A stretch of 64,000 bases of DNA. Origin: a virus. The notes beneath the pieces are model-generated. The model saw nothing but the letters and a program-made list of their open reading frames with translations. It made no database searches and was not told the DNA's origin. Within the stretch, counting starts at the first letter, position 1. Each line of letters opens with the position of its first letter. Positions 1 through 64,000 of the stretch are shown here, piece after piece. The translations under genes and the position numbers were made by a program. The DNA is taken from IMG/VR virus record IMGVR_UViG_3300045988_105168, positions 32,001 to 96,000 of that record; one strand, given 5' to 3'.

Positions 1-577
1 CAATATGTGTATCTTGCATAATATTGAATGTTGCTGTGTAATTGTATTCAACACCATCACGTTGTTTAAATCCTAAACCAACCTTCTTAGGTGTTTGTTT
101 ACCATTCTTTTCTTCTAACACATATTCATCTTTTCCTCTAACTGTTGCAATAATATGGATTGGCGCTTGTAAAATCTTTTCCATAAATGCATCGTGACGA
201 GGAGTCACTTTTGACCAGTTAGTCCAACTGTTTCCTGGCATCTTATCGTGAATATCTACACAATAATTCCATTCGTGTGAAATACTATCAATAATTAATA
301 CCTTGAACCCTGAGTCTACTGCTTCATTGATTGCTTCAATGTACTTTTCTGGAGTGAATGGTTCTGTTAGTTGCATATCACAAAAATCAAATTCGTTAGC
401 ATAATAACGAATACGACCAGCTTCAGTGTCTATTGCAGCAATTCCGCTTCCTCCACTTTTTCTTGCTAGACCCGTCGCTAAACGTAATGCGCTGTAGGTT
501 TTACCACTTCCACTTGAACCTCCTAACAATATCTTCGTCCAGATTTTTTCTTTTTTGGCTTTTTGAAATCCTGCCAT
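1..577 (-). CDS. Sak4-like RecA-fold ATPase (AAA_24-type), partial: 3' end lies beyond the window edge
   Basis: Own minus-strand translation from ATG 577-575 (GGAGGG upstream): MPGFQKAKKEKIWTKILLGGSSGSGKTYSALRLATGLARKSGGSGIAAIDTEAGRIRYYANEF...FKVLIIDSISHEWNY. Walker A GSGKT and Walker B-like VLIIDS. Absent from the ORF track because no stop lies in the window. Confidence 0.7.
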   Translation of the reverse strand, partial: MAGFQKAKKEKIWTKILLGGSSGSGKTYSALRLATGLARKSGGSGIAAIDTEAGRIRYYANEFDFCDMQLTEPFTPEKYIEAINEAVDSGFKVLIIDSISHEWNYCVDIHDKMPGNSWTNWSKVTPRHDAFMEKILQAPIHIIATVRGKDEYVLEEKNGKQTPKKVGLGFKQRDGVEYNYTATFNIMQDTHI

Positions 578-649
578 ACTTTCCCTCCTTCTGTTCTATA
601 GAATTGGCCTCTCATCTTCTACCCTGTGCTCAATTCTAAATAAATTATA

Positions 650-1708
650 CTATATTTTATCATAAATGTCAATAATTTTTTTTAAAATCTTGACAAACCT
701 TTTTATTTCGTGTAATGTATTCTGTTTACCTAAAGAAACACGTATTGTCTTCCTTGCATCTTCTTCGCTATATCCATAAGCCAATAGTATTTTAGACGGC
801 TCATCACTTGATGCATTACACGCACTACCTGCTGATACGGCAATACCCTCTTTATCTAATATGCCAACAGCAGTTTGAGCGTCTAGCTCATTAAAAGTTA
901 TATTCATAATGTTGTTATGATATGACATTTTTACGCCACTAAAATATAATTTAGAATAAATATAATTCATTAGTTTGCTATATTTCTCTTCTATCTCATA
1001 TCTGTTCTTATAAGCAAGTTCTAACGCTTTAGCCATTCCAACTATACCAGCAACATTTTCTGTTCCACCACGCAATTCGTGTTCTTGATGTCCATATATT
1101 AATGGTTTAAAGTTTTCTTGAAGGTCTCTACGAATAAACAATACACCTACACCTTTTGGAGCGCCAAATTTATGGCCACTAAAAGAAGCTGTCGCATACT
1201 TATATACTGGCTCATCTAAAGGTCTCATTACATAACTATCAGGGAACAAAGGTATCGCCGTTCTTTGTTCGTGTAGATTAATATATTCTTTACCAGCTGC
1301 CTGTGTTAAATCAACGTGACAACAATCAAAGCAGTCGTGATATATGTAATGTTTACCACCGACCTCACTATCAACCAATGGATAAGACATAATTTGAGCT
1401 TTACGAACATTGTTATTAGCCATTATCATTGAGTCGTGAGAGAATGGCGAACATTCACATTTAAAGTTTTTAGAAACCCACGAATTTGACTCGCTAGCAC
1501 CGCTTGTAAAGAATATTTCATCTTCGTAACACCCTAATAATTCAGCAATCTTTTCCCTCGCTTTATCAATAGCTAAACGGGCTTTTCTGCCCTCTTGATG
1601 AATACTGCTAGGATTTCCATATTCTGTCGTTAAATAAGGCATCATCGCTTTTAAAACACGCTTATCAATAGGTGTCGTAGCGGCGTTATCCAAATAAATT
1701 CTCTTCAC
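650..1708 (-). CDS. class V aminotransferase, NifS/IscS-like cysteine desulfurase
   Basis: N-terminal [12 protein letters not shown]-lysine motif [12 protein letters not shown] and active-site cysteine loop [10 protein letters not shown] are all present in the 352-aa ORF. Confidence 0.8.
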
Positions 1709-1739
1709 TCTATCACCTACCTCTCTCTATGTTAATTAA

Positions 1740-1768
1740 ATACTAACATATAATAGTGACTTTGTCAA
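1740..1768 (-). promoter_or_regulatory. sigma-A-type promoter for the desulfurase/Sak4 operon
   Basis: Minus strand TTGACA (1768-1763), 17 nt, TAGTAT (1745-1740) preceded by TGT (extended -10). Lies directly after the lysin terminator. Confidence 0.6.
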
Positions 1769-1773
1769 GATAG

Positions 1774-1802
1774 AAAAAAATGGGCTACATCGCTGTAGCC
1801 CA
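1774..1802 (-). terminator. rho-independent terminator after the endolysin
   Basis: Minus strand TGGGCTACA-gcga-TGTAGCCCA (perfect 9-bp stem) followed by T7, a few nt after the endolysin stop. Confidence 0.8.
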
Positions 1803-1809
1803 TTATTCA

Positions 1810-2895
1810 TTATCTGATTGTTAAAACTTGTCCTGGTTTAATTAAATTAGGGTTATTACCAATTACAAATTTATTCTTAGCATATAATTCTTGCCAAGAC
1901 ATACCATATTTAGCAGCAATTCCTGATAAAGTATCACCAGATTTTACTGTATATGTAACTGTTTCTCCTGCTAATCTAATAGAGCTTTCATTCATCCATC
2001 CTAAATCACCAGTTGTGTTATAAGGATGAGGTGCACCAGCTGCATATCTTGTAATATAAGTAGTTTTATTACTTACATTTCCAGATGCATTGGCAGCAGT
2101 TGAACTCTTATATAATGCTCCATTAATAATAACCTTTGTTCCAATAGCAAATTTTTGAGTTGGTGTTGGTTTTGGTTCTTCATATTTAGTGATAGAAGCT
2201 TCGTCCATCCAACCTAAATCTCCAGTAGTATTATATGGATGTGCAGCCCCAGATACCTTACGAGTAATGTTTGTAATCTTGTTACTTACACTACCTGCTG
2301 GAGATGATGCATTTGAGCTCTTATATAAAGCTCCGTTAATTACAACTTTATCTCCAATATTAAATTTACCACTTGGACTTGGTGTTGGCGCTGGAGTTGG
2401 TTCATCAGGTACTGCTGGATTATAAATAAATCCTCTAAATGTGTATCCTGAACCTAATCCCCATCTTCCATTAGAATTATATCTGTGAGAGTTCCAGAAA
2501 GCACTTCCACCATATCCAGACTCAGAAGTGTATACGTGGTTGTTATCATATACTGCTTCAACAACAGCTACGTGTCCAGCACCATCGTTACCGCTTAATG
2601 TAGCACCTTTTTGCCAACACATAATAGCTCCAACTTTAGGTGTTTGACCAATTTTTAAACCAGCCTCTTTTGCTCTTTCAATAAAGTTTTCAGCGTTACA
2701 GCATAAAGTTTTATACTTCATAGACCCAATTATTTCATTAAATCTACCACAAGCATATCCTACACAGTTTGCTAGAACATTACATCCTGGGTCAGTTGGA
2801 TTACCATTGATACACCAAGAATATCCGCCATTATTGCCATTGTTATAAAACTTATTACCAGCACTAGGTTTACTTGTTCTCATTGTGAAAGCCAT
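1810..2895 (-). CDS. endolysin: N-terminal CHAP/NlpC-P60-type peptidase, two SH3b-like wall-binding repeats, C-terminal LysM
   Basis: Cys/His peptidase region (NCVGYACGRF...GHVAVVEAV). Two roughly 60-aa repeats (KFxIGxKVxINGALYKSS...HPYNTTGDLGWM). Lys[18 protein letters not shown]...PGQVLTI. Likely start is ATG 2895 (AGGAGG 9 nt upstream), not the track's TTG at 2904. Confidence 0.8.
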   Translation of the reverse strand: MAFTMRTSKPSAGNKFYNNGNNGGYSWCINGNPTDPGCNVLANCVGYACGRFNEIIGSMKYKTLCCNAENFIERAKEAGLKIGQTPKVGAIMCWQKGATLSGNDGAGHVAVVEAVYDNNHVYTSESGYGGSAFWNSHRYNSNGRWGLGSGYTFRGFIYNPAVPDEPTPAPTPSPSGKFNIGDKVVINGALYKSSNASSPAGSVSNKITNITRKVSGAAHPYNTTGDLGWMDEASITKYEEPKPTPTQKFAIGTKVIINGALYKSSTAANASGNVSNKTTYITRYAAGAPHPYNTTGDLGWMNESSIRLAGETVTYTVKSGDTLSGIAAKYGMSWQELYAKNKFVIGNNPNLIKPGQVLTIR

Positions 2896-2896
2896 A

Positions 2897-3040
2897 TTAT
2901 TCAACCTCCTCTACGTTTTCAATTATTGTGTCTTCTGTACAAAGTACATCAAACCCATCCTCGTTGAAAGTTGTTTGGATTTCTAAATCCTCAGGCATTT
3001 CAACTACTTCTTCAATAATTTCTTCTTTTTTCTTTGCCAT
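2897..3040 (-). CDS. small acidic protein (47 aa) between holin and endolysin
   Basis: Own translation MAKKKEEIIEEVVEMPEDLEIQTTFNEDGFDVLCTEDTIIENVEEVE. GGAGGAATG-type SD upstream of ATG 3040. Below the track's size cut-off. Confidence 0.4.
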   Translation of the reverse strand: MAKKKEEIIEEVVEMPEDLEIQTTFNEDGFDVLCTEDTIIENVEEVE

Positions 3041-3053
3041 TTTTCATTCCTCC

Positions 3054-3398
3054 TTATTTTTCATTATTTGAGTTTACAGGTACATTTACCGTTAATAAGT
3101 CTTTAATCTTCATTAAGACTTTACCTGCATAAACTAAGTTCGCAGCTTTAATTAATAATGTTGCTCCTGTTAATGTAGTAACCATTTCACCATTAATTTC
3201 AGCCACTTCCATTGGGTAAATATAAGTTGACGCAAAAGCTAAAGCTAACCCAATTAAAAAGAAGGCAGCTTTGCTAATGCCTCCAACTAATTTTTCTTTG
3301 TTGTATTCTTGTTTAAAATCGGCTAACTTTTTACCCATAATAATGTTAGCCACCATTAAACATATTAAAGATAATACAACTGCAATATACTCTGGCAT
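3054..3398 (-). CDS. holin-like membrane protein
   Basis: 114 aa with 2-3 hydrophobic helices (YIAVVLSLICLMVANIIMG, AAFFLIGLALAFAS) and a polar C-tail, immediately upstream of the endolysin. Confidence 0.6.
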   Translation of the reverse strand: MPEYIAVVLSLICLMVANIIMGKKLADFKQEYNKEKLVGGISKAAFFLIGLALAFASTYIYPMEVAEINGEMVTTLTGATLLIKAANLVYAGKVLMKIKDLLTVNVPVNSNNEK

Positions 3399-3410
3399 TT
3401 AAATTCCTCC

Positions 3411-4490
3411 TTAAATAACCTTAAATTTTTCCTTTTTTACTTCTACGAACGAACCACCATTTTGGCTTGTGTACATTTTGTATCTAGTAAATCCACCACC
3501 ATTTTGAGATACGTAGATATATTTGTCAGATACAACCGTAACTGAATTGCTTCCATTTACCGCAGTTGTTCCACTACCGCTCCAATGTTTATTACCAGCC
3601 CAATCATAACAATATGCAAATATACTTGTCGTAGCAACATCCCCAGGTACAAAACCTAAAGCTTCAAATGTTCCAAAGGTATAGGTAACCGCTGTACTAT
3701 CGGTGTCTATACATTGTATTTCAGTACCATTTTTATACAAACGAATTCTATATCCGCCTATTGCTGTAGAGCCAGCTGATGCCGCCGTCCAAGTTGCTTT
3801 AATATTTGCCTTTGGTATTGGTTCACTTTGGTCATAGGTTAATACTGGTGCACCTGGGTTACCTGGAGCGTAGAAGGCCGTCGTAAAACTTGTAACGGCT
3901 GTATACGCCCTACCAGCACTATTAGCCGCGTTTCCTCGTAAATAATATGTTCTATTCGGTGTTAACCCAGTAATAGTACCTGCTTTACTACTAATACCCG
4001 CTACTACAGTACCAAAGTTTGTTAATGATGCATCGATATAACCATCGGATGGAGCTTCACCATTATTGTTAGACACACTAAACGAAGCGTAAACCGACGT
4101 ATCTTTAACACTACTATAACTAATTGCACTCAGTGTTGGTTTAAAAATATACGCAGACATTGTAAAATTACCACCGTGGTTATCTGTACGATTATAAAAT
4201 ACATATCCTGTAAAATATACAGTTATGGTTTTTGAACTTGCTCCGTTACCTATCCATACACTACCACTTGTACTACCAACTTTTGCTGGGAATGCATAAG
4301 TATTCCAAGCAACCGTACCTGGATTGTATACTGTCGTACCGTTAATCTTAACATTTACATTATAAATAGTATAGTAATTGCTACTACTATTACCAGTAGA
4401 ATATAATGCCCATTTCGCATACCCACCATCTTGCCAAACATCTAGTTGTAAATATCTCCCATCATAAGTATTACTATAAAAAGTAGCCAT
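3411..4490 (-). CDS. tail fibre-associated structural protein with FN3-like segments
   Basis: 359 aa, Ser/Thr/Gly/Asn-rich beta-type sequence with an FN3-like stretch (PGAPVLTYDQS...ATWTAASAGSTAIGGYRIRLYKNG). Sits between the fibre cassettes and the holin. Confidence 0.45.
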   Translation of the reverse strand: MATFYSNTYDGRYLQLDVWQDGGYAKWALYSTGNSSSNYYTIYNVNVKINGTTVYNPGTVAWNTYAFPAKVGSTSGSVWIGNGASSKTITVYFTGYVFYNRTDNHGGNFTMSAYIFKPTLSAISYSSVKDTSVYASFSVSNNNGEAPSDGYIDASLTNFGTVVAGISSKAGTITGLTPNRTYYLRGNAANSAGRAYTAVTSFTTAFYAPGNPGAPVLTYDQSEPIPKANIKATWTAASAGSTAIGGYRIRLYKNGTEIQCIDTDSTAVTYTFGTFEALGFVPGDVATTSIFAYCYDWAGNKHWSGSGTTAVNGSNSVTVVSDKYIYVSQNGGGFTRYKMYTSQNGGSFVEVKKEKFKVI

Positions 4491-4501
4491 CTACTCACCT
4501 C

Positions 4502-4900
4502 CTAACTTGCAGTATTTATCCATATAATTGTCTTTCCGCTTTGTGCTGATGGTTGTGTTGAACTAACTTTGATAATTGTATTCCCATCGCTCATTACACC
4601 ATAAGCATTTACGGCTTCTTTTACTCTTGCTGGCGTCATTACTTTATTTGTGATTGCACCAGCAGTTGCTTCGGCAGTTGTTGCAGCTGCTAATGATAAT
4701 GTTCCATCACTAAGATTTAAACCGTTACCAGTAGTAACTTTGATATGACCAAAAGCCGATGTTGTTGCTACACCAAAATCAGTTGTTGTTGACGCGTGAT
4801 TTTTTGTAGCCTTATTTGTATAAAGGTCTGTGAAATTTTCATTTAAAATATTTCTAAACACAGCACCTGATATACCATTATTTAAGGTTTGTTGTGCCAT
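4502..4900 (-). CDS. short tail fibre protein
   Basis: 132 aa. Contains a fibre-type motif AEATAGAITNKVMTPARVKEAV. Strong SD AAGGAGG upstream. Confidence 0.45.
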   Translation of the reverse strand: MAQQTLNNGISGAVFRNILNENFTDLYTNKATKNHASTTTDFGVATTSAFGHIKVTTGNGLNLSDGTLSLAAATTAEATAGAITNKVMTPARVKEAVNAYGVMSDGNTIIKVSSTQPSAQSGKTIIWINTAS

Positions 4901-4926
4901 ATAATCTCCTCCTTTTTAATTTAACT

Positions 4927-5445
4927 TTATGCGGTTCTTTTCCAAACAAATACATCAACTGTTGCTATATTATGCGAATGTGCGCCTCCGCCACCCGTAT
5001 TTTGATTGGTGGCTGTAGCCGCTCTTGTAGATACGTTATCATAAGGCGCACCAGTACTTGACCTTGACCAACCTAATTCAATACATCCAGTACTCCCATA
5101 AGTGGTTGAAACAACTATTGTATCCCCTGAACTACCGCTGTCATTATGCCTTAAACCGTGATGCTTGTGTGAATTTTGGGTATGGGTATGACTTGGCATT
5201 TGAGATACTGTTAATGTGTGTCCTTGAGTTCCCCATCCAACATAGTCTGTTTTACCAATACTAGATTGAGCCGCATATAAATATCCACCATATAATTGCT
5301 CCCAAGTACCACCAAAGTAGGTTGATGGATTTGTTTTATTAATTGACAAATAAATTGAACCAACTGGATATAAATCTTTTATATCAAGTGGTGTTATTGA
5401 TACATTTTTATTATTGTTATATATTCTTCCATATGGTTTTGCCAT
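4927..5445 (-). CDS. tail-collar (MdpB-like) fibre-tip protein, cassette 4
   Basis: PVGSIYLS...NPSTYFGGTWEQ, HTLTVSQMPSHTH, GGGGAHSHN and C-terminal VWKRTA. Paralogous to 6047-6625 and 6655-7217. No SD upstream of the ATG. Confidence 0.65.
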   Translation of the reverse strand: MAKPYGRIYNNNKNVSITPLDIKDLYPVGSIYLSINKTNPSTYFGGTWEQLYGGYLYAAQSSIGKTDYVGWGTQGHTLTVSQMPSHTHTQNSHKHHGLRHNDSGSSGDTIVVSTTYGSTGCIELGWSRSSTGAPYDNVSTRAATATNQNTGGGGAHSHNIATVDVFVWKRTA

Positions 5446-5466
5446 AAATTTCGGTTTATCGTGATA

Positions 5467-6016
5467 TTAAGCCGTACGTCTCCATACATAATTACTTGTG
5501 TTATAGACATCTATTTTAAAAGCCTTTAAACCAATACTATCTAATGTTCGCCCTGTTGCACTCCAAGATTGTAAATACACTGTAACTGGAGTAGATGTTA
5601 CAATTACATCAACGACCTGTCCACTATATTTGTTACCATCACTACAATGAACTGATTGTCTAGTATAAGCACCTCGTGAAGAAAGTTGTAATGTAAAACC
5701 TGTGCCACTACCATAACCAGAAGCAGAACCAATAAGTAACCATCTACCTTGTGGTAATGTAATAGACGCATTACTTATCCAAGTCGCTCTTGCTTCATCA
5801 GTTAACACCAACCCATTTACTTCCAATGTCTCATCTATTTGAGACCATTCTCCTCCAAATAAAGTTCTAGGGTTGACATTATTAGTACTGATATATATAG
5901 AGCCTGTAGGCTGTATACTATCACTTAATAACCTGCCCCCCCCCCTCACAATAGATACTCTTGTCAGAGATTAGGACAGGCAAATCTTTTACTTTTACTT
6001 TTCCATAATTCGCCAT
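5467..6016 (-). CDS. fibre-tip protein, cassette 3, interrupted by a frame offset at a G10 tract
   Basis: ATG 6016 gives MANYGKVKVKDLPVLISDKSIYCE, then the G10 run. The body RLLSDSIQPTGSIYISTNNVNPRTLFGGEWSQ...VWRRTA is open to 5467 in the frame reached with G9. The track shows only the GTG-started body (5467-5949). Confidence 0.6.
5936..5945 (-). repeat. homopolymeric G10 tract (C10 on the plus strand) inside cassette 3
   Basis: Counted directly: c5936-c5945. Confidence 0.95.
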
Positions 6017-6046
6017 AAAAATTTTATAGTTAATTAATCTTTACTT

Positions 6047-6625
6047 TTAAGCTGTACGTTTCCAAATGTAAACTACTAAGTACGGCATTAAATTGTTATG
6101 ATTACCACCACCACCAGTACTATTTGTAGTTCCATCGTGTTGGTGGGCTGATTTATTATTACCCGCATATGTCAACCACTCATTTAATCTATAATTTGTA
6201 GACCACCCCATACCACTATTGCCTATGAAGTCATTATTACTAGCGGCGCCTGCGCCAGCAGAATAATAAGCTATTTCGTGTCTGTGATGGCCACCAACAT
6301 TTGTAAGAAAATAATGTGTATGACTGGGCATTTCTGAAGTTGTTATTTTATGTGTAACCTCACCACCCATATTACCAGCATAAGCTACAAAGCTCCCTGC
6401 GTTAACAGTACCACACCAGTTGTCATTATTTGCCACAATAGTTCCTTCACCAACCAAAGTACGACCCTGAGCTATTTTTATCCAAGTACCACCAAAGTAA
6501 GTTGATGGATTTGTAGAATTAACACTAATATATACAGACCCGATAGGCCATACATCATAAGTATCAATCCCCATTATAGAAACGTTCTTTCCTTTTTGAT
6601 AAAGTCGACCATAAGGTTTTGCCAT
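6047..6625 (-). CDS. tail-collar (MdpB-like) fibre-tip protein, cassette 2
   Basis: PIGSVYISVNSTNPSTYFGGTW, HKITTSEMPSHTHY, GGGGNHNNLMPYLVVYIWKRTA. No SD upstream. Confidence 0.65.
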   Translation of the reverse strand: MAKPYGRLYQKGKNVSIMGIDTYDVWPIGSVYISVNSTNPSTYFGGTWIKIAQGRTLVGEGTIVANNDNWCGTVNAGSFVAYAGNMGGEVTHKITTSEMPSHTHYFLTNVGGHHRHEIAYYSAGAGAASNNDFIGNSGMGWSTNYRLNEWLTYAGNNKSAHQHDGTTNSTGGGGNHNNLMPYLVVYIWKRTA

Positions 6626-6654
6626 AATACTCGACGCTTCGGTTTATTATTTAT

Positions 6655-7217
6655 TTAAGCTGTTCTTTGCCATATATAAACCGCCATATAAGGCATTACG
6701 TTATTATGCCATCCTCCGCCACCTGTGTTTTGCATTGCAATACTGTTACTCCATCCTTTTGTATCCATACTGTAAAGGTAATCCCAGTTATTATAGCTTA
6801 ATGTAGCTAACGCATCTGAATTGTTGTTATAAGGATTATAACCATTACTATTCTTATTTAATGCTGTAACTTTATGGCAATGAGCTGGCATCTCACTTGT
6901 TGTTAGGTAATGATTATATTGGCCGCCCATTTCACCAGCCCAGAAACTATAATTATTATTATTAAGTGTTCCACACCAATTAGTGTTATTATCTGAAGGG
7001 TCTCCAACACCAACTAAGCATCTACCTTGACAAATCTGTGTCCAAGTGCCCCCAAATAAATCTTTAGGGTTTGTGGCGCTCATTGTTAAATAAATACTAC
7101 CGACAGGATAAACTAAATCAAACAGTTTATCGAGCGTCTTGCCCCCCCCTCATACAGTATTGAACTTGCATTTATAAGGACGGGACTATTTTTTACATAT
7201 GTTTTTCCTTTATTCAT
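6655..7217 (-). CDS. tail-collar (MdpB-like) fibre-tip protein, cassette 1, interrupted by a frame offset at a G8 tract
   Basis: ATG 7217 gives MNKGKTYVKNSPVLINASSILYE, then the G8 run. The body frame is open from the tract: GGGKTLDKLFDLVYPVGSIYLTMSATNPKDLFGGTW...GGGGWHNNVMPYMAVYIWQRTA. The track shows only the part from the internal ATG 7083. Confidence 0.6.
7142..7149 (-). repeat. homopolymeric G8 tract (C8 on the plus strand) inside cassette 1
   Basis: Counted directly: c7142-c7149. Confidence 0.95.
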
Positions 7218-7230
7218 AAGTTAAATCGTA

Positions 7231-7309
7231 AAGATTGTCATACCAAAAAGAGGTATACTAACTATAATATACCTCCTTTCTCTCGAAAGTTAGAAGGCAC
7301 GACAATCTT
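7231..7309 (-). terminator. compound hairpin with an intrinsic-terminator core between the leader ORF and cassette 1
   Basis: Minus strand inner stem GGAGGTATA (7276-7268) / TATACCTC(T) (7257-7249), 10-nt loop, then TTTTT. Outer 14-bp stem AAGATTGTCGTGCC (7309-7296) / GGTATGACAATCTT (7244-7231), allowing G-U pairs. Confidence 0.55.
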
Positions 7310-7349
7310 AGCGATGTGTCGCCCCCCCCCTAATCATATAATTTCTCAT
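7308..7349 (-). promoter_or_regulatory. 13-codon leader ORF carrying a G9 tract
   Basis: AAAAGGAGT SD, then ATG 7349: MRNYMIRGGATHR, stop at 7310-7308 at the foot of the hairpin. This is the only strong SD in the whole 4927-7349 fibre-cassette stretch. Confidence 0.4.
7322..7330 (-). repeat. homopolymeric G9 tract (C9 on the plus strand) inside the leader ORF
   Basis: Counted directly: c7322-c7330. Confidence 0.95.
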
Positions 7350-7371
7350 TAAAAATCACTCCTTTTATTCA

Positions 7372-7728
7372 TTAATATTCACCTGTTTTAACGAAGATTA
7401 GAGCGTTATCTTCTAAATACTTTACACGGTCTGCGATTGAGGTTCCTTTACCGTGTTTTAATGCAACCCAAGAATTTGATAAACGTCCATTTTTAGTACA
7501 TAATTCTACTGAGTCACCAACTGACAAACTTTCAGTACTTTTATTTAAGACATTATTTACTCTTCTTGCATTATCGGGTGGAATTGTAACGTTAACTGTA
7601 CCATCAGAATTAATCTGTGTTACAACCGCTGCAACAAAGGAAGTTATACCATAACTCGCTAAACGAGCATCTACAATGTCCTCAATTACTTTTTTAAATT
7701 CCTCTAATTGTCTTGCATCAAAATTCAC
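7372..7728 (-). CDS. small distal-tail/baseplate module protein
   Basis: 118-aa ORF abutting the 421-aa structural gene. Function inferred from position only. Confidence 0.4.
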   Translation of the reverse strand: MNFDARQLEEFKKVIEDIVDARLASYGITSFVAAVVTQINSDGTVNVTIPPDNARRVNNVLNKSTESLSVGDSVELCTKNGRLSNSWVALKHGKGTSIADRVKYLEDNALIFVKTGEY

Positions 7729-7729
7729 G

Positions 7730-8995
7730 TTACATCACCCCTTCTCCATAAGTATTAAAGTTTGCAATATTTGAACAGCTGATTGACATTTGGCATTGGT
7801 CTCCAATAGTATAAGAGATTGATTGAATTAAAAAACGTTCTCTTTGAATGTCATAGTATTGGTCTGTTATTGTAATTAAATTGTTTACAAATAATAATGG
7901 ATTGAATGATACATTGACACTCATAGTTGTTTTTAAAATACCAAATTTTCTTAATTCATAGTCCGCACGTTGTTGTGCTAAATCATCACTATAAATACTG
8001 CTGTCATTGATATATTCAATACGACGTCCAATTCTTTGCACGCACAATGGCGATGCTGGATTATTATTTTTAGCCATAGCCGAAAAGATTTCATTATTTA
8101 TATTATCCCCAACTACGTGTACTTCGTTTACTGCGTTTTCAAAATCATAATTGGCTGTCGCATTATAATAATCTCTTTCTGTATCTTCATAATCCCATAA
8201 TGAAGCCTTTTGAACGTCCAATGTTGTTTCGTTAATATTAATAAAACACAAGTTCCCTTGTGAGTTATAATACACTTCTGCATTTAAAATTGTACCGATT
8301 TCTAAAAGCATTTCTCCCAAAGTGCTTCCTGCGTCCTTTGACAAAGTATAAGGCATCTTTAATCCTGTGAACGCACGGTCATAAATGATTGGTTTTAAAT
8401 CTATTGGGGCACCAGAACCATTATCTAAAGTTAAAATACCAATAATTGCTTGCTCAATATCTGAGTTAACAGGTATTTCATATGTAGCCTCTAAAGTACC
8501 AGCTTTCCCCTCAAGCACCGCGAACTTATCAACAAGCGTCAAAGACACTTGCTTGTCTGAGTCTTGGTGACTTGCCGAAGGGTTCCCTAAAACATAAATT
8601 CCACGTGGGAACCAATATACTTGACCGTCGAATTCTAGCCCGACGTCAAATCTAAATCTGTTATGCACCCAAATTGTATTAATGCTTGGCGTGTATTTGC
8701 CATCTATATTAATTAAATTTATATTTACACTTTTTCTTTGTCCACTCTGATAATTCTCTGTAAAGTTACCAGAATTAATAATAATATCCTCTTGAGGAAT
8801 TTCATAGTTTATTGTTTCGTCTGGGTTAAGAACAAATAATCTAAAGCGTGGTTTATATACTGGACGCTTTAAAACATCTGTTAAATAACTCATACTAACA
8901 CTAGAACTATCAACTAAACGAAGGACTTCGCCATATTGACTCCATAAAGTTGAAGTAGATGTATCGGCTAAAGCCCTTGTATCGTAAGTCGCCAT
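7730..8995 (-). CDS. distal-tail/baseplate structural protein
   Basis: 421-aa ORF whose start overlaps the stop of the upstream gene. Third gene after the tape measure. No motif recognised. Confidence 0.45.
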   Translation of the reverse strand: MATYDTRALADTSTSTLWSQYGEVLRLVDSSSVSMSYLTDVLKRPVYKPRFRLFVLNPDETINYEIPQEDIIINSGNFTENYQSGQRKSVNINLINIDGKYTPSINTIWVHNRFRFDVGLEFDGQVYWFPRGIYVLGNPSASHQDSDKQVSLTLVDKFAVLEGKAGTLEATYEIPVNSDIEQAIIGILTLDNGSGAPIDLKPIIYDRAFTGLKMPYTLSKDAGSTLGEMLLEIGTILNAEVYYNSQGNLCFININETTLDVQKASLWDYEDTERDYYNATANYDFENAVNEVHVVGDNINNEIFSAMAKNNNPASPLCVQRIGRRIEYINDSSIYSDDLAQQRADYELRKFGILKTTMSVNVSFNPLLFVNNLITITDQYYDIQRERFLIQSISYTIGDQCQMSISCSNIANFNTYGEGVM

Positions 8996-9843
8996 TATCC
9001 TCCAATAATAGTAATGTTGTCGATGTCTTCAACTTCTACCCAACTAAATGTAATAGTATTAATTTGCTCTCTAGTCACATCGTCTGTTTGTGATGATGTG
9101 CCTGTAACCATTACTAACATCGCATTACCTTTTCTATCTTTTAATAACTTCATATTACCATCCGCACAGAATTCATTCCACTCGTCTAACATTGTATTAG
9201 GTTCAATATATTCAACTAAACTGCTAGTAGTCTTTTGAACGTTACCTAATAAACAAGTTAATGAACCTGTTGAATAGTTTAGTTTTCCAGAGGATACTTT
9301 AGGAAATCGTGTAAGATTGTTATAAGTAGTGTTGTTAAGAGTTTGCGTCCTAGCAGCACTTGAAATGTTTAAATTAAACTTCCATATGTCACCTGTTGTA
9401 TAATATAAGCCTTTTTCGCTTGTACTTGGAATAATATCTATTAAAGACCAATCCCACCAACAAGTTGAAACATCATTTGAAACTACGGCTTCAGAAATTG
9501 CCGACTCGTCTTCTTTAAAAATATAATATTTATATGTTTTGTTATTTGTAACACCATAGTCGGTCATTGATAAACCACCATCACCAAGTCTAGCAACATA
9601 TACTAATTGGTTAGTATCTTTGACCTCTCTATAAATAGAGAAATTATACCCTAAAGCAACATCGGCAACTCCTCCAGAAGTTGTTGTAGCATCGTCAAAT
9701 GTTACAAGAAATCTCGAATAGTTATTTAATACTGGTACGTACTTCGCAGCATTAAAAATATTCGCGTTCGTAGATGAACTTTCTTCTAAATGAAAGAAGT
9801 CTAATTTTACGTTATTATGCACTGTTAACCCTGTTAATAACAT
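8995..9843 (-). CDS. distal-tail structural protein
   Basis: 282-aa ORF, second gene after the tape measure, tightly packed. Confidence 0.45.
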   Translation of the reverse strand: MLLTGLTVHNNVKLDFFHLEESSSTNANIFNAAKYVPVLNNYSRFLVTFDDATTTSGGVADVALGYNFSIYREVKDTNQLVYVARLGDGGLSMTDYGVTNNKTYKYYIFKEDESAISEAVVSNDVSTCWWDWSLIDIIPSTSEKGLYYTTGDIWKFNLNISSAARTQTLNNTTYNNLTRFPKVSSGKLNYSTGSLTCLLGNVQKTTSSLVEYIEPNTMLDEWNEFCADGNMKLLKDRKGNAMLVMVTGTSSQTDDVTREQINTITFSWVEVEDIDNITIIGG

Positions 9844-9858
9844 ATTTTATCCTCCTTT

Positions 9859-12024
9859 TTATGTTGTAGGGAATATCTCTTCTATTTTAATTCCCGTATT
9901 TGTTATTTGAACTTTCCACCAGTGATTACATACACGTTCAAGTGAAGTTCCACCTTCTACCCAAGTATATGTGTCTGTCCAAGTCGCTGTATCATCCCAA
10001 ATATAGTCATTATTAATTTGGGCAATGTTTGCTGATGATAATACAAACACTTGAGATGTGTTGGTATAAAATGGAAGTTCTAAACTAATATCTGGATTTT
10101 GCACAAATATTAATTTATTTTTATCTATTTTGATTGTAAACTCGCCCTCACTATTTGCATCATCGGTTTCTGTTGTGATTAAATTTACAACTTCTTGATA
10201 TACACCGTTTTGGTCGTAGAAAAAGTTCCCATCTGGACTAAATTGCAGTGTAATATTAAAATCATCTGGTAGTACACAAAGTCCGTCTGGTGTTGACCAA
10301 GTTGCTGTATAACCGTGTGTATATAATGAGTTTACTGTATTGTATGGTGTATTATATAAGTATTGAAATCCTGTATTATTATAAATATTTGATAATACTC
10401 GATATGTGTCACCTGGCATTGGTGTATATGTAAAAGGATAGTCTGCAAGCATTGTTCCTACACCAGTTGTTGCGTTATATGAATTAATAACACCCGTGTA
10501 TCTTGTGCCGATTGTACGATATGGCTCAACTGTAGCTATATCTGCACCTTTAGCAATTTGAAAATTAAAAGTGGAATTAGTAAAAACAGTACCAATAGCT
10601 TGACTATTAATAAAAACTTGTAGATATAATTCAGTATCTTCTGTTAAAGTAAAATTTTGATTATATGACAAATTATATCTAGTGTTGTCACTAGCAGCTG
10701 TTATATAGGTTGTTGTTTTGCTAGAATCCTTTATATAAACCGCAAAACCAGCATTGGATGTATCTGGAAATGAAAAGCCACCACTTAATAATTGACTATA
10801 AGAATATGTGCCAGCAGCATATGTCCCCAATACAAAGCCCAAAATTTCTCCACTACTTGTTGTTGTCCCGTTAAGAGACATAGAATTTAAATTAAGCGTT
10901 CTGTTAAGACCTAAAGCTAAAGTCAATGTTTGTGTTGGAAGTAATATTAAATTTTTACCTTCAACATTAGCAGTAATTTGTACTTGGTCACCATTACCTA
11001 AGGTTTGATTGTCTTCAAATACAGCCTGAGTTAATGAATTAGCACCATCTTGAATTGTACCACTTGTCGCTCCTGAACTATTAGATACAGCCTCATTTTC
11101 TACTGGTGTTACCCACGAAACTTTAACTGCATTGTTCTTATCATCAAATGACGCTAATGGTTGTTGTAAATATTCTACGATGTCGTAAGATACAGTAAAT
11201 TCATACATATCTGTTGTAGATATAATACCCATATCATTTTCTACAGTCATTTGTATTAAATATTTATTTCCTGTTCTAAAACTGTCGTATGTATATGATA
11301 AATTAGCAGAATAAACTTTATCTGACGAAGCCACTAAAGAAATTGTTCCATCGTCGTTTCTTGTATATAAATCAAATTGATGATATACAATAGCAACATT
11401 ATCTGATTGTGTATATGTTCCTTGGAATGTATGATATTTTAATGTTAATGAAGATGGCACGTTACTAATAGCAACCGCAGGAGTTCGCCTTGCATAAACG
11501 ATATAGTCTGGCACGGTTTCAATAAAATCAGAGTAAATCTTATATTGTGTTCCTACAGCAGGTGCTGATGAAAATGCGCTACTAACAACGGCTACACCTG
11601 TATCACTATTATATGATGAAATTGTTTTTGTCTGACTATTGATTGTAATTGCCATACCAGCCTTGATGTTAATATTTGGTTGTAAGTATATAGTTGTTGT
11701 TGTACTTGTCGCCTGTACTAAACCATAAGTAATTAACATATCGGCAGTTGGTTGATATAATCTAACACGCCATTTATAGTTTGTTCCATTACTTAAAGCA
11801 ACAGTTGATGCATTTACTGGAATTTCTAATGTATCACCATTGTATGCATAATTAGTTAATGTAGTTTTTGAGCCAGTATAAATTTCGTTGTTGTCAAAAT
11901 CTACTATTAATAATTGATACGCAGATACATACGAATTAGTTTGAATTTCCATTGTAAACGTATTATCTAAAAGACCATCAATAGACACACCTGATGGTTG
12001 TACATTACGTGGTTGATAAATCAT
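9859..12024 (-). CDS. large distal-tail structural protein
   Basis: About 720-aa Ser/Thr/Asn-rich ORF directly after the tape measure. The likely start is the second ATG (12024), 6 nt after GGAGG. Confidence 0.5.
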   Translation of the reverse strand: MIYQPRNVQPSGVSIDGLLDNTFTMEIQTNSYVSAYQLLIVDFDNNEIYTGSKTTLTNYAYNGDTLEIPVNASTVALSNGTNYKWRVRLYQPTADMLITYGLVQATSTTTTIYLQPNINIKAGMAITINSQTKTISSYNSDTGVAVVSSAFSSAPAVGTQYKIYSDFIETVPDYIVYARRTPAVAISNVPSSLTLKYHTFQGTYTQSDNVAIVYHQFDLYTRNDDGTISLVASSDKVYSANLSYTYDSFRTGNKYLIQMTVENDMGIISTTDMYEFTVSYDIVEYLQQPLASFDDKNNAVKVSWVTPVENEAVSNSSGATSGTIQDGANSLTQAVFEDNQTLGNGDQVQITANVEGKNLILLPTQTLTLALGLNRTLNLNSMSLNGTTTSSGEILGFVLGTYAAGTYSYSQLLSGGFSFPDTSNAGFAVYIKDSSKTTTYITAASDNTRYNLSYNQNFTLTEDTELYLQVFINSQAIGTVFTNSTFNFQIAKGADIATVEPYRTIGTRYTGVINSYNATTGVGTMLADYPFTYTPMPGDTYRVLSNIYNNTGFQYLYNTPYNTVNSLYTHGYTATWSTPDGLCVLPDDFNITLQFSPDGNFFYDQNGVYQEVVNLITTETDDANSEGEFTIKIDKNKLIFVQNPDISLELPFYTNTSQVFVLSSANIAQINNDYIWDDTATWTDTYTWVEGGTSLERVCNHWWKVQITNTGIKIEEIFPTT

Positions 12025-12086
12025 ACACATCCTCCTTTCTTTTATGTATGTTTAGCACCAAAGGGCACCGACATTTATGTCGGCAC

Positions 12087-15000
12087 CTATTGATGTTTTG
12101 TTATATTTACTAAAGATTTTAATTCTGTTACAAATTGTCTAGCATTAGTTACATTTGGTAATTCAATATTACCGAAGTTGTAATTAGTTACAGCGCCACC
12201 ACCAGTAGGTAAATTACTTGTTGTTTGTGGTCGTATTAAACTAGACAACATATTTCTCATTTGGTCGTTATTTAATACAAACTCTGGTTTTGATTTACTT
12301 CCGTGAAGCATTGCTAAACCAGTGTAGTCAACCATACCTCCGTTAGCATATCCTGGAATTGTAAGTGTTTGACCTGGATAAATACGATTTGGATTGCTTC
12401 CGATAACTGACTTATTAGCCTCATAAATCTTTTTCCAAGAAATACCATACTTGCTACCAATACCACTAAGCGTATCACCACTTCTAACAGTATATGTTTT
12501 ATTATTAGAAGTTTGTGTTTTAGGTGCGCTACTAGACGTAGTTGTTGTTGGTGTGTTATATCCACTCAACTTATCAGCAGGTGTATTTTCTAGGTCAGCA
12601 ATCTCCTTCATTGTTGCTAAATAGCCTTGTTTGTATTTTTCTAATACATCAAGACGTTGTTGTAAGATTTGAGCTTCAGCATCAGCACCCAACTGATTTG
12701 CTAAAGTTATTCTTGCCTGTTGTGTTTCATAATCATCAGCAACACTCTCCCAAGACTCTTTATATTTTTCCCAAGCATCGATTTGCTCTTCAATCGCACT
12801 AATTGCTTGTTCTTTTTGTTCTTCGATTGCTCTAATTTCTTCTTCGTTGTTAAATTCATCAAGTGCTTCTTGAGCCTCTCTGATTGCCTCTTGGTCTGCT
12901 TCCCAAACCCAACCAATACCTTCGCGCCATACACGCTTAGTCTTTTCAGCCTTAGCGTTCGCAAGTGCCTCTTGAAGTCTAGCTAATTCTAATTCTCTTT
13001 CAGTTTCTTCGTTAGCCTTTTCTTTATCTGCAATTAATTGGTCATAATACTCTTCTTGTTCATCTCTAAGTTGTTGTAACTTCTCAATCTCATCTTCGAT
13101 AATACCAACGGCAGCCTCTTCAGCAGTATCATAATCATCTTTTTGTTTGTCAGCTTTGTCTTGAAGACCCTTTTTAATTTTATCAGCAAGTTCGTTCCAA
13201 GCGTCAGTACCTTGTTTATAAGCTTTAATTAATTCTTTTAGTTTCTTGATATATTCATCAAGACTAATAGAACCACGCTTATAATCGTCTTCAACCTTAG
13301 TTAAACGTTGTTTTTGAAGTTCTTCGTTTATCTTACGCCAAGCTTCTGTACCTTTATTAACACGTCCTAATAAATTATCAAGACCACTAATATATTGTTC
13401 AATAGTAATTTCATTATATTTGAATTGGTCTTTAAGATTTTCAAGCTCAATCTCCCACCATTCTTTTTCTGACTTAGAAGAAGATTTACTTGAACTTGAT
13501 TTTTTTGCACTACTAGATAAAGTTCTATTCCATAATTTATCTATAGCATTGAATTGATTTTGTACATTTTGGACAATAGCATCCATTAATGCTTTATTAT
13601 CTTCGGTCACACCTTCTACCGCTTTGTATTCCGCAGCCTTTTTAGCTAATTCTTCATATGCAGTACCAGTATTACCTAATTGTGTTTCTAATAAACCATA
13701 TTTTTCTTTTAATTTTTCTATTGCCGCAGCATCATTATTGGCAGCTACAATAGCTAATTCATCATAAGCAATTTGTAATATCTTTGCTTTAGTTTCTTGT
13801 AGTTGTGCTTGAGCTAAGGCATCTAAAGCACTAATATTATCTTTAATTTGACCATTCTCATCAAACAAATATTGTAAGTACTTAGGTTCTAAATCCAACA
13901 AAGACATTAAAGTGTCCATAGTTATATAACCATATTCGTTATATTCCTCAAGCGCTCCCTCTAATGTACTATATGCATCACCTAAAGTATCAAGTTGTTC
14001 TTTTAATGTTTCTATCTCTGATGATAGTGTAATTATTTCATTTGATGCGTCATTTGTAACTTTTACTACACCAGGTTCGATAAGACCTAATTCTTCTAAT
14101 CTAGCAATAAATTCCTCAACAGGAACTCCAGCCTCATAAGCAGCAGATGCAATTTTTTGCATAGCTTGATAAGTATCTAAACCAAATTCGTCTAAATCCC
14201 ATTCATCAGCATTATAAAGTTCCGCCAATTCTTTTATGGCATCAGCATTTAAATCTAAACCATTTAAATGAGATATGGCGCCTTCTATACCGTTTTCGGT
14301 GTTTTTTATTTCTTCATCTATTTTAGCGTTCTGTAATTGTTTTTCCCAACCACCAAGTAAATTAGTAAAGAAATTTTTCATTATAGGGTCATCATTAATT
14401 CCATTTACAAATGTTTGGAATGACGCTATATCTTGTTCTGCCTTTTGCATACCTTCAGTATCGCCAGATGCGACAGCTTTTGCATATGCTTTTTCAGCCT
14501 CTAAAAACTTACCATATTCTTTACTATATTTTTCTTCTGTTAATGCTCTTGCTTCAGCGGCTTGATTTAATACTTCTTGATGTTTTTTAATATATTCATC
14601 AACTTCGCCAAGCTCTTTTTCAATCGCTGTTTTAGCAGCTGTTATTTCTCCTTCTGTTAAATCAAATTGAGACGTCCAATTTTCATCATCTAATAATAAT
14701 AAAGAATTTTCTAGTGACTCTTTTACCTCTTCAGCAGTACCTTCAAACTTAAAAGCGTAATCTTCGTATTTTGTAAAAATATCGCCTAACCAATTTGTAA
14801 ATCCACCAGTATTAGTTCCTGCCCAATCAGCACCTATTGCCTCCTGAACAACCTTAGCCTTATCCCAACTTGCTAATTCTAATTGTATCCAATCTCCAGC
14901 ATCTTTGTTATCACCATAATAATCTCTTTTTAATGCTGATTTAGAACTTGCGATAGCGGCACTGTTATCATCTAAATACTTTTGTGCATTCTTTTTCTCT

Positions 15001-16904
15001 ATTTCTGTTAATTTCTCAATTTCTTCGTCTAATTTTCCATTAACTAAATCAATACCAGAAGCCTGTTCTCCATACTTATCTACTATATCTTTTTGGATGT
15101 CATAAATTTGACCCTTTAGAGCAATTTGTTCTGATAGCGTATGTTGCTCTTCGGTTAATGATTTCTTTAACTCTTTATATTTGTTTATTTGTTCATCTAA
15201 TGATGCATTGTCACTATCTAATGTATCACCGTTTGCTAGTGCCTCGTCAGCTAATTCGCTTTCTAATTCTCTTTGTTCTTGTAACGCCTTTTGTTGTCTT
15301 TCTGTATACTCGTCTAATAAACCAGTAATAATAGTAATAGCAGCAGCGGCAACACCAAAGGCTATTTGAGTTTTTAAAGCGCCCGCATTAAGTTTTTGTT
15401 GAGCTATCATAGCACGCTTTTCAGCGGCTGTTAAATCCTTATACCCTTGAACATTTTTATATAAAAATTTACCAAGTCCTTGTTCTCCTTTTGTTAAGTA
15501 AACAAGACTTTTTACGATATTGTTGTTCATTAACGCATTGGCTTTCATAGCCGTTGTTAAAGTTGTCCATATTTTTGCCCCGCCTTTTAACACTAGGAAC
15601 ACAGCGGTCATTTTGGCTATAAACTTCACAGCATCACTGTTGGCTATTTTTAATAGGTTTGTACCAAAGTCAACAACATCTTTAATAAAATCACTTTCAA
15701 TAAAACTATTCGCCAATTCTTCAAATGCACTTTGGAAAGCCTTTACTTTTCCCTCAATACTATCCATTACTTTAGCATTTTCGGCCATTGCGCTTCCTTC
15801 AGAGTTTAAGGCTGTTTCTGTAGCAGCCAACGCTGTTTCAAAGTTATTTAAAATTGCAGCAGCGTTTTGTGCTTGATATTTACCAGCAATAGTTTCTGTG
15901 ATATACGCCTTTTCAGCAGCAGTAGCCTCTTGATAAACAGGCGCTAAATCTTTTAAAATTTCATAAGTATTTTTTAATGAACCATCAGTTTTATAAACTG
16001 ATAGGTGTAGTTTTTTAAATAATGCCTCCATTTGAGCTATTAACTCTAAACTTTCTTCACCCTCATCGTCCATACCTTGTAAACGTAATGTAATTGTTTT
16101 TAAACCATTTGATACTTTTGATGCATTACGAGTGATTTCTGTACCAGCAGTTAATAAACCAATCATTTGCTCGTAACTGTTACCAGCATTCGCCATTACA
16201 GCTGACGATTTACCTAAGTTATTTGCAATATCTGCCGAACTAACCGCATATTTATTAGCAACCTCATTTACGGCATCAATAATATGAATTGCTTGTTCTG
16301 CTTCAATATTAAATGCCTTCATTTGTGCAATCATAAATTCCGCAGACTCAGCAGCACTTACCTCCTCATCGGCGATATTTGTATACATTAACGCTAATTC
16401 TCCAAGTTTTAATACTTGGTCTTCTGAATAACCAGCCTTAGCAAATTCAGTTGCTGCTTGTACCATTTCAGTTCCCGTCTTAGCAACAGCCTCAGCAGCA
16501 TTATAAGCATCTTGTGTAAATTTTTGTAAAGACTCACCTTCTAAATCCGTTACCTTACGTAATTCTGTTAAAGCACTATCTAATTCAGTAACTTCTGCAA
16601 TCATATCTTTAATGGTATTAATCGTTTGATAGAATACTGTTGTTACCGACATATATGTTGTAAATGATTGAAATGCTTTAGTCCAAGAATATTGCCATTT
16701 ATTAGCGTCAGCTTGACCTTGACGAGCTGTTTGATTTAATCTTTCTAATTCCTTATTTGCTGAAGCAACCTTTTTGGAGTCAATTTTTAATTGTAGATTA
16801 GCCACTTTAGTTTCTAATGACTTAATTTGACTATTTAACTCTGTAACTGTTTTTTGACTGTCGTCAATCTTTGCTGACAACTTAATATAATAATCCTTAT
16901 TCAT
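12087..16904 (-). CDS. tape measure protein with C-terminal LysM domain
   Basis: 1605 aa, long coiled-coil/Ala-Glu-Lys-rich sequence with a hydrophobic central segment. Lys[47 protein letters not shown] near the C-terminus. Confidence 0.85.
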
Positions 16905-16910
16905 CTATTC

Positions 16911-17420
16911 TCACCTCCTGCTTATCCCATATTTTTTAAATTCTTTATCTAACCATTTTGTTATTTTTTCATCTATACCATTTAAATACGAAGTCCAATA
17001 TCCTGTAGAAGTTCCACCCTCTGCCAAATAGTTGGCACCTCCGTTATAAGAATAGTAATCGTTACTTGTTAAATCATTTAAAATCCATACCATATCATTA
17101 CGATAATCTTTACCACTATTACCACCGTGGCTCATTTGACTATTCTCATTATCAGCGCTTGGAGCAATTAAACGACGTCCATCAAATCCGAGTGCACGCA
17201 CATATTTTTCCATATAATCGATATACCAACCACTATAAAAACCACCTTGCTCAAAATAACGATGATATTCTCCTTCTGAAGCTGCGTAAATAGTATCTCT
17301 TAAATGTCTTTGAAAATCATCTAGCAACATCTTAGAAACATTGTCTAAAACGGTCTCCAAAATATGATTTAATTCCTTTTGTAACTGTCCTGCGTTTGAC
17401 GTATAATTGAATGTAGCCAT
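16911..17420 (-). CDS. hypothetical protein upstream of the tape measure
   Basis: The likely start is ATG 17420 (MATFNYTSN, AAAGGAG 8 nt upstream). The track's TTG at 17441 lies in the SD region. Confidence 0.5.
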   Translation of the reverse strand: MATFNYTSNAGQLQKELNHILETVLDNVSKMLLDDFQRHLRDTIYAASEGEYHRYFEQGGFYSGWYIDYMEKYVRALGFDGRRLIAPSADNENSQMSHGGNSGKDYRNDMVWILNDLTSNDYYSYNGGANYLAEGGTSTGYWTSYLNGIDEKITKWLDKEFKKYGISRR

Positions 17421-17454
17421 AAACGCAACTCCTTTCTTCAATTTTTGTTATTTC

Positions 17455-17484
17455 CTAAAAAAAAGAAGACTTATTCGTCTTCTT
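17455..17484 (-). terminator. rho-independent terminator overlapping the stop codon of 17471-17968
   Basis: Minus strand AAGAAGAC-gaataa-GTCTTCTT followed by a T run. The stop codon TAA lies in the loop. Confidence 0.6.
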
Positions 17485-17968
17485 TTGCAATAGTTTTACC
17501 AACAATTTCATTATGTTCGTCAATAACCTTTTGCCATTCTTTTGGTAGTTTATTAACCAACTTTGTCATTGTTTTTGCATCTGGTATTTTTTCCATTATA
17601 AAATTAACAAGTTTATTTAAGTTATTATCTAATACGCTTTCAACACTAACCATTTGTTTTGATAAAGACATCATTAAATGATACGCCTCATCGGCATTAG
17701 TAACCACTCTTAATAATTCATAATGTGTACCGATATTATAATACTTGTTATAATCTTCAATATTATCAATATCGTAACCCTCGATACAAATACTAAACAA
17801 TAAAGCATAAAAATTTGTAATCATTGCTAAAGGACTATAACTATATCCGTCAATATCTCCTTCTTGATTGTAAATTTTTAACACTTCTCCTAATATATAA
17901 TTTACTTCTCCATTTGTCAAATAATCTTGTTTTAATTTGATTTTTTCATTTTTTACAGTAATTTCCAT
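17471..17968 (-). CDS. hypothetical protein (possible tail assembly chaperone by position)
   Basis: 165-aa acidic ORF with an SD upstream. Position only. Confidence 0.4.
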   Translation of the reverse strand: MEITVKNEKIKLKQDYLTNGEVNYILGEVLKIYNQEGDIDGYSYSPLAMITNFYALLFSICIEGYDIDNIEDYNKYYNIGTHYELLRVVTNADEAYHLMMSLSKQMVSVESVLDNNLNKLVNFIMEKIPDAKTMTKLVNKLPKEWQKVIDEHNEIVGKTIAKEDE

Positions 17969-17981
17969 AAAAACATCCTCC

Positions 17982-18500
17982 TTATTTTCTATTATTATCT
18001 TTTATATATGCAAGACCTAAACAAATTGCTTCTGCCTTATCATCGTCTGTATGTTTTGTTTTTGTTTCCGTCTTACTATACACGAACCCTAAACCATAAA
18101 TTTCATTAATTTTATCTACGGCCTTTTGTTTTTGTATATCTCTTTTCATACCTTGTCTTGTCCCGTCATATGTTCCAATAATACTCCTCCAAGACGATGG
18201 CGCATAAAAAGTATATGCAATATTATATTTGAAGCACAATGATAAAATTGCCCCCTGTAAAATACATAAATCTTTACCAGTTTTTAAATTATTGTGGCTC
18301 GTCACAGGGACGTCTTCAAATACCATTTGTGTTATATTGTTTTCATTAATAATATGCTCTATAGCGTCATAAACTTCTTTAATTCTTTCTCTAGGCTCCT
18401 CACTGGTTGTACGAATAATTCCATAATCATAAAGATTAGCCTGTTCATCAAGTAGGCCATACCCAGTTTTCTTGGTAGCCATATCAAGCCCTAAAATCAC
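17982..18500 (-). CDS. RuvC-like Holliday junction resolvase
   Basis: N-terminal ILGLDMATKKTGYGLL (catalytic Asp), FEDV acidic motif and C-terminal DDDKAEAICLGLAY, typical of the RuvC/RNase H-fold. Confidence 0.65.
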   Translation of the reverse strand: MILGLDMATKKTGYGLLDEQANLYDYGIIRTTSEEPRERIKEVYDAIEHIINENNITQMVFEDVPVTSHNNLKTGKDLCILQGAILSLCFKYNIAYTFYAPSSWRSIIGTYDGTRQGMKRDIQKQKAVDKINEIYGLGFVYSKTETKTKHTDDDKAEAICLGLAYIKDNNRK

Positions 18501-18518
18501 TGTACGACCTCCTTTTTT

Positions 18519-18719
18519 TTATCTAAGAATACTTTTATTTTGATTGCCCTTTTTTCTCTGTTTCATATTTCTTTTTAATTGTTCGTGTTTTTGTTGTTCT
18601 TCTAATCTCTGAGAGACATATTCCCATATTGACTCTCTAAATAAGTTTATATAAACTGGTAAAACAATAAACAAACTAACGAGAATTATTAACACGAGCC
18701 CCAGGACTGCATCAATCAC
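18519..18719 (-). CDS. small membrane protein
   Basis: 66 aa with one N-terminal hydrophobic helix (VLGLVLIILVSLFIVLPVYI) and a basic tail. Confidence 0.45.
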   Translation of the reverse strand: MIDAVLGLVLIILVSLFIVLPVYINLFRESIWEYVSQRLEEQQKHEQLKRNMKQRKKGNQNKSILR

Positions 18720-19645
18720 TTTCTTCTCACCAACTTTTTAGTATTAAATGTTTCTAGTTCTTGAGTAATATTTTGAATTTGACCTTTGTCATTCATTTCA
18801 ACATCAACCCACCAAACAGATTTATCATTAGCAAAACCCATACTTCTAGCAAAAGGTGTTAAGTCCTCTAAACACGAAGTTTGGAAGCAATGTGTATCAT
18901 CTTGTTTCATATAAAAACTTTGATGAATATGACCTGTTTGTAATATATGAGGTCTTTCCTCTAACGGAATTGAGTCTAAATACTTTTGTACCTTATAAGA
19001 TTTAGCATAAGCATTTCCACCTTTTCCGTGGAATAATCTAACTTTTAATTTACCAATCTTCATATCGGCAACATCACTACCCAAATAAACTATATCATCT
19101 CTTCTATTTGCAATAGCCTTAACTATTTCTGAACCTGTGGACTTATACCACCAATCATCGTGATTGCCACTAATAACATAAGTTTTACCATCAAATGTCG
19201 GGTATTTTTCAACACAATAATCTACTTGCCCCTCATAAGACGGCTCTCTAAGTTCATAAATATGCTCAGGTCTATTTGAACGACCATCTGTAAAATCTCC
19301 GCTGTGTAAAATATGTTTTACGCCTCTTTCATCAGCTTTCGCGTATAGATACCTCAAAATATCTAAACGGTCATATTTACTACACAAATGTGTATCACTA
19401 ATAAGCAATAAAGGTATGTGCGAACTAGACGCTTCAACTTGATATACATCATTAATTTTAGGTGGCGTTTTTAATCTTACCAATTCCCCATTGATATAAT
19501 CAATTAATTCACCGTCTTGTTTCATTAAGCCTATTAACCCTATCACTTCGTAATCTTTAAGTTGTAATTCATTACAAATTTCAATAAAACCTTTTTTCTT
19601 CTTGACTAAATATTTTATCTTATTACAAAGTTCTTTAGTTTCCAT
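18716..19645 (-). CDS. metallophosphoesterase with N-terminal HTH-like domain
   Basis: Calcineurin-like motifs SDTHL, SGDFTDG, SGNHD, FHGKGG and TGHIHQ appear in order. Confidence 0.7.
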   Translation of the reverse strand: METKELCNKIKYLVKKKKGFIEICNELQLKDYEVIGLIGLMKQDGELIDYINGELVRLKTPPKINDVYQVEASSSHIPLLLISDTHLCSKYDRLDILRYLYAKADERGVKHILHSGDFTDGRSNRPEHIYELREPSYEGQVDYCVEKYPTFDGKTYVISGNHDDWWYKSTGSEIVKAIANRRDDIVYLGSDVADMKIGKLKVRLFHGKGGNAYAKSYKVQKYLDSIPLEERPHILQTGHIHQSFYMKQDDTHCFQTSCLEDLTPFARSMGFANDKSVWWVDVEMNDKGQIQNITQELETFNTKKLVRRK

Positions 19646-19667
19646 AGACGGCCTCCTAAAAATGTCA

Positions 19668-20303
19668 TTACATTTCTAATAACTTGTTTTCTACAAACCA
19701 AGCAAATTTTTTTACTGCATCCTTGTTTAAACTACTTATCTTATCGTTACAAAATTGTACTGCCACAAAACCAACTGGCTCATTATTTGTGTTATAAATA
19801 ACTACGTCATAAAAACCTTTAATACCCATAGTATGTTTCAAACTATAAGTAGATGGCATTGTTTCTTTTAAATCTTCTAAATCTTTCACCAATAATTCCC
19901 CTTTATCTAATAATACTTTTAGAAAGTTAGGAATAACGCTAAGAGGAATACCAGATAAAACGTTTAAACAACTAGCAACCCCATATCGACAAGTCTCATA
20001 GGTACAAGTTGTTTTTAATGCACTACGACCATTAGCATAGTGATTACCATTATGGAATTCATATACTTGCACTCTATCAGCACCTAATAATTCTTTTAGG
20101 TGGTCTGCCTCCTTAATAATTTCATAATCCAAATCTGATTGTCTTTTAATATGTTTTGACACATCAGTCTTTTTATCTTTAAATTCCTTGTCTAGCTTGG
20201 TTTTAAAAGTTTTAAAAGACATATAGGCAGTGGCTGCAATAGCTCCACAAACTGTTCCGATAAACTGTATATTTTCCCACGATAACAATTCTTTCCAGTC
20301 CAT
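19668..20303 (-). CDS. membrane-anchored hypothetical protein
   Basis: 211 aa with an N-terminal TM helix (FIGTVCGAIAATAYMSF). GGAGGGG SD upstream. Confidence 0.5.
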   Translation of the reverse strand: MDWKELLSWENIQFIGTVCGAIAATAYMSFKTFKTKLDKEFKDKKTDVSKHIKRQSDLDYEIIKEADHLKELLGADRVQVYEFHNGNHYANGRSALKTTCTYETCRYGVASCLNVLSGIPLSVIPNFLKVLLDKGELLVKDLEDLKETMPSTYSLKHTMGIKGFYDVVIYNTNNEPVGFVAVQFCNDKISSLNKDAVKKFAWFVENKLLEM

Positions 20304-20333
20304 CTGACCCCTCCTAACATTACGTCTTTATTA

Positions 20334-20383
20334 CGGCATAGAGCTTGGGAGTTGAACCCAATTAATTCCCACCGAAACTCTAT
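20334..20383 (-). ncRNA. tRNA-like acceptor/T-arm minihelix (not a full tRNA)
   Basis: Minus strand ATAGAGT (7-nt 5' acceptor strand), 15 nt, TTGGG-TTCAACT-CCCAA (5-bp stem with a 7-nt T-loop-like loop), GCTCTAT (3' acceptor strand), then G-CC-G. It has no D or anticodon arm. Confidence 0.3.
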
Positions 20384-20398
20384 ATAAAAATGAAGAGA

Positions 20399-20722
20399 TT
20401 AATATAAAACCTCTTCTCCTCTATGATAAGTATTCTTTTTATTAATAGTGATTTTTTCGCCATTTTTATTTATTACATAATATGAAGGTGTGGCTACTAA
20501 AACTTTGCAAGGAACCTTTGGCTCTTTCTTTTTAGTAGTACGTGTTCTTGGTGCACGAGTTGCTGTTTTAGTTTCTTCAACTAATTTATCAGCTACTACA
20601 GTAGTAACATCTTCAACAATTTTATCAACTGTTTCTTCTGTCACATTTTTTGTTGCATCTATAGTTAATTCTATAGTCTTTTCTTCAACCTTCTTATTAT
20701 TTTTGTTTTTGAATATTTTCAT
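20399..20722 (-). CDS. hypothetical protein
   Basis: 107-aa ORF with a Lys/Glu/Thr-rich N-half. Overlaps the upstream ORF by 26 nt. Confidence 0.45.
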   Translation of the reverse strand: MKIFKNKNNKKVEEKTIELTIDATKNVTEETVDKIVEDVTTVVADKLVEETKTATRAPRTRTTKKKEPKVPCKVLVATPSYYVINKNGEKITINKKNTYHRGEEVLY

Positions 20723-20894
20723 ATTTTTTCTCCTCTCTTACTAATCTAGGACATTTTTCCCAGTCGTCTGTATGTATTACCTTATTCTGCTTATGGCAGA
20801 ATTTTTGTTTTAAACAACAATTACCTGTCAAAGAGCAGTTTAAAAACTGCTCAAAGACACTTTTGGTAATATATTTACTATACTTGCAATACAT
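20697..20894 (-). CDS. small Cys-rich hypothetical protein
   Basis: 65 aa with 7 Cys, directly after the major tail gene. Confidence 0.4.
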   Translation of the reverse strand: MYCKYSKYITKSVFEQFLNCSLTGNCCLKQKFCHKQNKVIHTDDWEKCPRLVREEKKYENIQKQK

Positions 20895-20899
20895 AATTA

Positions 20900-21928
20900 T
20901 TATTCAACTGTTACAATAATGTTAGCGTCGATTTCAGGAACGTCTGTGATAGTTGCTTTAATAGTAGCTGTACCAGCAGCAACACCAACAACAATTCCTC
21001 CATCAGCTGTAGCTGTAGCAGTTTTATCACTACTGAAAGTTAATCCTGAAGTAGGAGCTAAGAAAGCAGCAGAACCATCATTTTTGATTGCATAAACTTG
21101 TAACTCTTTAGAAGTTCCGTCAGCAATAGTGAAGTCTCCACCTTTGATAGCTAATGCTACAACACCATCATACCAGTTTGCACCAGTAATCTTTTCAGTG
21201 ATTGTTGCATAAACAGGTCTATTTCCGTCACATCCACCAGCATTTTCTGTAGAAGCTAAAGCTCTTACTGATAATGGAGTTTGAGCTACTGAGTCTGGTG
21301 TCATACTTAATGTAAATGCACCTGTCATAGAAGCTCTAGGTACTTCGATTTGAACTGTACCAATTTGGTTAGTTGTAGAGTCAGAACTTGCTAAAGTACC
21401 AACCATAACTAATCTAATTACTGATGGTAACATATCAGCATATACTGTAACTTGACGAGCAGCAGCATCGTTTGTATAGTATCTTACGCAAACTGTTCCA
21501 TTGTAATCAGCATCAGATAAATTGAAGCTTGTACCTGTGAAAGCAACTCTTTCTACTGTTCCGTCTTCTTTAGTAACCCATCCATAAATAGTTTGAGATG
21601 AGATTGCTAATGGAGAACCAACAACATTTCCTGCACCGTTAGCGATAACAACACTTTCTTCTGTCCAAACATTAGCACCAGTTGTGATTGATGAACCAGT
21701 ATTTAATGCTAAGAATTCTAAAGAGAATTGTGCTTCATTAATAGTGATATTCATTTCAGCTGTATGATAATAGATATATTGTAATTGGTTACCTTTACCA
21801 GCTCTAACGTCAGTGTTAGATAATGTAGTTTCGATAGAACTATCTAATAAAGTTTTACCAACGAATAATAAGTTATCGTTAGAGTCATAACCATATACAT
21901 CAGCTGTACTAACTAAAAACTTTTTCAT
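20900..21928 (-). CDS. major tail protein with C-terminal Ig-like (Big_2-type) domain
   Basis: 342 aa with strong SD AGAGGAGG. Ig-like tail TFSSDKTATATADGGIVVGVAAGTATIKATITD. Codon and position pattern fit a highly expressed structural gene. Confidence 0.6.
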   Translation of the reverse strand: MKKFLVSTADVYGYDSNDNLLFVGKTLLDSSIETTLSNTDVRAGKGNQLQYIYYHTAEMNITINEAQFSLEFLALNTGSSITTGANVWTEESVVIANGAGNVVGSPLAISSQTIYGWVTKEDGTVERVAFTGTSFNLSDADYNGTVCVRYYTNDAAARQVTVYADMLPSVIRLVMVGTLASSDSTTNQIGTVQIEVPRASMTGAFTLSMTPDSVAQTPLSVRALASTENAGGCDGNRPVYATITEKITGANWYDGVVALAIKGGDFTIADGTSKELQVYAIKNDGSAAFLAPTSGLTFSSDKTATATADGGIVVGVAAGTATIKATITDVPEIDANIIVTVE

Positions 21929-21959
21929 ATATATTTTCCTCCTCTTATTATTGATTTAA

Positions 21960-21973
21960 TTTTATATTAAACT
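21960..21973 (-). promoter_or_regulatory. shared late-gene upstream motif AGTTTAATATAAAA (copy 1, upstream of the major tail gene)
   Basis: An identical 14-mer is also found at 27253-27266 upstream of the capsid gene. Here TTTAGA lies 17 nt upstream of TAATAT. Confidence 0.35.
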
Positions 21974-22005
21974 ATTTTCTTTTATATCTAAATAGTAAAG
22001 ATGTT

Positions 22006-22764
22006 TTATTTATTTGCGCCTTCAATTTTATTACGCATTTCTTCCATATCTACTTTTACGTCAGCGTATCTATCGTCTTTAGATAAATCATCCATCCAGT
22101 GTTTAATTACACTGTCATCTTTAAATTTAACCATACCAGACATAGATGCACTTAAATAAATTTCGTAATGGAGTTTAGCATCTACTCTTTGTAGAATTTT
22201 CTCAAACTTTCTTATAGTTAACTCGTATATGTCATTCATCTTTAAAGAAGTAGAAATTAAAACACATATCATTTGTTCTTCTAAAGAACACATTTTTCTT
22301 TTGTTTTGTTGCATTTTATATTGTTCTGCTTTTTCTAAAGCATCTCTGATTTCTTTTTGAATTGTCTCATCAATAGGAGTAATACAATTTTGCTCAAAAA
22401 TAATCTTAGTAATCGCATCAAAATCATCTGCGTTATATTCTACATTATTAATCTTAAAAAATGCTTTGTCATTCTTGTCAACATAAAAATACATTTCAGA
22501 ATTTATATCTATATGTAAAACCATACACAACAACGCTTTTATCATATATACATAAGGCTCTTCATTAACTGCCGAGCAATAATAAAGAAAGCGTAAATAA
22601 GACATACTAATAATGTTAATGTCAGGTATACTATTCTTATCTATCAATAAACAACTTACCAACCAATGAAATTCTATATAGTCTTTCATTGTTGCTGGAT
22701 AAATCTTTAATTCTTTATATGAGATAGGCTCATCAAAATATAATTCTTTAATGTGCTCTAACAT
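22006..22764 (-). CDS. hypothetical head-tail module protein
   Basis: 252-aa ORF, tightly packed. No motif recognised. Confidence 0.5.
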   Translation of the reverse strand: MLEHIKELYFDEPISYKELKIYPATMKDYIEFHWLVSCLLIDKNSIPDINIISMSYLRFLYYCSAVNEEPYVYMIKALLCMVLHIDINSEMYFYVDKNDKAFFKINNVEYNADDFDAITKIIFEQNCITPIDETIQKEIRDALEKAEQYKMQQNKRKMCSLEEQMICVLISTSLKMNDIYELTIRKFEKILQRVDAKLHYEIYLSASMSGMVKFKDDSVIKHWMDDLSKDDRYADVKVDMEEMRNKIEGANK

Positions 22765-22766
22765 AA

Positions 22767-23315
22767 TTATCCCATATTGACAGACATTTTTAACAACTTA
22801 CCTTTAAAAGGTTTTTGTCCTATTGTCTGTACTTTATCATATCTACTAGCTTGATTATCAAAAAATAATACTCCTACACCACCAACATCAGCACCATTTA
22901 AAACTTTCAACAACGTCTGAATAATTACATCAACTCTAGTTGTATAATTAGATAAATGATTAATTTTACCGTGTGTGAACACTTCGATATTAATCGTACA
23001 TATACCTGTAACTCTGTTTTGTGGATAAATTTCAGCAGGATAAATTCTAAGTAATGTTTTCATTTCATCTTCAGCATCATCCATCATATAATCAAAAAAT
23101 ACATTATAATTAGATAAAATTGCCTCACCGTTATAAATCAACTTAGCTTTCTCCTCTGCTGTTAAATTTGGGCGACTATAAGCATCGGCATCATTATACT
23201 TTAATAACTTCCATATAATTTCTGCGTCTGGATTAGTCATTAAATGTTCTATAATTTTGTAAGAAAGATTAGTCATACTTTCATAAGTAGCATATTCTTT
23301 TTCAACTGTTACCAT
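22767..23315 (-). CDS. hypothetical head-tail module protein
   Basis: 182-aa ORF, tightly packed. Confidence 0.5.
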   Translation of the reverse strand: MVTVEKEYATYESMTNLSYKIIEHLMTNPDAEIIWKLLKYNDADAYSRPNLTAEEKAKLIYNGEAILSNYNVFFDYMMDDAEDEMKTLLRIYPAEIYPQNRVTGICTINIEVFTHGKINHLSNYTTRVDVIIQTLLKVLNGADVGGVGVLFFDNQASRYDKVQTIGQKPFKGKLLKMSVNMG

Positions 23316-24604
23316 TAGTATAACCCCCTTAATTTAATTGATAGTTCTACACTATAATCTCCACAAGAGCATCTTACAATTACAGGACTACCCATATACA
23401 TACCTTGATTAGTTAAAGTAAATGTATTATTATCTCCACCAGTAATTACATACTTACCACTAGGAATACCTGTAGATAAATCTGTAAAAGTTACTTCATC
23501 CGCTTGTTTTATACCATTTTTGTATAAATTGACTGAAAATTGTTGTGATTTGTTTTGTAAAACATAAGTGATATTTGGGTCTACAATCAATTCGTATACA
23601 TCCTCTGTTGGTTCCTCTACAACACTAATATTAACACTAGACGTTATATCTGTACCTTCTATCGTTGCCGTTAAAACAACATCTCCCAAAGCCTTTGCTG
23701 TAGCAATATTATCAACTATTTCTACAACAGCCTCATCAGACGTACTCCAAACAATATTTGCCTCTGTAAGTTCTTTAGAACCTTTATAAGCAGTCGCCTC
23801 TAATACTTCACTTTCGTTAATATTTAAAGCGTTAATTGTATCACCAATATTTATTGTAACCTCATTTAAGTATGCATTAGCAAAACCATTTTCTATATCG
23901 TCAAATAATGGATTAATTTCATAATGGTCAATATAAAACTCAGTAATAGTAGGAGAATTATCATCCATAGTTACACCGTTCATATAGTTTTTAGTACCAC
24001 CACCATAAAGTCTAAAAGCAACTCTTTGTTCTGGTGTACCAAATAAAAATCTATCATTTGCTTTAATGGTTACTGTATTCTTATTACGTTGACACCATAC
24101 TTTTTGTTCACCGTTACCAACTATGATTTCCATAGTATCTTCGTTGTTTGCAAAACGTAAAGTGTAATCCATAATACAAGGTTCATAAACCTTTTGACCA
24201 TTTGCGTCAAAAAATCTAAGCACGTTGTTACAACGTCTAACCTCTGCTGTTACAGTCATACTCGCATAAGTGTTTGTATTAATAACTAACCAGTAACTTC
24301 CCTTCCAACGAAATTTCATTCCATAATAAGGTTCTACTGGAAAATCTGGTGCGAATATAAAAGTTTTATAATCGTCACCTAAAATGATACCCGTATTATA
24401 ATTTAATACAGTATCTACACGAACTTTATTAATAAAGGCAAAATCATTTTCGCCATAAGTTTGTTCGTACTCAATCTCGTCATAAACGACATTTGGGGCA
24501 TTATCAAAACTAAAATCTAATATTGCAGCATAATCTGCATAATACGATGCTTTTGGATTTGGCTGTCTAATCTTATTAGCAGCTTCGTAATATTTAAGAC
24601 TCAT
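23315..24604 (-). CDS. structural protein with Ig-like (Big_2-type) domains
   Basis: 429 aa. The C-terminal half has Big_2-like repeats (VWSTSDEAVVEIVDNIATAKALGDVVLTATIEG). Confidence 0.5.
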   Translation of the reverse strand: MSLKYYEAANKIRQPNPKASYYADYAAILDFSFDNAPNVVYDEIEYEQTYGENDFAFINKVRVDTVLNYNTGIILGDDYKTFIFAPDFPVEPYYGMKFRWKGSYWLVINTNTYASMTVTAEVRRCNNVLRFFDANGQKVYEPCIMDYTLRFANNEDTMEIIVGNGEQKVWCQRNKNTVTIKANDRFLFGTPEQRVAFRLYGGGTKNYMNGVTMDDNSPTITEFYIDHYEINPLFDDIENGFANAYLNEVTINIGDTINALNINESEVLEATAYKGSKELTEANIVWSTSDEAVVEIVDNIATAKALGDVVLTATIEGTDITSSVNISVVEEPTEDVYELIVDPNITYVLQNKSQQFSVNLYKNGIKQADEVTFTDLSTGIPSGKYVITGGDNNTFTLTNQGMYMGSPVIVRCSCGDYSVELSIKLRGLY

Positions 24605-24962
24605 CGTTTAAAATTACATCTATCATATTGTTGATAAGCTTCGTACAATGATGAACGATGTATTTAACCCTATCGTGCTCATCTTCTGTAAAGTCTTGCA
24701 TACCAACTAAGATATAAACAAGCTCTACATAGTACTGATTATCTTGCCAAATTTTACTTGCACCTGAGACTTTAGTAATTAAAAAACATAAGTGCTTTTG
24801 ATAATTCTCATATGCCTCCTCACGAGAATAAACCACTTCGTTTTCTTTATTTTTACCTTCAAATATAGGTAGAGTCTTCCAACATTGATTAATTAAGATT
24901 TTTAATGATTGAATTGTTGCATTATCATCTAATTGAAAATTACTATAATTCATAGTTGCCAT
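24594..24962 (-). CDS. hypothetical head-tail connector module protein
   Basis: 122-aa ORF overlapping both neighbours by a few codons. Confidence 0.5.
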   Translation of the reverse strand: MATMNYSNFQLDDNATIQSLKILINQCWKTLPIFEGKNKENEVVYSREEAYENYQKHLCFLITKVSGASKIWQDNQYYVELVYILVGMQDFTEDEHDRVKYIVHHCTKLINNMIDVILNDES

Positions 24963-25398
24963 TAGCCCACCCCTTCCAATCGGTGTGTTTTAAACTATAA
25001 ACTGTTTGTTTATGTTTAACATCTTCAACCATTTGTACTCTATGGTCGGCTTTTGCTTTTAAGTTGTTAGCTTCAGAGTATCTATGTGCTTCAGTTCTAT
25101 TTTGAAGCATAGAAGTAATTTGACGAGTGTCATTTATCTCTTTATCTAACCACATAATTGCAGTCCAGTCAGCAAGAATAGACTTCTCTAAATCGTCAAG
25201 TATAATATTAAATTGATGATTTTCGTCATCTCTGTCTGATAGGTCTTTTACGCAATTTTCAAAATTGGATAAGCCCCTAATCATAAATCCCTCTAAAATC
25301 AACTTAAATTCAGCTGGCGACTCTGTAGAAAGTTTGTTTAACCTATAATCTTCAATAGAGACTAATGCTAAGTCTAATATGTCATCATATGGTGTCAT
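24943..25398 (-). CDS. hypothetical head-tail connector module protein
   Basis: 151-aa ORF. Confidence 0.5.
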   Translation of the reverse strand: MTPYDDILDLALVSIEDYRLNKLSTESPAEFKLILEGFMIRGLSNFENCVKDLSDRDDENHQFNIILDDLEKSILADWTAIMWLDKEINDTRQITSMLQNRTEAHRYSEANNLKAKADHRVQMVEDVKHKQTVYSLKHTDWKGWANGNYEL

Positions 25399-25412
25399 AT
25401 TTCCAGCCTCCT

Positions 25413-26027
25413 TTAATTTTCGTTAGCTAATAACTCCTTATTAAACTCAATACTCTCTAAAAGGTTTACGTTTAAAGAGTCATTGATGTATTGCACAATA
25501 TTCATATCAACACTGTTCTTGTTTTTAGTCAATTTTTCTACTACAACATCTCTAAAGATTTCTTTTTGAGTTTGTGTCATAGAGTCAAAAATTGCTTGGA
25601 ATTTACTACGTTCAGCAGACAATAATTCTAACAAATCATTCTTACTTAGGATTTTTTTATAATCATTAGTTAAATGTTCTGTCTTAACGATTTCATCGTC
25701 AGCAATATAGCATTTTCCTCCCTTAATAAAACTTTTGTTGTTTTTAATAATTCTTCTAGCATCTGAATAAGGAATAGATTGTTCTTCCCCAAATTCATTA
25801 AACGTATAAATTGTTCCACCACCATTAGGTTCTGTAGATAAATTTAACGTATAATTACATAAAGATATAAATACTACATCTCTTTCTCCAGTGTTAGCAA
25901 CAGGTTGCGCTGTTCCACCTTGTTTTATTAATAATTGAACTAGGTTGTTTAATTCTTCAATGGTTTTTTCCATATCTTTAATTTTTTTAGCATCGCTACT
26001 TTTATTTGTTTGTTTTGTTTGTGCCAT
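25413..26027 (-). CDS. hypothetical head module protein
   Basis: 204-aa ORF with an SD upstream. First gene after the capsid terminator. Confidence 0.5.
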   Translation of the reverse strand: MAQTKQTNKSSDAKKIKDMEKTIEELNNLVQLLIKQGGTAQPVANTGERDVVFISLCNYTLNLSTEPNGGGTIYTFNEFGEEQSIPYSDARRIIKNNKSFIKGGKCYIADDEIVKTEHLTNDYKKILSKNDLLELLSAERSKFQAIFDSMTQTQKEIFRDVVVEKLTKNKNSVDMNIVQYINDSLNVNLLESIEFNKELLANEN

Positions 26028-26054
26028 ATTTTATCTCTCCTTTTTTTCTAAATT

Positions 26055-26085
26055 AAAATAAAGAGAGGCCTCTATGAAGCCTCTC
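26055..26085 (-). terminator. rho-independent terminator after the major capsid gene
   Basis: Minus strand GAGAGGCTTC-ata-GAGGCCTCTC (10-bp stem with one G-U pair) followed by TTTATTTT. Confidence 0.8.
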
Positions 26086-26107
26086 CAAATAAATTCAAAT
26101 GTTATAA

Positions 26108-27205
26108 TTATGCTAATTCAATAACACCTGCTAATGCAGAACTAATAGCACCTACACCATAAGATTTGTATAATGTAGCTGTTTGTTGTAAGTTAGCATT
26201 TGCATAGTTACCTTCAACATTAGATAATGTAGAACCTTCAACGAATACTTTAACCATTTTATCAGTACCTGGGCAGATTACATAAATTTTGCTGTCATCT
26301 AATTTAACTGCAAATTCAGTTGTATAGTCTGCAACTTGTTCTAATTCAACAGTTGAGATACCCATAAAGTCTCTCATATAACCAACTTTAACATATTCAT
26401 CTCCTAATAAGATACGAGAATTAGTTGATGCTGGTAAAATTTTAGATAAAGCTAATTTAGTACCTAAGAATACTGGTTTAGCTCCACCATTCCAAGCTTG
26501 AACTTTTTGAGCTAAAGCGATAGCAGTATCTTGAGAGAAACCTGCAATTCTTAATTGGCTAGCTCCAGTTGTGTTTGGAAGTGCATTCATAGCAGCTGCA
26601 AAAGCATCGTAAATATCATATTTCATTTGAGTTTCCATAGATAATACTGCTTTAGCAACGAATTCAGCTAAAGAATAAGTTCCTTTTAATACATCATATA
26701 AAGATACTCCAACTGTAATTCCGTGAGCTTCAGGAACGATAGTTTTTTCTCCTTTGAATTGACGAGTGATGTCATAAGTTCTACGATTTCTTCCACCTTT
26801 TGAAACGATGAATAAATCTCTTGGTTTAAGTTCAACTTTTAAGCTGTCTCCCCAACCACCATTTTTGATTTCAGCAATCATTCCTAAATCTTTAATTAAA
26901 GCATCTGGGATGATTAAGTCAGTTAACATACCAACAACAGCGAAGGCTGCTTCTTTAACGTCACTGAAATTGCAGTATTGAGCTAAATCAGCACAATCTG
27001 ATTGTTTCTTACCTGATAATCTTTCGATTTCATCAGAGAAGAATGTTAACATTTTTTCATTCATTTCAGAAAAACTAACACCATTGGCATTTTGAGTTTT
27101 TCCTTCTTTATATAAGCTGTAGTATTCTACAAAGTTTGTGTATCCTTCTTTTCTTTCAGCACTATCTGCTGTAAAAGCTAAGACACTATTTGGTAATTTT
27201 GCCAT
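26108..27205 (-). CDS. major capsid protein
   Basis: 365 aa. Strong SD AGAGGAGG, own upstream motif and a strong downstream terminator. Position after the scaffold. The composition fits a capsid protein. Confidence 0.65.
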   Translation of the reverse strand: MAKLPNSVLAFTADSAERKEGYTNFVEYYSLYKEGKTQNANGVSFSEMNEKMLTFFSDEIERLSGKKQSDCADLAQYCNFSDVKEAAFAVVGMLTDLIIPDALIKDLGMIAEIKNGGWGDSLKVELKPRDLFIVSKGGRNRRTYDITRQFKGEKTIVPEAHGITVGVSLYDVLKGTYSLAEFVAKAVLSMETQMKYDIYDAFAAAMNALPNTTGASQLRIAGFSQDTAIALAQKVQAWNGGAKPVFLGTKLALSKILPASTNSRILLGDEYVKVGYMRDFMGISTVELEQVADYTTEFAVKLDDSKIYVICPGTDKMVKVFVEGSTLSNVEGNYANANLQQTATLYKSYGVGAISSALAGVIELA

Positions 27206-27252
27206 ATTATATTTCCTCCTCTTTCATTTAGTAATTTTGTTTTTTATTATTT

Positions 27253-27266
27253 TTTTATATTAAACT
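27253..27266 (-). promoter_or_regulatory. shared late-gene upstream motif AGTTTAATATAAAA (copy 2, upstream of the capsid gene)
   Basis: Identical 14-mer to 21960-21973. Confidence 0.35.
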
Positions 27267-27280
27267 TTCTATTCTTCTAA

Positions 27281-27811
27281 TTAGTTAGCTACACATTCTA
27301 ATAAGTAAGCAGTAACTCTTTGAGAACCAATATTGTTTGCACTAGCAACAGAGATATAAGTAGTTTCAACAACTTTGAAGCTTAATCCTTCAACAGCAGC
27401 AGCAGCGAATGATAATTTGTTGCTTCCAGCAGTTGCAACAGCGTAAGCAGCAGCTTCTCCTGTGATACCATCAGCAGAAATTAATACTAAATCTCCTACT
27501 TGTGGTTTAAATCCACTAAATACAACTCCAGCAGTATTAGTGAATGCTCTTGGGTCTAAAGTACCAACTTTGAATTGGTTTCCTAATCCATCAGTTAATA
27601 CAACATCTTCTGGACTATAAGCCATCCATAAACCAGTTAATTCTGCTGGTGCAGTTGCTTCATATACTTGACTTTCATTAGCATTTGCTGAAAGTTCTCC
27701 TTTTCCAAATACGTTTCCATTATCTAAATCTACTTCTCCGATGAAACTTCTATTTAAAGCATCAACATTTTTAGCAGTAGTTAAAGTTGGAATTAAAATT
27801 GATTTTGCCAT
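27281..27811 (-). CDS. head protein (decoration or auxiliary capsid protein by position)
   Basis: 176 aa, strong SD AGAGGAGG, between scaffold and capsid. Confidence 0.4.
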   Translation of the reverse strand: MAKSILIPTLTTAKNVDALNRSFIGEVDLDNGNVFGKGELSANANESQVYEATAPAELTGLWMAYSPEDVVLTDGLGNQFKVGTLDPRAFTNTAGVVFSGFKPQVGDLVLISADGITGEAAAYAVATAGSNKLSFAAAAVEGLSFKVVETTYISVASANNIGSQRVTAYLLECVAN

Positions 27812-27855
27812 ATTATTTTTCCTCCTCTTTCATTTTTAATTTATTTTCTAATTTA

Positions 27856-29355
27856 TTACCATCCATATTTAGATGTTTTTTGTGATACGCTTTCACTAAT
27901 TGTCATTCTAGTGAAACTATATTTATCACTTTTTACTTTACTAGCAACAGCTTCAAAAGCGATTGCTTTTACTTCGTTTTCAAATACTGATAAATTATCT
28001 AATGAGAATTCAGCAGCTTTTTCACGAAGTTCTGCAACACGTTCAGCAGGAATTACTTCTACTACTTCAGACAAAATAGCTTCAACAGATTTCTCTTTTT
28101 CTGCTGTTTCGTATGCAACAAGTTTTTCCTTTAGCTCGCAGTTTTCTTTTTCAAGAGCCTCAAATTTATTAGCTTCTTGTTCATATACTTCAAAGTCTAC
28201 ATAACCACCACGCATAACTCTACCTTTTGAGTCAGAGTCGATTGTGCAAGTTGTTCCCTCTAAAGAATAAGAGTATTTGTAAGTATATCCTTCACAATAA
28301 TCATAGACATATAAATATTCATCATCAAAAGACTCTAAATATCCACATCCAAGAGACTCTTTAACGGCAGAGCGGAATACTTCATATTTTTGTTCAACAG
28401 TTAATGACTCGAAATCTTTATTTGCTTCCATATCTTCTTCTTTATCGTCACCTTCTTCATCCTCATCGTCTTCATCTTTGTCTTCGTCTTCTTTATCAGA
28501 CTCATCCTCAGATTTATCAGACTCTTCGTCTTCCATATAAGTGTCTTCGTCAGAATTAGTTTCTTCAGCAAATTCTTCAGTAGCAACTTCTTCAGTTTCA
28601 ACTTCTGCATTTTCAACTGTTGTTTCAACTTCAGTTTCAGTTACAGGAGTTTCAACTGTTGCTTCTTCTTCAACAACTGTTTCTACAACTTCTTTTTCTT
28701 TTTCATCCATCTTCTCACTCTCCTCCTTTCCTGAACCTTCTGCAAGCCCCATATCTTTAACAAAATTCTTTTTGATTTTTTCAGAATTTTTCAAACGCTT
28801 GCTATAAACTTTCAATGCATTTTCCTTACTAAACTTGATTATAGATGCATTAGCGCCTTCACAGGCAGGTGTGTGAGCTTCTCCAAGTAAAGTTACCCCA
28901 TTAAAAACAAATTTAGTAATATGTTCTAAACCATCTTCATCACTAATTTCTGTCCCTAAAACAGTAATTTCCATAGATACTGCTCTTTCATTATCCTCAT
29001 CCTCAACGAATACATCATAAGCCCATTTAGCATAAACCTTTGACATAATCGCTTGTGCGACAAGGTAATTTCTACCGTCTTTTTCCACAAATTTCATTTC
29101 TGAACTTTCAGGGAAAAATCCTACTATTTGTTCATCAGGTTCGTGTCCTTCAAAATCATCACCATCAAATCCAGCTACTAAGAATTTATTTTTCAAAGTT
29201 CTTTTTGCTTTCTTGATAACTGATAAATCAATAGGCATATCGTGAGCATTATTACCATCGTGGCATACATACACTTCTACGATAGCTAATTGATTATCTG
29301 AATAATCATCGATAACACTAAAACCTTCCACTCCAAAAGAAAGTTTCTTATCCAT
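27856..29355 (-). CDS. scaffold (possibly protease-scaffold fusion) protein with poly-acidic linker
   Basis: Globular N-domain, long Glu/Asp-rich low-complexity centre and a coiled-coil C-terminus. The likely start is ATG 29355 (AAGGAGG 8 nt upstream), not the track's GTG at 29364. Confidence 0.5.
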   Translation of the reverse strand: MDKKLSFGVEGFSVIDDYSDNQLAIVEVYVCHDGNNAHDMPIDLSVIKKAKRTLKNKFLVAGFDGDDFEGHEPDEQIVGFFPESSEMKFVEKDGRNYLVAQAIMSKVYAKWAYDVFVEDEDNERAVSMEITVLGTEISDEDGLEHITKFVFNGVTLLGEAHTPACEGANASIIKFSKENALKVYSKRLKNSEKIKKNFVKDMGLAEGSGKEESEKMDEKEKEVVETVVEEEATVETPVTETEVETTVENAEVETEEVATEEFAEETNSDEDTYMEDEESDKSEDESDKEDEDKDEDDEDEEGDDKEEDMEANKDFESLTVEQKYEVFRSAVKESLGCGYLESFDDEYLYVYDYCEGYTYKYSYSLEGTTCTIDSDSKGRVMRGGYVDFEVYEQEANKFEALEKENCELKEKLVAYETAEKEKSVEAILSEVVEVIPAERVAELREKAAEFSLDNLSVFENEVKAIAFEAVASKVKSDKYSFTRMTISESVSQKTSKYGW

Positions 29356-29557
29356 TAATAACACCTCCTTTAACTAGAAGTTGTAGTAAAAAAGGCATTT
29401 CATTAATGGCCTTTTGAAGTTTCTTTGTTTTTGCAAATATCATTACACCGTCTTTATCAGACAATAATGGTATTCCAGCCTTTATTAAATAATTACCAAT
29501 CACTTTTCCACATTCATAATACCTTTTATTAGTATTATCTAAATTTGAAATATACAT
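29348..29557 (-). CDS. small hypothetical protein
   Basis: The likely start is ATG 29557 (MYISNLDNTNKRYYECGKV), one nt after the upstream stop. 69 aa. Confidence 0.4.
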   Translation of the reverse strand: MYISNLDNTNKRYYECGKVIGNYLIKAGIPLLSDKDGVMIFAKTKKLQKAINEMPFLLQLLVKGGVING

Positions 29558-29558
29558 A

Positions 29559-30077
29559 TTACTCTCCAAAAACATTAAATGAAGGCATATCGTGGTCAAA
29601 TTTCATCATCGCCATATCGCTATCGCCATACATTTCTGCTTTATCTACTAATAATAATATGTCTTTTGTGATAGGTATAATTTCTAATAAAAACTCTTCT
29701 AAATATACTTTAGTACTATAATCTTTGCTTTCTTGAGCTAATACAATAGAGTCCTTAATTAAAGACTCAAGTTGTAAATTGATTTCTAGCATCTTATTAA
29801 AACAATCTAATACTGTATCGTAGTCTTGGTCTCCTGTAGGAGTTTCTCCATAAATTGTAGTACAATCTCTACTATCCATATAATCAGAAATTTCATCTGC
29901 TAATAAAGGATAAAGATGTGCTAAATTATGATGAAGAATGTTAGACGTGATAGGCATTACGAAAGTTACAGATAAAATACTACAAATTCTATCAAGCATA
30001 CGATTATTGTAAAAGCAATGAGAAATAATCTTTTCTAAAGACTCTTTCATTTCTTTTGAAATTAATCCTTCACTCAT
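29559..30077 (-). CDS. hypothetical head module protein (helical)
   Basis: 172-aa ORF between portal and scaffold. Confidence 0.5.
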   Translation of the reverse strand: MSEGLISKEMKESLEKIISHCFYNNRMLDRICSILSVTFVMPITSNILHHNLAHLYPLLADEISDYMDSRDCTTIYGETPTGDQDYDTVLDCFNKMLEINLQLESLIKDSIVLAQESKDYSTKVYLEEFLLEIIPITKDILLLVDKAEMYGDSDMAMMKFDHDMPSFNVFGE

Positions 30078-30089
30078 ATTCTAACCTCC

Positions 30090-31691
30090 TTATATTTTTC
30101 CGCCTTTTTCTATATTTGAAGCTTTGGCTCTCGTCTTAGCTCCACTATCTGTTAAGTCGGCGTCATCTTTTGCTGGTCTTCCAGCGCCGTCTGGAGACAT
30201 AGTATTAACGTTAAGCATCATCATTAACTTATCTGTAAATCCTGTTGCTTGCGCCTCTTCTAATTCTCTCTCTAGTTCAATTTTATTTAAACCTAAAGAT
30301 GATGCAATTTTGTTAGGTAAAACAACACCTTTATCAGCATAAGTAAATGCTTCTGTTTGACGTCTACTTCTATCAAACTGGTCATTACATCCGACAAATC
30401 TAAATTTCCATTTAAATTTCTTTGTTCTTCTATTGATGTTATATTCTAAGAAGTCCTCGAATTGTGGATATATAGACTCTGCTAATAGTTCATCTAAATT
30501 TAAAGATAATTGAGTTTCGATGGCGTTTTGATTTTCATCTGTTGAGAAAATAACTTTACCACCACTTAATAAAGAACTTGTAATAGCCATAAAGTTTTTA
30601 TAAGTATCTTTATCTGTATTTTCAAACTCAACACCTTTAATATCTTCTGTTGGTAATGCTAATACTTTGATAGCATTTTCAATACCTTGTGTTGCTAAAC
30701 CAATAAACTTACCTAATACATCTGCATCAATAGCTAATTGATTTGCTACACTTGAAGATTTCTTTTCTTTTAAATATGGAACTGAACTGACTAATAATTT
30801 TCTAGCAGCAGCCATACTTTGGTCAACTTGCAATCTTCTCATTACTGGTACTATTGCCATTTCTGGTAACATTCCACTAAAGAATGGTACTTGTAATGAA
30901 TGTTTTGGGTTAAATTTAAAACACCAAAAGCCATTTTCAGGAGATGTTTGTACCCATTGTGCAAATTTTCCAGTTCTATCATTTAATTTGTTACTTGGTC
31001 TATATTTGTTAGTATCACCATTGAATACTTCAAGATATTTCTTTTTTAACCAATCTGGATAACAATCTAAATCAACCACACCTTGTAAAAAATAATTCAT
31101 ATCTATATCATATAATAGACCGTATTCAAATTTACCAGTAACCTTAGCGTATTTCCAAGGCCATTGTTGTAAAACACTTTTGGTTTCAAATTCTCTAAAG
31201 ATACCATAATATGTTTCTTCCATTAATAAGTTCCATAGCACCTCTTTAAATTGCGCTCTGTAATTAAACTTATCTAAGAAGTCAGCCACTATCTTATAAT
31301 CATTTTTATATTTATTACTCTTATAATCTTCTGGTGTGGCATTTATACAAGTCATCTCTAAATCAAAAGCAGGTAAATTTGCGATATATTCTAAATTACG
31401 CTTATACATTAGACTGCTAAAATAATAAGACTGACTGTATGACACTAATTGACTTTCATTATTAGAAGGATTTTTTAAAGCATCTTCGATACCTTGTCTA
31501 TCAGGTACTATTGTAGATACATTTAAATTTTTCATTAATGTATTTTGTGTCATTGGACTAAATACACCGTCATTATATCCTTTAGCGAACTCTAACACAT
31601 CAAATGCTTTTTGTACCGCTTCTAAAGTTTCAACAACTTCTTCTTCGGTTAGCTTTACTTGTTCGTCTTTCATAATACACCTGCCTTTCAT
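30090..31691 (-). CDS. portal protein
   Basis: 533 aa. Start overlaps the terminase stop (TAATG). Size and position are typical of a portal. Basic/Gly-rich C-tail. Confidence 0.7.
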   Translation of the reverse strand: MKGRCIMKDEQVKLTEEEVVETLEAVQKAFDVLEFAKGYNDGVFSPMTQNTLMKNLNVSTIVPDRQGIEDALKNPSNNESQLVSYSQSYYFSSLMYKRNLEYIANLPAFDLEMTCINATPEDYKSNKYKNDYKIVADFLDKFNYRAQFKEVLWNLLMEETYYGIFREFETKSVLQQWPWKYAKVTGKFEYGLLYDIDMNYFLQGVVDLDCYPDWLKKKYLEVFNGDTNKYRPSNKLNDRTGKFAQWVQTSPENGFWCFKFNPKHSLQVPFFSGMLPEMAIVPVMRRLQVDQSMAAARKLLVSSVPYLKEKKSSSVANQLAIDADVLGKFIGLATQGIENAIKVLALPTEDIKGVEFENTDKDTYKNFMAITSSLLSGGKVIFSTDENQNAIETQLSLNLDELLAESIYPQFEDFLEYNINRRTKKFKWKFRFVGCNDQFDRSRRQTEAFTYADKGVVLPNKIASSLGLNKIELERELEEAQATGFTDKLMMMLNVNTMSPDGAGRPAKDDADLTDSGAKTRAKASNIEKGGKI

Positions 31692-33451
31692 TAATATATA
31701 TAACCTACTAAATATTTTAATGCGTCCACATCGGCACGTCCTATATCGGCTTTACCTTGTTTCTCATATTCAAAAACAACAGATAAACCATACATTAAAG
31801 AAGTGGCGCGGTCACGCTTTGCGGATTTAACTATACGGTCATATAATATTTGACCATTTAATCCGAAATCTCTTTTTATATTACTAAGCTCCTGCATTAA
31901 ATTATCGTGCTCTACGTGCATCACCTGTTCTGCCGCATCATACTTACCACTCTTATATAATTCATCAGTTTCGTTACTATCTACCAATAGTTTTAAACTC
32001 TGGTCTTCAAAACAACTCTTCATATAAGGATAATAAGTGCTATTGAATTCAGCCGTTGCTTGCACACCTCTAATAATAGGTTCAGCATTAGGCAATGTTC
32101 TCATAGTTTCTTCATCGTCATCTTGAATTAAAGGTGGATATTCTTCAATATCTCCTTTTTCATTTCGATAACTCCAAGGCTCTTCTAATAAAGATAAAAG
32201 ACCCTGTCCAGCACTACGAACGTCGATAACCAATTTCTCTGTATTAGGAAATTGAATATGCAATAATTCTCTTAATAATTCCCTTTGTTCTTTTAAACTA
32301 GCCCCGTTTAAAGTTTTGGTATACACAACGTGTTTGTCAAATGTACCATTACTTTTTGGGATAAGTTTAATAACGTGAGTACACGAGTTGTCCGAACCGC
32401 TCTTAGTTGATACGGCAACGTCGTGTGTAATTATGTATGAGTATTGTGTTTTTTTAGGCTGTGATAATTCACATCTATCTAAAACTCTACACTTATTAGT
32501 TAATGAATAAGGATAATAACTATCGTTAGAACTACCAACGAATGTTCCTTCATACTCATACGCAAATTTATCTAAAGACATATCTGGACTTTCTTTTTCT
32601 AGTTCAATTTCTTCCATAGAAAATAGTCCAGCGTCTATACCTACTTGATAATCTAAGCTAGCAACAAAATAATGTTTGTCACCACTTATCATCGAATGAT
32701 AGAAGTTTAAAAACTTTTGATATAAGTCGCAAGTCTTTAACCACGCAGATGAAATATAAATCATTCTACCTTTTTCAATAGGATTTTCTGGGTATCTATC
32801 GTGTAAATCGATAGCGTTTTGTCTTGGAGTTTTAATCATCGGTCTAATAACTTCTGTTAAAGTGTTATCTCTAACAAGTCTGGCCTCGTCCACTAAAACT
32901 AATTGAAAACGCCAACCACGAGCATTATCACCTTTTTGGTTAGTACCTAATGTAATTGCCCTAATTGAACTACCATTTTTTAGTTTAACTATACAGTCAT
33001 CGGTACCAGCCTTAATAGAAGCAATCTCTCTTCGGATATTTTCATTCTTAGATAATTCACCTTCTATTTTTTGTTTAATAACCATACGTGCTTGATTACC
33101 ATTTCCAGATACTATACCAATAGCCATACCTGGATATAAAATAGCCATACATATCATAAATACCGCACATAGCCAAGATTTACCAAGACCACGACAACAA
33201 ATTAACATTGCATTTGGGTATCTTGCCATAGCTCGCATAATTAACCTTTGAAAAGGGAATAAATTTATACCTAATATATCAACCGCAAATTTATCAATAT
33301 AGTATCTATAATAAGATAAGAATTTTGTCCATTCTTCATAATCGATACTCTCCTGATTAATTGGGTCGTAACTTAATGGGTTGTCAGTGTTGTTATTACT
33401 CCAATCTTGTTCTGCTCGTCTTTTTTTACTGAAGTTTTTATATGATGCCAT
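31691..33451 (-). CDS. terL: terminase large subunit
   Basis: 586 aa. Walker A-like CCRGLGKSW, Walker B LVLVDEA, and a C-terminal nuclease-type region with conserved acidic residues. Confidence 0.85.
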   Translation of the reverse strand: MASYKNFSKKRRAEQDWSNNNTDNPLSYDPINQESIDYEEWTKFLSYYRYYIDKFAVDILGINLFPFQRLIMRAMARYPNAMLICCRGLGKSWLCAVFMICMAILYPGMAIGIVSGNGNQARMVIKQKIEGELSKNENIRREIASIKAGTDDCIVKLKNGSSIRAITLGTNQKGDNARGWRFQLVLVDEARLVRDNTLTEVIRPMIKTPRQNAIDLHDRYPENPIEKGRMIYISSAWLKTCDLYQKFLNFYHSMISGDKHYFVASLDYQVGIDAGLFSMEEIELEKESPDMSLDKFAYEYEGTFVGSSNDSYYPYSLTNKCRVLDRCELSQPKKTQYSYIITHDVAVSTKSGSDNSCTHVIKLIPKSNGTFDKHVVYTKTLNGASLKEQRELLRELLHIQFPNTEKLVIDVRSAGQGLLSLLEEPWSYRNEKGDIEEYPPLIQDDDEETMRTLPNAEPIIRGVQATAEFNSTYYPYMKSCFEDQSLKLLVDSNETDELYKSGKYDAAEQVMHVEHDNLMQELSNIKRDFGLNGQILYDRIVKSAKRDRATSLMYGLSVVFEYEKQGKADIGRADVDALKYLVGYIY

Positions 33452-34290
33452 TATAAACTCCTCTCGATGTTAGAAAATTGTTTCAATAATTTGTCATACA
33501 TATCTTCATCTGTTGGAATATGCTCTGGAACCCAGTTATGTTTTTCAACAGCATCAAATACTCTACCAAAACAACCTAAAGCAACATCATTTGCTCCACG
33601 TTGACTTTCTGCGAATTGGGCAGATTTTGACAACATATCGAATAACTTAGTAGCTTTTTCATAAGCTACATCAGAGCCTTCTTCGTTTTTAAGCATTCTT
33701 TGATATGCTTTCATTTGAGATAAAGACGCCTGTGCTATTTTACGAGCATAGTCCTTATGGTTAGTAGTGACTATTTTAAAGTCATTTTGTAAACCCATAT
33801 AATAATCATTCAAATATTTCAAATCTGATTTAGTATATACACCTTGCCAATCATCGTCCCATTTAGGGGCTTCGTCTATTGCAGTTTGTACTTCTTCACT
33901 AATTGTAGCATCTTCGCTTAATTCAAAAATACTATCTGTATATCCTAAACCTTCATATTTTCTTCTTTGTGTAAAATTTAATATTCTTAAATAATCCCCT
34001 AAATAATTGTTACTTTCGGAATTACATACCTCATTCCAAATATCCATTATAAAAGGAGTATCTAAAACTTTTAAAACATCATATACCGATTGTAAATTAT
34101 TAACATCAACCATTTTGTTAACACAATCTTTACAATATGGATGGTGTGATACTGTGGCATTACGTGATTTATAGAAATCATCAAGAGTTAAATGTCTACC
34201 CATTTTGTCACAGTCTTTATTTTGGCATATAACTTTTTGTCCTTCGACCTTTTTTATAGGCTTCTTATATTTAGTAGCCACAATCCTCAC
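33451..34290 (-). CDS. putative terminase small subunit / DNA-recognition protein with N-terminal zinc ribbon
   Basis: 279 aa, CQNKDCDK...CKDC motif. Stop overlaps the terL start. The call rests on position. Confidence 0.4.
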   Translation of the reverse strand: MRIVATKYKKPIKKVEGQKVICQNKDCDKMGRHLTLDDFYKSRNATVSHHPYCKDCVNKMVDVNNLQSVYDVLKVLDTPFIMDIWNEVCNSESNNYLGDYLRILNFTQRRKYEGLGYTDSIFELSEDATISEEVQTAIDEAPKWDDDWQGVYTKSDLKYLNDYYMGLQNDFKIVTTNHKDYARKIAQASLSQMKAYQRMLKNEEGSDVAYEKATKLFDMLSKSAQFAESQRGANDVALGCFGRVFDAVEKHNWVPEHIPTDEDMYDKLLKQFSNIERSL

Positions 34291-34314
34291 CTTTCTTTCA
34301 TTAAAAAAACTGGA

Positions 34315-35496
34315 TTATTCCAGTTCTATAATATTATAAGACTCAACACCTTTATCTGTACAAACACATACCATTTGAGATGCTTTGCCCGTCAATCTTT
34401 TTTCTATGGTATAATCATCACCACTACCAGCTAGACTTCCGCCTCTAATAATCTTAATACCACCTTCATCAGACATAGCACAAGTATGTAAATGTCCAAA
34501 AGTAATTGCATAAGGAAAATATCCTAACATCATAGATAAACTAGCAACACCATTTTTAGAAAAAGCATCATAGTCTCCGTGAACATTAACATACTTTTTA
34601 CCTCTTATATCCATTACAGCAAAAGTAGTATCTGGATTATTAGTAATAATATCGATGTTTTTAACATCGTTTAATGCTGCATCCATATACCATATTACTA
34701 AATCATCTAAACGCTCATCTTTTAAAGCGTCTTCTTTTTTATCTAAACGTGAGTGGTTACCACTAACGCTAGTTACTATTACTCTATTGAAATGATGACT
34801 TAATTCATAAATAAATGCAGTAATCAGTTCGCTTGCAAATTTGATTTGTTGAATAACATTTTCTTGATTAGTAATCGCTATTGATTTATGTATTGAATTG
34901 CTTATTAAATCTCCTTGCAAAGAAACATAGCATTTATCAGAATTATTCTTTTTACCAATTTCAATAATTTTATTTACATATTGTCCCATTCTTATTTGTG
35001 CAATTTTAGTGTTATACTCGCCATTAAAACTCTTAAAAGTTTGGCCAATATGCAAATCACTTAATAAAACTAATAAATCATTATCGGCTGTATTATTATC
35101 CGAATAATTACTATCTGGAAAATTAATTTTACCGAAATCAGTGATTTTTTGTTCTAATATATCTAAACGAGTTTCTAAACGAGCGTCATTTCTTAAAGCA
35201 CGATTATATGCAGTACGTTCGTCATTTAATCTAAAACGTTCTTTGATAATCTCTTGCTTCTTTTGTTCCATCTTGTTTAGTTGTTCGTTATCGAAGTATT
35301 TATCTTTTATAGAGTCAAACACCATCATAAAACTTTGATACATCTTACGATACCAAGACTCATTGTAATCGTGATGTAATTCTTCATTTAATAGGTTACA
35401 CACATCCTGCCAAGTACCTATTAAATCTTTATTATCACACACGCGCCATATGTACGCATTTTCATCTTCATTTTCTAGCCTTTTAAATGCTTCCAT
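34315..35496 (-). CDS. metallophosphoesterase (calcineurin-like) with N-terminal coiled-coil region
   Basis: Motifs LSDLHIG, QGDL, SGNHSR, VHGDYD and FGHLH appear in order. Confidence 0.7.
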   Translation of the reverse strand: MEAFKRLENEDENAYIWRVCDNKDLIGTWQDVCNLLNEELHHDYNESWYRKMYQSFMMVFDSIKDKYFDNEQLNKMEQKKQEIIKERFRLNDERTAYNRALRNDARLETRLDILEQKITDFGKINFPDSNYSDNNTADNDLLVLLSDLHIGQTFKSFNGEYNTKIAQIRMGQYVNKIIEIGKKNNSDKCYVSLQGDLISNSIHKSIAITNQENVIQQIKFASELITAFIYELSHHFNRVIVTSVSGNHSRLDKKEDALKDERLDDLVIWYMDAALNDVKNIDIITNNPDTTFAVMDIRGKKYVNVHGDYDAFSKNGVASLSMMLGYFPYAITFGHLHTCAMSDEGGIKIIRGGSLAGSGDDYTIEKRLTGKASQMVCVCTDKGVESYNIIELE

Positions 35497-35590
35497 ATCT
35501 TCTCTCCTTTTTTACTGTGAAATCTTATTTTTCTCTTTCATTAATAATATTTTTGTATCGAACAAGTGTTTGCCCTGTATTTATAAGGGT

Positions 35591-36376
35591 TTACGAGGTT
35601 TGGGTTTTCAAACCTCTCTTCTTTTCCCTTGTTTTTCTTAAATTTTCTTGATATGCACACATTGTGCAGTATTTTTTTGGTGAACGTGTTTTTTTAATAA
35701 CTATTCCACATATAGCGCATCTTTTGTATTCTGTAGGCTTTTCGTAAATCATTAATTCGCCTAGTACATTTTCATAATTTGAAATCTCAATCGCCACTTC
35801 GCCATTGTTTTTTGCGAATGGTATATAAATATAATTATGTGATTTAAAATTATCTATTTTATATAACCCTTTATTAAATAATAAATTACACAATCTATAT
35901 CTATCGGCCACTCTGAGTTTGGATAAACCAGCCAACTTCCATAAATCATTATTATTTTCAACAACCATCATAATTTCATTTTTCTTACTATAGAACTGTA
36001 AGTGTCTAACTTTACAAGCCCATTTATAATATACCAAATAAATAAATAACAAATTTCTCGCAAGCTCTTCCTCTATAGCCTCAATAATTTCTAATTCCTC
36101 TTTATATATTTCAACCTTAATACCAGTCACAAACTCATACTCGTTTGCTTTTGATATAATTTTAGAGAATATCATATCTTTATCTCTGTCTGATAAATAT
36201 TCACCACCAGACATAGGTATATTAGACAATACCTCTTTAATCTCAGAATGAGAATAGTTTAGAGATGTTAGATGTCGTACCAAAATACAACGTTCTCGAC
36301 CTTGTGTTTTTACAGTGCTGTATTTCTTATTAGCTATAATCTCTTCTGCATATTTCTTTTCATCGAATACTAACAT
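35591..36376 (-). CDS. hypothetical protein with C-terminal zinc ribbon and basic tail
   Basis: 261 aa, CAICG...CTMC then KTREKKRGLK. Start overlaps the RNA polymerase stop. Confidence 0.5.
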   Translation of the reverse strand: MLVFDEKKYAEEIIANKKYSTVKTQGRERCILVRHLTSLNYSHSEIKEVLSNIPMSGGEYLSDRDKDMIFSKIISKANEYEFVTGIKVEIYKEELEIIEAIEEELARNLLFIYLVYYKWACKVRHLQFYSKKNEIMMVVENNNDLWKLAGLSKLRVADRYRLCNLLFNKGLYKIDNFKSHNYIYIPFAKNNGEVAIEISNYENVLGELMIYEKPTEYKRCAICGIVIKKTRSPKKYCTMCAYQENLRKTREKKRGLKTQTS

Positions 36377-39120
36377 CTCTTTACCTCCTCTAAAGAATAA
36401 TGATGACCTAAATACTCAAATCCATTTTCATCTTCCACAACTACCTGTGATTTGCCATACGGAATAATATCTATAATATCATCACCTATAATATCCCAAA
36501 TACAATCATAAGACCATCCATTACGCTCACATAATACTATTAAGTGGTTAAATAGTTCTTTAAAAGATGTAAATAATTCTAACATCTCATTTTTATACTC
36601 ATCACGATTAGCATATAAGACATTTTTTAAAATCTCATTCATATCGTCATCTTGAATACCCTCATTGTCTACCAACGCCTCAATACCTTTATATTTACGT
36701 TGTGCCTTATACTCTTTATATATTTGTTCTAGTTTTGCCATCTTATCTTCTTCTACTTCTATGTCTTCTGCAAACTCTGGCAATAAACTTACACAATTAG
36801 GTTTGTATTTTATATCAAACTCTACATTCTCTATTTCTTTACATAATAAATTCATAATACAATCTGTTTCTAAAACAGGAGAATACTTACGATATTTTCT
36901 TAATAAATTCATTTCGCCCTCAGTGTGGTCTTTCTTTCGTAATAAAACTTTAATAGGGACTCCAAAATGAGTTAAACTAATACTATTAAAATTCTTCTCA
37001 TAATTCTTATAGTCATTCATAAGCGTATTATATAAATAAATAAAGAAATATGGTTTTTTCTTAACTACCATCGAATTGTATTTATATTTCTCTGCTTTGG
37101 TTATATCATCGTCGTCCTTATTGATATGTACCCAATGCCTCCAAGACTTAGGAAAGTTTGGTGGGGTTGTTCCTTTGATTTTATCAATCTCAGCCCCTTG
37201 TAATTCTCTCAGTAATTTTAATCTTTTCTCAATTTCTTCTTTTTGCTCTACCTGTTTTTCGCCTCTAAACAAAGGTAACATTGCAAGCATACTTGTAGAG
37301 TAGTTTGTAATCTGCCCTACTTTTGTATCAAGTCCTTTAATATCACATCTTACTTGATTTGGTAAAGTTATCTTTTGTGTAGGCACAGCCTCTTTATCAT
37401 ACATAATAGGGAGTTCATCTCTTTTTGCTCCTTTTAAGAAATAAGGATTGTCTGTTGCCATACAAATATCCCCATCAAAATCGGAGTCGGCGTGTTTTAC
37501 AACACTAATATCATAGATGTTATAAATAATACCGCTATATATATATTTATACCATTTACGCATTTCCTCAGTATTAGCAAGTTGTTGTACATTAACTTCA
37601 GAATAATGTGTCAATGGACTTCTTAACAAACAAACCTCTCCAGTAATATTTCTTTCATTCCAGAAGTTACCATAAACATAATTCGCTGGCAATAAACCGT
37701 CTGGACTTAACCCAAGAGCACTTCGACATTGAGCTACTGGGTCACTAATCATAAATGAATAATTACCCTTTACCCAAATACGACCGATTTTTGCTTGGCG
37801 TATACTTTCCTTAATAGAATTATAAATCTTTCTTTGAATAAATCCGTCTTTTAACATTTCAGGATTTTTAATGATAGCTTTTGTAAATACACTACCACAA
37901 GAATTAATAATACTATCAATATTAAGCGCTGGATTTTTTACACCAACATTATATGTTAAAGCATATTCAATATTTCCACTACAAATGTTTTTTATCCATT
38001 CTGTTGTATACGATACCAAACCAGCAATATCTTCTTTGGTTAAATCTAAAACTTGAATATATTGATAATTGGTTAAAACATATTCATCGTCTGCTTCTTT
38101 GTTATAACGGGCTACTCCCCATTTTAAATTATATGCTTTGTGATAACTTAAATATCCTTCCCAAGAAGAATAATATTTCGCCATCTTAAATTGACTCTCA
38201 GATAATAAAACGTCAATATCATCAATATTGTATTCTGTACCGTATCTATCTTTAATAGTTAAAACCCCGTGTTCTTTAGCATATGCTTTAAAATCAAAAG
38301 GAACCAAGTTACCTTTAACAAACGCTGTTCTTACAACAAACGAACAAGGTGTATAATTTAAATGCATATCCTCCGCCCAACATTTTGCCATTTCTGGACT
38401 TATTAAACCTTGACCATCGGCACTATTTAATTTTATATCTTTATAAATTTGTTCTACTGTATTACCATCTTCTGTCTTATTAATCCAGTTTAACTTTTGT
38501 TGAGGGATTACAGTATCAAAATCTTTAATGACACACACTCTTGGTTCTCTTACCCATAATACAGATGAAAAAGATAAAGCATAATAAGCGGATAATTTTG
38601 CTAGATTAATTGTCTTAATCTTTCCGTTAAGACCACACATCAATCTCTCTTGCATATAATCAAATAATTCTTCATTGATAAAAGAAACAGTATTTCTTCT
38701 CATTTGTCCTGAACCAACCATAAACCTAACATAATGTTTACCATTTAAATCAAAACCATTACGTCCCAATTCTCTATATTCTTTTTTTGTGACAACTTTT
38801 ATATTAATAATATCGTCTACAAATAATAAGTCGTCTAATTGTGATTGTAGGTCTTTAATCTGATTTAAACTATCTGGAGTTGTTGGTTGTTTTCTTATTT
38901 CTTTCATTTCTTTACGAATTGATTGAACTTGATTATATAAAGACACGTGGTCTCTATCGTCATTATAATACTCCCTAATTTTAGCGAGTACTAAATTATC
39001 ACCAATAGAAACAACATTCCCGTCTCTTGATGCCTCTTTAAATGAATAATGTGTCATTTTGCCAATCTTGTTTGATGGTATCTTATAGATATAATAAGAA
39101 TTTTGTAAAACCTTTGCCAC
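36370..39120 (-). CDS. single-subunit two-barrel RNA polymerase (YonO / cellular RdRP-like)
   Basis: 916 aa. LLRSPLTHYSEV followed by HADSDFDGDICMATDNPYF, the RxP...DxDGD catalytic signature of double-psi-beta-barrel RNAPs/RdRPs. GTG start 5 nt after AGGAGGG. Confidence 0.7.
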   Translation of the reverse strand: MAKVLQNSYYIYKIPSNKIGKMTHYSFKEASRDGNVVSIGDNLVLAKIREYYNDDRDHVSLYNQVQSIRKEMKEIRKQPTTPDSLNQIKDLQSQLDDLLFVDDIINIKVVTKKEYRELGRNGFDLNGKHYVRFMVGSGQMRRNTVSFINEELFDYMQERLMCGLNGKIKTINLAKLSAYYALSFSSVLWVREPRVCVIKDFDTVIPQQKLNWINKTEDGNTVEQIYKDIKLNSADGQGLISPEMAKCWAEDMHLNYTPCSFVVRTAFVKGNLVPFDFKAYAKEHGVLTIKDRYGTEYNIDDIDVLLSESQFKMAKYYSSWEGYLSYHKAYNLKWGVARYNKEADDEYVLTNYQYIQVLDLTKEDIAGLVSYTTEWIKNICSGNIEYALTYNVGVKNPALNIDSIINSCGSVFTKAIIKNPEMLKDGFIQRKIYNSIKESIRQAKIGRIWVKGNYSFMISDPVAQCRSALGLSPDGLLPANYVYGNFWNERNITGEVCLLRSPLTHYSEVNVQQLANTEEMRKWYKYIYSGIIYNIYDISVVKHADSDFDGDICMATDNPYFLKGAKRDELPIMYDKEAVPTQKITLPNQVRCDIKGLDTKVGQITNYSTSMLAMLPLFRGEKQVEQKEEIEKRLKLLRELQGAEIDKIKGTTPPNFPKSWRHWVHINKDDDDITKAEKYKYNSMVVKKKPYFFIYLYNTLMNDYKNYEKNFNSISLTHFGVPIKVLLRKKDHTEGEMNLLRKYRKYSPVLETDCIMNLLCKEIENVEFDIKYKPNCVSLLPEFAEDIEVEEDKMAKLEQIYKEYKAQRKYKGIEALVDNEGIQDDDMNEILKNVLYANRDEYKNEMLELFTSFKELFNHLIVLCERNGWSYDCIWDIIGDDIIDIIPYGKSQVVVEDENGFEYLGHHYSLEEVKRC

Positions 39121-39130
39121 ATTATCCCTC

Positions 39131-39685
39131 CTAAACTATTTTTTCTAATAAAACCTCTTTTATTTGATGTTCTAATGAACCTATACTTGCAGCGGCAATA
39201 GTATAATCAAACTCAAAATCATCTAAAGCCACCTCGCTTAAATGTTGTTTTTGCTCTTCTGTTAATGAAGAACTATATTGGCTCCAATCTGCGTTTAATC
39301 TATTAACCCTAATAGCCATTACTTTATCCCCAAACATTGCTTTTGGATAATATATTTCATTTGGGAAGCGCGCATCATCGATAATAACAAAATCAACATA
39401 ATCTTGACATATCTCTACATCTTCGCATATTCTTCCTACGTGAAAGTTTGGCTTATTAAGTTTTTGTCTAATAATATCAGTACCTAATTGTTGCAATAAT
39501 TCTCTGCCGCCATTATCTTTTTGACCATTCCAACCGCAATATCTTGTAGCTAAATCTTTTAAGTAATAAGCATATCGAGTAATCACAACCTTATACCCTA
39601 ATTCCTCTAATTGTTTTTTTAAAATCTCAGAGGCAGTAGTTTTTCCGTGCTCTGCTTTGCCACTAAATAAAATCATTCTTCTCAT
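39131..39685 (-). CDS. P-loop deoxynucleoside monophosphate kinase-like protein
   Basis: 184 aa, Walker A FSGKAEHGKTT, size and LGTD motif typical of phage dNMP kinases. Confidence 0.55.
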   Translation of the reverse strand: MRRMILFSGKAEHGKTTASEILKKQLEELGYKVVITRYAYYLKDLATRYCGWNGQKDNGGRELLQQLGTDIIRQKLNKPNFHVGRICEDVEICQDYVDFVIIDDARFPNEIYYPKAMFGDKVMAIRVNRLNADWSQYSSSLTEEQKQHLSEVALDDFEFDYTIAAASIGSLEHQIKEVLLEKIV

Positions 39686-39689
39686 TTTT

Positions 39690-40280
39690 CTATTCTCCTT
39701 TTTTACTTAACGTCTTATAATCATATGACGAATAAAACGATAATATGTCATCTATTTCTAGCCAAGTATTTACGACCAAAATATCTGTATTGTTATAATT
39801 AGACTGCCAATTAAAATTATGATTATCTTTGTACAATATTTTAATATCGGCATTTGTGTCTAAAGCCGCTGTACAATCATCAATTTGAATTCCATTAGTC
39901 ATATCTACTTGTTTTTTGCTTAAACTATTATTAGTGATGCCTACAAAGCTGACATTACCTGGGATATTTTCTTTTACCCACTGTTCTTTCTTTTTTAAAT
40001 TCTCCGCTGTCCCTTTTGTAGTAATAATAAATTTTACTTTACCATCGTATTTATTTAAAACTTTTAAAAAGTCGCTCTTAAATTTTAAATTAGAAAAGAA
40101 CTCATCACTTTCAAAAATACCTAATTTTTCTTCCTCGGTGATGGGGGCTATAGAAGTATAACCGTAATCTTCAAGGTCGTCTTCGCTTTTATTTAATCCA
40201 TACTTGTCATTTAAGATTTCTATAACCTTCTGATTACTCTCGACTATCGTATTATCAAAATCTACATAAACGGTTGTCAC
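39690..40280 (-). CDS. HAD-family 5'(3')-deoxyribonucleotidase-like protein
   Basis: 196 aa, N-terminal VDFDNTIV (DxDxT/V nucleophile motif). GTG start after AGGAGG. Confidence 0.6.
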   Translation of the reverse strand: MTTVYVDFDNTIVESNQKVIEILNDKYGLNKSEDDLEDYGYTSIAPITEEEKLGIFESDEFFSNLKFKSDFLKVLNKYDGKVKFIITTKGTAENLKKKEQWVKENIPGNVSFVGITNNSLSKKQVDMTNGIQIDDCTAALDTNADIKILYKDNHNFNWQSNYNNTDILVVNTWLEIDDILSFYSSYDYKTLSKKGE

Positions 40281-40317
40281 TTAACGAGCCTCCTTTCTCT
40301 ATCCTATTTACATATAC

Positions 40318-40346
40318 ATTATAACAAAAAAAAATGAATTTGTCAA
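40318..40346 (-). promoter_or_regulatory. consensus sigma-A promoter for the nucleotidase-kinase-RNAP operon
   Basis: Minus strand TTGACA (40346-40341), 17 nt, TATAAT (40323-40318) preceded by TGT. Confidence 0.7.
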
Positions 40347-40353
40347 CAAAGAT

Positions 40354-40382
40354 TTGACAAAAACAAAGTTATATGATAGAAT
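40354..40382 (+). promoter_or_regulatory. sigma-A promoter for the reversed two-gene island
   Basis: TTGACA (40354-40359), 17 nt, TAGAAT (40377-40382). The track's TTG start at 40354 is this -35 box. Confidence 0.65.
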
Positions 40383-40398
40383 AAGGACGGTGATAATT

Positions 40399-41115
40399 AT
40401 GAACAATTTTACAAGAGAGGAAATAAGAATAGGAGATAAAATAATAGACAGACTTACTGATGAAGAAGGAATGAATTGGTATCCTTTAAAAACATTTTTG
40501 TTTTCTATTTTATGTAAATCAGATAAAGTATCGTCTTTTAGAGATAGTGCTATGGCGCGTTATATGCAAGTTATAGAATATCAAACTGAAAGACCTGGTA
40601 TGAAAAGACCAATTAAAACCTGGTGTATTAATGAGTTAGGTATTAAATATTTACTAAGACATATGAAAGTTAATCGCACACAAAATAAAGCGTTATATGA
40701 AGCGAGAGAAAAGGGTTTTTATGAGGCGTGTTTATATTTTAAAGTAAGAACGCCCGACGAACTAGACCCATTATATATAAATACACCACCTAAAATTACC
40801 GACTACGACATCTGGTCTGTTACTTGTTTAGAAAACGACTTTAAACTTAAAGGTAATGATAGATGGAAGAAGTGTTCGGAGTGTGGATATTATTATCCAG
40901 ATAAAATAAGATATTTTGGAAGCGATACAAAAAAGAAAGCCAAGTGTCTACAATGTCAAGGAAAAGATTTTAAATGTAGAAATAAAGTGATACAATTTAT
41001 ATATGAAAACGATGGCTTAGATTTATTATATAAGTTATCTTTAAATAAAAATGATGATACGGTAGAAGCTCTTAAAGTTTTTATAAACAAAGGAGGAAAG
41101 AATAATGAGAATTAA
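40399..41115 (+). CDS. putative DNA-binding protein with C-terminal zinc ribbon
   Basis: The likely start is ATG 40399 (MNNFTREE). C-terminal CSECG...CLQCQG. Confidence 0.5.
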   Translation: MNNFTREEIRIGDKIIDRLTDEEGMNWYPLKTFLFSILCKSDKVSSFRDSAMARYMQVIEYQTERPGMKRPIKTWCINELGIKYLLRHMKVNRTQNKALYEAREKGFYEACLYFKVRTPDELDPLYINTPPKITDYDIWSVTCLENDFKLKGNDRWKKCSECGYYYPDKIRYFGSDTKKKAKCLQCQGKDFKCRNKVIQFIYENDGLDLLYKLSLNKNDDTVEALKVFINKGGKNNEN

Positions 41116-42319
41116 TGTGGTTGATGCAGGATGTGGTATTGGTAAAACAACAGCACTAATAAATAAAATGAATGATGATATGACCGAACAAAAATATTTG
41201 TTTGTTACACCATTCCTTAGTGAAGTAGAAAGAATAAAAAAGGCTTGCCCTGATAAACATTTTGTCGACCCTCAAGAAGGACAAAACAAAAATAAACTAC
41301 TAGATTTATCTAAACTGATTGAAGAAGGGCAGAATATAGTTACAACACACGCCTTATTTAAAAAGTTAGATAAAGATATTGTCGATGTCACCCTACTAAG
41401 AGATTATATATTAGTAATGGATGAAGTTGCCGATTTAGTTGAAGAATTACCTATATCAAAATCGGACTTAAAAAATATATCTGAAAACTATATATCTGTG
41501 CATCCTAAAAGTCATATGGCAGAATGGCTAGATAATGATTATAGTGGAAAATTTGATGAATATATGCGTATGGTACAGAAGAATAATGTATTCTCTTATG
41601 TAGATAAAAATAATAAAGTGGTGTCTTTAATGTGGTTATTCCCTTATGTTATATTTGAGTCATTTAAACAAGTATTTGTTTTAACTTATATGTTTGATGG
41701 CCAAATTCAAAAGAAGTATTTTGACCACTTCGGAGCAACTTATGCAAATTGGTATGTTAAAGATTTTCACTTAACCCCAACACCACAAAAATATGATTAT
41801 AGTAAAACTAAACAGTTAATAACTGTATGTAAAGTAGAACGCTTAAATCTTATAGGATGGAAGAAAACAGCACTGTCAATGTCGTGGTTTAATACAAATA
41901 AAAATACTTATAAAATGTTAGAATTGCAAAATAATATACGTAGTTTCTTTAGGAGCCACGTAAAAACAACCAGTGATAAATCCTTATGGACTACATTTAA
42001 AGAATATAAAAAGTATATCAAACGACACGGTTTCACTGGCGGGTTTGCCCCTATTAATTCAAGAGCAACTAACGAGTATGGTGATAAAACAGCAATAGCA
42101 TATATCGGTAATAGATATTTCAAACCTACGGTTAAAAATTTCTTTACATTTAATAATATACCAGTCAATCAAGAATTTGAAGATAAATTTGCTCTTTCAG
42201 AGCTAGTACAATTTGTATATAGAAGTGCAATTAGAAATGGTAAACCGATAGATGTGTACATACCATCCAAGAGGATGAGAGATTTATTCCTTGAATGGTT
42301 AAAAAAACCAAACATTTAA
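41105..42319 (+). CDS. SF2 helicase-like P-loop NTPase
   Basis: Motif I DAGCGIGKT, motif II VMDEVAD and a motif VI-like QFVYRSAIRNG. 404 aa. Confidence 0.55.
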   Translation: MRINVVDAGCGIGKTTALINKMNDDMTEQKYLFVTPFLSEVERIKKACPDKHFVDPQEGQNKNKLLDLSKLIEEGQNIVTTHALFKKLDKDIVDVTLLRDYILVMDEVADLVEELPISKSDLKNISENYISVHPKSHMAEWLDNDYSGKFDEYMRMVQKNNVFSYVDKNNKVVSLMWLFPYVIFESFKQVFVLTYMFDGQIQKKYFDHFGATYANWYVKDFHLTPTPQKYDYSKTKQLITVCKVERLNLIGWKKTALSMSWFNTNKNTYKMLELQNNIRSFFRSHVKTTSDKSLWTTFKEYKKYIKRHGFTGGFAPINSRATNEYGDKTAIAYIGNRYFKPTVKNFFTFNNIPVNQEFEDKFALSELVQFVYRSAIRNGKPIDVYIPSKRMRDLFLEWLKKPNI

Positions 42320-43554
42320 GTTTGGTTTTTTGTTTGTTCTTCTAAATTATCAAAATTATCTTCTGTCCACACAAAGTCTTCTGGTATATATTTTCTAATG
42401 TAGCTCATATCAGATGGTTCCATTCTATTCATTATTTTTGCGAATTGTTCTTTACCCTCTTTAGATATACGTTTGCAATATTTATCAAACCAGCACTTCA
42501 ACGACATCCAATTAGAATTTCTTACATATTGCCAAGCATCATCTTCATCGTCTTTTTTAGATGCCGCCTCTTTGGCTTCGTATATTAAACCTAATTTATC
42601 ATTAGCTTTGGCAACCAAATAGCTTTCTATCTCTGTACCTTTAACTATCGGCATATCTACATCCATTTGTTGTAATTGTCGCATTACTGACTCTGTTGCT
42701 ACTAATGTATTTTCTTCCAACCCTTTTTCTTCATAAAGCATATCTCTATATTGTTTTAAGAAATCGTCACTTGCTTCATCCAATACATCTGTAATATCTC
42801 TAACATCTGTATAACTATCACTAATAGCCTTAAATAATTCTGGACAACAAGTCTCTGCTGTTACAACAGATGCAGCCGTTAATTTTCTTAACTCATAATA
42901 ATTAATTGCTTTTCTATCTCTGTCTAAATCAACGACGTCTGAATTAAAATTATATCCATATTTAAAATTATCGTCAGATTGAATATATAATCCTTCAACA
43001 TACATTTTACCTTTAAACTTTGGTTCTAATAAAATATAACCATTTTCAGACTCAACCATATTACCATAGTCGCCATCTATACAAGGAAAGTATGTTAATA
43101 ATTCATCGTATAAATCTTTATCTACACCAGAAATAGAAAAACATAAATCTGTCTCCGCGCGCTCTAAATTATTAACCTCTATATTTAATACTTGCGTACC
43201 GAATTTTTCACTAATAGTAAAGTTTGGTATCCACTCTTCGTCAGCATTAATAATATTAACCGTGAAACCCTTTCTTAATAAAACTATTAACGCTAATTTA
43301 TACCCTTCTCCAAACTTACCAATCATTCCTTCAATACTGTCTTTACTTGAACAACCAAGTACTAATGATGATTTAGGTAATTTGGTGTTTTTGTTTCTTA
43401 TATATAGAACTCTTTCCGACTCACTATATTCAATTTCTTTCGGATGACCACAATTTTCGCCATCAATAGCATTTTGTAATAATTCTCTAATCGCTTCTCT
43501 TATTCCCCAATTACAAACGTAATTAGGAGATAGAGGTAATTCATAATTTTCCAT
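42316..43554 (-). CDS. GHKL-superfamily (HSP90/MORC/histidine-kinase-like) ATPase
   Basis: Bergerat N-box REAIRELLQNAIDG and Gly-rich lid GKFGEGYK. 412 aa. Confidence 0.6.
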   Translation of the reverse strand: MENYELPLSPNYVCNWGIREAIRELLQNAIDGENCGHPKEIEYSESERVLYIRNKNTKLPKSSLVLGCSSKDSIEGMIGKFGEGYKLALIVLLRKGFTVNIINADEEWIPNFTISEKFGTQVLNIEVNNLERAETDLCFSISGVDKDLYDELLTYFPCIDGDYGNMVESENGYILLEPKFKGKMYVEGLYIQSDDNFKYGYNFNSDVVDLDRDRKAINYYELRKLTAASVVTAETCCPELFKAISDSYTDVRDITDVLDEASDDFLKQYRDMLYEEKGLEENTLVATESVMRQLQQMDVDMPIVKGTEIESYLVAKANDKLGLIYEAKEAASKKDDEDDAWQYVRNSNWMSLKCWFDKYCKRISKEGKEQFAKIMNRMEPSDMSYIRKYIPEDFVWTEDNFDNLEEQTKNQT

Positions 43555-43573
43555 TTTATAATCCCTTTCTTCC

Positions 43574-44041
43574 TTAGTAATCTGCTAGCATCTCTTGATA
43601 TTCTTCTTCGTTTTGAACGCACATAAAGTTTCTAATATAATCATCTTTAATTCTTTCCATTAGCTCAGCATATTCCCTTTTAAACTTATCAAACGGGAAT
43701 TGCATTATAGTATGGTGTTCATCGTCTTTACTATAAATACGTTGCCAAACTATATTAAGTATGAAACCAAAATTTTCTGGGGCGTATTCTTCTTCAAATC
43801 GATTAAGGTCTCCGTATGTTAAGTATGCCACTAAAGTTAAATCTCCTTGCCCCTCGCCCTCTAATATTATTTTATTAACGGCGCTTTCATCATCTCGTTC
43901 TTCTAAATCAAATAACATATCAAGTTCTGTTTTTAAATAAGATAAATAACTAACTGAAAATGTACAATATCCTAAATGTAGGTCTGCCCATCCAGCACTA
44001 ATATTATCAATATTAATCACTCCACACCACTCCTGTTCCAT
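43574..44041 (-). CDS. hypothetical protein
   Basis: 155-aa ORF, tightly packed. Confidence 0.5.
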   Translation of the reverse strand: MEQEWCGVINIDNISAGWADLHLGYCTFSVSYLSYLKTELDMLFDLEERDDESAVNKIILEGEGQGDLTLVAYLTYGDLNRFEEEYAPENFGFILNIVWQRIYSKDDEHHTIMQFPFDKFKREYAELMERIKDDYIRNFMCVQNEEEYQEMLADY

Positions 44042-44261
44042 TGCAACTTCTACAAGTCTCTGGCGCGGTCGTTGTTGTTACCCAACTATTACCTGTCGAA
44101 CTATAAAATCCACCAGATACAAAACCACGTCCCATACACACTGGGCACGTAAACGGCTTCTTTGTATTTAATATACGATAAGCATTACCACCATTATTTT
44201 CTAGCATTGGTATTTGTATTGTTTCTTTTTTCATATTTTCTGGTATTTGAATAAAATCCAT
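44013..44261 (-). CDS. small DnaJ-type zinc-finger protein
   Basis: CPVCMGRG and CRSCNGTG (CxxCxGxG x2). Confidence 0.5.
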   Translation of the reverse strand: MDFIQIPENMKKETIQIPMLENNGGNAYRILNTKKPFTCPVCMGRGFVSGGFYSSTGNSWVTTTTAPETCRSCNGTGVVWSD

Positions 44262-44857
44262 TATTCCACCTCCTTAAATACTGATATTGTATTATTACCC
44301 CTATATCCTCTGTCTATAGAAGAACTTTTTCCACTAACAAATAAATCTATGCGTTGCTCATTATTAACATACATACACGCGCCACAACTATCCAAGATAA
44401 TTCCCTCGTATTCAACGCCATCTATAATAAGTTCAATAGTATCACGATAATGATAATATGTTTTATCACTACGAGCAACATTCCATTTTCCGCAAACACC
44501 ACTTTTTGCATTTAAACATTCATAAGTGGCGGCCGCTAATACAAGTTTACCATCATATGTGTACCAACCTTTGTTATTGATTTGAAAATCATCTTCACAT
44601 AAACCCGAACCAGTACACGCGCCTGTACCATATCCATCATTATTCCAAAAACTTGTTAATCGATATTGCACATATTGTTTTGGCTCTTCTTCAATTATTT
44701 CTTCAACTATCTCAATTTCCACCTTTTCGGAGGGCGGAATATTTTCTTCTACTTTTACTTCATTTTCTGTAGGTTTTTGATGGTTTTGACCGTTAAATCG
44801 TATAAAAACTAAACAAAATAACATAAAATAAAGTGCTAAAATACATACTTTTTTCAC
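44261..44857 (-). CDS. secreted/membrane-anchored 3D-domain (RlpA/MltA-like double-psi barrel) protein
   Basis: N-terminal hydrophobic anchor VCILALYFMLFCLVFI. C-terminal LVLAAAT...IILDSCGAC...RIDLFV pattern typical of 3D domains. Confidence 0.5.
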   Translation of the reverse strand: MKKVCILALYFMLFCLVFIRFNGQNHQKPTENEVKVEENIPPSEKVEIEIVEEIIEEEPKQYVQYRLTSFWNNDGYGTGACTGSGLCEDDFQINNKGWYTYDGKLVLAAATYECLNAKSGVCGKWNVARSDKTYYHYRDTIELIIDGVEYEGIILDSCGACMYVNNEQRIDLFVSGKSSSIDRGYRGNNTISVFKEVE

Positions 44858-44912
44858 GTCTTTCAGACCTCCTATTATATATATCTTAGCACATTATATT
44901 GTTTTTGTCAAC

Positions 44913-45317
44913 CTATACTTCGCGTCTTGGATTGTATTGTGGTGGAGTCCAGTCGCTCAACTCTTTTTCTAAGAAGTAAATCTCATTAATAAGTTCGTCT
45001 TTTGACATATTTTCTAATTCTTCACGACGCTCTTCTTCTCCCCAGTCTACTGGTTGATAATTTCCATACTCGTCTCTTAATAAACAAGCGTGATTATAAT
45101 TTTGTGTAACCATCACGTCAATTTCGCCATCTTGTTCCCATTTTACACCAGCAACTAAAGTATCGCCTGTAGCAGAAAAAGTAAAGTCAGTTTCTTTTTC
45201 TTTAGATTTAACTAATTTTTCAATAACCTCATCAATCATTTTTTGTACATATGCATCTTTAACGTGTACTGCATCTTTTTGAGTGTCAAAATATTTACCT
45301 TTGAACTTTATTTGCAT
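44913..45317 (-). CDS. hypothetical protein
   Basis: The likely start is ATG 45317 (MQIKFKGKYF, GAGGAGG 9 nt upstream). Confidence 0.5.
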   Translation of the reverse strand: MQIKFKGKYFDTQKDAVHVKDAYVQKMIDEVIEKLVKSKEKETDFTFSATGDTLVAGVKWEQDGEIDVMVTQNYNHACLLRDEYGNYQPVDWGEEERREELENMSKDELINEIYFLEKELSDWTPPQYNPRREV

Positions 45318-45567
45318 TATCGATTTCCTCCTCATCCCAAGTATCGTCACCATAATTTAAAACTTGCATCATTCGAGCAACATTAACAATGCTTAATTTA
45401 TCTTGAACTTCGTCATCTGTTATAATGCCTTTTTCTACTAATAATTCACAAAGTAATAATAACCTTGCTAAAATTTCAGCAGAACACTGATGTTCATAAT
45501 GAAATACTTCTTTTATATAAGCTTCTATAGCTTTAAGCTCCTGGTTGGTCACAAGCAGCACCTCCAT
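45295..45567 (-). CDS. hypothetical protein
   Basis: 90-aa ORF in a co-directional operon. Confidence 0.4.
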   Translation of the reverse strand: MEVLLVTNQELKAIEAYIKEVFHYEHQCSAEILARLLLLCELLVEKGIITDDEVQDKLSIVNVARMMQVLNYGDDTWDEEEIDNANKVQR

Positions 45568-45820
45568 TTTCTGCGCAATCTACAAATAGTTCATACGTTT
45601 CTTCATAAAGCATTTTATATCTGTTGGCTTCATATATCCAATAATCACGTGCCTTCTCTAAATCAACAATTTCTTGGTTGTTTGTTTCAATAACTCCTAC
45701 AAGGTCATCTGAAATAACCATAAGCATCCAACTAAATAAAATAAGCATTACCGATAAACACAAACCAGCAACCATTCCTGTAAAATATACAGCCTCTCTT
45801 TTTCTTCCAAATTCATCCAT
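45533..45820 (-). CDS. small membrane protein
   Basis: 95 aa with a TM helix (MVAGLCLSVMLILFSWMLMVI). Confidence 0.45.
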   Translation of the reverse strand: MDEFGRKREAVYFTGMVAGLCLSVMLILFSWMLMVISDDLVGVIETNNQEIVDLEKARDYWIYEANRYKMLYEETYELFVDCAENGGAACDQPGA

Positions 45821-45821
45821 A

Positions 45822-46064
45822 CTATTTACCTCCCATATAAAAGTCTAACGCAAACGCACGAACAATCTGTATTTCAGGATTACGGTTGTGTTTTAGTTCG
45901 TCATCATATGTTTGCAAATAATAATCTAACTTATTATCTATACTGGCGTTTTTGTTAATAATAAATTCGGTATCTTTTTGACCAGGTATAGTTATTTCAA
46001 CTCCAACGTCCGCTTTATTTTTCTTAGCGTCCATAAAGATAATTGTCAATTCCTTCTTCGTCAT
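45822..46064 (-). CDS. hypothetical protein
   Basis: 80-aa ORF. Confidence 0.45.
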   Translation of the reverse strand: MTKKELTIIFMDAKKNKADVGVEITIPGQKDTEFIINKNASIDNKLDYYLQTYDDELKHNRNPEIQIVRAFALDFYMGGK

Positions 46065-46287
46065 AATCTTCCTCCTCTACATCATCAAACATTCCCAAAC
46101 GATAATCGTCGTAAATAGCATCAACATCTTCTTCATACACATCTACAAGCTCTACATCTACAACTTCTTCGTCTCTAGTATCAATAAGACTATTTTCTTC
46201 GGCTAATTCATAAGCGTCTTCTTTATTAGTAGCAGACACTTTAATATATTGCTCCTTGGTTACTTTAAATAAATATTCTTTTATCAT
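46024..46287 (-). CDS. small strongly acidic protein
   Basis: 87 aa, Asp/Glu-rich (DVYEEDVDAIYDDYRLGMFDDVEEEDYDEEGID). Confidence 0.45.
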   Translation of the reverse strand: MIKEYLFKVTKEQYIKVSATNKEDAYELAEENSLIDTRDEEVVDVELVDVYEEDVDAIYDDYRLGMFDDVEEEDYDEEGIDNYLYGR

Positions 46288-46832
46288 ACTTCTTCCATCT
46301 CCTCAAAATCAGATTGTTTAACTTTAGAAAGAAATAATCTTACACCACAGATAGTTAAATCTATATTGGTTGCTAATGCCTTTGCAACAATTTCTGCAAA
46401 ATTATCATCCTCGTCCTCATCAACAATAGCGCCAATTTCATATAATACTGGTTTTACGTGGTTATAAATCATATCGTCTAGCGTTTCGCCATCCTCAATA
46501 GCTTCAACGTCTGTAAAATCTCCATAATCTACACATAAGCAAAGTAGGTCTGGGTCACTTAGGAAATAATCAATAGTTTCTCTCATATCTTCTTCGCCAT
46601 TTTCTTCTAATAATTTTTGTTCAAATGTTTGCATTTCTAACTCTACAGTTAAATCATCATCTTGCGGTTTCACATCAAAACATTTTGAGTTCCAAATAAA
46701 CACACTCTTACCATCGCCCTTTGGCATAATCTCAATCGATACTAAAACACCACAATCATATGTTTTAGCAATTTCATAATTACTTTCATAATATCTGTCA
46801 ATAAAACTTTCAACTAATCTTTTTGTTCTCAT
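46284..46832 (-). CDS. acidic hypothetical protein
   Basis: 182-aa ORF with acidic patches. Confidence 0.5.
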   Translation of the reverse strand: MRTKRLVESFIDRYYESNYEIAKTYDCGVLVSIEIMPKGDGKSVFIWNSKCFDVKPQDDDLTVELEMQTFEQKLLEENGEEDMRETIDYFLSDPDLLCLCVDYGDFTDVEAIEDGETLDDMIYNHVKPVLYEIGAIVDEDEDDNFAEIVAKALATNIDLTICGVRLFLSKVKQSDFEEMEEV

Positions 46833-46841
46833 ATTATCCTC

Positions 46842-47030
46842 CTATTCCCATTCAAATGTAACGTTGTTACCTTCTCCTAATAACGTCCAATTTCTATCTG
46901 GAGAAACCTTACATTCTGGGCACTCTGTCTTTAGTAATTTTTTCATCTTTTCTTTTTCTACAAATATTAAGTGTCCGCACTTTTTACACTCAAACACTAA
47001 ACAATTAAACTTTACTTTTTTGGCTGTCAT
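46842..47030 (-). CDS. small zinc-ribbon protein
   Basis: 62 aa, CKKCGH...CPEC. Confidence 0.45.
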   Translation of the reverse strand: MTAKKVKFNCLVFECKKCGHLIFVEKEKMKKLLKTECPECKVSPDRNWTLLGEGNNVTFEWE

Positions 47031-47311
47031 TCACACACCTTCTTCACACTGTTAACTTTAAACGCTTCAGAGCTATTTCCGCAATATAAAGTCCCATATC
47101 TTGATAAACACTCTTGAGCTATACCAGTATTACCGTTATAATCAACATATTCATAATGACATACTGGCGGCTTATACTCTTTTATATATGTTATGATACC
47201 ACCTATAAATTTAAAACCTAAAACAATGGCAGCTATAAGAAGAACCCCTGTTATAAGTACACCAATAAACTCTAATACAGCCTGTACTTTATTCCAATAT
47301 TTATTTCCCAC
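47027..47311 (-). CDS. small membrane protein
   Basis: 94 aa with a TM helix (FIGVLITGVLLIAAIVLGF). Confidence 0.45.
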   Translation of the reverse strand: MGNKYWNKVQAVLEFIGVLITGVLLIAAIVLGFKFIGGIITYIKEYKPPVCHYEYVDYNGNTGIAQECLSRYGTLYCGNSSEAFKVNSVKKVCE

Positions 47312-47567
47312 TAAATATTACTCCTTCATCAATTAAAGTAAATTCGTGAATTTCCATTCTTTTCTTTAAATCGTCAAGATACGACTGAATATCTTGCTCT
47401 GTATATCGGCGGTCTCTATTACAATACATATCCCACGGTAAAGCCTTACGGCTTGTCGCGTGTTGAAATGCTTTCTTGGCTCCAGCTGGCGTGTCATAAA
47501 AAGGAACATTTTGTTTATAAGAAACCTTATATAATTCGCCGTCTTTATATAATGCATATAATTTCAT
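47301..47567 (-). CDS. hypothetical protein
   Basis: The likely start is ATG 47567 (MKLYALYKDG, AGGAGG upstream). Confidence 0.5.
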   Translation of the reverse strand: MKLYALYKDGELYKVSYKQNVPFYDTPAGAKKAFQHATSRKALPWDMYCNRDRRYTEQDIQSYLDDLKKRMEIHEFTLIDEGVIFSGK

Positions 47568-47569
47568 AA

Positions 47570-47860
47570 TTAACCTCCTATCACCCAACATTTAAACGCA
47601 CCCTTATCATCAGGTTCGCACTCTAAGAATAATTGCATTGAGCCGTCCTCGTAACCCATAATCTCTTCCCAGTCGCCGTCGTCAATAACTTCTTGTTTGG
47701 TCTTGTATCTATACCACGTTACAAAAGGTTCCCAGTCATCAAGTTCGCGGTCGTAATTTGATTTATACTCGGCAATGGCAGCTTCCTTTGTATAATTATT
47801 GTAATTGAAGGCCATACCCTCATCACCAAGAAGTAGAAAATCAGCTGTTACTTTCGCCAT
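47570..47860 (-). CDS. hypothetical protein
   Basis: 96-aa ORF. Confidence 0.5.
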   Translation of the reverse strand: MAKVTADFLLLGDEGMAFNYNNYTKEAAIAEYKSNYDRELDDWEPFVTWYRYKTKQEVIDDGDWEEIMGYEDGSMQLFLECEPDDKGAFKCWVIGG

Positions 47861-48182
47861 TTAAACCATCCCATAATATAGACTTTGCCTTCTCAACATT
47901 TCCAAACTCTAATTCTTTTAAAGCGACGTTTATCCTTTTTAAAAGTGCGTCCGTCGTTTCCGCCATAGCTTTCTGATTACTAATTAACGCCTCGTTCGTC
48001 TCTGCCAACTCACGCAGACATTCTTCCATCGCGGCAAGTAATTTATATGTCCCGCCACTTCCACGTCCGCCATAATAAATTTGTATAGGCGCGGCCTCTT
48101 TACGCATACAGGCTTTAATGTGGTCTTTGATTTCTTGTATAGTCGGTTCTAACTCTTCAATTCTTTCTACGCCAATCTCCAT
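47841..48182 (-). CDS. hypothetical protein
   Basis: The likely start is ATG 48182 (MEIGVERIEEL). Confidence 0.5.
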   Translation of the reverse strand: MEIGVERIEELEPTIQEIKDHIKACMRKEAAPIQIYYGGRGSGGTYKLLAAMEECLRELAETNEALISNQKAMAETTDALLKRINVALKELEFGNVEKAKSILWDGLNGESNS

Positions 48183-48186
48183 AGTA

Positions 48187-48489
48187 TCACCTCTCAAATA
48201 TTATATTTTTAAACTTATGCCCAGGCAGCCAAGGTGGCAACATCATTATTGGATGCACGTATATATTTAAACCATCTGGCGTCTCAATTCGGCGCTGGTT
48301 CTTACTTATCTTCGACTCTAAACAGCCACGGGCAATATCTGAGAACACTTCATCAGCTGCCTTGGCCGTTGAACATATATACAACACATCTTTGGCCGCG
48401 CTGTCCTTACGCGACATTATATTGTAAAAATGTGTAAATGCTTCCTGTGACGTTTCTGCTAGGGCACGCACCTCATTAAATAAAACCAT
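48187..48489 (-). CDS. hypothetical protein
   Basis: 100-aa ORF. Confidence 0.5.
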   Translation of the reverse strand: MVLFNEVRALAETSQEAFTHFYNIMSRKDSAAKDVLYICSTAKAADEVFSDIARGCLESKISKNQRRIETPDGLNIYVHPIMMLPPWLPGHKFKNIIFER

Positions 48490-48719
48490 TATTGTGACGA
48501 ACCCTCCTTATATTCAGCCAGCTTTCTTTCTGCCTGTTCTCGCTTCGTCTTTTGAACGAGCTCGATATTCTTCGTAAGATTTTCGGGTGTAAATGTGGCT
48601 GCCACATCTTCATTAGTTATGACGCCTTTAGCAATCAGCAACTCTAATATCAACATATCCCTAGCAATAAATTCATCTGAGTTAGAGTAGCCCTTAAATA
48701 ATTCATCAAAATCAAACAT
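48489..48719 (-). CDS. hypothetical protein
   Basis: The likely start is ATG 48719 (MFDFDELFKG, GGGAGG upstream). Confidence 0.5.
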   Translation of the reverse strand: MFDFDELFKGYSNSDEFIARDMLILELLIAKGVITNEDVAATFTPENLTKNIELVQKTKREQAERKLAEYKEGSSQ

Positions 48720-48720
48720 A

Positions 48721-48921
48721 TTAATACCTCCCAATTAATTGATAGTTGGTTACGCCAACATTCGTAATTCCTTCGTTAGTTTCCATAATATAATTTTGAA
48801 GCTCCTTAATATCATCAACGGTCTTAATCTTGCGTTTTAACTCTAATGTTATAATTCCAGTGCCGCCCTTAAATATATAAGCCACTAAGTAATGATAAAA
48901 CCTCTTCTTTCTCTTAAACAT
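48721..48921 (-). CDS. hypothetical protein
   Basis: The likely start is the ATG in a TAATG overlap with the upstream stop (MFKRKKRFYHY). Confidence 0.4.
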   Translation of the reverse strand: MFKRKKRFYHYLVAYIFKGGTGIITLELKRKIKTVDDIKELQNYIMETNEGITNVGVTNYQLIGRY

Positions 48922-49199
48922 TAATACGTCCAACCTCCAAACGCCCAATGGGCAACAATTTCATCGCAGTCTTCACAAACTACATCAAATTCACACAAGC
49001 AACCATCTGGAATATTATCTCCTCCAAAATCCCGATTAGCTTCCTTCAAGTGTTGGCCGTCACAATGCGGACAACGTACTGGTGTACCGTCATAATCAAT
49101 GTAGCCATCATCAACCAATCTAGTTACCATATCTTCATATACGGCATCGTTTAAAGCATCTAACTCAAAATCCCCACTGAATTCAAATAACTCTTCCAT
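48921..49199 (-). CDS. small zinc-ribbon protein, first gene of the leftward operon
   Basis: 92 aa, CPHCDG...CEDCDE. TAGGAG SD upstream. Confidence 0.5.
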   Translation of the reverse strand: MEELFEFSGDFELDALNDAVYEDMVTRLVDDGYIDYDGTPVRCPHCDGQHLKEANRDFGGDNIPDGCLCEFDVVCEDCDEIVAHWAFGGWTY

Positions 49200-49224
49200 A
49201 TCTTATTCTCCTATCTTTATATAT

Positions 49225-49253
49225 ATGATACCATATTATATTACATATGTCAA
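49225..49253 (-). promoter_or_regulatory. sigma-A promoter for the leftward operon starting at 49199
   Basis: Minus strand TTGACA (49253-49248), 17 nt, TATCAT (49230-49225) preceded by TGG. Confidence 0.65.
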
Positions 49254-49272
49254 TAAAGTTTTCGCAAAAAGC

Positions 49273-49301
49273 TTGACAGATTTCCTAAATAGTAGTATAG
49301 T
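49273..49301 (+). promoter_or_regulatory. sigma-A promoter for the 36-codon peptide gene
   Basis: TTGACA (49273-49278), 17 nt, TATAGT (49296-49301). Back-to-back with the leftward promoter. Confidence 0.65.
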
Positions 49302-49340
49302 ATATACATCAAAGGCGCATAATAGAGTAAGGAGGGAATT

Positions 49341-49451
49341 ATGTTTAATTTATTATTAAGTATGTTATGTTGGAATGCCTTTAAGGCAACACCTGAGAGC
49401 AATGCAAAAAGGAGACGTTATAACTTATCTACCAATTTCAGTAGACGTTAA
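49341..49451 (+). CDS. 36-aa peptide (hydrophobic N-half, Arg-rich C-half)
   Basis: Own translation MFNLLLSMLCWNAFKATPESNAKRRRYNLSTNFSRR. TAAGGAGGG SD 6 nt upstream, own promoter and terminator. Below the track's size cut-off. Confidence 0.5.
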   Translation: MFNLLLSMLCWNAFKATPESNAKRRRYNLSTNFSRR

Positions 49452-49465
49452 GCGTCTTTTTTTTT
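49443..49465 (+). terminator. short hairpin plus T9 terminator
   Basis: AGACG-ttaag-CGTCT then nine T. The peptide stop codon lies in the loop. Confidence 0.5.
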
Positions 49466-49934
49466 GTTGTAATGCCGACAACAGTTCTATACTAAATCAT
49501 AAAAGCAGGCATTACACTGTTGTGACGAACCCGCGGTTTGCAAGGTTTGGTTTTCCCTATGGCAGAACTATGGCTGTCCTATTGCTTTTTTATATATTCT
49601 ATACTCTCTTATTCTTTAAGGACTACCCTTTTTAGCCCTTATAAATAAAGGCCTTTTAGAGCATATGGTGCAAAAAAATTTTAAAATTGAACCAAATGCG
49701 TCTTAGAGGTCTAAAAATGGTTTGCTATGGCAGCCTATAATGTATTAATAAGTAGGTGTGTATAATAAGTTGCCATAGAGTCTAGTCTATAAGCTAAGAC
49801 TGCCTATATACGAGCAAAGGCTACTAAGAGTCCTCGCGTCCCAAGTATTATTGTAAAGACTACCCCTACTAAATGTAAAAATGTAAAGAAAGCCATTATT
49901 TGTAAAGGAATTTTGGCTGTCCGTGTGTTCAGAT

Positions 49935-49954
49935 GAGACGTATGTCTCTTTTTT
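49935..49954 (+). terminator. short hairpin plus T-run terminator inside the non-coding block
   Basis: GAGAC-gtat-GTCTC followed by six T. Confidence 0.4.
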
Positions 49955-50040
49955 GTTTAGTGGCTGTATAAGGTAAGACAAGTGCTGCCTGTGTGTGAGG
50001 GAAGATTTCCTGGCAGTGTAAAGAGTAAGGAAGACTTTTT

Positions 50041-50088
50041 GGCTGGAAAAGTGTGATTTTCTGGGGGTTTTGGGCTGGAAAAATGTGA
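50041..50088 (+). repeat. direct repeat GGCTGGAAAA(G/A)TGTGA x2
   Basis: Copies at 50041-50056 and 50073-50088 in a G+T-rich stretch. Confidence 0.8.
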
Positions 50089-50176
50089 GAGCTGTGTGTT
50101 GACGTGGGAGATGGGTGTAGTTGCGTGACTACGTGGATGAGTGGAAATTCGTAAGGCGGCCTTCCGAAAAGAGCAG

Positions 50177-50235
50177 CTACATTATAAAGTGGGGGTTTTT
50201 TGCCTTTTTAATTGTAAAATACCCCCATAATGTAG
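50177..50235. other. long interrupted hairpin
   Basis: CTACATTAT-aaagt-GGGGG, 26-nt loop, CCCCC-ATAATGTAG (14 paired positions). Confidence 0.6.
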
Positions 50236-50274
50236 TATAAATGTATATTTTAACCACATAAACCACCAAACCAC

Positions 50275-50307
50275 CAAAAAAAGCCGACTACTTAACAAGT
50301 AGCCGAC
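50275..50307 (-). terminator. terminator downstream of the 193-aa AT-rich gene
   Basis: Minus strand CTACTT-gtt-AAGTAG core with flanking partial GC pairs, followed by a T run (A run 50275-50282 on plus). Confidence 0.45.
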
Positions 50308-50324
50308 TTCACAAGTATTTTTTT

Positions 50325-50906
50325 TTATGCTGTTATCTCTTCAAGTGTTATTTTATCACTAATTAAAATATAATCTTGATAATCTTTTAACCTCTTTTCA
50401 TAATGTTTAAAACTTTTATATATAATATTATCTATTGTTTTTATACTTGCTTTTATCTCTTCTTTTATCTCTTCTTTTTTATCATATTGTTTAATTAGTT
50501 TATAATCAATTATTTTATTATCTTGTTTTATAACCTTATATAAATTATAATATTTTATATAATGTAAATAGATGCTATTATTATTTTTTAAATCAAATAT
50601 AGCGAGTTGCTTGTTATCTCTTCCAACTTCTAACGCTTCCAAATAATCTATAATATGTATAGATATATCAATATACATTATATCATTATCAACCCATAAA
50701 CCAATATAAACATTATCAATATTTTTTATTTTTTCTTTTTTCTTTTCTATCTCTTTTTTAATCTCTTCTATATTGTTTATATCTGTTTTTATCTCTTCCC
50801 CGTATAAACTAACCATAAAACCATTATTATATGATATATTATTATAGTTTTTGTCTAGTGTAGCCCCCTTGTTTTCTATTATTTCAATTATTTTTTTATT
50901 ATCCAT
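50325..50906 (-). CDS. hypothetical Lys/Ile/Asn-rich protein in an AT-rich island
   Basis: 193-aa ORF. Composition is visibly more AT-rich than the rest of the window. Confidence 0.5.
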   Translation of the reverse strand: MDNKKIIEIIENKGATLDKNYNNISYNNGFMVSLYGEEIKTDINNIEEIKKEIEKKKEKIKNIDNVYIGLWVDNDIMYIDISIHIIDYLEALEVGRDNKQLAIFDLKNNNSIYLHYIKYYNLYKVIKQDNKIIDYKLIKQYDKKEEIKEEIKASIKTIDNIIYKSFKHYEKRLKDYQDYILISDKITLEEITA

Positions 50907-51001
50907 TTTTTACCGTTCCTTTACTTTTCTATTATATTTTTTTAACCTTAACCCCTTATATTCTTATTATATGTAATATATCTTTTTTTATACTCTTTTT
51001 T

Positions 51002-51244
51002 TTACTCTTCCCCCTCTTCCTCTTCTCTTTTTACTATTGCTTTTATATTCTTTTTAATTAATGATATAAAAGCCGTAAACATTATATAATTAATAATATC
51101 ACTATTAAAATATAAGTTAACTCCATCACTAGCCATTAAGTTAAGCCCATATAATAGAGCCATAAAGCCACCTAATAAAGCCATAAACCCCACATATAAA
51201 ACCCACTTTTTAAATCTCCATTTTTTAATTTTTTTTACTTTCAT
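51002..51244 (-). CDS. small membrane protein in an AT-rich island
   Basis: 80 aa with two hydrophobic helices and an acidic tail EEEEGEE. GAGG SD upstream. Confidence 0.45.
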   Translation of the reverse strand: MKVKKIKKWRFKKWVLYVGFMALLGGFMALLYGLNLMASDGVNLYFNSDIINYIMFTAFISLIKKNIKAIVKREEEEGEE

Positions 51245-51301
51245 TTTTTTAACCTCTTTTCTAGTTAAGGACTTTTTTATTATCTCCCCTTAACTAATAT
51301 A

Positions 51302-51330
51302 ATTATATCAAATAAAAAAAAATAATACAA
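51302..51330 (-). promoter_or_regulatory. sigma-A promoter for the AT-rich island genes
   Basis: Minus strand TTGTAT (51330-51325), 17 nt, TATAAT (51307-51302). Phased T/A tracts lie upstream. Confidence 0.5.
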
Positions 51331-51402
51331 GCATTTTTTTACATTTTAACATTATTTTTTTACATTTTACATTTTTTTGTAAAGTGCTTTTTTTTTGCCT
51401 TG

Positions 51403-51435
51403 TTTTTCTACTATATAAAAAAGCCGTGCTATAAT
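51403..51435 (+). promoter_or_regulatory. conserved early promoter, copy 0 (points into ORF-free repeats)
   Basis: TTTTTCTACTATAT box, TGcTATAAT. CTAC to -10 spacing is 22 nt, as in all other copies. Confidence 0.6.
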
Positions 51436-51492
51436 GTTTATAGATAAAAAAAGCAAGTATAAAAAAGCCGTTTTTATCATATAATATTAATA

Positions 51493-51528
51493 GAGCCGAC
51501 ACGAGCCACGAGCCGAACGAGCCGACAC
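51493..51528 (+). repeat. short tandem repeat GAGCC(GA)(C/A)AC x4
   Basis: GAGCCGACAC GAGCCAC GAGCCGAAC GAGCCGACAC read directly. Confidence 0.8.
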
Positions 51529-51607
51529 GAACGAATGTTCACACGAACAAGTGTTTGTCAACCAAAAAAGGTTGACAGACTAACACGAACGAATGTTTGA
51601 CACGAAT
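51525..51607 (+). repeat. two copies of ACACGAACGAATGTT..ACACGAA flanking the palindrome TGTCAACC-aaaaaa-GGTTGACA
   Basis: Direct repeats at about 51525-51548 and 51583-51607. Palindrome arms at 51556-51563 and 51570-51577. Confidence 0.75.
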
Positions 51608-51609
51608 AC

Positions 51610-51727
51610 ATAACACGGCATAGAGTTTTTGTGGGGAATTTTGCACGAGAGCATAACACGGCATAAAAAAGTTGTGGGGGAAATCGGCAGAATATAACAC
51701 GAATTTAAAAAATCGTGGGGAAATTTC
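51610..51727 (+). repeat. three tandem 41-43-nt repeats ATAACACG-N-(T/C)GTGGGG(G)AA(A)T
   Basis: Units start at 51610, 51653 and 51694. The last ends at the upstream edge of promoter copy 1. Confidence 0.8.
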
Positions 51728-51731
51728 AAAA

Positions 51732-51764
51732 TTTTTCTACTATATGCAATTTATATGGTATAAT
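51732..51764 (+). promoter_or_regulatory. conserved early promoter, copy 1
   Basis: TTTTTCTACTATAT, 22-nt register, TGgTATAAT. Confidence 0.6.
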
Positions 51765-51825
51765 TAAAGCAGAAAAGGACATAATATAAGTAGAGCAACA
51801 AAAAAATAAAAAAAAGTTAAAAAAA

Positions 51826-51856
51826 TTTCTACTATATCAAAAAGTTGTGGTATACT
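51826..51856 (+). promoter_or_regulatory. conserved early promoter, copy 2
   Basis: TTTCTACTATAT, TGgTATACT, same register. Confidence 0.6.
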
Positions 51857-51889
51857 AGAAGTGTAAAAAGCAAGGAAGAGGTGTTAAAA

Positions 51890-52105
51890 TTGTATAAAAA
51901 CGAGATTAAAAAAGAATTACAAGCCATTTATAATAGCAATAAAAACATTGATAATGAATTAGTGAATATTAAGGTTGCTATACATAATTTGGAGAAATTA
52001 GGTTGTAATACAAAAGACCTTGAAAAAATGCTTGATAACATTGGAATTGAATTTTATAAATTTAAAGTTGAGAATAAAGAAGTATTAAAGAATTGGAGAG
52101 TGTAA
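51890..52105 (+). CDS. small early protein
   Basis: The likely start is TTG 51890 (GAGGTG 6 nt upstream). The track's start at 51845 lies inside promoter copy 2. Confidence 0.45.
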   Translation: MYKNEIKKELQAIYNSNKNIDNELVNIKVAIHNLEKLGCNTKDLEKMLDNIGIEFYKFKVENKEVLKNWRV

Positions 52106-52108
52106 ACT

Positions 52109-52393
52109 ATGAATAATAAAGAATATAGAACAAACTATGCTAAAAAATATAAATTAGAATTTGAGGACTATAACGGGTGGTGTAATAGGGACACTTGGTT
52201 AGTTATGCTATGGTTGAATAACGACCAAAACAACTACGAGGGTATAACAAGAATTATTAATAACACGCACGAGTTAAAAGATTTGAGTGATATGCAATTA
52301 TACGGCATTTTAAAAGACTTTCACTATGGGGACAAAATCAATTTTAATAGGGTTGATTTGGACGAGGTTAGATTTGGTTTAACTGAAAATTAA
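52109..52393 (+). CDS. small early protein
   Basis: 94-aa ORF with a GGAGAG SD. Confidence 0.5.
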   Translation: MNNKEYRTNYAKKYKLEFEDYNGWCNRDTWLVMLWLNNDQNNYEGITRIINNTHELKDLSDMQLYGILKDFHYGDKINFNRVDLDEVRFGLTEN

Positions 52394-52408
52394 GCCAAAA
52401 TCTAGCAG

Positions 52409-52490
52409 AACGGAAAGAAATCACACACTATAAGGTTTTTGAAATACCTATAACGGAAAGCAATGGAAAGAAATCACGGAATATAAGGTT
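52409..52490 (+). repeat. 29-nt direct repeat (AAYGGAAAGAAATCAC....TATAAGGTT) x2 in a GGAAAG-rich untranslated spacer
   Basis: Copies at 52409-52437 and 52462-52490. Further (A/T)(A/C)GGAAA(G/C) words lie between and after them. Confidence 0.75.
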
Positions 52491-52546
52491 ATGGAAAGCA
52501 GAGCCATAACACGAGCCGTGAAAAAGAACGGAAACGAGGGAAAATT

Positions 52547-52753
52547 ATGTTTGAAGATAAAAAAATCACTATTGAAAAAGTAAAAGATTTAATTTATGCA
52601 CTACAAAATGAATTTGATAATGAATTGGACTATGATTATACGAGTGAATATAAGGCAGAATTTACGGAAACGGACTTTAATATTATGCTTGAATTTTTAG
52701 AAAGATTTGTTGGAAAATTTGAATTATCTATTGTAGAAGAATTAGAAGATTAA
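52547..52753 (+). CDS. small acidic early protein
   Basis: 68-aa ORF with a GAGGGA SD. Confidence 0.5.
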   Translation: MFEDKKITIEKVKDLIYALQNEFDNELDYDYTSEYKAEFTETDFNIMLEFLERFVGKFELSIVEELED

Positions 52754-52766
52754 GAGGTGGAAAACT

Positions 52767-53048
52767 ATGTTTGATTTAACTATAACACAAGAGGTTAACA
52801 AGTTATTAAAAGACATTAGAAAAGAATTAAAAAACAAGGGTTATAACAAAAGCACGAGCCGTACTAATAGATATATAGGCACAATGCACTTGAATTATAC
52901 GACTGAATATTTTATTAAAGGCAACTTATTATTTGAAATTGAAAGAGATTTGAATAATAGCACTATAACAACAAGACTATTCTATAACGGCACAAACGGA
53001 AAAGAAACAAAAGAAATAAGACTAGCAGACATTTTAAGTCTAGCATAA
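52767..53048 (+). CDS. small early protein
   Basis: 93-aa ORF with a GAGGTGG SD. Confidence 0.5.
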   Translation: MFDLTITQEVNKLLKDIRKELKNKGYNKSTSRTNRYIGTMHLNYTTEYFIKGNLLFEIERDLNNSTITTRLFYNGTNGKETKEIRLADILSLA

Positions 53049-53065
53049 CAAAAGAGGTGGAAATT

Positions 53066-53494
53066 ATGATAGAAAGCAGATTAATGGAAATTTACGAGGG
53101 AATTTTTAAAGATAGCAAAATTGCAATAACAAAAAATAGTTTTAGTGGAGATAATGTTTTATGGGTACAACTATATCTAGCACAAAACGAGCAAGAAGAA
53201 ATCAATGGTTATTTTGACAACGATATGTTCGGCATTATATTTAAAATAACAAAAACGGCAGAAGATAACTATATAATGGAAAATAAACAAAATAGATACC
53301 TTGTAAAGCCGACAAATAAATATTTAGTATATGAAAGCAAAAAAGTTGCTTTTAGAAAAACACAAGGCAACGAGGACAAAATTATAACAACATTTAAAAA
53401 GTATGTGGAAAATCTACACAAGGCACTTGTAGAAGATTTAAAACAAGGCAACATACACGAAAATCATATAACACTTTTAGAAAAAAAGATTTAG
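53066..53494 (+). CDS. early protein
   Basis: The likely start is ATG 53066 (MIESRLMEIYEG). The track's GTG sits in the SD GAGGTGG. Confidence 0.5.
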   Translation: MIESRLMEIYEGIFKDSKIAITKNSFSGDNVLWVQLYLAQNEQEEINGYFDNDMFGIIFKITKTAEDNYIMENKQNRYLVKPTNKYLVYESKKVAFRKTQGNEDKIITTFKKYVENLHKALVEDLKQGNIHENHITLLEKKI

Positions 53495-53496
53495 AA

Positions 53497-53529
53497 TTTT
53501 TCTACTATATCAATTTTATATGGTATAAT
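53497..53529 (+). promoter_or_regulatory. conserved early promoter, copy 3
   Basis: TTTTTCTACTATAT, TGgTATAAT, same register. Confidence 0.6.
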
Positions 53530-53561
53530 AATATTAAGAAAAAGGAAAAGAGGAACGGAAA

Positions 53562-53750
53562 ATGAAGATAGAAGAAATTAAAAACACAATAAAATCATTA
53601 GCAAGTAGTCAAGGGTTTTACGGCAGATTATTAGCAAGTATGGAAACAATGGAAGAAATGTTCCCACAAGACTATGAAGAAGTTGTAAAAGAGTTAGAAA
53701 GCCAAAATTTTCAAAATGCAGTTGATTTAGTAATGTATTTTGAGTGTTAG
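53562..53750 (+). CDS. small early protein
   Basis: 62-aa ORF with an SD upstream. Confidence 0.5.
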   Translation: MKIEEIKNTIKSLASSQGFYGRLLASMETMEEMFPQDYEEVVKELESQNFQNAVDLVMYFEC

Positions 53751-53763
53751 GAGAGTGAAAACT

Positions 53764-54159
53764 ATGGAAAAATTTATTGAAGATATGACAAAAAGTTTAG
53801 AAAATATTGGAGCAACAAACATTAGTTTTAACACACACGAAATGAAAAAACATTTTAAAGCAGATACTATTGGAGCATTATTTGAAAGCACAAACGACTA
53901 CTATATAACAATATCTTTAACGGACAACTATTGCTTATATATAGAGGGTTTAAACGAGGACTATGTATCATTAGTTAACAATTTTAAAGTAGAAGATATA
54001 AGACATTTAATGATAGAATTAAACGACTATAACGGCAACATTTGTATAACAATACAACATTATGCAGAATTACAAGGTGTAGGACTTGAAACAACTATTA
54101 ACGACCTAAAAGAAAAAGTTTTAGACCTTGCAATTAATAAAAGTATTTTAAATGATTAA
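53764..54159 (+). CDS. early protein
   Basis: The likely start is ATG 53764 (MEKFIEDM, AGGAGAG upstream). Confidence 0.5.
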   Translation: MEKFIEDMTKSLENIGATNISFNTHEMKKHFKADTIGALFESTNDYYITISLTDNYCLYIEGLNEDYVSLVNNFKVEDIRHLMIELNDYNGNICITIQHYAELQGVGLETTINDLKEKVLDLAINKSILND

Positions 54160-54171
54160 TGGGGTGGAAAT

Positions 54172-54384
54172 ATGTATGTAATTTTTAATGAATATACGGA
54201 CATTTACGACCATTTACAACTTGTAGACAACATTTGTTTTACAACCTATGAGAAAGCAGAAGAGTATTTATTAAAAGGTGTAGAAAAATGGAAACACGGA
54301 GAATTAAAAAACGAGTATATAATATATAATTGTTATGTAGGCACAAGTACTTATATTATTGAAAAACTTGAAATAATTTCATAA
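54172..54384 (+). CDS. small early protein
   Basis: 70-aa ORF with a GGGGTGG SD. Confidence 0.5.
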   Translation: MYVIFNEYTDIYDHLQLVDNICFTTYEKAEEYLLKGVEKWKHGELKNEYIIYNCYVGTSTYIIEKLEIIS

Positions 54385-54417
54385 TTTTTCTACTATACGA
54401 AAATCTTATGATATAAT
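54385..54417 (+). promoter_or_regulatory. conserved early promoter, copy 4
   Basis: TTTTTCTACTATAC, TGaTATAAT, then ATAGGTGTAAAG. Confidence 0.6.
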
Positions 54418-54443
54418 ATAGGTGTAAAGAGGAGGAAAGACCT

Positions 54444-54620
54444 ATGGAAAAATTAAAAGAATTATTATTTGATTTATTTGATAACTACGAGGAATACGAG
54501 GACATTAGAGATAGTTTAAGAAGTTTAGCAAGTGATAACGAAATCACGGAGCAAGAATACGACATAATTTTAGATAACTATGATAAATGGTTAGCAGAGT
54601 ATGAAGAAAAAGAGGTGTAA
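54444..54620 (+). CDS. small acidic early protein (58 aa, not in the ORF track)
   Basis: Own translation MEKLKELLFDLFDNYEEYEDIRDSLRSLASDNEITEQEYDIILDNYDKWLAEYEEKEV. GAGGAGG SD upstream. Confidence 0.5.
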   Translation: MEKLKELLFDLFDNYEEYEDIRDSLRSLASDNEITEQEYDIILDNYDKWLAEYEEKEV

Positions 54621-54622
54621 AT

Positions 54623-54994
54623 ATGGAAATTAAAAAAATCATTTGTAAAAGTGGAAGAGAATATAATATAGTAAATGAATATTGGGAAACAAGCCGTGCT
54701 TGGGGACATAAAAGCACACTTGTAGCACAATGGGGAGATATGGGGAGCAGAAAAGTAACATATCAAAATAGAACTTGGGAAAGTTATAAATATCAAACTT
54801 GTATGTATGGTTTATTAAGTAGCATTTTAGAAAATGATTTAAAAGACTATATAACACGAGAAAAAGAAAACAAGGGTATAACAAGACTTTCAAAAGAGAT
54901 TAGAGCAGAATTAGAGCAAGAGTGGAATAACAACTCTTATACACAAGATTTAAAAGAAATACAAGAAAGAATTAGTAATAGAAATTTTGATTAA
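54623..54994 (+). CDS. early protein
   Basis: 123-aa ORF with a GAGGTG SD. Confidence 0.5.
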   Translation: MEIKKIICKSGREYNIVNEYWETSRAWGHKSTLVAQWGDMGSRKVTYQNRTWESYKYQTCMYGLLSSILENDLKDYITREKENKGITRLSKEIRAELEQEWNNNSYTQDLKEIQERISNRNFD

Positions 54995-55006
54995 TGAGGT
55001 GTAAAT

Positions 55007-55228
55007 ATGAAAGACATTTACGATAACGGAGAAAAAGTTTTAGGTAGAATTTACGACCTAAAAGAATATATATGCAGAAATTGTGAGGACTACGAGGAAG
55101 TCAAGGAAATAATTGAAGAATTAGAAAACTATGACGAGGACACAATAGCAGTAATTAATTATAGTAATGGTATGGGTTATTTAATAGATTATTTTACTAT
55201 TAAAGATAAAATGGAAAAAGAGGTGTAA
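55007..55228 (+). CDS. small acidic early protein
   Basis: 73-aa ORF with a GAGGTG SD. Confidence 0.5.
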   Translation: MKDIYDNGEKVLGRIYDLKEYICRNCEDYEEVKEIIEELENYDEDTIAVINYSNGMGYLIDYFTIKDKMEKEV

Positions 55229-55230
55229 TT

Positions 55231-55422
55231 ATGAGTGTAAAAGATTTAACAAGAGAGCAATTAATTGAATTAAAGCAAAAATATTATACTGAAAGAAACG
55301 AAAATGTTAGTTATGGAGAATTAGCCGATATTGATAATTTAGTTAGTGATAATGAAATTTTTGAGGAATACGGACATATAACATTTGTAGAAGAGGACTT
55401 CTTTTGTATATGCAACAATTAA
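55231..55422 (+). CDS. small early protein
   Basis: 63-aa ORF with a GAGGTG SD. Confidence 0.5.
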   Translation: MSVKDLTREQLIELKQKYYTERNENVSYGELADIDNLVSDNEIFEEYGHITFVEEDFFCICNN

Positions 55423-55682
55423 AAAATATTATGTATTTATTTGATACGAGCAATTTATACCTTGAATTTAAATATAATAAAAGAGTGGCAAGGGCAAAAG
55501 GTACGACCGAAAAAATTATTACTTGTGATTATTATATTGTACCATTTAACAAGGAATTTGTGAGATTTAACAATAGTATAAAATCATACGATACTATCAA
55601 GAATTTAAGAGCCGAAAAAGTATATTATCATACTGAATTAGAGGGTGTTGTTATTAGAATAAGAGAGTATTGGGAGAGGTAA
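55410..55682 (+). CDS. small early protein
   Basis: The start is uncertain (ATG 55410 or 55431). The track uses TTG 55404. Confidence 0.4.
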   Translation: MQQLKNIMYLFDTSNLYLEFKYNKRVARAKGTTEKIITCDYYIVPFNKEFVRFNNSIKSYDTIKNLRAEKVYYHTELEGVVIRIREYWER

Positions 55683-55684
55683 TT

Positions 55685-56026
55685 ATGAAAGCAAAAGACA
55701 AGTTTTTACTTAATTGTGATATATTTAAAAGAGAATTGGCAGATTTACAAGCCGAAATTGATTATGCAGAAGATACGGAAATACACGGCACACTAGCATA
55801 TATTGGAGCAAATTATAGTTATGAATTGGCAAACATTTGTTTTGGACTTGGTTATGCAACTTGGTTTTTTATGATAGGAGAGTATATTGGAGAGCCATTT
55901 GACTATGAAACATTAAAACAAGGTGTTTGTGATACTATTATATCAAACGAAGAAATTTGCAAGGAATACACGGCAGAAGAAATTAATAAAATAAAAAATG
56001 AAATTTTAAATGCAAAAATTAATTAA
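55685..56026 (+). CDS. early protein
   Basis: The likely start is ATG 55685 (MKAKDKFLL, GGGAGAGG upstream). Confidence 0.5.
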   Translation: MKAKDKFLLNCDIFKRELADLQAEIDYAEDTEIHGTLAYIGANYSYELANICFGLGYATWFFMIGEYIGEPFDYETLKQGVCDTIISNEEICKEYTAEEINKIKNEILNAKIN

Positions 56027-56059
56027 TTTTTCTACTATATCAAAAATATATGTTATAAT
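56027..56059 (+). promoter_or_regulatory. conserved early promoter, copy 5
   Basis: TTTTTCTACTATAT, TGtTATAAT, then ATAGGTGTAAAG. Confidence 0.6.
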
Positions 56060-56088
56060 ATAGGTGTAAAGACAAAGGAGGACTATGT

Positions 56089-56436
56089 ATGAATAGTAAA
56101 GAAATAAAAGAGCAACAAACATTTTTAAATTGTTATAAGACATTAACCGACGAACAAAAACTAAAATTAAAAGAGTTGAGTTTACGAGAAATGATTATGA
56201 GTTGTTTGGTATATGGAGAAGATATTTTTACAAGTGTTTGTATTAATGCTTGTAGTGAATATTATCATAGACCTTATGCAGAAGAATATATTGATATATT
56301 GGGTTATGATAGGGTTATGGAAATCTATAACGACCAAAAAAATTATTTTGATACAAAATGCAGAGTTGAGAAAAATGTTTATACCGATTATGAGGGTTTA
56401 ACATATAATAGTTTAATTGAGGAGGAATTGTTATGA
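56089..56436 (+). CDS. early protein
   Basis: 115-aa ORF with an AAGGAGG SD. Confidence 0.5.
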   Translation: MNSKEIKEQQTFLNCYKTLTDEQKLKLKELSLREMIMSCLVYGEDIFTSVCINACSEYYHRPYAEEYIDILGYDRVMEIYNDQKNYFDTKCRVEKNVYTDYEGLTYNSLIEEELL

Positions 56437-57527
56437 GTTATGAAAAAGTAAAATGTATAACAAGAAAGCCAAAAGAGAATAAAATAATTATAACAAGTGC
56501 TTGTAATAATGTACGACCATTAACATTTGGAAAATGGGAATACGGAAAAGCAGATATGAGTTATAAAGAAAAAATGTTTTATTTATTAAAAGATATTAGT
56601 GGTGGAAATTTACAACTTAACAATAGTTGTTATGAGTGGAATTATGCAGTACTAAAAACAAGAGATTATATGCAAGAAAAATATGGCAAGGAATATCATT
56701 TATACGATTTAGCCACTATGAAATATACTTCTTATTGTTTAGGAGAGCAAATAAGTAGCCGATACACTCCTATAACACAAACTGAAATAGAGAGTGGCAA
56801 CTATAACTATATTTTAGAGTGGGAGAGTAAAGATAATAAAAGTAAAGTATATTATAGAGCCGAAGAATATAACAACGAGAAAGCAAGAGTTATGGAAGTA
56901 TTGGAAGAATATTATAATGTATTTATTGGTTATTTAGAAGAAAAACACGAGGGAAAATACTATTTATATAGTGAAACTTATGGTTATGTTAAGCCAAAAG
57001 GTACAAACGGCAGTTTTTACTATAATATGAGTAGCAGTTTAGTTGAAAATATGGACTACAAAAAAGCATATTGTTTAGCAAGAACTATTGGCAGAGATAT
57101 TGAAATTGTAGCCGTTCCTAAAAGAGAATACAAGCCGACACAAAAACAAGTGGAAGAAAGCAAACAAAGAATTGAATTGTTAGGTTTAGAGCCACGATTT
57201 AGTGAAAAATTATATATGAGTGATAGATATATGATAAGAGAGGTAAAAGATAAGGAAAAAGAACTAATCAAGGCAATAAATGAATTTGAGAAAGAATATA
57301 ATGCTTATGTTTATCACATTGTGTATAATGATACTAATATAGGGCAATTATATACTATGTTATATGTTAGTAGCCACGAAGAAGAGTGGGCAAGTGATAG
57401 AGCAGATATAAAAGAAAAACAATTATATGCTTATGTATGGAATAGAACTGATAATTATTGCAGTGAAATTGGTTTAGTAGGAATAGAACAAGTAGAACAT
57501 TGCAATTTGTTAAAAAGAATTTTCTAA
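56433..57527 (+). CDS. early protein (364 aa), function unknown
   Basis: GAGGAGG SD. Overlaps the upstream stop (ATGA). Confidence 0.55.
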   Translation: MSYEKVKCITRKPKENKIIITSACNNVRPLTFGKWEYGKADMSYKEKMFYLLKDISGGNLQLNNSCYEWNYAVLKTRDYMQEKYGKEYHLYDLATMKYTSYCLGEQISSRYTPITQTEIESGNYNYILEWESKDNKSKVYYRAEEYNNEKARVMEVLEEYYNVFIGYLEEKHEGKYYLYSETYGYVKPKGTNGSFYYNMSSSLVENMDYKKAYCLARTIGRDIEIVAVPKREYKPTQKQVEESKQRIELLGLEPRFSEKLYMSDRYMIREVKDKEKELIKAINEFEKEYNAYVYHIVYNDTNIGQLYTMLYVSSHEEEWASDRADIKEKQLYAYVWNRTDNYCSEIGLVGIEQVEHCNLLKRIF

Positions 57528-57529
57528 AA

Positions 57530-57560
57530 TTTCTACTATACAAAATTGTTATGATATAAT
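57530..57560 (+). promoter_or_regulatory. conserved early promoter, copy 6
   Basis: TTTCTACTATAC, TGaTATAAT, same register. Confidence 0.6.
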
Positions 57561-57586
57561 TAGTATGTAATGAGGAAGTGATAGTT

Positions 57587-57835
57587 ATGATTATGGAAAT
57601 AAGAGCCATAAACACACTAAAATTAATTGATACACAAGAAATCAAAAGCAGAAGAAAATTTGATAAAATGTGTAAAAAATTAACAAAATTAGTACTAAAA
57701 CACGACAAAAAGAGCCAAAAAGAGGGTAAAAACGAGGAATTTTTAATTAGAGTAAAAAAGAACTCTTATATAGTAAAAAGTGGCAGATATGGTTTTGTCG
57801 TAGGTATTAAGAAGGCAGAGAGCCGTTGGTTATAA
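57587..57835 (+). CDS. small basic early protein
   Basis: The likely start is ATG 57587 (MIMEIRAINT, GAGGAAG upstream). Confidence 0.45.
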   Translation: MIMEIRAINTLKLIDTQEIKSRRKFDKMCKKLTKLVLKHDKKSQKEGKNEEFLIRVKKNSYIVKSGRYGFVVGIKKAESRWL

Positions 57836-57843
57836 CACGGCAA

Positions 57844-57903
57844 ACAAAACTCTTATGAGTTTTGTGAGTAGCATTATGCTCCGTTCCGTGTAGTGCTATT
57901 CAC
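57844..57903 (+). other. two adjacent hairpins in a 110-nt untranslated spacer
   Basis: ACAAAACTC-ttat-GAGTTTTGT (9 bp) and GTGAGTAGCA-20 nt-TGCTATTCAC (10 bp with one G-U). The spacer is flanked by TATAACACG words at 57831 and 57921. Confidence 0.55.
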
Positions 57904-57944
57904 AAAGCCCATAAGGGTAATATAACACGAGGAGGAATAAAGAA

Positions 57945-58205
57945 ATGATTAAGGAAGTTAAAACAAAGAAAAATGTAATTATGGTAAATAAAAATCACGA
58001 AAGAGGTTATGAAAGTAAACAAGGTGTAATGATTATAGAGGAAGAAAATGGCAAAAAACATATTCTTGACCTTACAAGTAATACCGATATATCTACAAGT
58101 GATTATATTGATATAGCAGATACTAAAAAGACAAAAGAAGAAATATTATTTAAAAACATTATGTTAGATACTGAACGATTAAAAAAGTTAAGTGAGGGGA
58201 AATAA
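57945..58205 (+). CDS. small early protein
   Basis: 86-aa ORF with a GAGGAGG SD. Confidence 0.5.
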   Translation: MIKEVKTKKNVIMVNKNHERGYESKQGVMIIEEENGKKHILDLTSNTDISTSDYIDIADTKKTKEEILFKNIMLDTERLKKLSEGK

Positions 58206-58206
58206 T

Positions 58207-58536
58207 ATGAATAGAGATTATTGTATTGTTATTGATAATGGTGGTAATGTTTATAAAGTAAAGCAACAAGCAATGATACAATGTTTTGATAAAATAATTG
58301 CACCATTAGATATAATTAGTCAAGTTGGCAATGAAAGTGAAATGGAGATAGCACACGAAATTGGTTTAGATTATGTAAAACAACTTGAAAGTGGTTTAAT
58401 GAGTGCATTAGACGAATTATCTATATCAAGTGGTGGAGAATTTGATTATTATGATAAATTACGAGAATTAACGGGTTTTGGAAATTATCAAGCATTAGAC
58501 TTTTTAGATATGTTTAGTGATAACGAGGGAGAATAA
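58207..58536 (+). CDS. early protein
   Basis: The likely start is ATG 58207 (MNRDYCIV, GAGGGG upstream). Confidence 0.5.
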   Translation: MNRDYCIVIDNGGNVYKVKQQAMIQCFDKIIAPLDIISQVGNESEMEIAHEIGLDYVKQLESGLMSALDELSISSGGEFDYYDKLRELTGFGNYQALDFLDMFSDNEGE

Positions 58537-58538
58537 CT

Positions 58539-58778
58539 ATGTATAATGGTAATATGCAGATATTAATATATGAAAATGTAAATTATACAAAAGTAGGAAG
58601 TATGCAGTCAATTTCATTAGCACCGATAGGGGCAACATTAGAATTAAATGGCAAGGCATATAGAATAATTGATTATATTATATTAGAGCAATGTACTACT
58701 TTATATATGGTTGTAAAACTTATTTCAAAGCACGAATATAGTGCATACGAGGGTTTAAAGAATAGAGGTGTAATATAA
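58539..58778 (+). CDS. small early protein
   Basis: 79-aa ORF with a GAGGGAG SD. Confidence 0.5.
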   Translation: MYNGNMQILIYENVNYTKVGSMQSISLAPIGATLELNGKAYRIIDYIILEQCTTLYMVVKLISKHEYSAYEGLKNRGVI

Positions 58779-58948
58779 TGACAAAAGAACAATTAATGAA
58801 TAATTTATATGAGATTATAGCAGAACATATTGAGGAATTGGCATACGAAAACGGAGCAAGTATTTATTTGACTGATAAAAACGAATTATATATTGATTTG
58901 AACGATACCGAACAAGTGTTCGTGTTGAAAGCAGAGGTGGAAAAGTAA
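58778..58948 (+). CDS. small acidic early protein (56 aa, not in the ORF track)
   Basis: Own translation MTKEQLMNNLYEIIAEHIEELAYENGASIYLTDKNELYIDLNDTEQVFVLKAEVEK. GAGGTG SD upstream. TAATG overlap with the next gene. Confidence 0.5.
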   Translation: MTKEQLMNNLYEIIAEHIEELAYENGASIYLTDKNELYIDLNDTEQVFVLKAEVEK

Positions 58949-59196
58949 TGAATACACAATTAACTATGCAAAGCATTTTAGATTTAGCATTAAAATTAGA
59001 AGAACAAGGACTAAATCTATCTAAATTAAAGGTATATTTAGGGGACGACGACGAATTAAATGGGGTACACAATGCTTGGTATTGTGAACTTGTTGAAAAC
59101 GACGGAGAAGAAGAAAATAATTGTATAGTTGACTTAATTAATGAAAATATAGGCAACTATGTAGAAGATAACGAAAAATTTATTTTAATTAGTTAG
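58948..59196 (+). CDS. small acidic early protein
   Basis: 82-aa ORF with a GAGGTGG SD. Confidence 0.5.
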   Translation: MNTQLTMQSILDLALKLEEQGLNLSKLKVYLGDDDELNGVHNAWYCELVENDGEEENNCIVDLINENIGNYVEDNEKFILIS

Positions 59197-59210
59197 AAGA
59201 AATTTTCAAA

Positions 59211-59243
59211 TTTTTCTACTATATGAGATTTATGTGTTATAAT
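59211..59243 (+). promoter_or_regulatory. conserved early promoter, copy 7
   Basis: TTTTTCTACTATAT, TGtTATAAT, then ATAAGTGTAAAA. Confidence 0.6.
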
Positions 59244-59286
59244 ATAAGTGTAAAAAGAAAGAAAGACTTTTTATAGGAGGTATATT

Positions 59287-59835
59287 ATGGAAACACTAAA
59301 TCAAAAATTAAAAAGATTAGTAAAAGAAAGTGAAAAAGAATTACAAGCCATTGGACTTGGAGATAAGTTAAAAAGTGATATTAAATACACAATTAACTAT
59401 AAAGCCAAAAAGAGATTAGGACAATGTTGTAATAAGAATAGTATTAATATTTCAAGTTGGTTATTAGAAATAGGGTTAGACCACGATATAAAAAATACTA
59501 TTATTCACGAAATTCTACATAGTTTTGAGGACACGATAGGACATAAAGAAAAGTGGCAATATTATGCTAGATATGTTAACAATAGAACTGATTATCATAT
59601 AACAAGATTAGCAAATGTTGACGGCATTTATGCAAGAGCAAATAAAACTAGACCACGAAGAGAAGTGAGTTATAAATATGAGATAACTTGTGAAAAATGT
59701 GGTAAAGTATTTTATAGACAAAAAATGACAAAAAGAATATTTAATAGTTTTACACAAGGAACTATGGTACATAAATCTTGTGGAGGACACGACTTTAAAA
59801 TAGTTGACATTAAAAATTGTGAAGTGTTATGGTAA
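59287..59835 (+). CDS. SprT-like zinc metalloprotease-domain protein with C-terminal zinc ribbon
   Basis: HEILH (HExxH) in an SprT-like context (KRLGQC...INISSWLL...TIIHEILH). CEKCG...HKSCGG. Confidence 0.6.
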   Translation: METLNQKLKRLVKESEKELQAIGLGDKLKSDIKYTINYKAKKRLGQCCNKNSINISSWLLEIGLDHDIKNTIIHEILHSFEDTIGHKEKWQYYARYVNNRTDYHITRLANVDGIYARANKTRPRREVSYKYEITCEKCGKVFYRQKMTKRIFNSFTQGTMVHKSCGGHDFKIVDIKNCEVLW

Positions 59836-59851
59836 AAGAGGAGGTAATTTT

Positions 59852-61402
59852 ATGGAAACTAATTATTTAAGAGATTATTATAAAAAAGAAACACACGACT
59901 TAACAAGTTTAATTAATGCAAATTCAAAGAACGAAGAAAAGATACAAGCAATTAAAAAAGAAATAACAAAATTGCAAAAGAGTATTGAATTAAAAAGTGA
60001 AGAATTGCATAAAGAAGTAGAAAGAGTGTATACAAGTAATTTTATACCTTTATCAAAAAGAGTTGTTGTGAGATATGACGGAAGAAGTAATGAAAGTTTA
60101 TTTGATATTGCTACGGGGTTAGAAGTTGATAATATAGAAGAGGACGATATTGTTTATACTATATATAACAAAAGTGATATTATCTCCGTAGTAGTTGGGT
60201 ATAGTTATGAGTTAGCAAGTATTATCACAAAAAAATATAAATATAATATTAATAGAGATAACACAAAATTTAACACAAAACTATTAGAAGAACGAGTAAT
60301 TAGTTTTATGGACGGCAAACAAGCAAGATTTGTTGCAGAAACTGAACAAGTTATTGAAGAAAACACTTCTTGGAGCGAATTACAACCTCTTGAAAGAATA
60401 AAAGACGGAGAGTTTGTTAACACTCTATATGGTGTAAATTATGAGGGAAGATATGATTTAAGAGAATTAAGAGAAAGAAATTTATGTAATAAATCTTTTG
60501 AAATTATTTTAAAAACATCTCCAAAAGAAATATTAGACGACTTATTAAAGTTAAATTTAGAACAAGCACAACCTATTCACAAGATTATAGGTGTATCACT
60601 AGAAACATATAATAAAGCCGTTGAAAGAGGTGTTATTAGAACATTATTTGATAATAGAGATTATATTGGTGGTAAAAAGAACGAAACTTATGGTATAAAT
60701 AAAACTGAAAGTGAGTGGTTTGAAACTATTGACGAAATGAAACACTACGAAGAAGATTTACAATTTTATAACATAGATTATAGTGGAGCATATTATTATC
60801 AAAGAAATGGAAGTTTATTAGAAACTTTATTAACAAGTTATGCAGACGAAGAAGTATTTAAAGATAATTATTCATTTGGTAAATTCTCAAATTATGTAAT
60901 TAATGAAACAATAAATCAAGGTTATAATAGAGTTAGAGATTTTGTAAGTGAATTAAGAGATTATCTTCGTATGTGTAAACAAGACGATATTAAGCCGACA
61001 TTATATTCAAGTTATTTAAAACAAACACACGATATAACAAGTAGAAATCATAATGTTAGAGTGGAAAAAGAAAACGAAGAAACATTTAAGAGCAGATATA
61101 AAGACTTTAAAGAATATAAAGGAAAAGTTTATAGTGTAGTAGCACCAAAAGATAGTAATGACTTGAAAAAAGAGGGAGATACATTAAATCATTGTGTAGC
61201 AAGTTATATTAAAAGAGTTATTGACGGAGAGTGTTTAATTTACTTTTTAAGAAAAGACAAAGAAGAAAGTTTAATAACATTTGAAGTTAGACATAACACA
61301 ATAGTACAAGTAAGAGGACTACACAATAGAAAGCCGACTGAAAACGAACAACAAGCATTAAAAGAGTTTGCTAAATATAGAAAAATGGAGGTAAATTTCT
61401 AA
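59852..61402 (+). CDS. PcfJ-like protein
   Basis: C-terminal EGDTLNHCVASYIKRVIDGECLIYFLR...FEV...VRG is the PcfJ-type signature. The likely start is ATG 59852 (GAGGAGG upstream), not the track's 59804. Confidence 0.55.
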   Translation: METNYLRDYYKKETHDLTSLINANSKNEEKIQAIKKEITKLQKSIELKSEELHKEVERVYTSNFIPLSKRVVVRYDGRSNESLFDIATGLEVDNIEEDDIVYTIYNKSDIISVVVGYSYELASIITKKYKYNINRDNTKFNTKLLEERVISFMDGKQARFVAETEQVIEENTSWSELQPLERIKDGEFVNTLYGVNYEGRYDLRELRERNLCNKSFEIILKTSPKEILDDLLKLNLEQAQPIHKIIGVSLETYNKAVERGVIRTLFDNRDYIGGKKNETYGINKTESEWFETIDEMKHYEEDLQFYNIDYSGAYYYQRNGSLLETLLTSYADEEVFKDNYSFGKFSNYVINETINQGYNRVRDFVSELRDYLRMCKQDDIKPTLYSSYLKQTHDITSRNHNVRVEKENEETFKSRYKDFKEYKGKVYSVVAPKDSNDLKKEGDTLNHCVASYIKRVIDGECLIYFLRKDKEESLITFEVRHNTIVQVRGLHNRKPTENEQQALKEFAKYRKMEVNF

Positions 61403-61737
61403 TGAGTAGTTTACATAATATTGAAATTAAATTATATGATTTGCAAGACGAGTTTGAAAATTGTGAGAGTGATAACAATTACAAGAAAATTTGTGAGGAA
61501 CTTATCACTCTTGCAAGTGAACTTGTAGAGAAATTAGATAGACATTATGATAAACTTAATGAAATTGACGAATATATAGGAGAAAATATTAACGACCAAA
61601 ACTTAATAGATTATGAAAGTTTAGTTTGGGAATTAAAGAAAGATAATTTATATACTGACGAAGTTGAAAGTTGGTTAGATAGATATATGAAATTCTATAA
61701 CAAAAAAGTTGTGGAGGAGATTAATATATGGAATTAA
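61402..61737 (+). CDS. small acidic early protein
   Basis: 111-aa ORF with a TAATG overlap. Confidence 0.5.
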   Translation: MSSLHNIEIKLYDLQDEFENCESDNNYKKICEELITLASELVEKLDRHYDKLNEIDEYIGENINDQNLIDYESLVWELKKDNLYTDEVESWLDRYMKFYNKKVVEEINIWN

Positions 61738-62000
61738 AAAATTGTGTAGATTATCATATTTTAAAAGCAGAATTAACAAACGAACAATTAGATATGATAG
61801 ATAAGGTAATAAAACATTATATTGCTTATGCAGAAAAGTATGACGACGGAGAAATTGACATTATAGGAGATTATACTAGGTTATATGGCAATGGTTATGT
61901 ATTAAATTGGTATGAGGGTTTAATGACGACCGAAGAGTTTATAGCAGAAGTAAAAGACGGCAATGTATATGTTGGAATATTAGATTTTAGGAGGTTATAA
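61728..62000 (+). CDS. small early protein
   Basis: 90-aa ORF with a GGAGGAG SD. Confidence 0.5.
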   Translation: MELKNCVDYHILKAELTNEQLDMIDKVIKHYIAYAEKYDDGEIDIIGDYTRLYGNGYVLNWYEGLMTTEEFIAEVKDGNVYVGILDFRRL

Positions 62001-62002
62001 TT

Positions 62003-62278
62003 ATGAGTATATTAAAAAGTAAATTTATAGAAAATTTTAATATGGAACGAATAGCACTTGATTTAATGGACTTAATTGAAGATATTGATATGACTTGTGA
62101 AGTATTAGATAATTTTGTTTACGAAAAATTTAACGAAGAATTTATGTATGGAGAAATTTATGACATATTTAAAGACGAAATGAGTAAAGAAGATTTACAA
62201 TGTTTGTTAGAAGATATGGGACACGATTTTGTTGATTTAGACGAATTAGACGAAGAAGAACGAGAAAAATATTATTAG
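62003..62278 (+). CDS. small acidic early protein
   Basis: 91-aa ORF with an AGGAGG SD. Confidence 0.5.
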   Translation: MSILKSKFIENFNMERIALDLMDLIEDIDMTCEVLDNFVYEKFNEEFMYGEIYDIFKDEMSKEDLQCLLEDMGHDFVDLDELDEEEREKYY

Positions 62279-62289
62279 GAGGTGTAATA

Positions 62290-63189
62290 ATGAATAAAGA
62301 AATATGCTTTAATTGTGGAAAAACAAAAGAGGACTATGAAAGTGCATATTGTGATAAATGTTGGGAAGAGGAACAAAAAAGACTTAATACTAGGAAATTA
62401 ACAATTAAAAATAAAGATAATAACAAATCAATAGAATTAGATTTTGATAGTTTAGATTTTGGTTTTGGAATTGGAGATTATTTTTATAATGGAAATTGTA
62501 CGGGTAGCCAAATAGGTTTTTGTTGGAACGAAGAACTAGGGCAAGAATATGTAGACCATATTTTTATGACCTTATATGTAGGCAATGAAGAAGAAAGCGA
62601 CTTATACAATTTAAATACTACATTAAAGAATTTAGATTTAAGTAAGCCATTAGAAATAGTTTTATCAAATATGGACTATGCAATATTTACAATGTGGTAT
62701 GACGAAACACATTGGGTTGGTTTTCATTATTATACTGACGAAGAAATAGCAGAAAGAGAAAAATTAAAAGATAGTGTAATTATTACATTAGACAAATCAT
62801 TACTAAATAATCAAGATATGGACTTCTTTCATTATGGTTATAGTTATGAACTAGGTGTATGCAAATATGGTAGCATTTGGTGTTGTAGCCGTGGAGAGTT
62901 AAAATGTGAGTATACTGACGGAGATATAAATACACGAAACTATGACGATATAATTAGATACTATGTTAGAAATAACGACGAATACTATAAAGCAGTTGAA
63001 AGTGGTAAATTATACTTTATGCTAGGTAATTGGTTTGAAATTGAATTTATTGATAATGAGGGTAATTATGTAGATAATATTTATGACGATACATTTGGAA
63101 GTATTGGAGAGTGCATTGATACATTACTACACGACCTACATAATGACGAAAAATTTATTGAAAAGTTTTTAGAAAATTCTACCATATAA
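62290..63189 (+). CDS. early protein with N-terminal zinc ribbon
   Basis: 299 aa, CFNCGK...CDKC. AGGAGG SD. Confidence 0.5.
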   Translation: MNKEICFNCGKTKEDYESAYCDKCWEEEQKRLNTRKLTIKNKDNNKSIELDFDSLDFGFGIGDYFYNGNCTGSQIGFCWNEELGQEYVDHIFMTLYVGNEEESDLYNLNTTLKNLDLSKPLEIVLSNMDYAIFTMWYDETHWVGFHYYTDEEIAEREKLKDSVIITLDKSLLNNQDMDFFHYGYSYELGVCKYGSIWCCSRGELKCEYTDGDINTRNYDDIIRYYVRNNDEYYKAVESGKLYFMLGNWFEIEFIDNEGNYVDNIYDDTFGSIGECIDTLLHDLHNDEKFIEKFLENSTI

Positions 63190-63206
63190 AAATCTTATGG
63201 TATAAT
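63176..63206 (+). promoter_or_regulatory. conserved early promoter, copy 8 (degenerate box overlapping the preceding stop)
   Basis: ATTCTACCATAT, TGgTATAAT, same 22-nt register, then ATAATTGTAAAA. Confidence 0.5.
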
Positions 63207-63253
63207 ATAATTGTAAAACAAAGAAACATTAATAAAATTAAGGAGGAAAAGAA

Positions 63254-63745
63254 ATGTTTAAAGTTTATTACAAAGGCAATGTAGTTGCAGAATATGAAAC
63301 AAAAGAAAGTTGTGGTACTTATATTCAAGAAGAGTTAAGATACAACAAAGAAATGAGAAGAGAAGATTTTGAGGTGTATGAGTTAGTAGAAAATACTTAT
63401 GGAGATAATATTAACGATTACTACGAAGAAGAAGTTGAAGAGTTGTTTGACGAAGAATATGAAGATAACGACGATAATGAAGAAGATTATGAGCCATTGG
63501 CAACATTAGTTGGTGTTGGTGTTAAAGATACCGAAAATGGTTTAAAGATTATGTTAGTAGGTACTGACGATAATGTATTAGGAGAATATGAATTAGTAAT
63601 GAATATTAGTGGTTATAAAGAAATACAATTATTCAATATTTGTTATGAAATTTCTAAAAATGTTAAAGATTTATATTATAATGTTAGAAGAATACCTACA
63701 CAAGAAGAAGTGTTAAATGTAGTTAGAGAAGTAATGGTAAAATAG
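63254..63745 (+). CDS. early protein with poly-acidic centre
   Basis: 163 aa, EEEVEELFDEEYEDNDDNEEDYE. AAGGAGG SD. Confidence 0.5.
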   Translation: MFKVYYKGNVVAEYETKESCGTYIQEELRYNKEMRREDFEVYELVENTYGDNINDYYEEEVEELFDEEYEDNDDNEEDYEPLATLVGVGVKDTENGLKIMLVGTDDNVLGEYELVMNISGYKEIQLFNICYEISKNVKDLYYNVRRIPTQEEVLNVVREVMVK

Positions 63746-63781
63746 CCATTACTCTCTATTACAATAATAAGGAGGAAAATT

Positions 63782-64000
63782 ATGTATCAAGAACTTATAG
63801 ATAAATGCAGACAAGCATATAAGAATAACAATATAGTTAGTGCATATCATTATTGGGAGCAAATTCACGAGTTGTTATCTAATAAACTAGAAGAGTGTAA
63901 AGAGGACGGAGAACAAAGGTGGAAGATATATGCAGAATATCACGATAGTATAATGCAAATTCCTAATCAAGAAGTATATGATATTACTGATTATGGAAAA
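63782..64000 (+). CDS. early protein, partial (runs off the window)
   Basis: Own translation MYQELIDKCRQAYKNNNIVSAYHYWEQIHELLSNKLEECKEDGEQRW... AAGGAGG SD. No stop before 64000. Confidence 0.5.
   Translation, partial: MYQELIDKCRQAYKNNNIVSAYHYWEQIHELLSNKLEECKEDGEQRWKIYAEYHDSIMQIPNQEVYDITDYGK

Follow-up and report, generated by a model that had tools for sequence, protein, structure and literature searches.

The window, i.e., the whole stretch of 64 kb analyzed here (positions 32,001 to 96,000 of IMGVR_UViG_3300045988_105168), harbors four paralogous genes on the minus strand at 4927–7217, whose coordinates and homology had been proposed in an earlier note on this DNA and were borne out. Following the minus strand from 5' to 3', the locus comprises these features:

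7372–7728, minus strand: anchor gene, 118 aa, with a GTG start and a strong Shine-Dalgarno (SD) site
7308–7365, minus strand: leader, with the SD AAAGGAGTG at 7357–7365, an ATG at 7349, a 13-codon ORF (MRNYMIRGGATHR), and its stop at 7310–7308
7225–7315, minus strand: nested RNA structure, helix P1 enclosing hairpin P2
6655–7217, minus strand: cassette A, ATG at 7217 without SD, adaptor MNKGKTYVKNSPVLINASSILYEGGG, 8-G tract at 7142–7149, Gp10_C tip
6047–6625, minus strand: cassette B, intact 192-aa Gp10_C tip starting with MAKPYGRLY, without poly-G tract and without SD
5467–6016, minus strand: cassette C, ATG at 6016 without SD, adaptor MANYGKVKVKDLPVLISDKSIYCEGGG, 10-G tract at 5936–5945
4927–5445, minus strand: cassette D, intact 172-aa Gp10_C tip starting with MAKPYGRIY, without poly-G tract and without SD

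The four cassettes share an N-terminal core (YPVGSIYLTMSATNPKDLFGGTW in A, WPIGSVYISVNSTNPSTYFGGTW in B, QPTGSIYISTNNVNPRTLFGGEW in C, and YPVGSIYLSINKTNPSTYFGGTW in D) and have similar C-terminal ends (IWQRTA, IWKRTA, VWRRTA, and VWKRTA, respectively). As noted before, two types of N-terminus occur, namely MAKPYGR(L/I)Y in B and D and the adaptors in A and C, and the tail-collar signatures (T/S)xMP(S/A)HxH and GGGGxHxN are present in three cassettes (A, B, and D). Cassette C revealed a distal domain unlike that of the other three, though its N-terminal core and WRRTA end are kept. A match to the Pfam domain Gp10_C (PF21939) above the curated gathering threshold of 27 bits was detected in all of them (A 61.7, B 85.5, C 29.2, and D 53.5 bits), which in C is confined to the N-terminal core (residues 10–46). 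Cassette D, the final one of the array, is conserved, its counterpart being cassette 7 of the related array L008 (related contigs and lineages are designated L001, L002, and so on).

At the sequence level, the C-terminal domain of T4 gp10 (PDB 2fkk) was matched using phmmer (E 7.8e-6). Structure prediction of the tips, suggested in the earlier note, was run on B. The resulting AF2 model (pLDDT 72) matched the T4 gp10 fold in Foldseek (2fkk, 5iv5, and 9f4b; probability 1.0, E 2e-5 to 4e-4), with low TM-scores of 0.33–0.37, which is not surprising, since the domain is trimeric and a monomer was modelled. Comparison of the locus with 50,697 phage records via megablast and blastn resulted in no match; isolated phages gave tblastn matches to proteins named tail fiber, tail collar, or short tail fibre. 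Domain and fold, the location after tail and baseplate genes, and the fusion to an anchor in relatives (see below) all agree with the earlier proposal that the cassettes encode alternative receptor-binding tips. They share domain family and fold with the C-terminal tip of T4 gp10 and with gp12/tail-collar tips, including the conserved PxGS(I/V)Y..NP..FGGxW core at the N-terminus and the W-x-R strand at the C-terminus. In T4 gp10, however, the domain ends a baseplate protein of 600 aa, whereas here it forms a free-standing protein of 170–190 aa, is provided with an adaptor of roughly 25–35 aa, and has been multiplied into an array.

The anchor gene is a homologue of the N-terminal ~95 aa of receptor-binding proteins in which anchor and tip are fused. 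Such fused forms were found in the relatives L013 (284 aa), L011 (242 aa), and L016 (433 aa), each with one Gp10_C tip, and aligned with the anchor at 52–84% identity; in L007 and L010 the module is absent. Since the anchor is joined to a single tip in these relatives, the receptor-binding protein appears to be split here into an anchor and interchangeable tips. A C-terminal extension of the anchor of 24 aa (..DRVKYLEDNALIFVKTGEY) is conserved in split lineages only and missing from the fused forms. Covalent fusion of anchor and tip was rejected in view of two in-frame stops and the lack of bypass signals. Likewise, a fusion of A and B by read-through or frameshift was rejected, as B lies in another frame, and the frame of A stays open past the ATG of B without ever entering that of B. 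Between the window and L008, the adaptor revealed three synonymous and no non-synonymous changes, which argues that the adaptor is translated and under purifying selection. From this architecture and from the conservation of both the anchor extension and the adaptors, we infer that the tips would dock on the anchor. Receptor-binding proteins in two parts are known from lactococcal phage TP901-1 (BppU/BppL) and from the anchor-branch depolymerases of Klebsiella phages. The likeness lies in the logic, by which receptor-binding units are encoded on their own, carry short N-terminal docking peptides, and can be exchanged on a conserved anchor; in contrast to those systems, several tips would compete here for putative docking on one anchor, with a stochastic choice via poly-G tracts.

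Within the 64 kb, only three G/C runs of at least seven nucleotides were found, all of them in this locus. The tracts in A (7142–7149, 8 G) and C (5936–5945, 10 G) separate the adaptor from the tip body, so the earlier treatment of A and C as intact ORFs had to be given up: in this window, adaptor and tip body lie in different frames. A tract of 9 G restores the frame, leading to proteins of 187 aa (A) and 182 aa (C), and in the other two length classes a stop follows 2 to 12 codons past the tract. Six contigs (L001–L006) were 100% identical to the window over 7–12.5 kb except for tract C, which had 8, 9, or 10 G. Tract A and the leader tract were constant within the window lineage and variable between lineages; cassette A was out of frame and the leader in its 13-codon form in 7/7 window-like contigs. 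In L127, tracts A and C have 9 G and both cassettes are in frame. L008 and L009 revealed 14 differences in 17,263 aligned positions, but five of six tracts differed. Related arrays have 4–8 cassettes, and the one in frame differs from array to array. As judged from these assemblies, the tracts are hypermutable and follow an in-frame/out-of-frame logic. Hence, the idea that poly-G frame changes pick the tips holds in so far as the tracts set the frame of the tip; they are sited inside A and C and do not act via the frame of an upstream ORF, as had been suggested. Overall, about one third of the cassettes across the arrays are in frame, a fraction that fits drift as well as bet-hedging. If RNA polymerase slips on the G runs, the distinction between in frame and out of frame could become blurred.

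The frame breaks might also be explained as homopolymer assembly errors or pseudogenes, with the missing SDs marking dying genes. Sequencing of homopolymers is indeed error-prone, and A was out of frame in every window-like contig. Nevertheless, independent assemblies agreed in the flanks and differed only at the tracts, the two halves of A and of C are each conserved, with intact versions of both cassettes in L127, and many divergent cassettes have their tract at this same point between adaptor and body. Moreover, the intact cassettes B and D lack an SD as well, and a decayed array (L032) carries interrupted, unmaintained tracts. We therefore regard artefact or decay as extremely improbable.

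With SD strength expressed as the energy of the duplex with the anti-SD, none of the four cassette starts revealed an SD (A 0.0, B −2.5, C +1.8, and D −1.8 kcal/mol), in line with the earlier note, and the nearest strong SD upstream is indeed that of the leader at 7349 (−9.4 kcal/mol). The genes flanking the array reached −13.1 and −12.2 kcal/mol, and nearly all other genes ranged from −9 to −17 kcal/mol. That every other gene of the strand has an SD was true for 47 of about 50; the three exceptions, starting at 22764, 24604, and 20894, all overlap the upstream stop or lie at most 5 nt from it. SD absence in 4/4 cassettes compared with 3/50 other same-strand genes was significant (Fisher p = 1.1e-4). 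In nine loci, all cassette starts checked ranged from +1.8 to −3.1 kcal/mol, with flanking genes at −9 to −16 kcal/mol, so that the absence of an SD from every checked cassette of every lineage represents a conserved trait; in array-less relatives, the Gp10_C genes checked (L011 and L013) have an SD. Misassigned starts were rejected, since the best in-frame alternatives with an SD lie 32–63 codons inside the conserved core and the adaptors are under purifying selection. The start regions of the cassettes were not less structured (−4.4 to −9.6 kcal/mol) than those of the other genes (mean −5.5 kcal/mol) and thus provide no positive signature of SD-independent initiation.

The leader tract (7322–7330) has 9 G in the window, while other tract lengths result in ORFs of 28–30 codons ending inside hairpin P2. 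Helix P1 pairs 7315–7296 with 7244–7225 (18 pairs), its 3' arm ending 8 nt 5' of the ATG of A; hairpin P2 (7280–7245) has 16 bp with −18.4 kcal/mol (z −4.9) and a U-rich 3' side that gives it a terminator-like look. Leader, P1, and P2 are conserved in 11 sequences, in which pairing was retained in 96.5% of cells compared with about 45–53% in slid controls; one compensatory pair was found in the helices, and the covariation of P1 is a single event. In L032, with its decayed tracts, the leader is fixed in the long form and the one tip left is in frame. A search of the locus against Rfam resulted only in a sub-threshold chance match. The mini-ORF MTIFTI (7241–7221), which ends 3 nt before the ATG of A, was discarded as the relevant ORF, as its conservation does not extend to the L008 lineage. 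An SD-bearing poly-G leader and conserved helices thus adjoin the start of A, which suggests leader-dependent control of this cassette, and leader and hairpin may act as an attenuator.

The earlier note had proposed that translation depends on coupling or re-initiation along the chain. In its strict form, ribosomes would load at the leader SD only and then terminate and re-initiate cassette by cassette, so that an out-of-frame upstream cassette or a short leader silences everything downstream. In favor of such a relay, an SD is missing from the cassettes of all lineages and the sole upstream SD is that of the leader, tract-less cassettes always follow another cassette at 9–30 nt, and in L033 the stop of the leader ORF overlaps the ATG of cassette 1, the only such overlap among the arrays compared. 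In addition, cassette 1 is in frame in L127, L008, L033, and L034 (leaders of 29–45 codons) as well as in L102 (28 codons); the association of leader form and cassette-1 state (4/5 versus 1/5) was, however, not significant among the 10 lineages. Against a strict relay, the distances from stop to ATG amount to 90 nt from leader to A, 29 nt from A to B, 30 nt from B to C, and 21 nt from C to D, compared with at most 5 nt at the other SD-less genes of this phage; stops overlapping the start or a few nt away from it, as for coupled genes, are thus not the pattern here (21–90 nt) or in relatives (9–30 nt). Furthermore, in-frame cassettes occur behind out-of-frame ones, i.e., cassette 5 of L009, cassette 3 of L109, cassettes 5 and 6 of L120, and C in L002, L005, and L006, all of which a strict relay would silence. 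The strict relay is therefore unsupported, and we consider it unlikely. A looser dependence on upstream translation, chiefly of cassette A via the leader and the nested helices, may exist. Overlapping stop-start genes exemplify translational coupling, and ermC-type leaders exemplify leader-peptide attenuation or unmasking. Both resemble the present locus in having downstream starts without an SD or a short SD-bearing leader ORF that runs into a structure adjoining the next start; it differs from them in its long stop-to-start gaps and in a leader frame set by a hypermutable tract.

Alternatively, each cassette might have its own 5' end, produced either by the phage polymerase from a cassette-specific promoter or by RNase processing of structures like P1/P2, and the resulting mRNAs, leaderless or with a very short leader, would need no SD. 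The phage encodes a polymerase of 916 aa with an RdRP fold, possibly YonO-like, and P1 and P2 together form a stacked duplex of ~34 bp just 5' of A, shaped like an RNase III substrate. A TATAAA is located at −12 to −7 of the ATG of C, but A, B, and D have no −10-like hexamer at the proper distance, and the sigma-70-like sites were not enriched (15 promoter-like sites versus 14.9 expected in a promoter/terminator scan, which also missed hairpin P2). A recurrent motif, CG(A/T) and then a run of A/T, lies 7–12 nt 5' of 12/13 cassette starts; it is explicable by common descent of the duplicated cassettes, though, and is missing from the SD-less cassettes of a second locus. Individual 5' ends seem to be an improbable explanation as well, about on a par with the strict relay.

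The SD-less cassettes could also be a silent archive that is expressed after recombination behind the leader SD, either by pilin-type conversion or by deletion between tracts. The leader starts with MRNY..GGG, resembles a truncated adaptor (MANY..GGG), and has a poly-G tract too, and a comparison of L127 with the window shows mosaicism in the distal parts of the tips. However, a junction of leader and tip was found in none of roughly 17 contigs examined, which led us to reject a deletion between tracts that would bring a tip under the leader SD; the adaptors retain their ATG and are under purifying selection, and long flanking repeats are absent, as are a recombinase, an invertase, or a reverse transcriptase among the ORFs scanned. 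In L032, the one remaining tip is still SD-less and unfused. A silent archive is thus very improbable. An invertase- or shufflon-type switch was dismissed, as the cassettes lie on one strand without a flanking pair of inverted repeats and the scanned ORFs contain no recombinase domain; the inverted repeats at the locus are the P1 pair (repeat I2) and scattered matches of 14–20 nt. Neither did we find a diversity-generating retroelement, as the scanned ORFs lack a reverse transcriptase and there is no pair of template and variable repeats; direct repeats of 14–73 nt with 61–93% identity reflect ordinary paralogy. Invertible tail-fibre segments are known as the G segment of Mu (Gin) and the C segment of P1 (Cin). 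These and diversity-generating retroelements serve the same purpose, in that one phage genome yields alternative or diversified ends for receptor binding, but the array has one orientation, no flanking inverted repeats, and no invertase or reverse transcriptase that we could find.

Altogether, the locus is probably a split, phase-variable receptor-binding module, in which poly-G tracts gate alternative tips and initiation is weak and SD-less, without a strict relay. The separately encoded anchor of 118 aa would sit on the tail tip, and the four alternative Gp10_C tips with their N-terminal adaptor peptides would compete for non-covalent docking on it. Slipped-strand changes of the tracts would switch tips A and C in and out of frame, each independently, leading to a mixture of tip repertoires in the phage population, as we propose; B and D, having no tract, are permanently in frame. 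Cassette initiation would be weak and SD-independent; ribosomes that end the preceding ORF 9–30 nt upstream may aid it, and for cassette A, translation of the leader may help by opening P1/P2 next to its start. In the window lineage, all seven contigs combine the 13-codon leader with an out-of-frame A, so that the whole array could be silent there. A more far-reaching version is conceivable, though on balance doubtful: a two-level stochastic switch, in which the phase-variable leader/P1/P2 attenuator would open or close the entry of ribosomes or polymerase into the SD-less array and the poly-G tracts of the cassettes would then pick the tips. The missing SDs would have been selected for obeying this master switch, and the whole would be a general means by which a group of human-gut Bacillota phages hedges its bets on host range. 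A second locus on the same plan, with SD-less cassettes, was detected in the same phages.

The closest precedent comes from Campylobacter phages with poly-G tracts in their receptor-binding genes. In Fletchervirus, such tracts are described as hypermutable (Sorensen et al. 2021, Cell Rep 35:109214; cited in PMC12823448 and PMC10877375), and frequent changes of G-tract length lead to subpopulations with different receptor-binding proteins. The likeness lies in the G tracts inside receptor-binding genes; in our tblastn matches, Campylobacter was outside the ten most frequent organisms. Fletchervirus comprises T4-like phages of Campylobacter, whereas the present phage is c-st/SPbeta-like with Bacillota as the presumed host phylum. 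Further differences are that the tracts lie where a docking adaptor meets a small, free-standing tip, the 4–8 alternative tips in tandem, the split-off anchor, the poly-G leader with nested helices, and the lack of any cassette SD.

The phage is probably a c-st/SPbeta-like gut phage of Bacillota, and its group has genomes of roughly 80–110 kb, mainly from human-gut and other metagenomes. The host assignment is founded on two contigs binned with a Candidatus Coprovivens MAG; another one was binned with a 'Proteobacteria' MAG, so that binning is unreliable. In the searchable literature, Campylobacter phages are the only ones whose receptor-binding proteins are reported to phase-vary through poly-G tracts. 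Here, arrays of 4–8 alternative tips are toggled independently, and their hypervariability can be read straight from public metagenome assemblies. As none of the four tip genes has an SD, this would be an uncommon way for a phage to switch its host range. Uniformly SD-less cassettes in a genome where nearly all other genes have strong SDs also make the locus a clean experiment of nature on how Bacillota initiate translation independently of an SD or in dependence on a leader. If the tips set the host range, one phage genotype would keep yielding particles of different specificities, which would matter for the dynamics of phages and their hosts in the gut, for predicting hosts from sequence, and for designing phages whose host range can be switched.

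All genes of the region lie on the minus strand and are arranged in the following order:

(-), tape-measure protein of 1605 aa, first in the gene order
(-), three genes of 723, 282 and 421 aa
7372-7728 (-), anchor gene of 118 aa, following the 421-aa tail protein
start 7349 (-), leader, a short ORF bearing a Shine-Dalgarno site (SD)
7217-6655 (-), cassette A, Gp10_C tip
6625-6047 (-), cassette B, Gp10_C tip
6016-5467 (-), cassette C, Gp10_C match
5445-4927 (-), cassette D, Gp10_C tip
(-), genes of 132 and 359 aa, a holin-like gene and a CHAP/LysM endolysin

The 421-aa protein revealed DUF5048 and a match to the PHROG 'tail protein'. According to the gene annotations of two window-like contigs (L001 and L003), an Aminotran_5 (cysteine-desulfurase-like) gene (650-1708, minus strand) follows the endolysin. 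A search of the phage database with the tail-region stretches 3400-9900 and 4900-8000 gave no match at the nucleotide level. The large terminase (31691-33451, minus strand) shares 53% identity with its counterpart in Clostridium phage c-st and about 30% with those of SPbeta-like Bacillus phages. Furthermore, a 916-aa ORF (36370-39120, minus strand) matched Pfam RdRP (PF05183, E 1e-17), the fold of YonO-type single-subunit phage RNA polymerases, so that promoters other than sigma-70 ones may drive the late genes and, with them, the array.

Gp10_C was matched in all four cassettes, and the motifs described in the earlier note were all found. Cassette B matched the solved C-terminal domain of T4 gp10 in sequence, as did its AlphaFold model in Foldseek. 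Cassette C resembles the other tips in its N-terminal core and its C-terminal WRRTA strand alone, its distal domain being different. In cultured phages, homologues bear the annotations tail fibre, tail collar or short tail fibre protein and are nearly always present in a single copy per genome.

Scoring of SD strength as duplex energy with the anti-SD bore out the claim that the four cassettes lack such sites, with values of 0.0, -2.5, +1.8 and -1.8 kcal/mol for A to D, compared to -13.1 and -12.2 kcal/mol for the flanking genes and -9.4 kcal/mol for the leader. A clear SD precedes about 47 of the 50 other same-strand genes (Fisher p 1.1e-4). The only three others without one (starts 22764, 24604 and 20894, minus strand) overlap the preceding stop or lie at most 5 nt from it and are ordinary cases of classic translational coupling. 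Unlike these, B starts 29 nt, C 30 nt and D 21 nt after the stop before it, and 90 nt separate the leader stop from the start of A. The cassette starts examined, namely those of the window, its 95% identical relative L127, L008 (seven), L120, L109, L102, L033 and the single tip of L032, all scored between +1.8 and -3.1 kcal/mol, while strong SDs were always found on the genes on either side of the arrays. Since Gp10_C genes of array-less relatives carry SDs and the sites are absent from every array examined, the trait goes with the poly-G array; it appears to be maintained and does not look like an accident.

Of 13 different cassette starts, 12 (including 7217, 6625 and 5445 in the window and cassettes of L008 and L120) are preceded, at a distance of 7-12 nt, by the dinucleotide CG, mostly as CGA or CGT, followed by an A/T run. 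The genome contains 2% CG, and the chance in a random 12-mer is 0.20 (binomial p 5e-8 if the starts are independent). This motif is absent upstream of C and in the second locus described below, and common descent of duplicated cassettes may be its simple cause.

Only three G/C runs of at least 7 occur in the window, all of them within this locus:

7322-7330 (-), leader tract, 9 G
7142-7149 (-), A tract, 8 G
5936-5945 (-), C tract, 10 G

In each of A and C, the tract separates the adaptor peptide (...EGGG) from the tip body. With 9 G, proteins of 187 aa (A) and 182 aa (C) result, while the other two length classes lead to a stop 2 to 12 codons past the tract. The earlier account of four genes therefore needs correction, as A and C are frame-broken at their tracts in the window. 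Between the window and L008, the A adaptor revealed three synonymous and no non-synonymous changes, which argues that it is translated in that frame.

The tracts at this locus are hypermutable. Six gut-metagenome contigs, chosen as encoding identical B, showed 100% identity with the window across 7-12.5 kb except for tract C, which comprised 8, 9, 9, 9, 10 and 10 G. In L127, where the leader has 10 G and A and C have 9 G each, every one of the four tips is in frame. A second lineage (L008/L009, L033, L034, L066, L102, L109 and L120) has 7-8 cassettes. Between L008 and L009, 14 mismatches were counted in 17,263 aligned positions, yet five of six tracts differ. The cassette in frame varies by array (first in L008, fifth in L009, third in L109, fifth and sixth in L120), and overall about one third of the tracts are in frame.

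Comparison of L127 (4914-6172) with the window (6711-5354) showed flanks of about 95% identity around distal tip halves that could not be aligned. Tip alignment was limited to adaptor and N-terminal core segments (87-96%); otherwise near-identical phages have exchanged their receptor-binding ends. B was 65% identical as a protein. A decayed or locked array was found in L032 (8363-9110), where the leader tract is interrupted (GGGGGAGGG) and the leader thereby locked at 29 codons, cassette 1 retains a recognisable adaptor but has its ATG mutated to ATA, and one tip survives, SD-less as well and in frame with just 6 G; its tracts are interrupted.

The leader (MRNYMIRGG...) carries an SD and a poly-G tract, and its region looks functional. 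Just 3' of it lies P2, a 16-bp U-tailed hairpin (7280-7245; -18.4 kcal/mol, z -4.9), enclosed by P1, an 18-pair helix (7315-7296 with 7244-7225) whose 3' arm stops 8 nt short of the ATG of A. Both helices are kept in 11 sequences, with 96.5% of cells paired compared to about 45-53% in slid controls, and one compensatory change (C-G to U-A). Tract length sets the leader end, with four outcomes:

13 codons, ending inside the P1 5' arm: window, L120
28 codons, ending inside P2: L066, L102, L109
29-30 codons, ending inside P2: L127, L008, L009, L034, L032 (fixed)
45 codons, overlapping the cassette-1 ATG: L033

Tract, helices and endings together fit a putative device for leader-dependent unmasking or anti-termination before the array. 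Among ten lineages, leader form was not significantly associated with the state of cassette 1, and no Rfam family was found. The P1 3' arm also contains a six-codon mini-ORF, MTIFTI (7241-7221, minus strand), which ends 3 nt before the ATG of A; the window and L127 both have it, but the L008 lineage carries ATA in place of its ATG.

The interpretation given in the earlier note was supported in part. A relay in which ribosomes strictly pass from the leader along the chain is not supported, because the gaps are long compared to the phage's own coupled genes and in-frame cassettes often lie downstream of out-of-frame ones. A promoter scan revealed no enrichment, and the cassette start regions were not unusually unstructured. 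The mode of initiation at the SD-less cassettes is inferred.

The phage genomes that contain L008/L009 also have a second phase-variable locus on the same plan (L037 7330-9500, L038, L035 8340-11100), located about 5 kb past window position 1. It comprises a paralogue of the anchor (120-124 aa, 54% identity), a leader (MFRKMF..GGG) that bears an SD and contains two poly-G tracts, and unrelated tip cassettes ((M/L)(A/S)KSIKL...). In one of its frame combinations, the leader terminates at a stop overlapping the SD of the next cassette. Here, cassettes behind a poly-G leader have SDs of -10 to -11 kcal/mol and those directly behind a cassette have none. Tract lengths were 9,9,9 in L037 and 8,8,7 in L038.

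For poly-G tracts in phage receptor-binding genes, the searchable papers cite Campylobacter phages only (Sorensen 2021). The principle is shared. Five differences set the present locus apart, namely the host phylum, the phage type (judged by the terminase identities to c-st and SPbeta-like phages and the RdRP-fold polymerase given above), the domain family, the tandem array with its split anchor, and the poly-G leader with the SD-less design. Neither an invertase nor a DGR mechanism was supported by the repeats found or the ORFs scanned.

The receptor-binding protein is split at this locus. In relatives found via the neighbouring 421-aa tail protein, the anchor instead makes up the N-terminal domain of a one-piece protein with a good SD that ends in one Gp10_C tip (284 aa in L013, 242 aa in L011, 433 aa in L016); in L017, an anchor-type N-terminal domain is joined to an unrelated C-terminus, and in L007 and L010 the whole module is missing. 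In the poly-G lineages, the anchor stops after a conserved 24-aa extension (DRVKYLEDNALIFVKTGEY), and the tips have gained N-terminal adaptors. As the start M-x-x-(x)-YG(K/R) is common to adaptors that contain a tract and those that lack one, the tract-less B and D look like permanently in-frame versions. The alternative tips are predicted to dock non-covalently on one anchor.

Follow-up and report, generated by a model that had tools for sequence, protein, structure and literature searches.

A poly-G tract at the leader–domain junction of a phage tail-tip gene, a likely contingency locus in an uncultured gut phage

The window analysed here (64,000 nucleotides, positions 32,001 to 96,000 of the IMG/VR virus record IMGVR_UViG_3300045988_105168) carries on its minus strand a run of eight G that splits the 23-codon leader of a small tail gene, cassette 1, from its Gp10_C tip domain. 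The length of this tract decides whether leader and domain are read in the same frame, and this length varies between otherwise identical genomes. The most likely reading, in our opinion, is that the run is a hypermutable contingency locus of the slipped-strand type, by which alternative receptor-binding tips are switched, heterogeneity within a phage population, the rate of switching and receptor binding itself being inferred.

According to this reading, which borrows from what is known of contingency loci, slipped-strand mispairing during phage DNA replication would shift the run by one G each time. Sequence and natural variants show that a tract of nine G encodes a 187-residue tip, whereas with G8, G7 or G10 translation ends after 29–34 residues and yields no tip. 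Two cassettes of the array are always on and two are gated by poly-G, the gated pair switching independently. By inference, the tips would dock by their leaders onto an anchor or the baseplate, the central, hypervariable part of the domain would bind a host surface receptor, and the population would consist of a mix of virions with different tip sets, providing host-range bet-hedging by analogy with Fletchervirus phages.

Reading frame of cassette 1

Cassette 1 opens with an ATG followed by 22 codons, exactly eight G and then a C (Table 1). In the frame imposed by G8, the ORF (7113..7217) encodes only 34 residues: past the tract it reads GGARRSINCLI (...EGGARRSINCLI) and meets a TAG stop codon. 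The ORF called for this gene (6655..7083, 142 residues, beginning with MSATNP...) lies further downstream. When cassette 1 was rebuilt in silico with the tract set to 6–12 G, the frame was open to its end at 6655 only with G6, G9 and G12 (186–188 residues), the G9 form being a protein of 187 residues (...YEGGGKTLDKLFDLVYPVGSIYLTMSATNP...RTA); translation stopped after 29–30 residues with G7 or G10 and after 34–35 residues with G8 or G11. A change of one G in the tract is thus enough to toggle the cassette between a full-length and a truncated product, without any further lesion. The repaired 187-residue protein matches Gp10_C (PF21939) over residues 32–186 and profile positions 1–139 of 139 (E 3.6e-25, 89.9 bits for a cut-off of 27), and the whole profile is matched only once the frame is repaired. 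Since this match starts upstream of ATG 7083, the latter is an internal Met, located downstream of the near-invariant YPVGSIY strand.

Most of this had been proposed in an initial annotation made from sequence alone. The start at ATG 7217, the leader, G8, the GGARRSINCLI extension and the TAG at 7115–7113 held in every detail. So did the claim that the frame one G away is open from the tract to 6655 and ON at G9, as well as the claim that ATG 7083 is an internal Met with the PVGSIY core upstream of it, which the full Gp10_C match bears out. That annotation had further stated that the two interrupted cassettes, 1 and 3, share the ON length G9 and are both OFF here through opposite deviations, G8 and G10. 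The opposite deviations held; the shared ON length held for cassettes 1 and 3 only, paralogous cassettes of relatives being in frame at G8, G9 or G10. The same rebuilding procedure gave no open frame for cassette 3 except with G9 and G12 (182–183 residues; 182 at G9), so that both gated cassettes are OFF in the window. Note that a third variable tract, at 7322–7330, had not been mentioned.

Table 1. Features of the tip-cassette region of the window, in minus-strand order.
Feature	Position	Strand	Remarks
118-aa protein, probable anchor stub for tips	7372..7728	minus	homology to N-terminal ~95 residues of single-chain fibres
Mini-ORF	7308..7349	minus	ATG 7349; strong Shine-Dalgarno AAGGAG; holds the third tract
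Third poly-G tract	7322–7330	minus	G9 here
Second predicted hairpin	7290–7333	minus	takes in the third tract
16-bp hairpin	7245..7280	minus	GAAAGGAGGUAUAUUA-UAGU-UAGUAUACCUCUUUUU; terminator-like, U5 after; between mini-ORF and cassette 1
Cassette 1	6655–7217	minus	gated
Cassette 1 leader	7150..7217	minus	MNKGKTYVKNSPVLINASSILYE; ATG 7217 + 22 codons; near-invariant N-terminal segment, docking role inferred
Cassette 1 poly-G tract	7142..7149	minus	G8 here = OFF; encodes a Gly-Gly-Gly linker when in frame (G9)
Premature stop TAG	7113..7115	minus	met in G8 frame
Cassette 1 body, Gp10_C tip domain	6655..7141	minus	KTLDKLFDLVYPVGSIY...PYMAVYIWQRTA; stop 6655–6657
Cassette 2	6047..6625	minus	ungated Gp10_C tip, 192 aa; leader MAKPYGRLY...; no tract
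Cassette 3	5467..6016	minus	leader MANYGKVKVKDLPVLISDKSIYCE; gated
Cassette 3 poly-G tract	5936–5945	minus	G10 here = OFF
Cassette 4	4927..5445	minus	ungated Gp10_C tip, 172 aa; leader MAKPYGRIY...; no tract

The three tracts stand out from the composition of the genome. The GC content of the window is 31.7%, and the three tracts are its only runs of eight or more G or C, each being a run of G on the minus strand and all lying within 1.4 kb. The pattern GGGGGGGG (G8) has six matches for 0.10 expected, a number that none of 100 shuffles attained. In addition, GGG is the least used Gly codon of the window (7.9%), and GGG-GGG encodes a single one of the 67 Gly-Gly pairs found in long ORFs. Given the low GC content, the excess over shuffles and the rarity of GGG, these runs are kept against both genome composition and codon usage.

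An alternative is that a full-length tip is obtained from the apparently OFF templates by recoding, i.e. by ribosomal frameshifting or by slippage of the RNA polymerase, in which case the length of the DNA tract would only tune the amount of product. In support of this, G GGG GGG fits the slippery pattern X XXY YYZ, and the phage encodes a candidate YonO-like RNA polymerase (Pfam RdRP PF05183, E 1e-17), whose slippage behaviour is unknown; recoding could also coexist with DNA slippage. However, close relatives do not share one frame relation: a given gene may be in frame, −1 or +1 among them, unlike what is seen at programmed frameshift sites. Moreover, the tract is not followed by any conserved stimulatory structure, and G8 and G10 would require shifts in opposite directions. 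We therefore hold recoding to be very unlikely.

Tract length differs between otherwise identical genomes

Further assemblies of the locus were found by exact-protein look-up. One case concerns a sister strain of the window phage: the alignment of contigs L043 and L045 spans 10,430 bp without a mismatch, and its only gap falls in the cassette 1 tract, G9 in L043 and G8 in L045. The gene called for cassette 1 accordingly encodes 187 residues in L043 and the 142-residue fragment in L045. Each of the two states is found again on a second, 100% identical contig of another source (L044 for L043, L046 for L045). Public metagenomes thus already hold isogenic ON and OFF genomes, and gene callers systematically mis-annotate such genes as 142-residue fragments.

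The strain of the window itself is represented by contigs L036–L040 and L055–L060, i.e. ten distinct assemblies (L039 and L059 are one contig), which show no mismatch to the window over 2.9–8.6 kb each. These contigs were assembled from human gut metagenomes, some of which belong to PRJNA217052, a project cited by a Fiji-cohort study. In eight of the ten, the sole difference from the window is one gap, the tract of cassette 3 being G8 or G9; the remaining two, L037 and L038, have G10 as in the window and are identical throughout. The cassette 1 tract is G8 in 11 of the 11 window-strain assemblies that cover it (the window included; L060 has no coverage there), and the upstream tract is G9. The gated tracts therefore vary independently, cassette 3 being found at G8, G9 and G10 while cassette 1 stays at G8. 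It follows that variation of the cassette 1 tract between otherwise identical genomes is documented in sister strains only, and not in the window strain. The constancy of G8 in the latter could mean either that switching is slower at G8 than at G9 or G10 or that the OFF state is favoured in the host population; both are possibilities only.

The initial annotation had attributed the opposite deviations of cassettes 1 and 3 to independent slippage rather than to a sequencing bias. This is supported by the comparison of L043/L044 with L045/L046 and by the ten zero-mismatch assemblies of the window strain, with the qualification that the cassette 1 tract of this strain is constant. It had also stated that the idea would be refuted if the N-terminal and body pieces were never joined in any variant. 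This is not the case: the exact 187-residue protein that the window would encode with G9 (P0064) is on record on two contigs, L041 and L042, whose tract is G9, and dozens of relatives have the leader fused in frame to bodies of various kinds. As for cassette 3, the ON protein (182 residues, P0078) is found on 11 contigs, the OFF form with G10 on 13 and the OFF form with G8 on four.

A megablast search of the array against GenBank phages gave no match and hence no annotated close relative. Many relatives are found in IMG/VR, GTDB genomes and metagenomes. Among the contigs whose baseplate protein is about 88–90% identical to that of the window phage, some have the array, its poly-G tracts occupying homologous positions, and others have no array at all; G runs of seven or more are absent from more distant relatives (about 60% baseplate identity). 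The tracts measure 9, 9, 9, 8, 9 and 8 G in L002, 7, 7, 8, 8, 8 and 8 in L003, and 7 and 9 in L024. More specifically, the tract homologous to that of cassette 1 is G8 in the window, L032, L034 and L035, G9 in L002, L024 and L033, and G7 in L003, so that cassette 1 is ON in three strains out of eight in this unbiased strain set. The gene with G9 is a complete ORF of 155–170 residues in L002 and L033 and is open up to the contig end in L024, with the same leader and a different body. The in-frame length is cassette-specific (six poly-G cassette types were seen, with in-frame lengths of 9, 9, 10 or 7, 9, 8 and 9), and L002 and L003 each have one cassette ON, which is not the same one. Altogether, all 44 tract-bearing cassette copies (27 sequences) give an ORF of 72–197 residues after a change of ±1, with no second lesion; 38 of these restored copies are complete, with the ..Y.W.R.. 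end motif, and the other six are cut only by the contig end. Twelve of the 44 copies are ON. This fraction is near the one-third expected under free phase, which indicates that no state is fixed.

Two rival explanations bear on these comparisons. The first is that the differences are sequencing or assembly errors in homopolymers, the real tract being always in frame and the gene intact. Homopolymers are indeed prone to error, the coverage of the related contig L034 is only 1.3x, and the tracts of L003 are uniformly short, which might reflect compression by the sequencing platform; furthermore, there is no internal control for such errors, A/T runs of seven or more being absent inside the compared regions. 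Against this, each length state of the sister strain is reproduced on two independent contigs, and contig names point to short-read assemblies by SPAdes and MEGAHIT, one of them at 272x. The deviations go both ways, the window alone containing a G8 and a G10; the length that restores the frame is 8, 9 or 10 depending on the cassette, so that no single error model restores them all; about three quarters of the tract copies are out of frame; and GGG runs that defy codon usage are nevertheless kept at the same junction across diverged strains. Because the differences are two-way, sample-dependent, reproduced on independent contigs and confined to G tracts of differing in-frame length, an assembly error is very unlikely.

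The second rival is that cassette 1 is a decaying pseudogene, i.e. a dead paralogue bearing an ordinary inactivating frameshift. Cassette 1 is OFF in every window-strain assembly, the OFF 142-residue call is found on 33 contigs for two with the ON form, and genuine decay does occur: in L025, the cassette 1 homologue has lost its start codon (ATG to ATA) and its tract is interrupted. Yet tract length is the sole lesion, as shown by the restoration of all 44 copies. Apart from the tract, cassette 1 is identical at the nucleotide level in the window and in L041/L042, despite flanks that are only about 97% identical. Likewise, synonymous codon differences outnumber non-synonymous ones between the window and L043 (11 and 8, respectively). 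Finally, ON alleles are present in an otherwise identical sister strain. The pseudogene reading can be considered as all but excluded. Note that L025 also provides 'locked' alleles, namely an upstream tract that is interrupted and a cassette that is in frame with G6.

The tip-cassette array, its putative function and known systems

The array sits at the tail end of a large phage genome (about 115 kb, uncultured, from human and pig gut). Going downstream on the minus strand, one encounters a 1605-residue tape-measure-like protein, three baseplate-type proteins, the last of which (421 residues) belongs to DUF5048 and a tail PHROG, the 118-residue protein and four Gp10_C cassettes; these are followed on the same strand by a 132-residue protein, a 359-residue protein, a holin and a CHAP/LysM endolysin. 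The cassettes, which are stand-alone tip genes numbering four in the window and up to seven or eight among relatives, are separated by gaps of 21–30 nt. Their leaders fall into two classes, a constitutive one and one with an insertion ending in ...YEGGG or ...CEGGG, which is encoded by the G run. The protein encoded by the ungated cassette 2 is found as an identical copy on 33 contigs.

No Shine-Dalgarno sequence was found within 25 nt upstream of the cassette 1 ATG and none was found for any of the four cassettes, while AGGAGG is present on nearly all neighbouring structural genes. The mode and strength of translation of the tips thus remain unresolved, a point that counts against the switch reading.

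Other ways of diversifying tips were considered for this region. A switch by an invertible segment, of the Mu Gin or P1 Cin type, was rejected: no inverted repeat of 18 nt or more exists in 4300–7800, and all the cassettes lie on the minus strand, in one orientation. A diversity-generating retroelement (DGR) was rejected for want of a long repeat of the TR/VR type.

The function of the product is inferred from homology only, which also applies to the 'fibre-tip' label of the initial annotation. The C-terminal domain of T4 gp10 (PDB code: 2fkk) matches the cassette 1 domain with an E-value of 1.3e-12, and further homologues occur among the tail, tail-fibre and baseplate PHROGs. In tblastn searches, matches fell under the 'antireceptor' genes of Lactobacillus delbrueckii phages Ld3, Ld17, c5 and PMBT4; others coincided with small tail genes in prophages of Streptococcus. 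Of the 62 relatives obtained from a database search, at least 18 start with M[ND]KGKTYVKN.PVLINASSILYEGGGKTLDKLFDLVYPVGS, have very different middles and end with PPY..VY.W.RTA; in at least 18 database proteins, the near-invariant leader and KTLDKLFDLVYPVGS are joined in frame to very different bodies. The middle of the domain is thus hypervariable between conserved ends. A fixed start, a variable middle and a conserved end form the pattern expected of exchangeable receptor-binding tips carried by a fixed docking piece. We infer that the cassette 1 product is a tail tip, probably involved in receptor binding, in the absence of any binding or host-range data. T4 gp10 itself is a structural protein of the baseplate, which is a point against the receptor-binding reading. 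An AlphaFold2 model of the repaired protein, built from a 24-sequence alignment, was too poor to be used (pLDDT 54.9).

The 118-residue protein encoded upstream of the cassettes gives a hint as to how such tips might be held. Relatives L007 and L010 encode single-chain proteins (284 and 433 residues, respectively) whose N-terminus aligns with the 118-residue protein and whose C-terminus, a Gp10_C tip, aligns with the cassettes. The junction in L007, ...KHGK|TKENIFDLIYPV..., aligns with the residues that directly follow the cassette 1 tract, GGG|KTLDKLFDLVYPV. The 118-residue protein has a C-terminal tail of its own, of 23 residues, and its gene and the cassettes are both missing from L001 and L004. 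We infer that an ancestral single-chain fibre was split into an anchor, the 118-residue protein, and free tips bearing a leader. Such a split would let several tips compete for, or share, one site, and the combination of an invariant leader with a variable tip constitutes a natural scaffold for host-range engineering.

The mechanism proposed here is already known. In Campylobacter Fletchervirus phages, genes that encode receptor-binding proteins contain tracts of 7–11 G (Sorensen et al., Cell Rep 2021, summarised in bioRxiv 10.1101/2025.10.21.683753). The likeness lies in G tracts of about 7–11 in several host-recognition genes of one phage, in on/off switching by length and in the existence of subpopulations. 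In contrast, the present phage belongs to an unrelated lineage, comes from the gut and probably has a Bacillota host rather than Campylobacter. Its tracts lie at a fixed leader–Gp10_C junction, where they encode a glycine linker, and are repeated along an array of paralogous cassettes; gated and constitutive cassettes stand side by side, there is an extra tract in a leader mini-ORF, and the phenotype is inferred. The identity of the host is itself unproven, the only clue being one contig binned with a Candidatus Coprovivens (Bacilli) MAG; another contig was binned with a 'Proteobacteria' MAG, and the assignment is weak.

Contingency loci have also been described in T2, T4 and other coliphages (Gomez, Barrick and Waters, bioRxiv 10.1101/2025.10.21.683753), with which the present tracts share homopolymer slippage, reversible frameshifts and bet-hedging. 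Most of the coliphage loci consist of short runs, located for example in agt and rIIA, repeats being under-represented in tail-fibre genes (bioRxiv 10.1101/2025.10.21.683753), whereas here long G runs are concentrated in tip genes, besides the mini-ORF tract. Bacterial contingency loci include the poly-G tracts of surface genes in Campylobacter, Neisseria and Haemophilus. The mutational mechanism and the ON/OFF logic are the same, down to the 'locked' interrupted alleles (cf. L025); the difference is that the present loci are borne by a virus and act on virion components rather than on the cell surface. The inversion of the Mu G segment and P1 C segment and the DGR acting on Mtd in Bordetella phage BPP-1 likewise provide several tips from one genome, but here the switch is a frameshift, and neither recombination nor retro-mutagenesis. 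As to the domain, the T4 gp10 C-terminal domain and the C-termini of the L. delbrueckii phage antireceptors are homologous to the cassettes, with a YPVGSIY start and a PPY..VY.W.R end in common; here, however, the domain is free-standing (about 150–190 residues) with a 23-residue leader, instead of being the C-terminus of a long protein.

In the literature that we searched, there was no report of poly-G tip switching in phages of Gram-positive or gut bacteria, and a review of phage adsorption to Gram-positives makes no mention of poly-G switching. As far as this literature goes, poly-G switching of phage receptor binding has been characterized experimentally in Campylobacter phages only, with a few unstudied tracts in addition. 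The present case departs from the known one in its lineage and probable host, in having free-standing Gp10_C tips that form an array and share a leader, in the tract at the junction, in the mixed gating and in the mini-ORF tract. If the contingency-locus reading is correct, any host range predicted for phages of this kind on the basis of a consensus genome will be incorrect, and host-range bet-hedging by gut phages, which has still to be demonstrated, becomes directly testable on existing read sets.

The third tract and the region upstream of cassette 1

The third tract belongs to a mini-ORF placed between the 118-residue protein gene and cassette 1, in which the G9 run starts at the seventh codon. 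The mini-ORF has 13 codons with G9, 28 with G8 and 29–30 with G7 or G10; with G8, G7 or G10, it ends inside the loop of the 16-bp hairpin. The tract ranges from 7 to 9 G across strains, measuring 7, 9, 8, 9, 9, 8 and 8 in L048–L054, all of which encode an identical cassette 1 protein (P0010).

The fold z-score for the 16-bp hairpin is −4.66, and RNAalifold yielded a consensus structure; in the ten leader-region variants that it was given, no pair showed compensatory changes. An alternative long-range stem, GAUUGUCGUGCC / GGUAUGACAAUC, displays one C-G to U-A double change by eye, which we do not take as evidence, there being only two haplotype groups. A search of the leader region against Rfam gave a match at chance level (E 0.19) and no family. 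Scans for sigma-70 promoters and terminators did not rise above the shuffle background and did not call the 16-bp hairpin. A model in which the third tract acts as a promoter spacer was dropped, its flanks containing no acceptable −35/−10 pair, and read-through of the mini-ORF into cassette 1 was ruled out by stops in all three frames.

A mini-ORF led by a Shine-Dalgarno sequence, cassettes without one and gaps of 21–30 nt suggest that the array might be expressed in a coupled manner under the control of the leader region, a possibility that is not proven and has no support from covariation. A bolder reading, which we regard as unlikely, is that of a two-tier combinatorial phase variation, with the cassettes as independent switches and the mini-ORF tract as a master gate, the mini-ORF being the only ORF with a Shine-Dalgarno sequence ahead of four cassettes that lack one. 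In this scheme, the length of the mini-ORF tract would set whether ribosomes stop before the 16-bp hairpin or enter it, the mini-ORF would gate transcriptional read-through or translational re-initiation into the array, and OFF cassettes located upstream would be polar on those located downstream. The same scheme would have the design spread to an unrelated phage, represented by contig L047. This contig bears contractile-tail baseplate genes and a Gp10_C cassette with G10 at the same leader–domain junction, and the poly-G tip design is therefore not limited to one phage lineage.

Split and fused layouts among relatives

Across relatives of the phage, poly-G tracts co-occur with a split-plus-array layout, in which the gene for the 118-aa protein (a probable anchor) is followed by separate cassettes, the small Gp10_C tail-tip genes. 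Where the 118-aa homologue is fused directly to a Gp10_C tip, as in L007 and L010, both the cassettes and the G tracts are absent, and downstream of position 9263 in L001 and L004 neither the 118-aa gene nor the cassettes are found. A tract-bearing cassette also occurs in a different phage, L047, which encodes the contractile-tail baseplate genes Sheath_initiator, Baseplate_J and Mu Gp48: one of its three Gp10_C cassettes bears a G10 run at the leader/domain junction (..HKR-GGG-W..), matching the tract site of the window cassettes.

Features discussed in this part (L numbers denote contigs or assemblies with related or same-strain loci; other coordinates refer to the window)
Feature	Coordinates	Strand	Remarks
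Leader-region predicted structure	7245-7280 and 7290-7333	minus	fold z-score -4.66; conserved
Mini-ORF with third poly-G tract	7308-7349; tract 7322-7330 (G9)	minus	13 codons; strong SD
'Locked' or decayed alleles	L025:9626-9794 and 9859-10377		
118-aa homologue fused directly to Gp10_C tip	L007:9268-10122; L010:9276-10577		284 aa; 433 aa
L047 Gp10_C cassette with G10 run	L047:1273-1887; tract at 1337		in frame at G10
916-aa protein	36370-39120	minus	Pfam RdRP PF05183, E 1e-17
Cysteine-desulfurase-like gene	650-1708	minus	Aminotran_5 in homologous loci L041, L043 and L048
532-aa protein	59804-61402	plus	PcfJ-like C-terminal domain, E 9e-25

Some alleles are 'locked' or decayed. In L025, the upstream tract is broken (GGGGGAGGG), the start codon of cassette 1 is changed from ATG to ATA, and a neighbouring cassette carries a short in-frame G6 (..YEGGKQRS..). 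The coding sequence of cassette 1 (6655-7217) is nucleotide-identical to L041:5001-5564, the flanking genes being only ~94-97% identical, which suggests that this cassette was recently swapped by recombination.

The leader region and translation of the cassettes

The mini-ORF lies immediately upstream of cassette 1. Its tract measures 7, 9, 8, 9, 9, 8 and 8 G in L048 to L054, respectively (range 7 to 9); the cassette-1 protein is identical in all of them. The frame set by tract length determines whether the mini-ORF ends ahead of the downstream hairpin or within it. Two elements are predicted in the leader: a 16-bp A-tract/U-tract hairpin resembling an intrinsic terminator, and a second hairpin, one arm of which would be formed by the G tract. 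The leader structure had no match in Rfam, and no compensatory pairs were found among 10 variants.

No Shine-Dalgarno sequence is present within 25 nt of any of the four cassette starts (7217, 6625, 6016 and 5445, minus strand); AGGAGG-type sites are found at ~24 of 26 neighbouring genes. The cassettes are 21-30 nt apart, suggesting that their translation is coupled or re-initiated and that OFF states (tract lengths giving a premature stop) might be polar.

Other genes in the window

The 916-aa protein is possibly a YonO-like single-chain two-barrel RNA polymerase; if so, it would account for the missing sigma-70-like promoters in the late region. The 532-aa protein is listed in the table. The cysteine-desulfurase-like gene, an uncommon cargo for a phage, adjoins the endolysin gene and is kept in relatives.

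Follow-up and report, generated by a model that had tools for sequence, protein, structure and literature searches.

The locus examined here lies in a window of 64,000 nt, the whole stretch of DNA that was analysed (positions 32,001-96,000 of IMG/VR record IMGVR_UViG_3300045988_105168), and belongs to an uncultured gut phage with a genome of ~110 kb. The minus strand carries a tail module that includes a tape-measure gene (16904-12087), genes of 723 aa and 282 aa, a 421-aa tail gene (DUF5048, phrog_1887) and a 118-aa gene (7728-7372), referred to below as the anchor gene. The anchor gene is followed by a leader mini-ORF with a poly-G tract, a compound hairpin and an array of four head cassettes, all on the minus strand. 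Two further tail genes (132 aa and 359 aa), a holin gene and an endolysin gene lie 3' of the array, and in relatives that have no array these same genes come straight after the anchor gene.

The host probably belongs to the Bacilli. Among the relatives, one contig was assigned to the bin of a Candidatus Coprovivens genome (Bacilli), and the endolysins of relatives carry CHAP/LysM or GH25/CW_7 domains. A megablast search for close cultured relatives against 50,697 phage records gave 0 matches, and the best protein match, at 25-27% identity, was to Thomasclavelia phages and unannotated faecal contigs. The phage family is frequent in public metagenome assemblies, with one anchor variant indexed in 346 blocks of an assembly collection. 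We gathered ~60 loci by protein and DNA-pattern searches of IMG/VR, GTDB genomes, ENA, JGI and Logan assemblies, on relative contigs that span 78-117 kb.

One anchor protein and alternative heads

The anchor gene encodes the N-terminal domain of a split receptor-binding protein, for which 134 homologues were found, mostly of 118-126 aa. In one relative (L021), the homologous 95 N-terminal residues are fused to one head of the Gp10_C type to form a single protein of 284 aa. Because both parts are joined there, we interpret the 118-aa protein as an anchor and the cassettes as alternative heads. The C-terminal end of the anchor consists of a coiled-coil-like LEDRVKYLEDN segment and ALIFVKTGEY, and the coiled-coil-like tail was gained in this lineage.

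Cassettes 1 (7217-6655), 2 (6625-6047; 192 aa) and 4 (5445-4927; 172 aa) encode Gp10_C heads, and cassette 3 (6016-5467) encodes a divergent head. The C-terminal domain of the T4 baseplate protein gp10 (PF21939) was recognized in cassettes 1, 2 and 4 with E values from 1e-14 to 1e-25 and in cassette 3 with an E value of 3e-06, and cassette 2 matches the T4 gp10 structure (PDB 2FKK). Unlike in T4 gp10, the domain is stand-alone here (170-190 aa) and tandemly multiplied, and each head has its own N-terminal peptide of ~25 aa; in PHROG families, the homologous domain forms the C-terminal part of longer tail proteins. We infer that the heads dock non-covalently on the anchor, with the N-terminal peptide as the docking peptide.

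Cassettes 1 and 3 each contain a poly-G tract ~22 codons into the gene (G8 at 7149-7142 and G10 at 5945-5936, respectively) that places the remainder of the gene out of frame, and cassettes 2 and 4 contain none. A length of G9 or G6 would restore a protein of 186-187 aa in cassette 1, and G9 or G12 would restore the frame of cassette 3; G9 would restore both. The head ORFs behind out-of-frame tracts are intact where checked (cassettes 1 and 3 of the window), which argues for switching rather than decay. Among the relatives, in-frame poly-G cassettes number 33 of 102.

None of the four cassettes has a Shine-Dalgarno (SD) sequence. The predicted anti-SD duplex energies at their starts range from +2.1 to -2.5 kcal/mol, compared with -8.5 to -11.8 kcal/mol for neighbouring genes and -8 to -13 kcal/mol for nearly all other genes. 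An earlier sequence-only reading of this DNA had likewise called the downstream cassettes SD-less. The 102 cassettes of relatives also lack an SD, with a mean start energy of -0.44 kcal/mol. A downstream cistron without its own ribosome-binding site is one feature of translational coupling, and the cassettes show it. The other feature, an upstream stop at or within a few nucleotides of the downstream start, was seen in one pair of relatives (L066/67) and not at the leader-cassette junction of the window; consecutive cassettes are spaced 21-30 nt apart.

We distinguished six architectures among the relatives. The anchor is fused to a head in L021, is followed by one head with no poly-G tract in L061, and in L063-65 is followed directly by a full, SD-led poly-G cassette with no hairpin. 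The fourth architecture, with anchor, leader, hairpin and 1 to ~9 cassettes, is that of the window and is shared by L001-4, L011-14, L038-46, L048-56 and L068/69, the last two on contigs that end after one or two cassettes. In the fifth (L066/67), the leader stop overlaps the head start: one leader frame ends at ATGTTAA over the start codon of the head, and the hairpin has no U-tract. The sixth (L057-60 and L015) consists of an anchor with zero heads, so that array size ranges from 0 to ~9 cassettes.

The leader ORF and its hypermutable tract

The leader ORF starts at ATG 7349, 22 nt past the stop codon of the anchor gene and inside the tail operon. Its SD sequence AAAAGGAGT (7366-7358, minus strand) lies 9 nt before the ATG and has an anti-SD duplex energy of -8.4 kcal/mol, far stronger than at the cassette starts; from the anchor gene to the 132-aa gene beyond the array, there is no other strong ribosome-binding site. 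With the G9 tract, the ORF reads MRNYMIRGGATHR (7349-7308, 13 codons) and stops at TAA 7310-7308, at the foot of the compound hairpin. A G10 or G7 tract gives an ORF of 29-30 aa that stops at 7260-7258, and G8 or G11 gives an ORF of 28-29 aa that stops at 7264-7262. The two distal stops lie 40-44 nt from the cassette 1 ATG; for the foot stop, the distance is 91 nt (13 nt when counted across the closed stem). The sequence-only reading had described a G9 tract in a mini-ORF that precedes a hairpin and is driven by the strongest SD of the locus, and had given the translations and stops of the G9, G10 and G8/G11 frames; we reproduced each of these statements.

The leader tract (G9, 7330-7322, minus strand) was identified as a hypermutable element from a run scan and from length differences among relatives. 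The 64-kb window has no more than three G/C runs that exceed 5 nt, namely this tract and those of cassettes 1 and 3, and all three are on the minus strand within 1.4 kb. Matches to G8 or longer number 6 in the window against 0.10 expected (100 shuffles). Contingency loci are marked by homopolymers far longer than composition predicts, and the G9 tract is one of these. They are also marked by length differences among near-identical relatives with unchanged flanks, which we observed by comparison of assembled contigs. Across ~30 contigs, the leader tract is G7, G8, G9, G10, G11 or G9A, or is interrupted as G5AG3 or G6AG2, with some of the single-base homopolymer differences perhaps reflecting assembly or sequencing error. 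The sequence-only reading had made its proposal depend on length polymorphism at this tract, and G7 to G11 are indeed found. Ten contigs encode an identical anchor protein; the nine that have the hairpin carry G7, G8, G9 or G9A, and in the tenth (L047) the leader continues into a cassette body. In the closest relative of the window (L048, anchor 95% identical), the three tracts are G10/G9/G9 compared with G9/G8/G10 in the window, so that all three differ. Control A/T runs of 7-9 are mostly constant across the same contigs.

The consensus assemblies (n = 29) comprise 16 leaders with a stop in the hairpin loop, 12 with the stop at the foot and 1 other, and the three frames are about equally common. 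No correlation was seen between leader frame and ON state, either of the first cassette (p = 0.44) or of all cassettes (p = 0.53). In cassettes 1 and 3, a change in tract length switches the gene product ON or OFF; at the leader, its effect is confined to where a mini-ORF of 13-30 codons ends.

The leader ATG is present in all ~30 contigs, and the TAAAAGGAGTGA of the leader SD is identical across the aligned clades. The peptide differs by lineage, beginning MRNYSI, MIKTLA or MNMIYKVHAS, and the leader codons are not conserved. What is conserved is the SD, the ATG, an open frame to the tract, the tract itself and an invariant TAAGA at the foot. Selection on the leader peptide was considered and rejected, since substitutions are evenly spread over codon positions in each of the three frames. 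Start signals that are kept while codons diverge are expected where being translated is what counts and the peptide itself is irrelevant; a stub of recent origin would show much the same picture.

The possibility that the leader is a relic has to be weighed. The sequence-only reading had offered two versions of it. One took the tract to be a mere scar of deletion, which is unlikely given the conservation of SD, ATG, tract and hairpin. The other took the leader to be the collapsed N-terminus of a cassette. This fits the full SD-led cassette at this site in L063-65 and the leader-cassette fusion in L047; the stretch after the leader tract matches a cassette body at 8 of 24 positions by eye, which is not above chance. 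The collapsed-cassette idea thus rests on position, SD, first codons and tract. In its full form, the leader would be the stub of a former first cassette, left by recombination or deletion at the tract, that still slips and controls nothing, and the hairpin, standing between anchor gene and heads, would serve constitutively as a partial terminator, as a site that stabilises the mRNA or as a processing site. We consider this joint explanation, the main rival of the reading favoured below, unlikely, if far from negligible. It would account for the complete poly-G cassette found exactly there, with no hairpin, in L063-65, for the inter-tract recombination seen in L047 and L043, for the unconstrained peptide, for the near-neutral frequencies of the three frames and their lack of any link to cassette state, and for the decay of the tract in L004 and L049-51, in which the hairpin is retained. 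It is harder to reconcile with the persistence of SD, ATG, open frame and tract where the intervening codons have diverged completely. It also fits poorly with L068/69, in which the tract of cassette A has shrunk to a stable G6 and the leader tract remains long, at G8 in one and G11 in the other.

Recombination at the tract could also be a function in itself. The leader tract may be a microhomology partner for deletions that place one head under the sole strong ribosome-binding site, which would amount to irreversible switching of an expression site. L047 has the expected product: its leader ATG and tract run into a cassette body of the F type, the hairpin is lost together with five cassettes, and a tract of G7 or G10 keeps the head ORF intact. 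Chimeric combinations of N-terminus and body in L043 and L040, and the variation in array size, point the same way. We nevertheless regard this as very improbable, since there is one such genome among ~30, the fusion deletes the conserved N-terminal peptide of the head, the conserved hairpins are left unexplained, and deletion between runs of ~9 nt is expected to be far rarer than slippage.

RNA structures between the tract and cassette 1

The inner part of the compound hairpin, AAAGGAGGTATATTA / TAGT / TAGTATACCTCTTTT (7279-7246, minus strand), has a stem of 15-16 bp and a predicted energy of -18.4 kcal/mol (z = -5.7). Its 5' arm is a perfect SD-like AAAGGAGG, and its loop region contains the stops of both other frames (7264-7262 and 7260-7258). 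A T5 tract at 7249-7245, ~80 nt from the G-tract, forms a terminator-like tail, which is T4 in two other lineages. The inner hairpin is enclosed by an outer stem, the 5' arm of which (AAGATTGTCGTGCC, 7309-7296) starts inside the TAA stop of the G9 frame and the 3' arm of which (GGTATGACAATCTT, 7244-7231) ends 13 nt before the cassette 1 ATG. The whole 151-nt region folds at -46 kcal/mol (z = -5.5). A further structure, hairpin 1 (7329-7292, minus strand), pairs the G-tract with CCUUCU (7297-7292) and CGACA with UGUCG, and holds the UAA foot stop of the G9 frame in its loop. In this hairpin, the 5' arm of the outer stem is taken up by the bases that follow the G-tract, and folding indicates that hairpin 1 and the outer stem are mutually exclusive and nearly isoenergetic. 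Hairpin 1 was predicted in all six folded sequences, which came from four clades (-15 to -22 kcal/mol, z from -3 to -5), and is the RNAalifold consensus. The idea that tract length alone alters the fold was rejected: minimum free energies from G6 to G12 differ by at most 2 kcal/mol, and both conformations are available at each length.

Eleven distinct sequences, drawn from four clades, were aligned and gave 32 consensus pairs, eight of which have compensatory changes. The inner hairpin is paired in 100% of cells, with G·U variants and one compensatory pair, and 5 of the 14 pairs of the outer stem are changed on both sides. For the two helices together, 95% of cells are paired (45-55% in slid controls). 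Both sides are changed in six pairs, and none of 500 shuffles reaches the covariation score; this support comes from three to four lineages with an effective sequence number of ~1.6. A covariance model scored 113 bits on the sense strand compared with 18 bits on the antisense strand, and matched one copy per genome, only in leader-bearing genomes. The compensatory changes and the many G·U pairs identify the compound hairpin as a sense-strand RNA element. In ~30 contigs, which represent four sequence clades and three leader-peptide types, the module of SD, ATG, tract and hairpin is found at this same junction, and its recurrence with covariation shows that the arrangement is not due to chance. 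A MITE or other repeated mobile element was rejected, given that the element is single-copy in each genome and its G·U pairs make it strand-specific. Rfam covariance models gave nothing at 7230-7350 and one sub-threshold match at another place in the region (26.8 bits; gathering threshold, 61.7), and a degenerate hairpin pattern run across IMG/VR returned only the same two contigs.

These structures also bear on whether the leader is an inert stub. The G-tract itself forms one strand of hairpin 1, the conserved competitor of the outer stem, and the foot TAA (within TAAGA) is invariant while the adjacent stem pairs covary. Both observations count against the stub explanation.

The sequence-only reading had assigned the form of an intrinsic terminator to 7279-7245, and the predicted fold agrees: a stable hairpin is followed directly by a U-rich tract. 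A consensus terminator scan did not list this hairpin. In a hairpin-plus-T-run scan of the window, it is among four matches with T5 or longer and ranks third of these on the gene strand by stem energy; the other three matches lie between listed ORFs. The same reading had placed both alternative stops within the terminator-like loop. This is true of the window and is conserved in three of the four hairpin-bearing clades (window/L048, L001 and L053/L068). It does not hold fully in the L049-L052 clade, where one long frame ends ahead of the inner stem and, in L050/L051, the other stays open through the loop.

From this arrangement the sequence-only reading had proposed that tract length decides whether the leader ribosome melts the terminator. 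The premises of that proposal stand, inasmuch as the tract is hypervariable and the start signals and hairpin are conserved. In its strict form, the leader would be a transcription attenuator in which G9 stops the ribosome early, so that the inner hairpin forms at the T-tract and transcription terminates, and in which G7, G8, G10 or G11 lets the ribosome cover the 5' arm and the polymerase read through. The short ORF, if translated as predicted, reaches a terminator-like hairpin, with two of its three frames ending in the loop in three of the four hairpin clades. The geometry is suitable, with loop stops 13-21 nt from the end of the T-tract; hairpin 1 could be a pause hairpin that synchronises ribosome and polymerase, and the inner hairpin with its T5 is one of the few such matches in the window.

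The main difficulty for a strict attenuator is the outer stem. Its 3' arm lies downstream of the T-tract, so that this covarying stem requires RNA that extends past the tract; selection thus acts on read-through RNA, and a simple terminator or attenuator does not suffice. Moreover, the terminator has no antiterminator alternative, because hairpin 1 competes with the outer stem and not with the inner hairpin. The U-tract is no longer than T4-T5. The leader does not lie in a 5' leader behind a promoter; it sits inside a long late operon, and no minus-strand promoter-like site upstream of it was found among the matches listed. A strict attenuator would also leave the tail, holin and endolysin genes downstream of a terminating state that is the consensus in 12 of 29 genomes, would not explain the SD-less cassettes, and is not what L066 suggests, where there is no U-tract and the leader stop is coupled directly to the head start. 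Leader-peptide attenuation is rare in Bacillota, and the coupling of ribosome and RNA polymerase is weak in Bacilli. We therefore think a strict attenuator improbable.

Two other arrangements were rejected. A separate leader transcript would need a promoter of its own, and none that was convincing was found. Programmed bypass, or a third-frame ORF that bridges the hairpin to the cassette ATG, is contradicted by post-hairpin stops in every frame, with nothing conserved among them.

A candidate leader switch and its relation to known systems

The reading that we favour, at a probability of roughly 45%, is that the leader ORF is phase-variable and acts as a gate on expression of the cassette array. 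A more specific version is more tentative still. The leader would be a heritable, stochastic master switch, in which tract length picks the stop site within an RNA that may be bistable, alternating between hairpin 1 and a clamp (the outer stem) around the hairpin with the SD mimic. The switch would gate SD-less cassettes that have poly-G switches of their own, and the outcome would be a two-level, combinatorial phase variation of host range.

In mechanistic terms, slipped-strand changes in the G-tract shift the stop of the leader among three conserved positions. The G9 stop is in the loop of hairpin 1 and thereby at the foot of the compound hairpin; the other two are in the apical loop of the inner hairpin, one for G7/G10 and the other for G8/G11. 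The stop site would in turn set the RNA conformation, with hairpin 1 or the outer stem formed and the inner hairpin intact or melted. This conformation would determine the number of ribosomes, and perhaps of RNA polymerases, that arrive at cassette 1 and the later cassettes. The translational route could involve ribosome delivery and re-initiation, or exposure of the segment 13-26 nt ahead of the cassette 1 ATG, and intrinsic termination at the T-tract may contribute. One master switch would thereby stand above the individual poly-G switches of the cassettes.

Judged from the sequences, control of translation is at least as likely as control of termination, and we consider it the more likely route. 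Translational control is favoured by the absence of SD sequences from the cassettes, by the outer stem that is kept in read-through RNA and ends 13 nt before the cassette ATG, and by the arrangement in L066/67. A termination component is possible because the hairpin has the form of a terminator and the distances suit a ribosome that closely trails RNA polymerase. Such termination would not be efficient, because essential tail and lysis genes lie downstream and yet G9 is so often the consensus state. The points that we counted against a gating leader are the near-equal frames, the lack of correlation with cassette state, the absence of the classical coupling distance and the tract decay in L004/L049-51.

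In the E. coli pyrBI and trp attenuators, and in translational attenuation of ermC and cat, the position of a ribosome sets the RNA fold and downstream expression. The phage locus resembles both groups in having a short SD-led ORF upstream of a hairpin with alternative pairings. It differs from both in that the signal would be a heritable tract length instead of the sensing of a metabolite or antibiotic. Unlike pyrBI and trp, it has no antiterminator, and its leader is inside an operon instead of at the 5' end of a transcript. Unlike ermC and cat, its hairpin leaves the start of the downstream gene free, and that gene has no SD; the sequestered AAAGGAGG is >50 nt upstream of the cassette 1 ATG and is followed by no consistently usable start codon. 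In pyrG of B. subtilis, attenuation works by reiterative transcription, in which RNA polymerase adds 5' G's in response to CTP and these pair with the 5' strand of the terminator (PMC7039003). There too, poly-G pairs with pyrimidine-rich RNA beside a terminator-type hairpin, and the number of G's matters in pyrG; in the phage, by contrast, the G's are templated, heritable and inside an ORF, and their pairing partner is a CU run that precedes the terminator-like hairpin. The element fails defining features of each of these families and has no Rfam match.

Phase variation by homopolymer slippage is well known in bacteria and has lately been reported in a few phages. To our knowledge, the slippage tract in earlier cases always lay in a promoter or inside the switched gene. 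In Fletchervirus phages, changes in polyG length in receptor-binding genes reportedly switch frames and yield mixed progeny. As cited in PMC10877375, hypermutable polyG tracts occur in receptor-binding-protein genes of Campylobacter Fletchervirus phages (Sorensen et al. 2021, Cell Rep 35:109214). Compared with Fletchervirus, the present phage is alike in having poly-G tracts of ~8-10 in an AT-rich genome, concentrated in host-recognition genes. It differs in that it is an uncultured gut phage of ~110 kb with a host probably among the Bacilli, in its array of up to ~9 short SD-less heads that share one separate anchor, and in one extra tract that lies in a non-coding-like leader ORF before a conserved RNA structure and not in a structural gene. 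The contingency loci of coliphages T2/T4 and others use simple-sequence repeats for reversible frameshifts and bet-hedging (Gomez, Barrick and Waters, bioRxiv 10.1101/2025.10.21.683753). The T2/T4 loci lie inside protein-coding genes, unlike the leader ORF/riboregulator arrangement proposed here, which is absent from the abstract and section list of that preprint (10.1101/2025.10.21.683753).

The present case differs from the earlier ones in three respects: a slippage tract in a leader ORF coupled to a conserved RNA structure, for which we propose the role of a switch; a receptor-binding protein split into one anchor and up to ~9 alternative heads; and the frequency of the phage family in public metagenome assemblies. 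If the leader does gate the array, this would be a new wiring of contingency loci into regulation and would provide hierarchical bet-hedging of host range. Even if the leader is inert, the cassette array is a clear new case of phage-encoded, phase-variable receptor binding, and one that stands outside the Campylobacter phages and, as far as the abstract and section list of the 2025 preprint extend, outside the T-even and other phages surveyed there.

Reading frames of the poly-G tracts in the head cassettes

The tandem Gp10_C head cassettes occupy positions 4927-7217 of the window (minus strand), and the same array is found in the related contigs L001/L002 and L038-L056. Throughout this set, every head cassette of the array lacks an SD. 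Poly-G tracts are carried by those cassettes that begin M..G.TY/..YEGGG, and the length that places the head ORF in frame (ON) is G9, G8 or G10, depending on the cassette type; cassettes beginning MAKPYGR have no poly-G tract. Of 102 cassette tracts, 33 are in frame, and the share is higher for the first cassette (15 of 25). Both cassette tracts of the window are OFF, whereas both are ON in L048, its closest relative.

Cassettes 1 and 3 each contain a predicted pairing, at 7142-7190 and 5936-5985 of the window (minus strand; z = -2.9 and -1.8, respectively), between the G-tract and a CU-rich run 5' of it, and this CU-rich partner is the coding sequence of a conserved PVLI motif. The predicted pairing echoes that between the G-tract of the SD-led leader mini-ORF and its own CU-rich partner, though its significance is uncertain.

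Sequences between the leader hairpin and cassette 1, and other hairpins of the window

A second variable run, of poly-T, lies just 5' of the cassette 1 ATG at window 7218-7230, with equivalents in L001, L013, L038, L040 and L053-56. Its length spans T6-T9 among near-identical contigs of the L001 clade and T4-T6 among those of the L053 clade, and these differences alter the spacing between the foot of the leader hairpin and the cassette 1 start codon. The outer 3' arm of the hairpin also contains a 6-codon ORF (ATG ACA ATC TTT ACG ATT TAA; window 7232-7249, minus strand), the stop of which is 3 nt upstream of the cassette 1 ATG. This ORF is confined to the window/L048 clade and is not conserved in other lineages.

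As a yardstick for the appearance of terminators in this phage, we used terminator-like hairpins at 20390 and 1780 (minus strand), which carry T5 and T7; a 107-aa structural gene precedes one of them, and ORF 2904-1810 precedes the other. A strong terminator-like hairpin at 50282 (minus strand) adjoins an AT-rich, non-coding-looking stretch at about 50300-51900 that contains numerous A/T runs of 7-9 along with short tandem repeats with periods of 7-36. This stretch may have a regulatory role or hold a replication origin.

Anchor architecture and recombination at the tracts

The anchor, the N-terminal domain of the split receptor-binding protein, varies in length. A heptad segment (LEDRVKYLEDNMKQVEDNMKYIEEN) is duplicated in the 137-138-aa homologues P0069, P0076, P0081 and P0087, giving a longer predicted coiled-coil stalk ahead of the ALIFVKTGEY end. 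Contig L021 (7268-8122) encodes a single 284-aa protein that comprises the anchor and one head, and in L015 (7268-7462) the anchor is truncated and the array lost. The L057-L060 lineage (5001-5400) retains the anchor and has no heads at all, from which the heads appear dispensable.

Deletion or recombination between poly-G tracts is seen in L047, L043 and L040. At the tract in L047 (6387-6795), a cassette F-type head body is joined to the leader SD and ATG, with loss of the hairpin and five cassettes, and L043 has the cassette F body behind the cassette D N-terminus. Such joins indicate that the poly-G tracts double as recombination junctions that reshape the cassette array.
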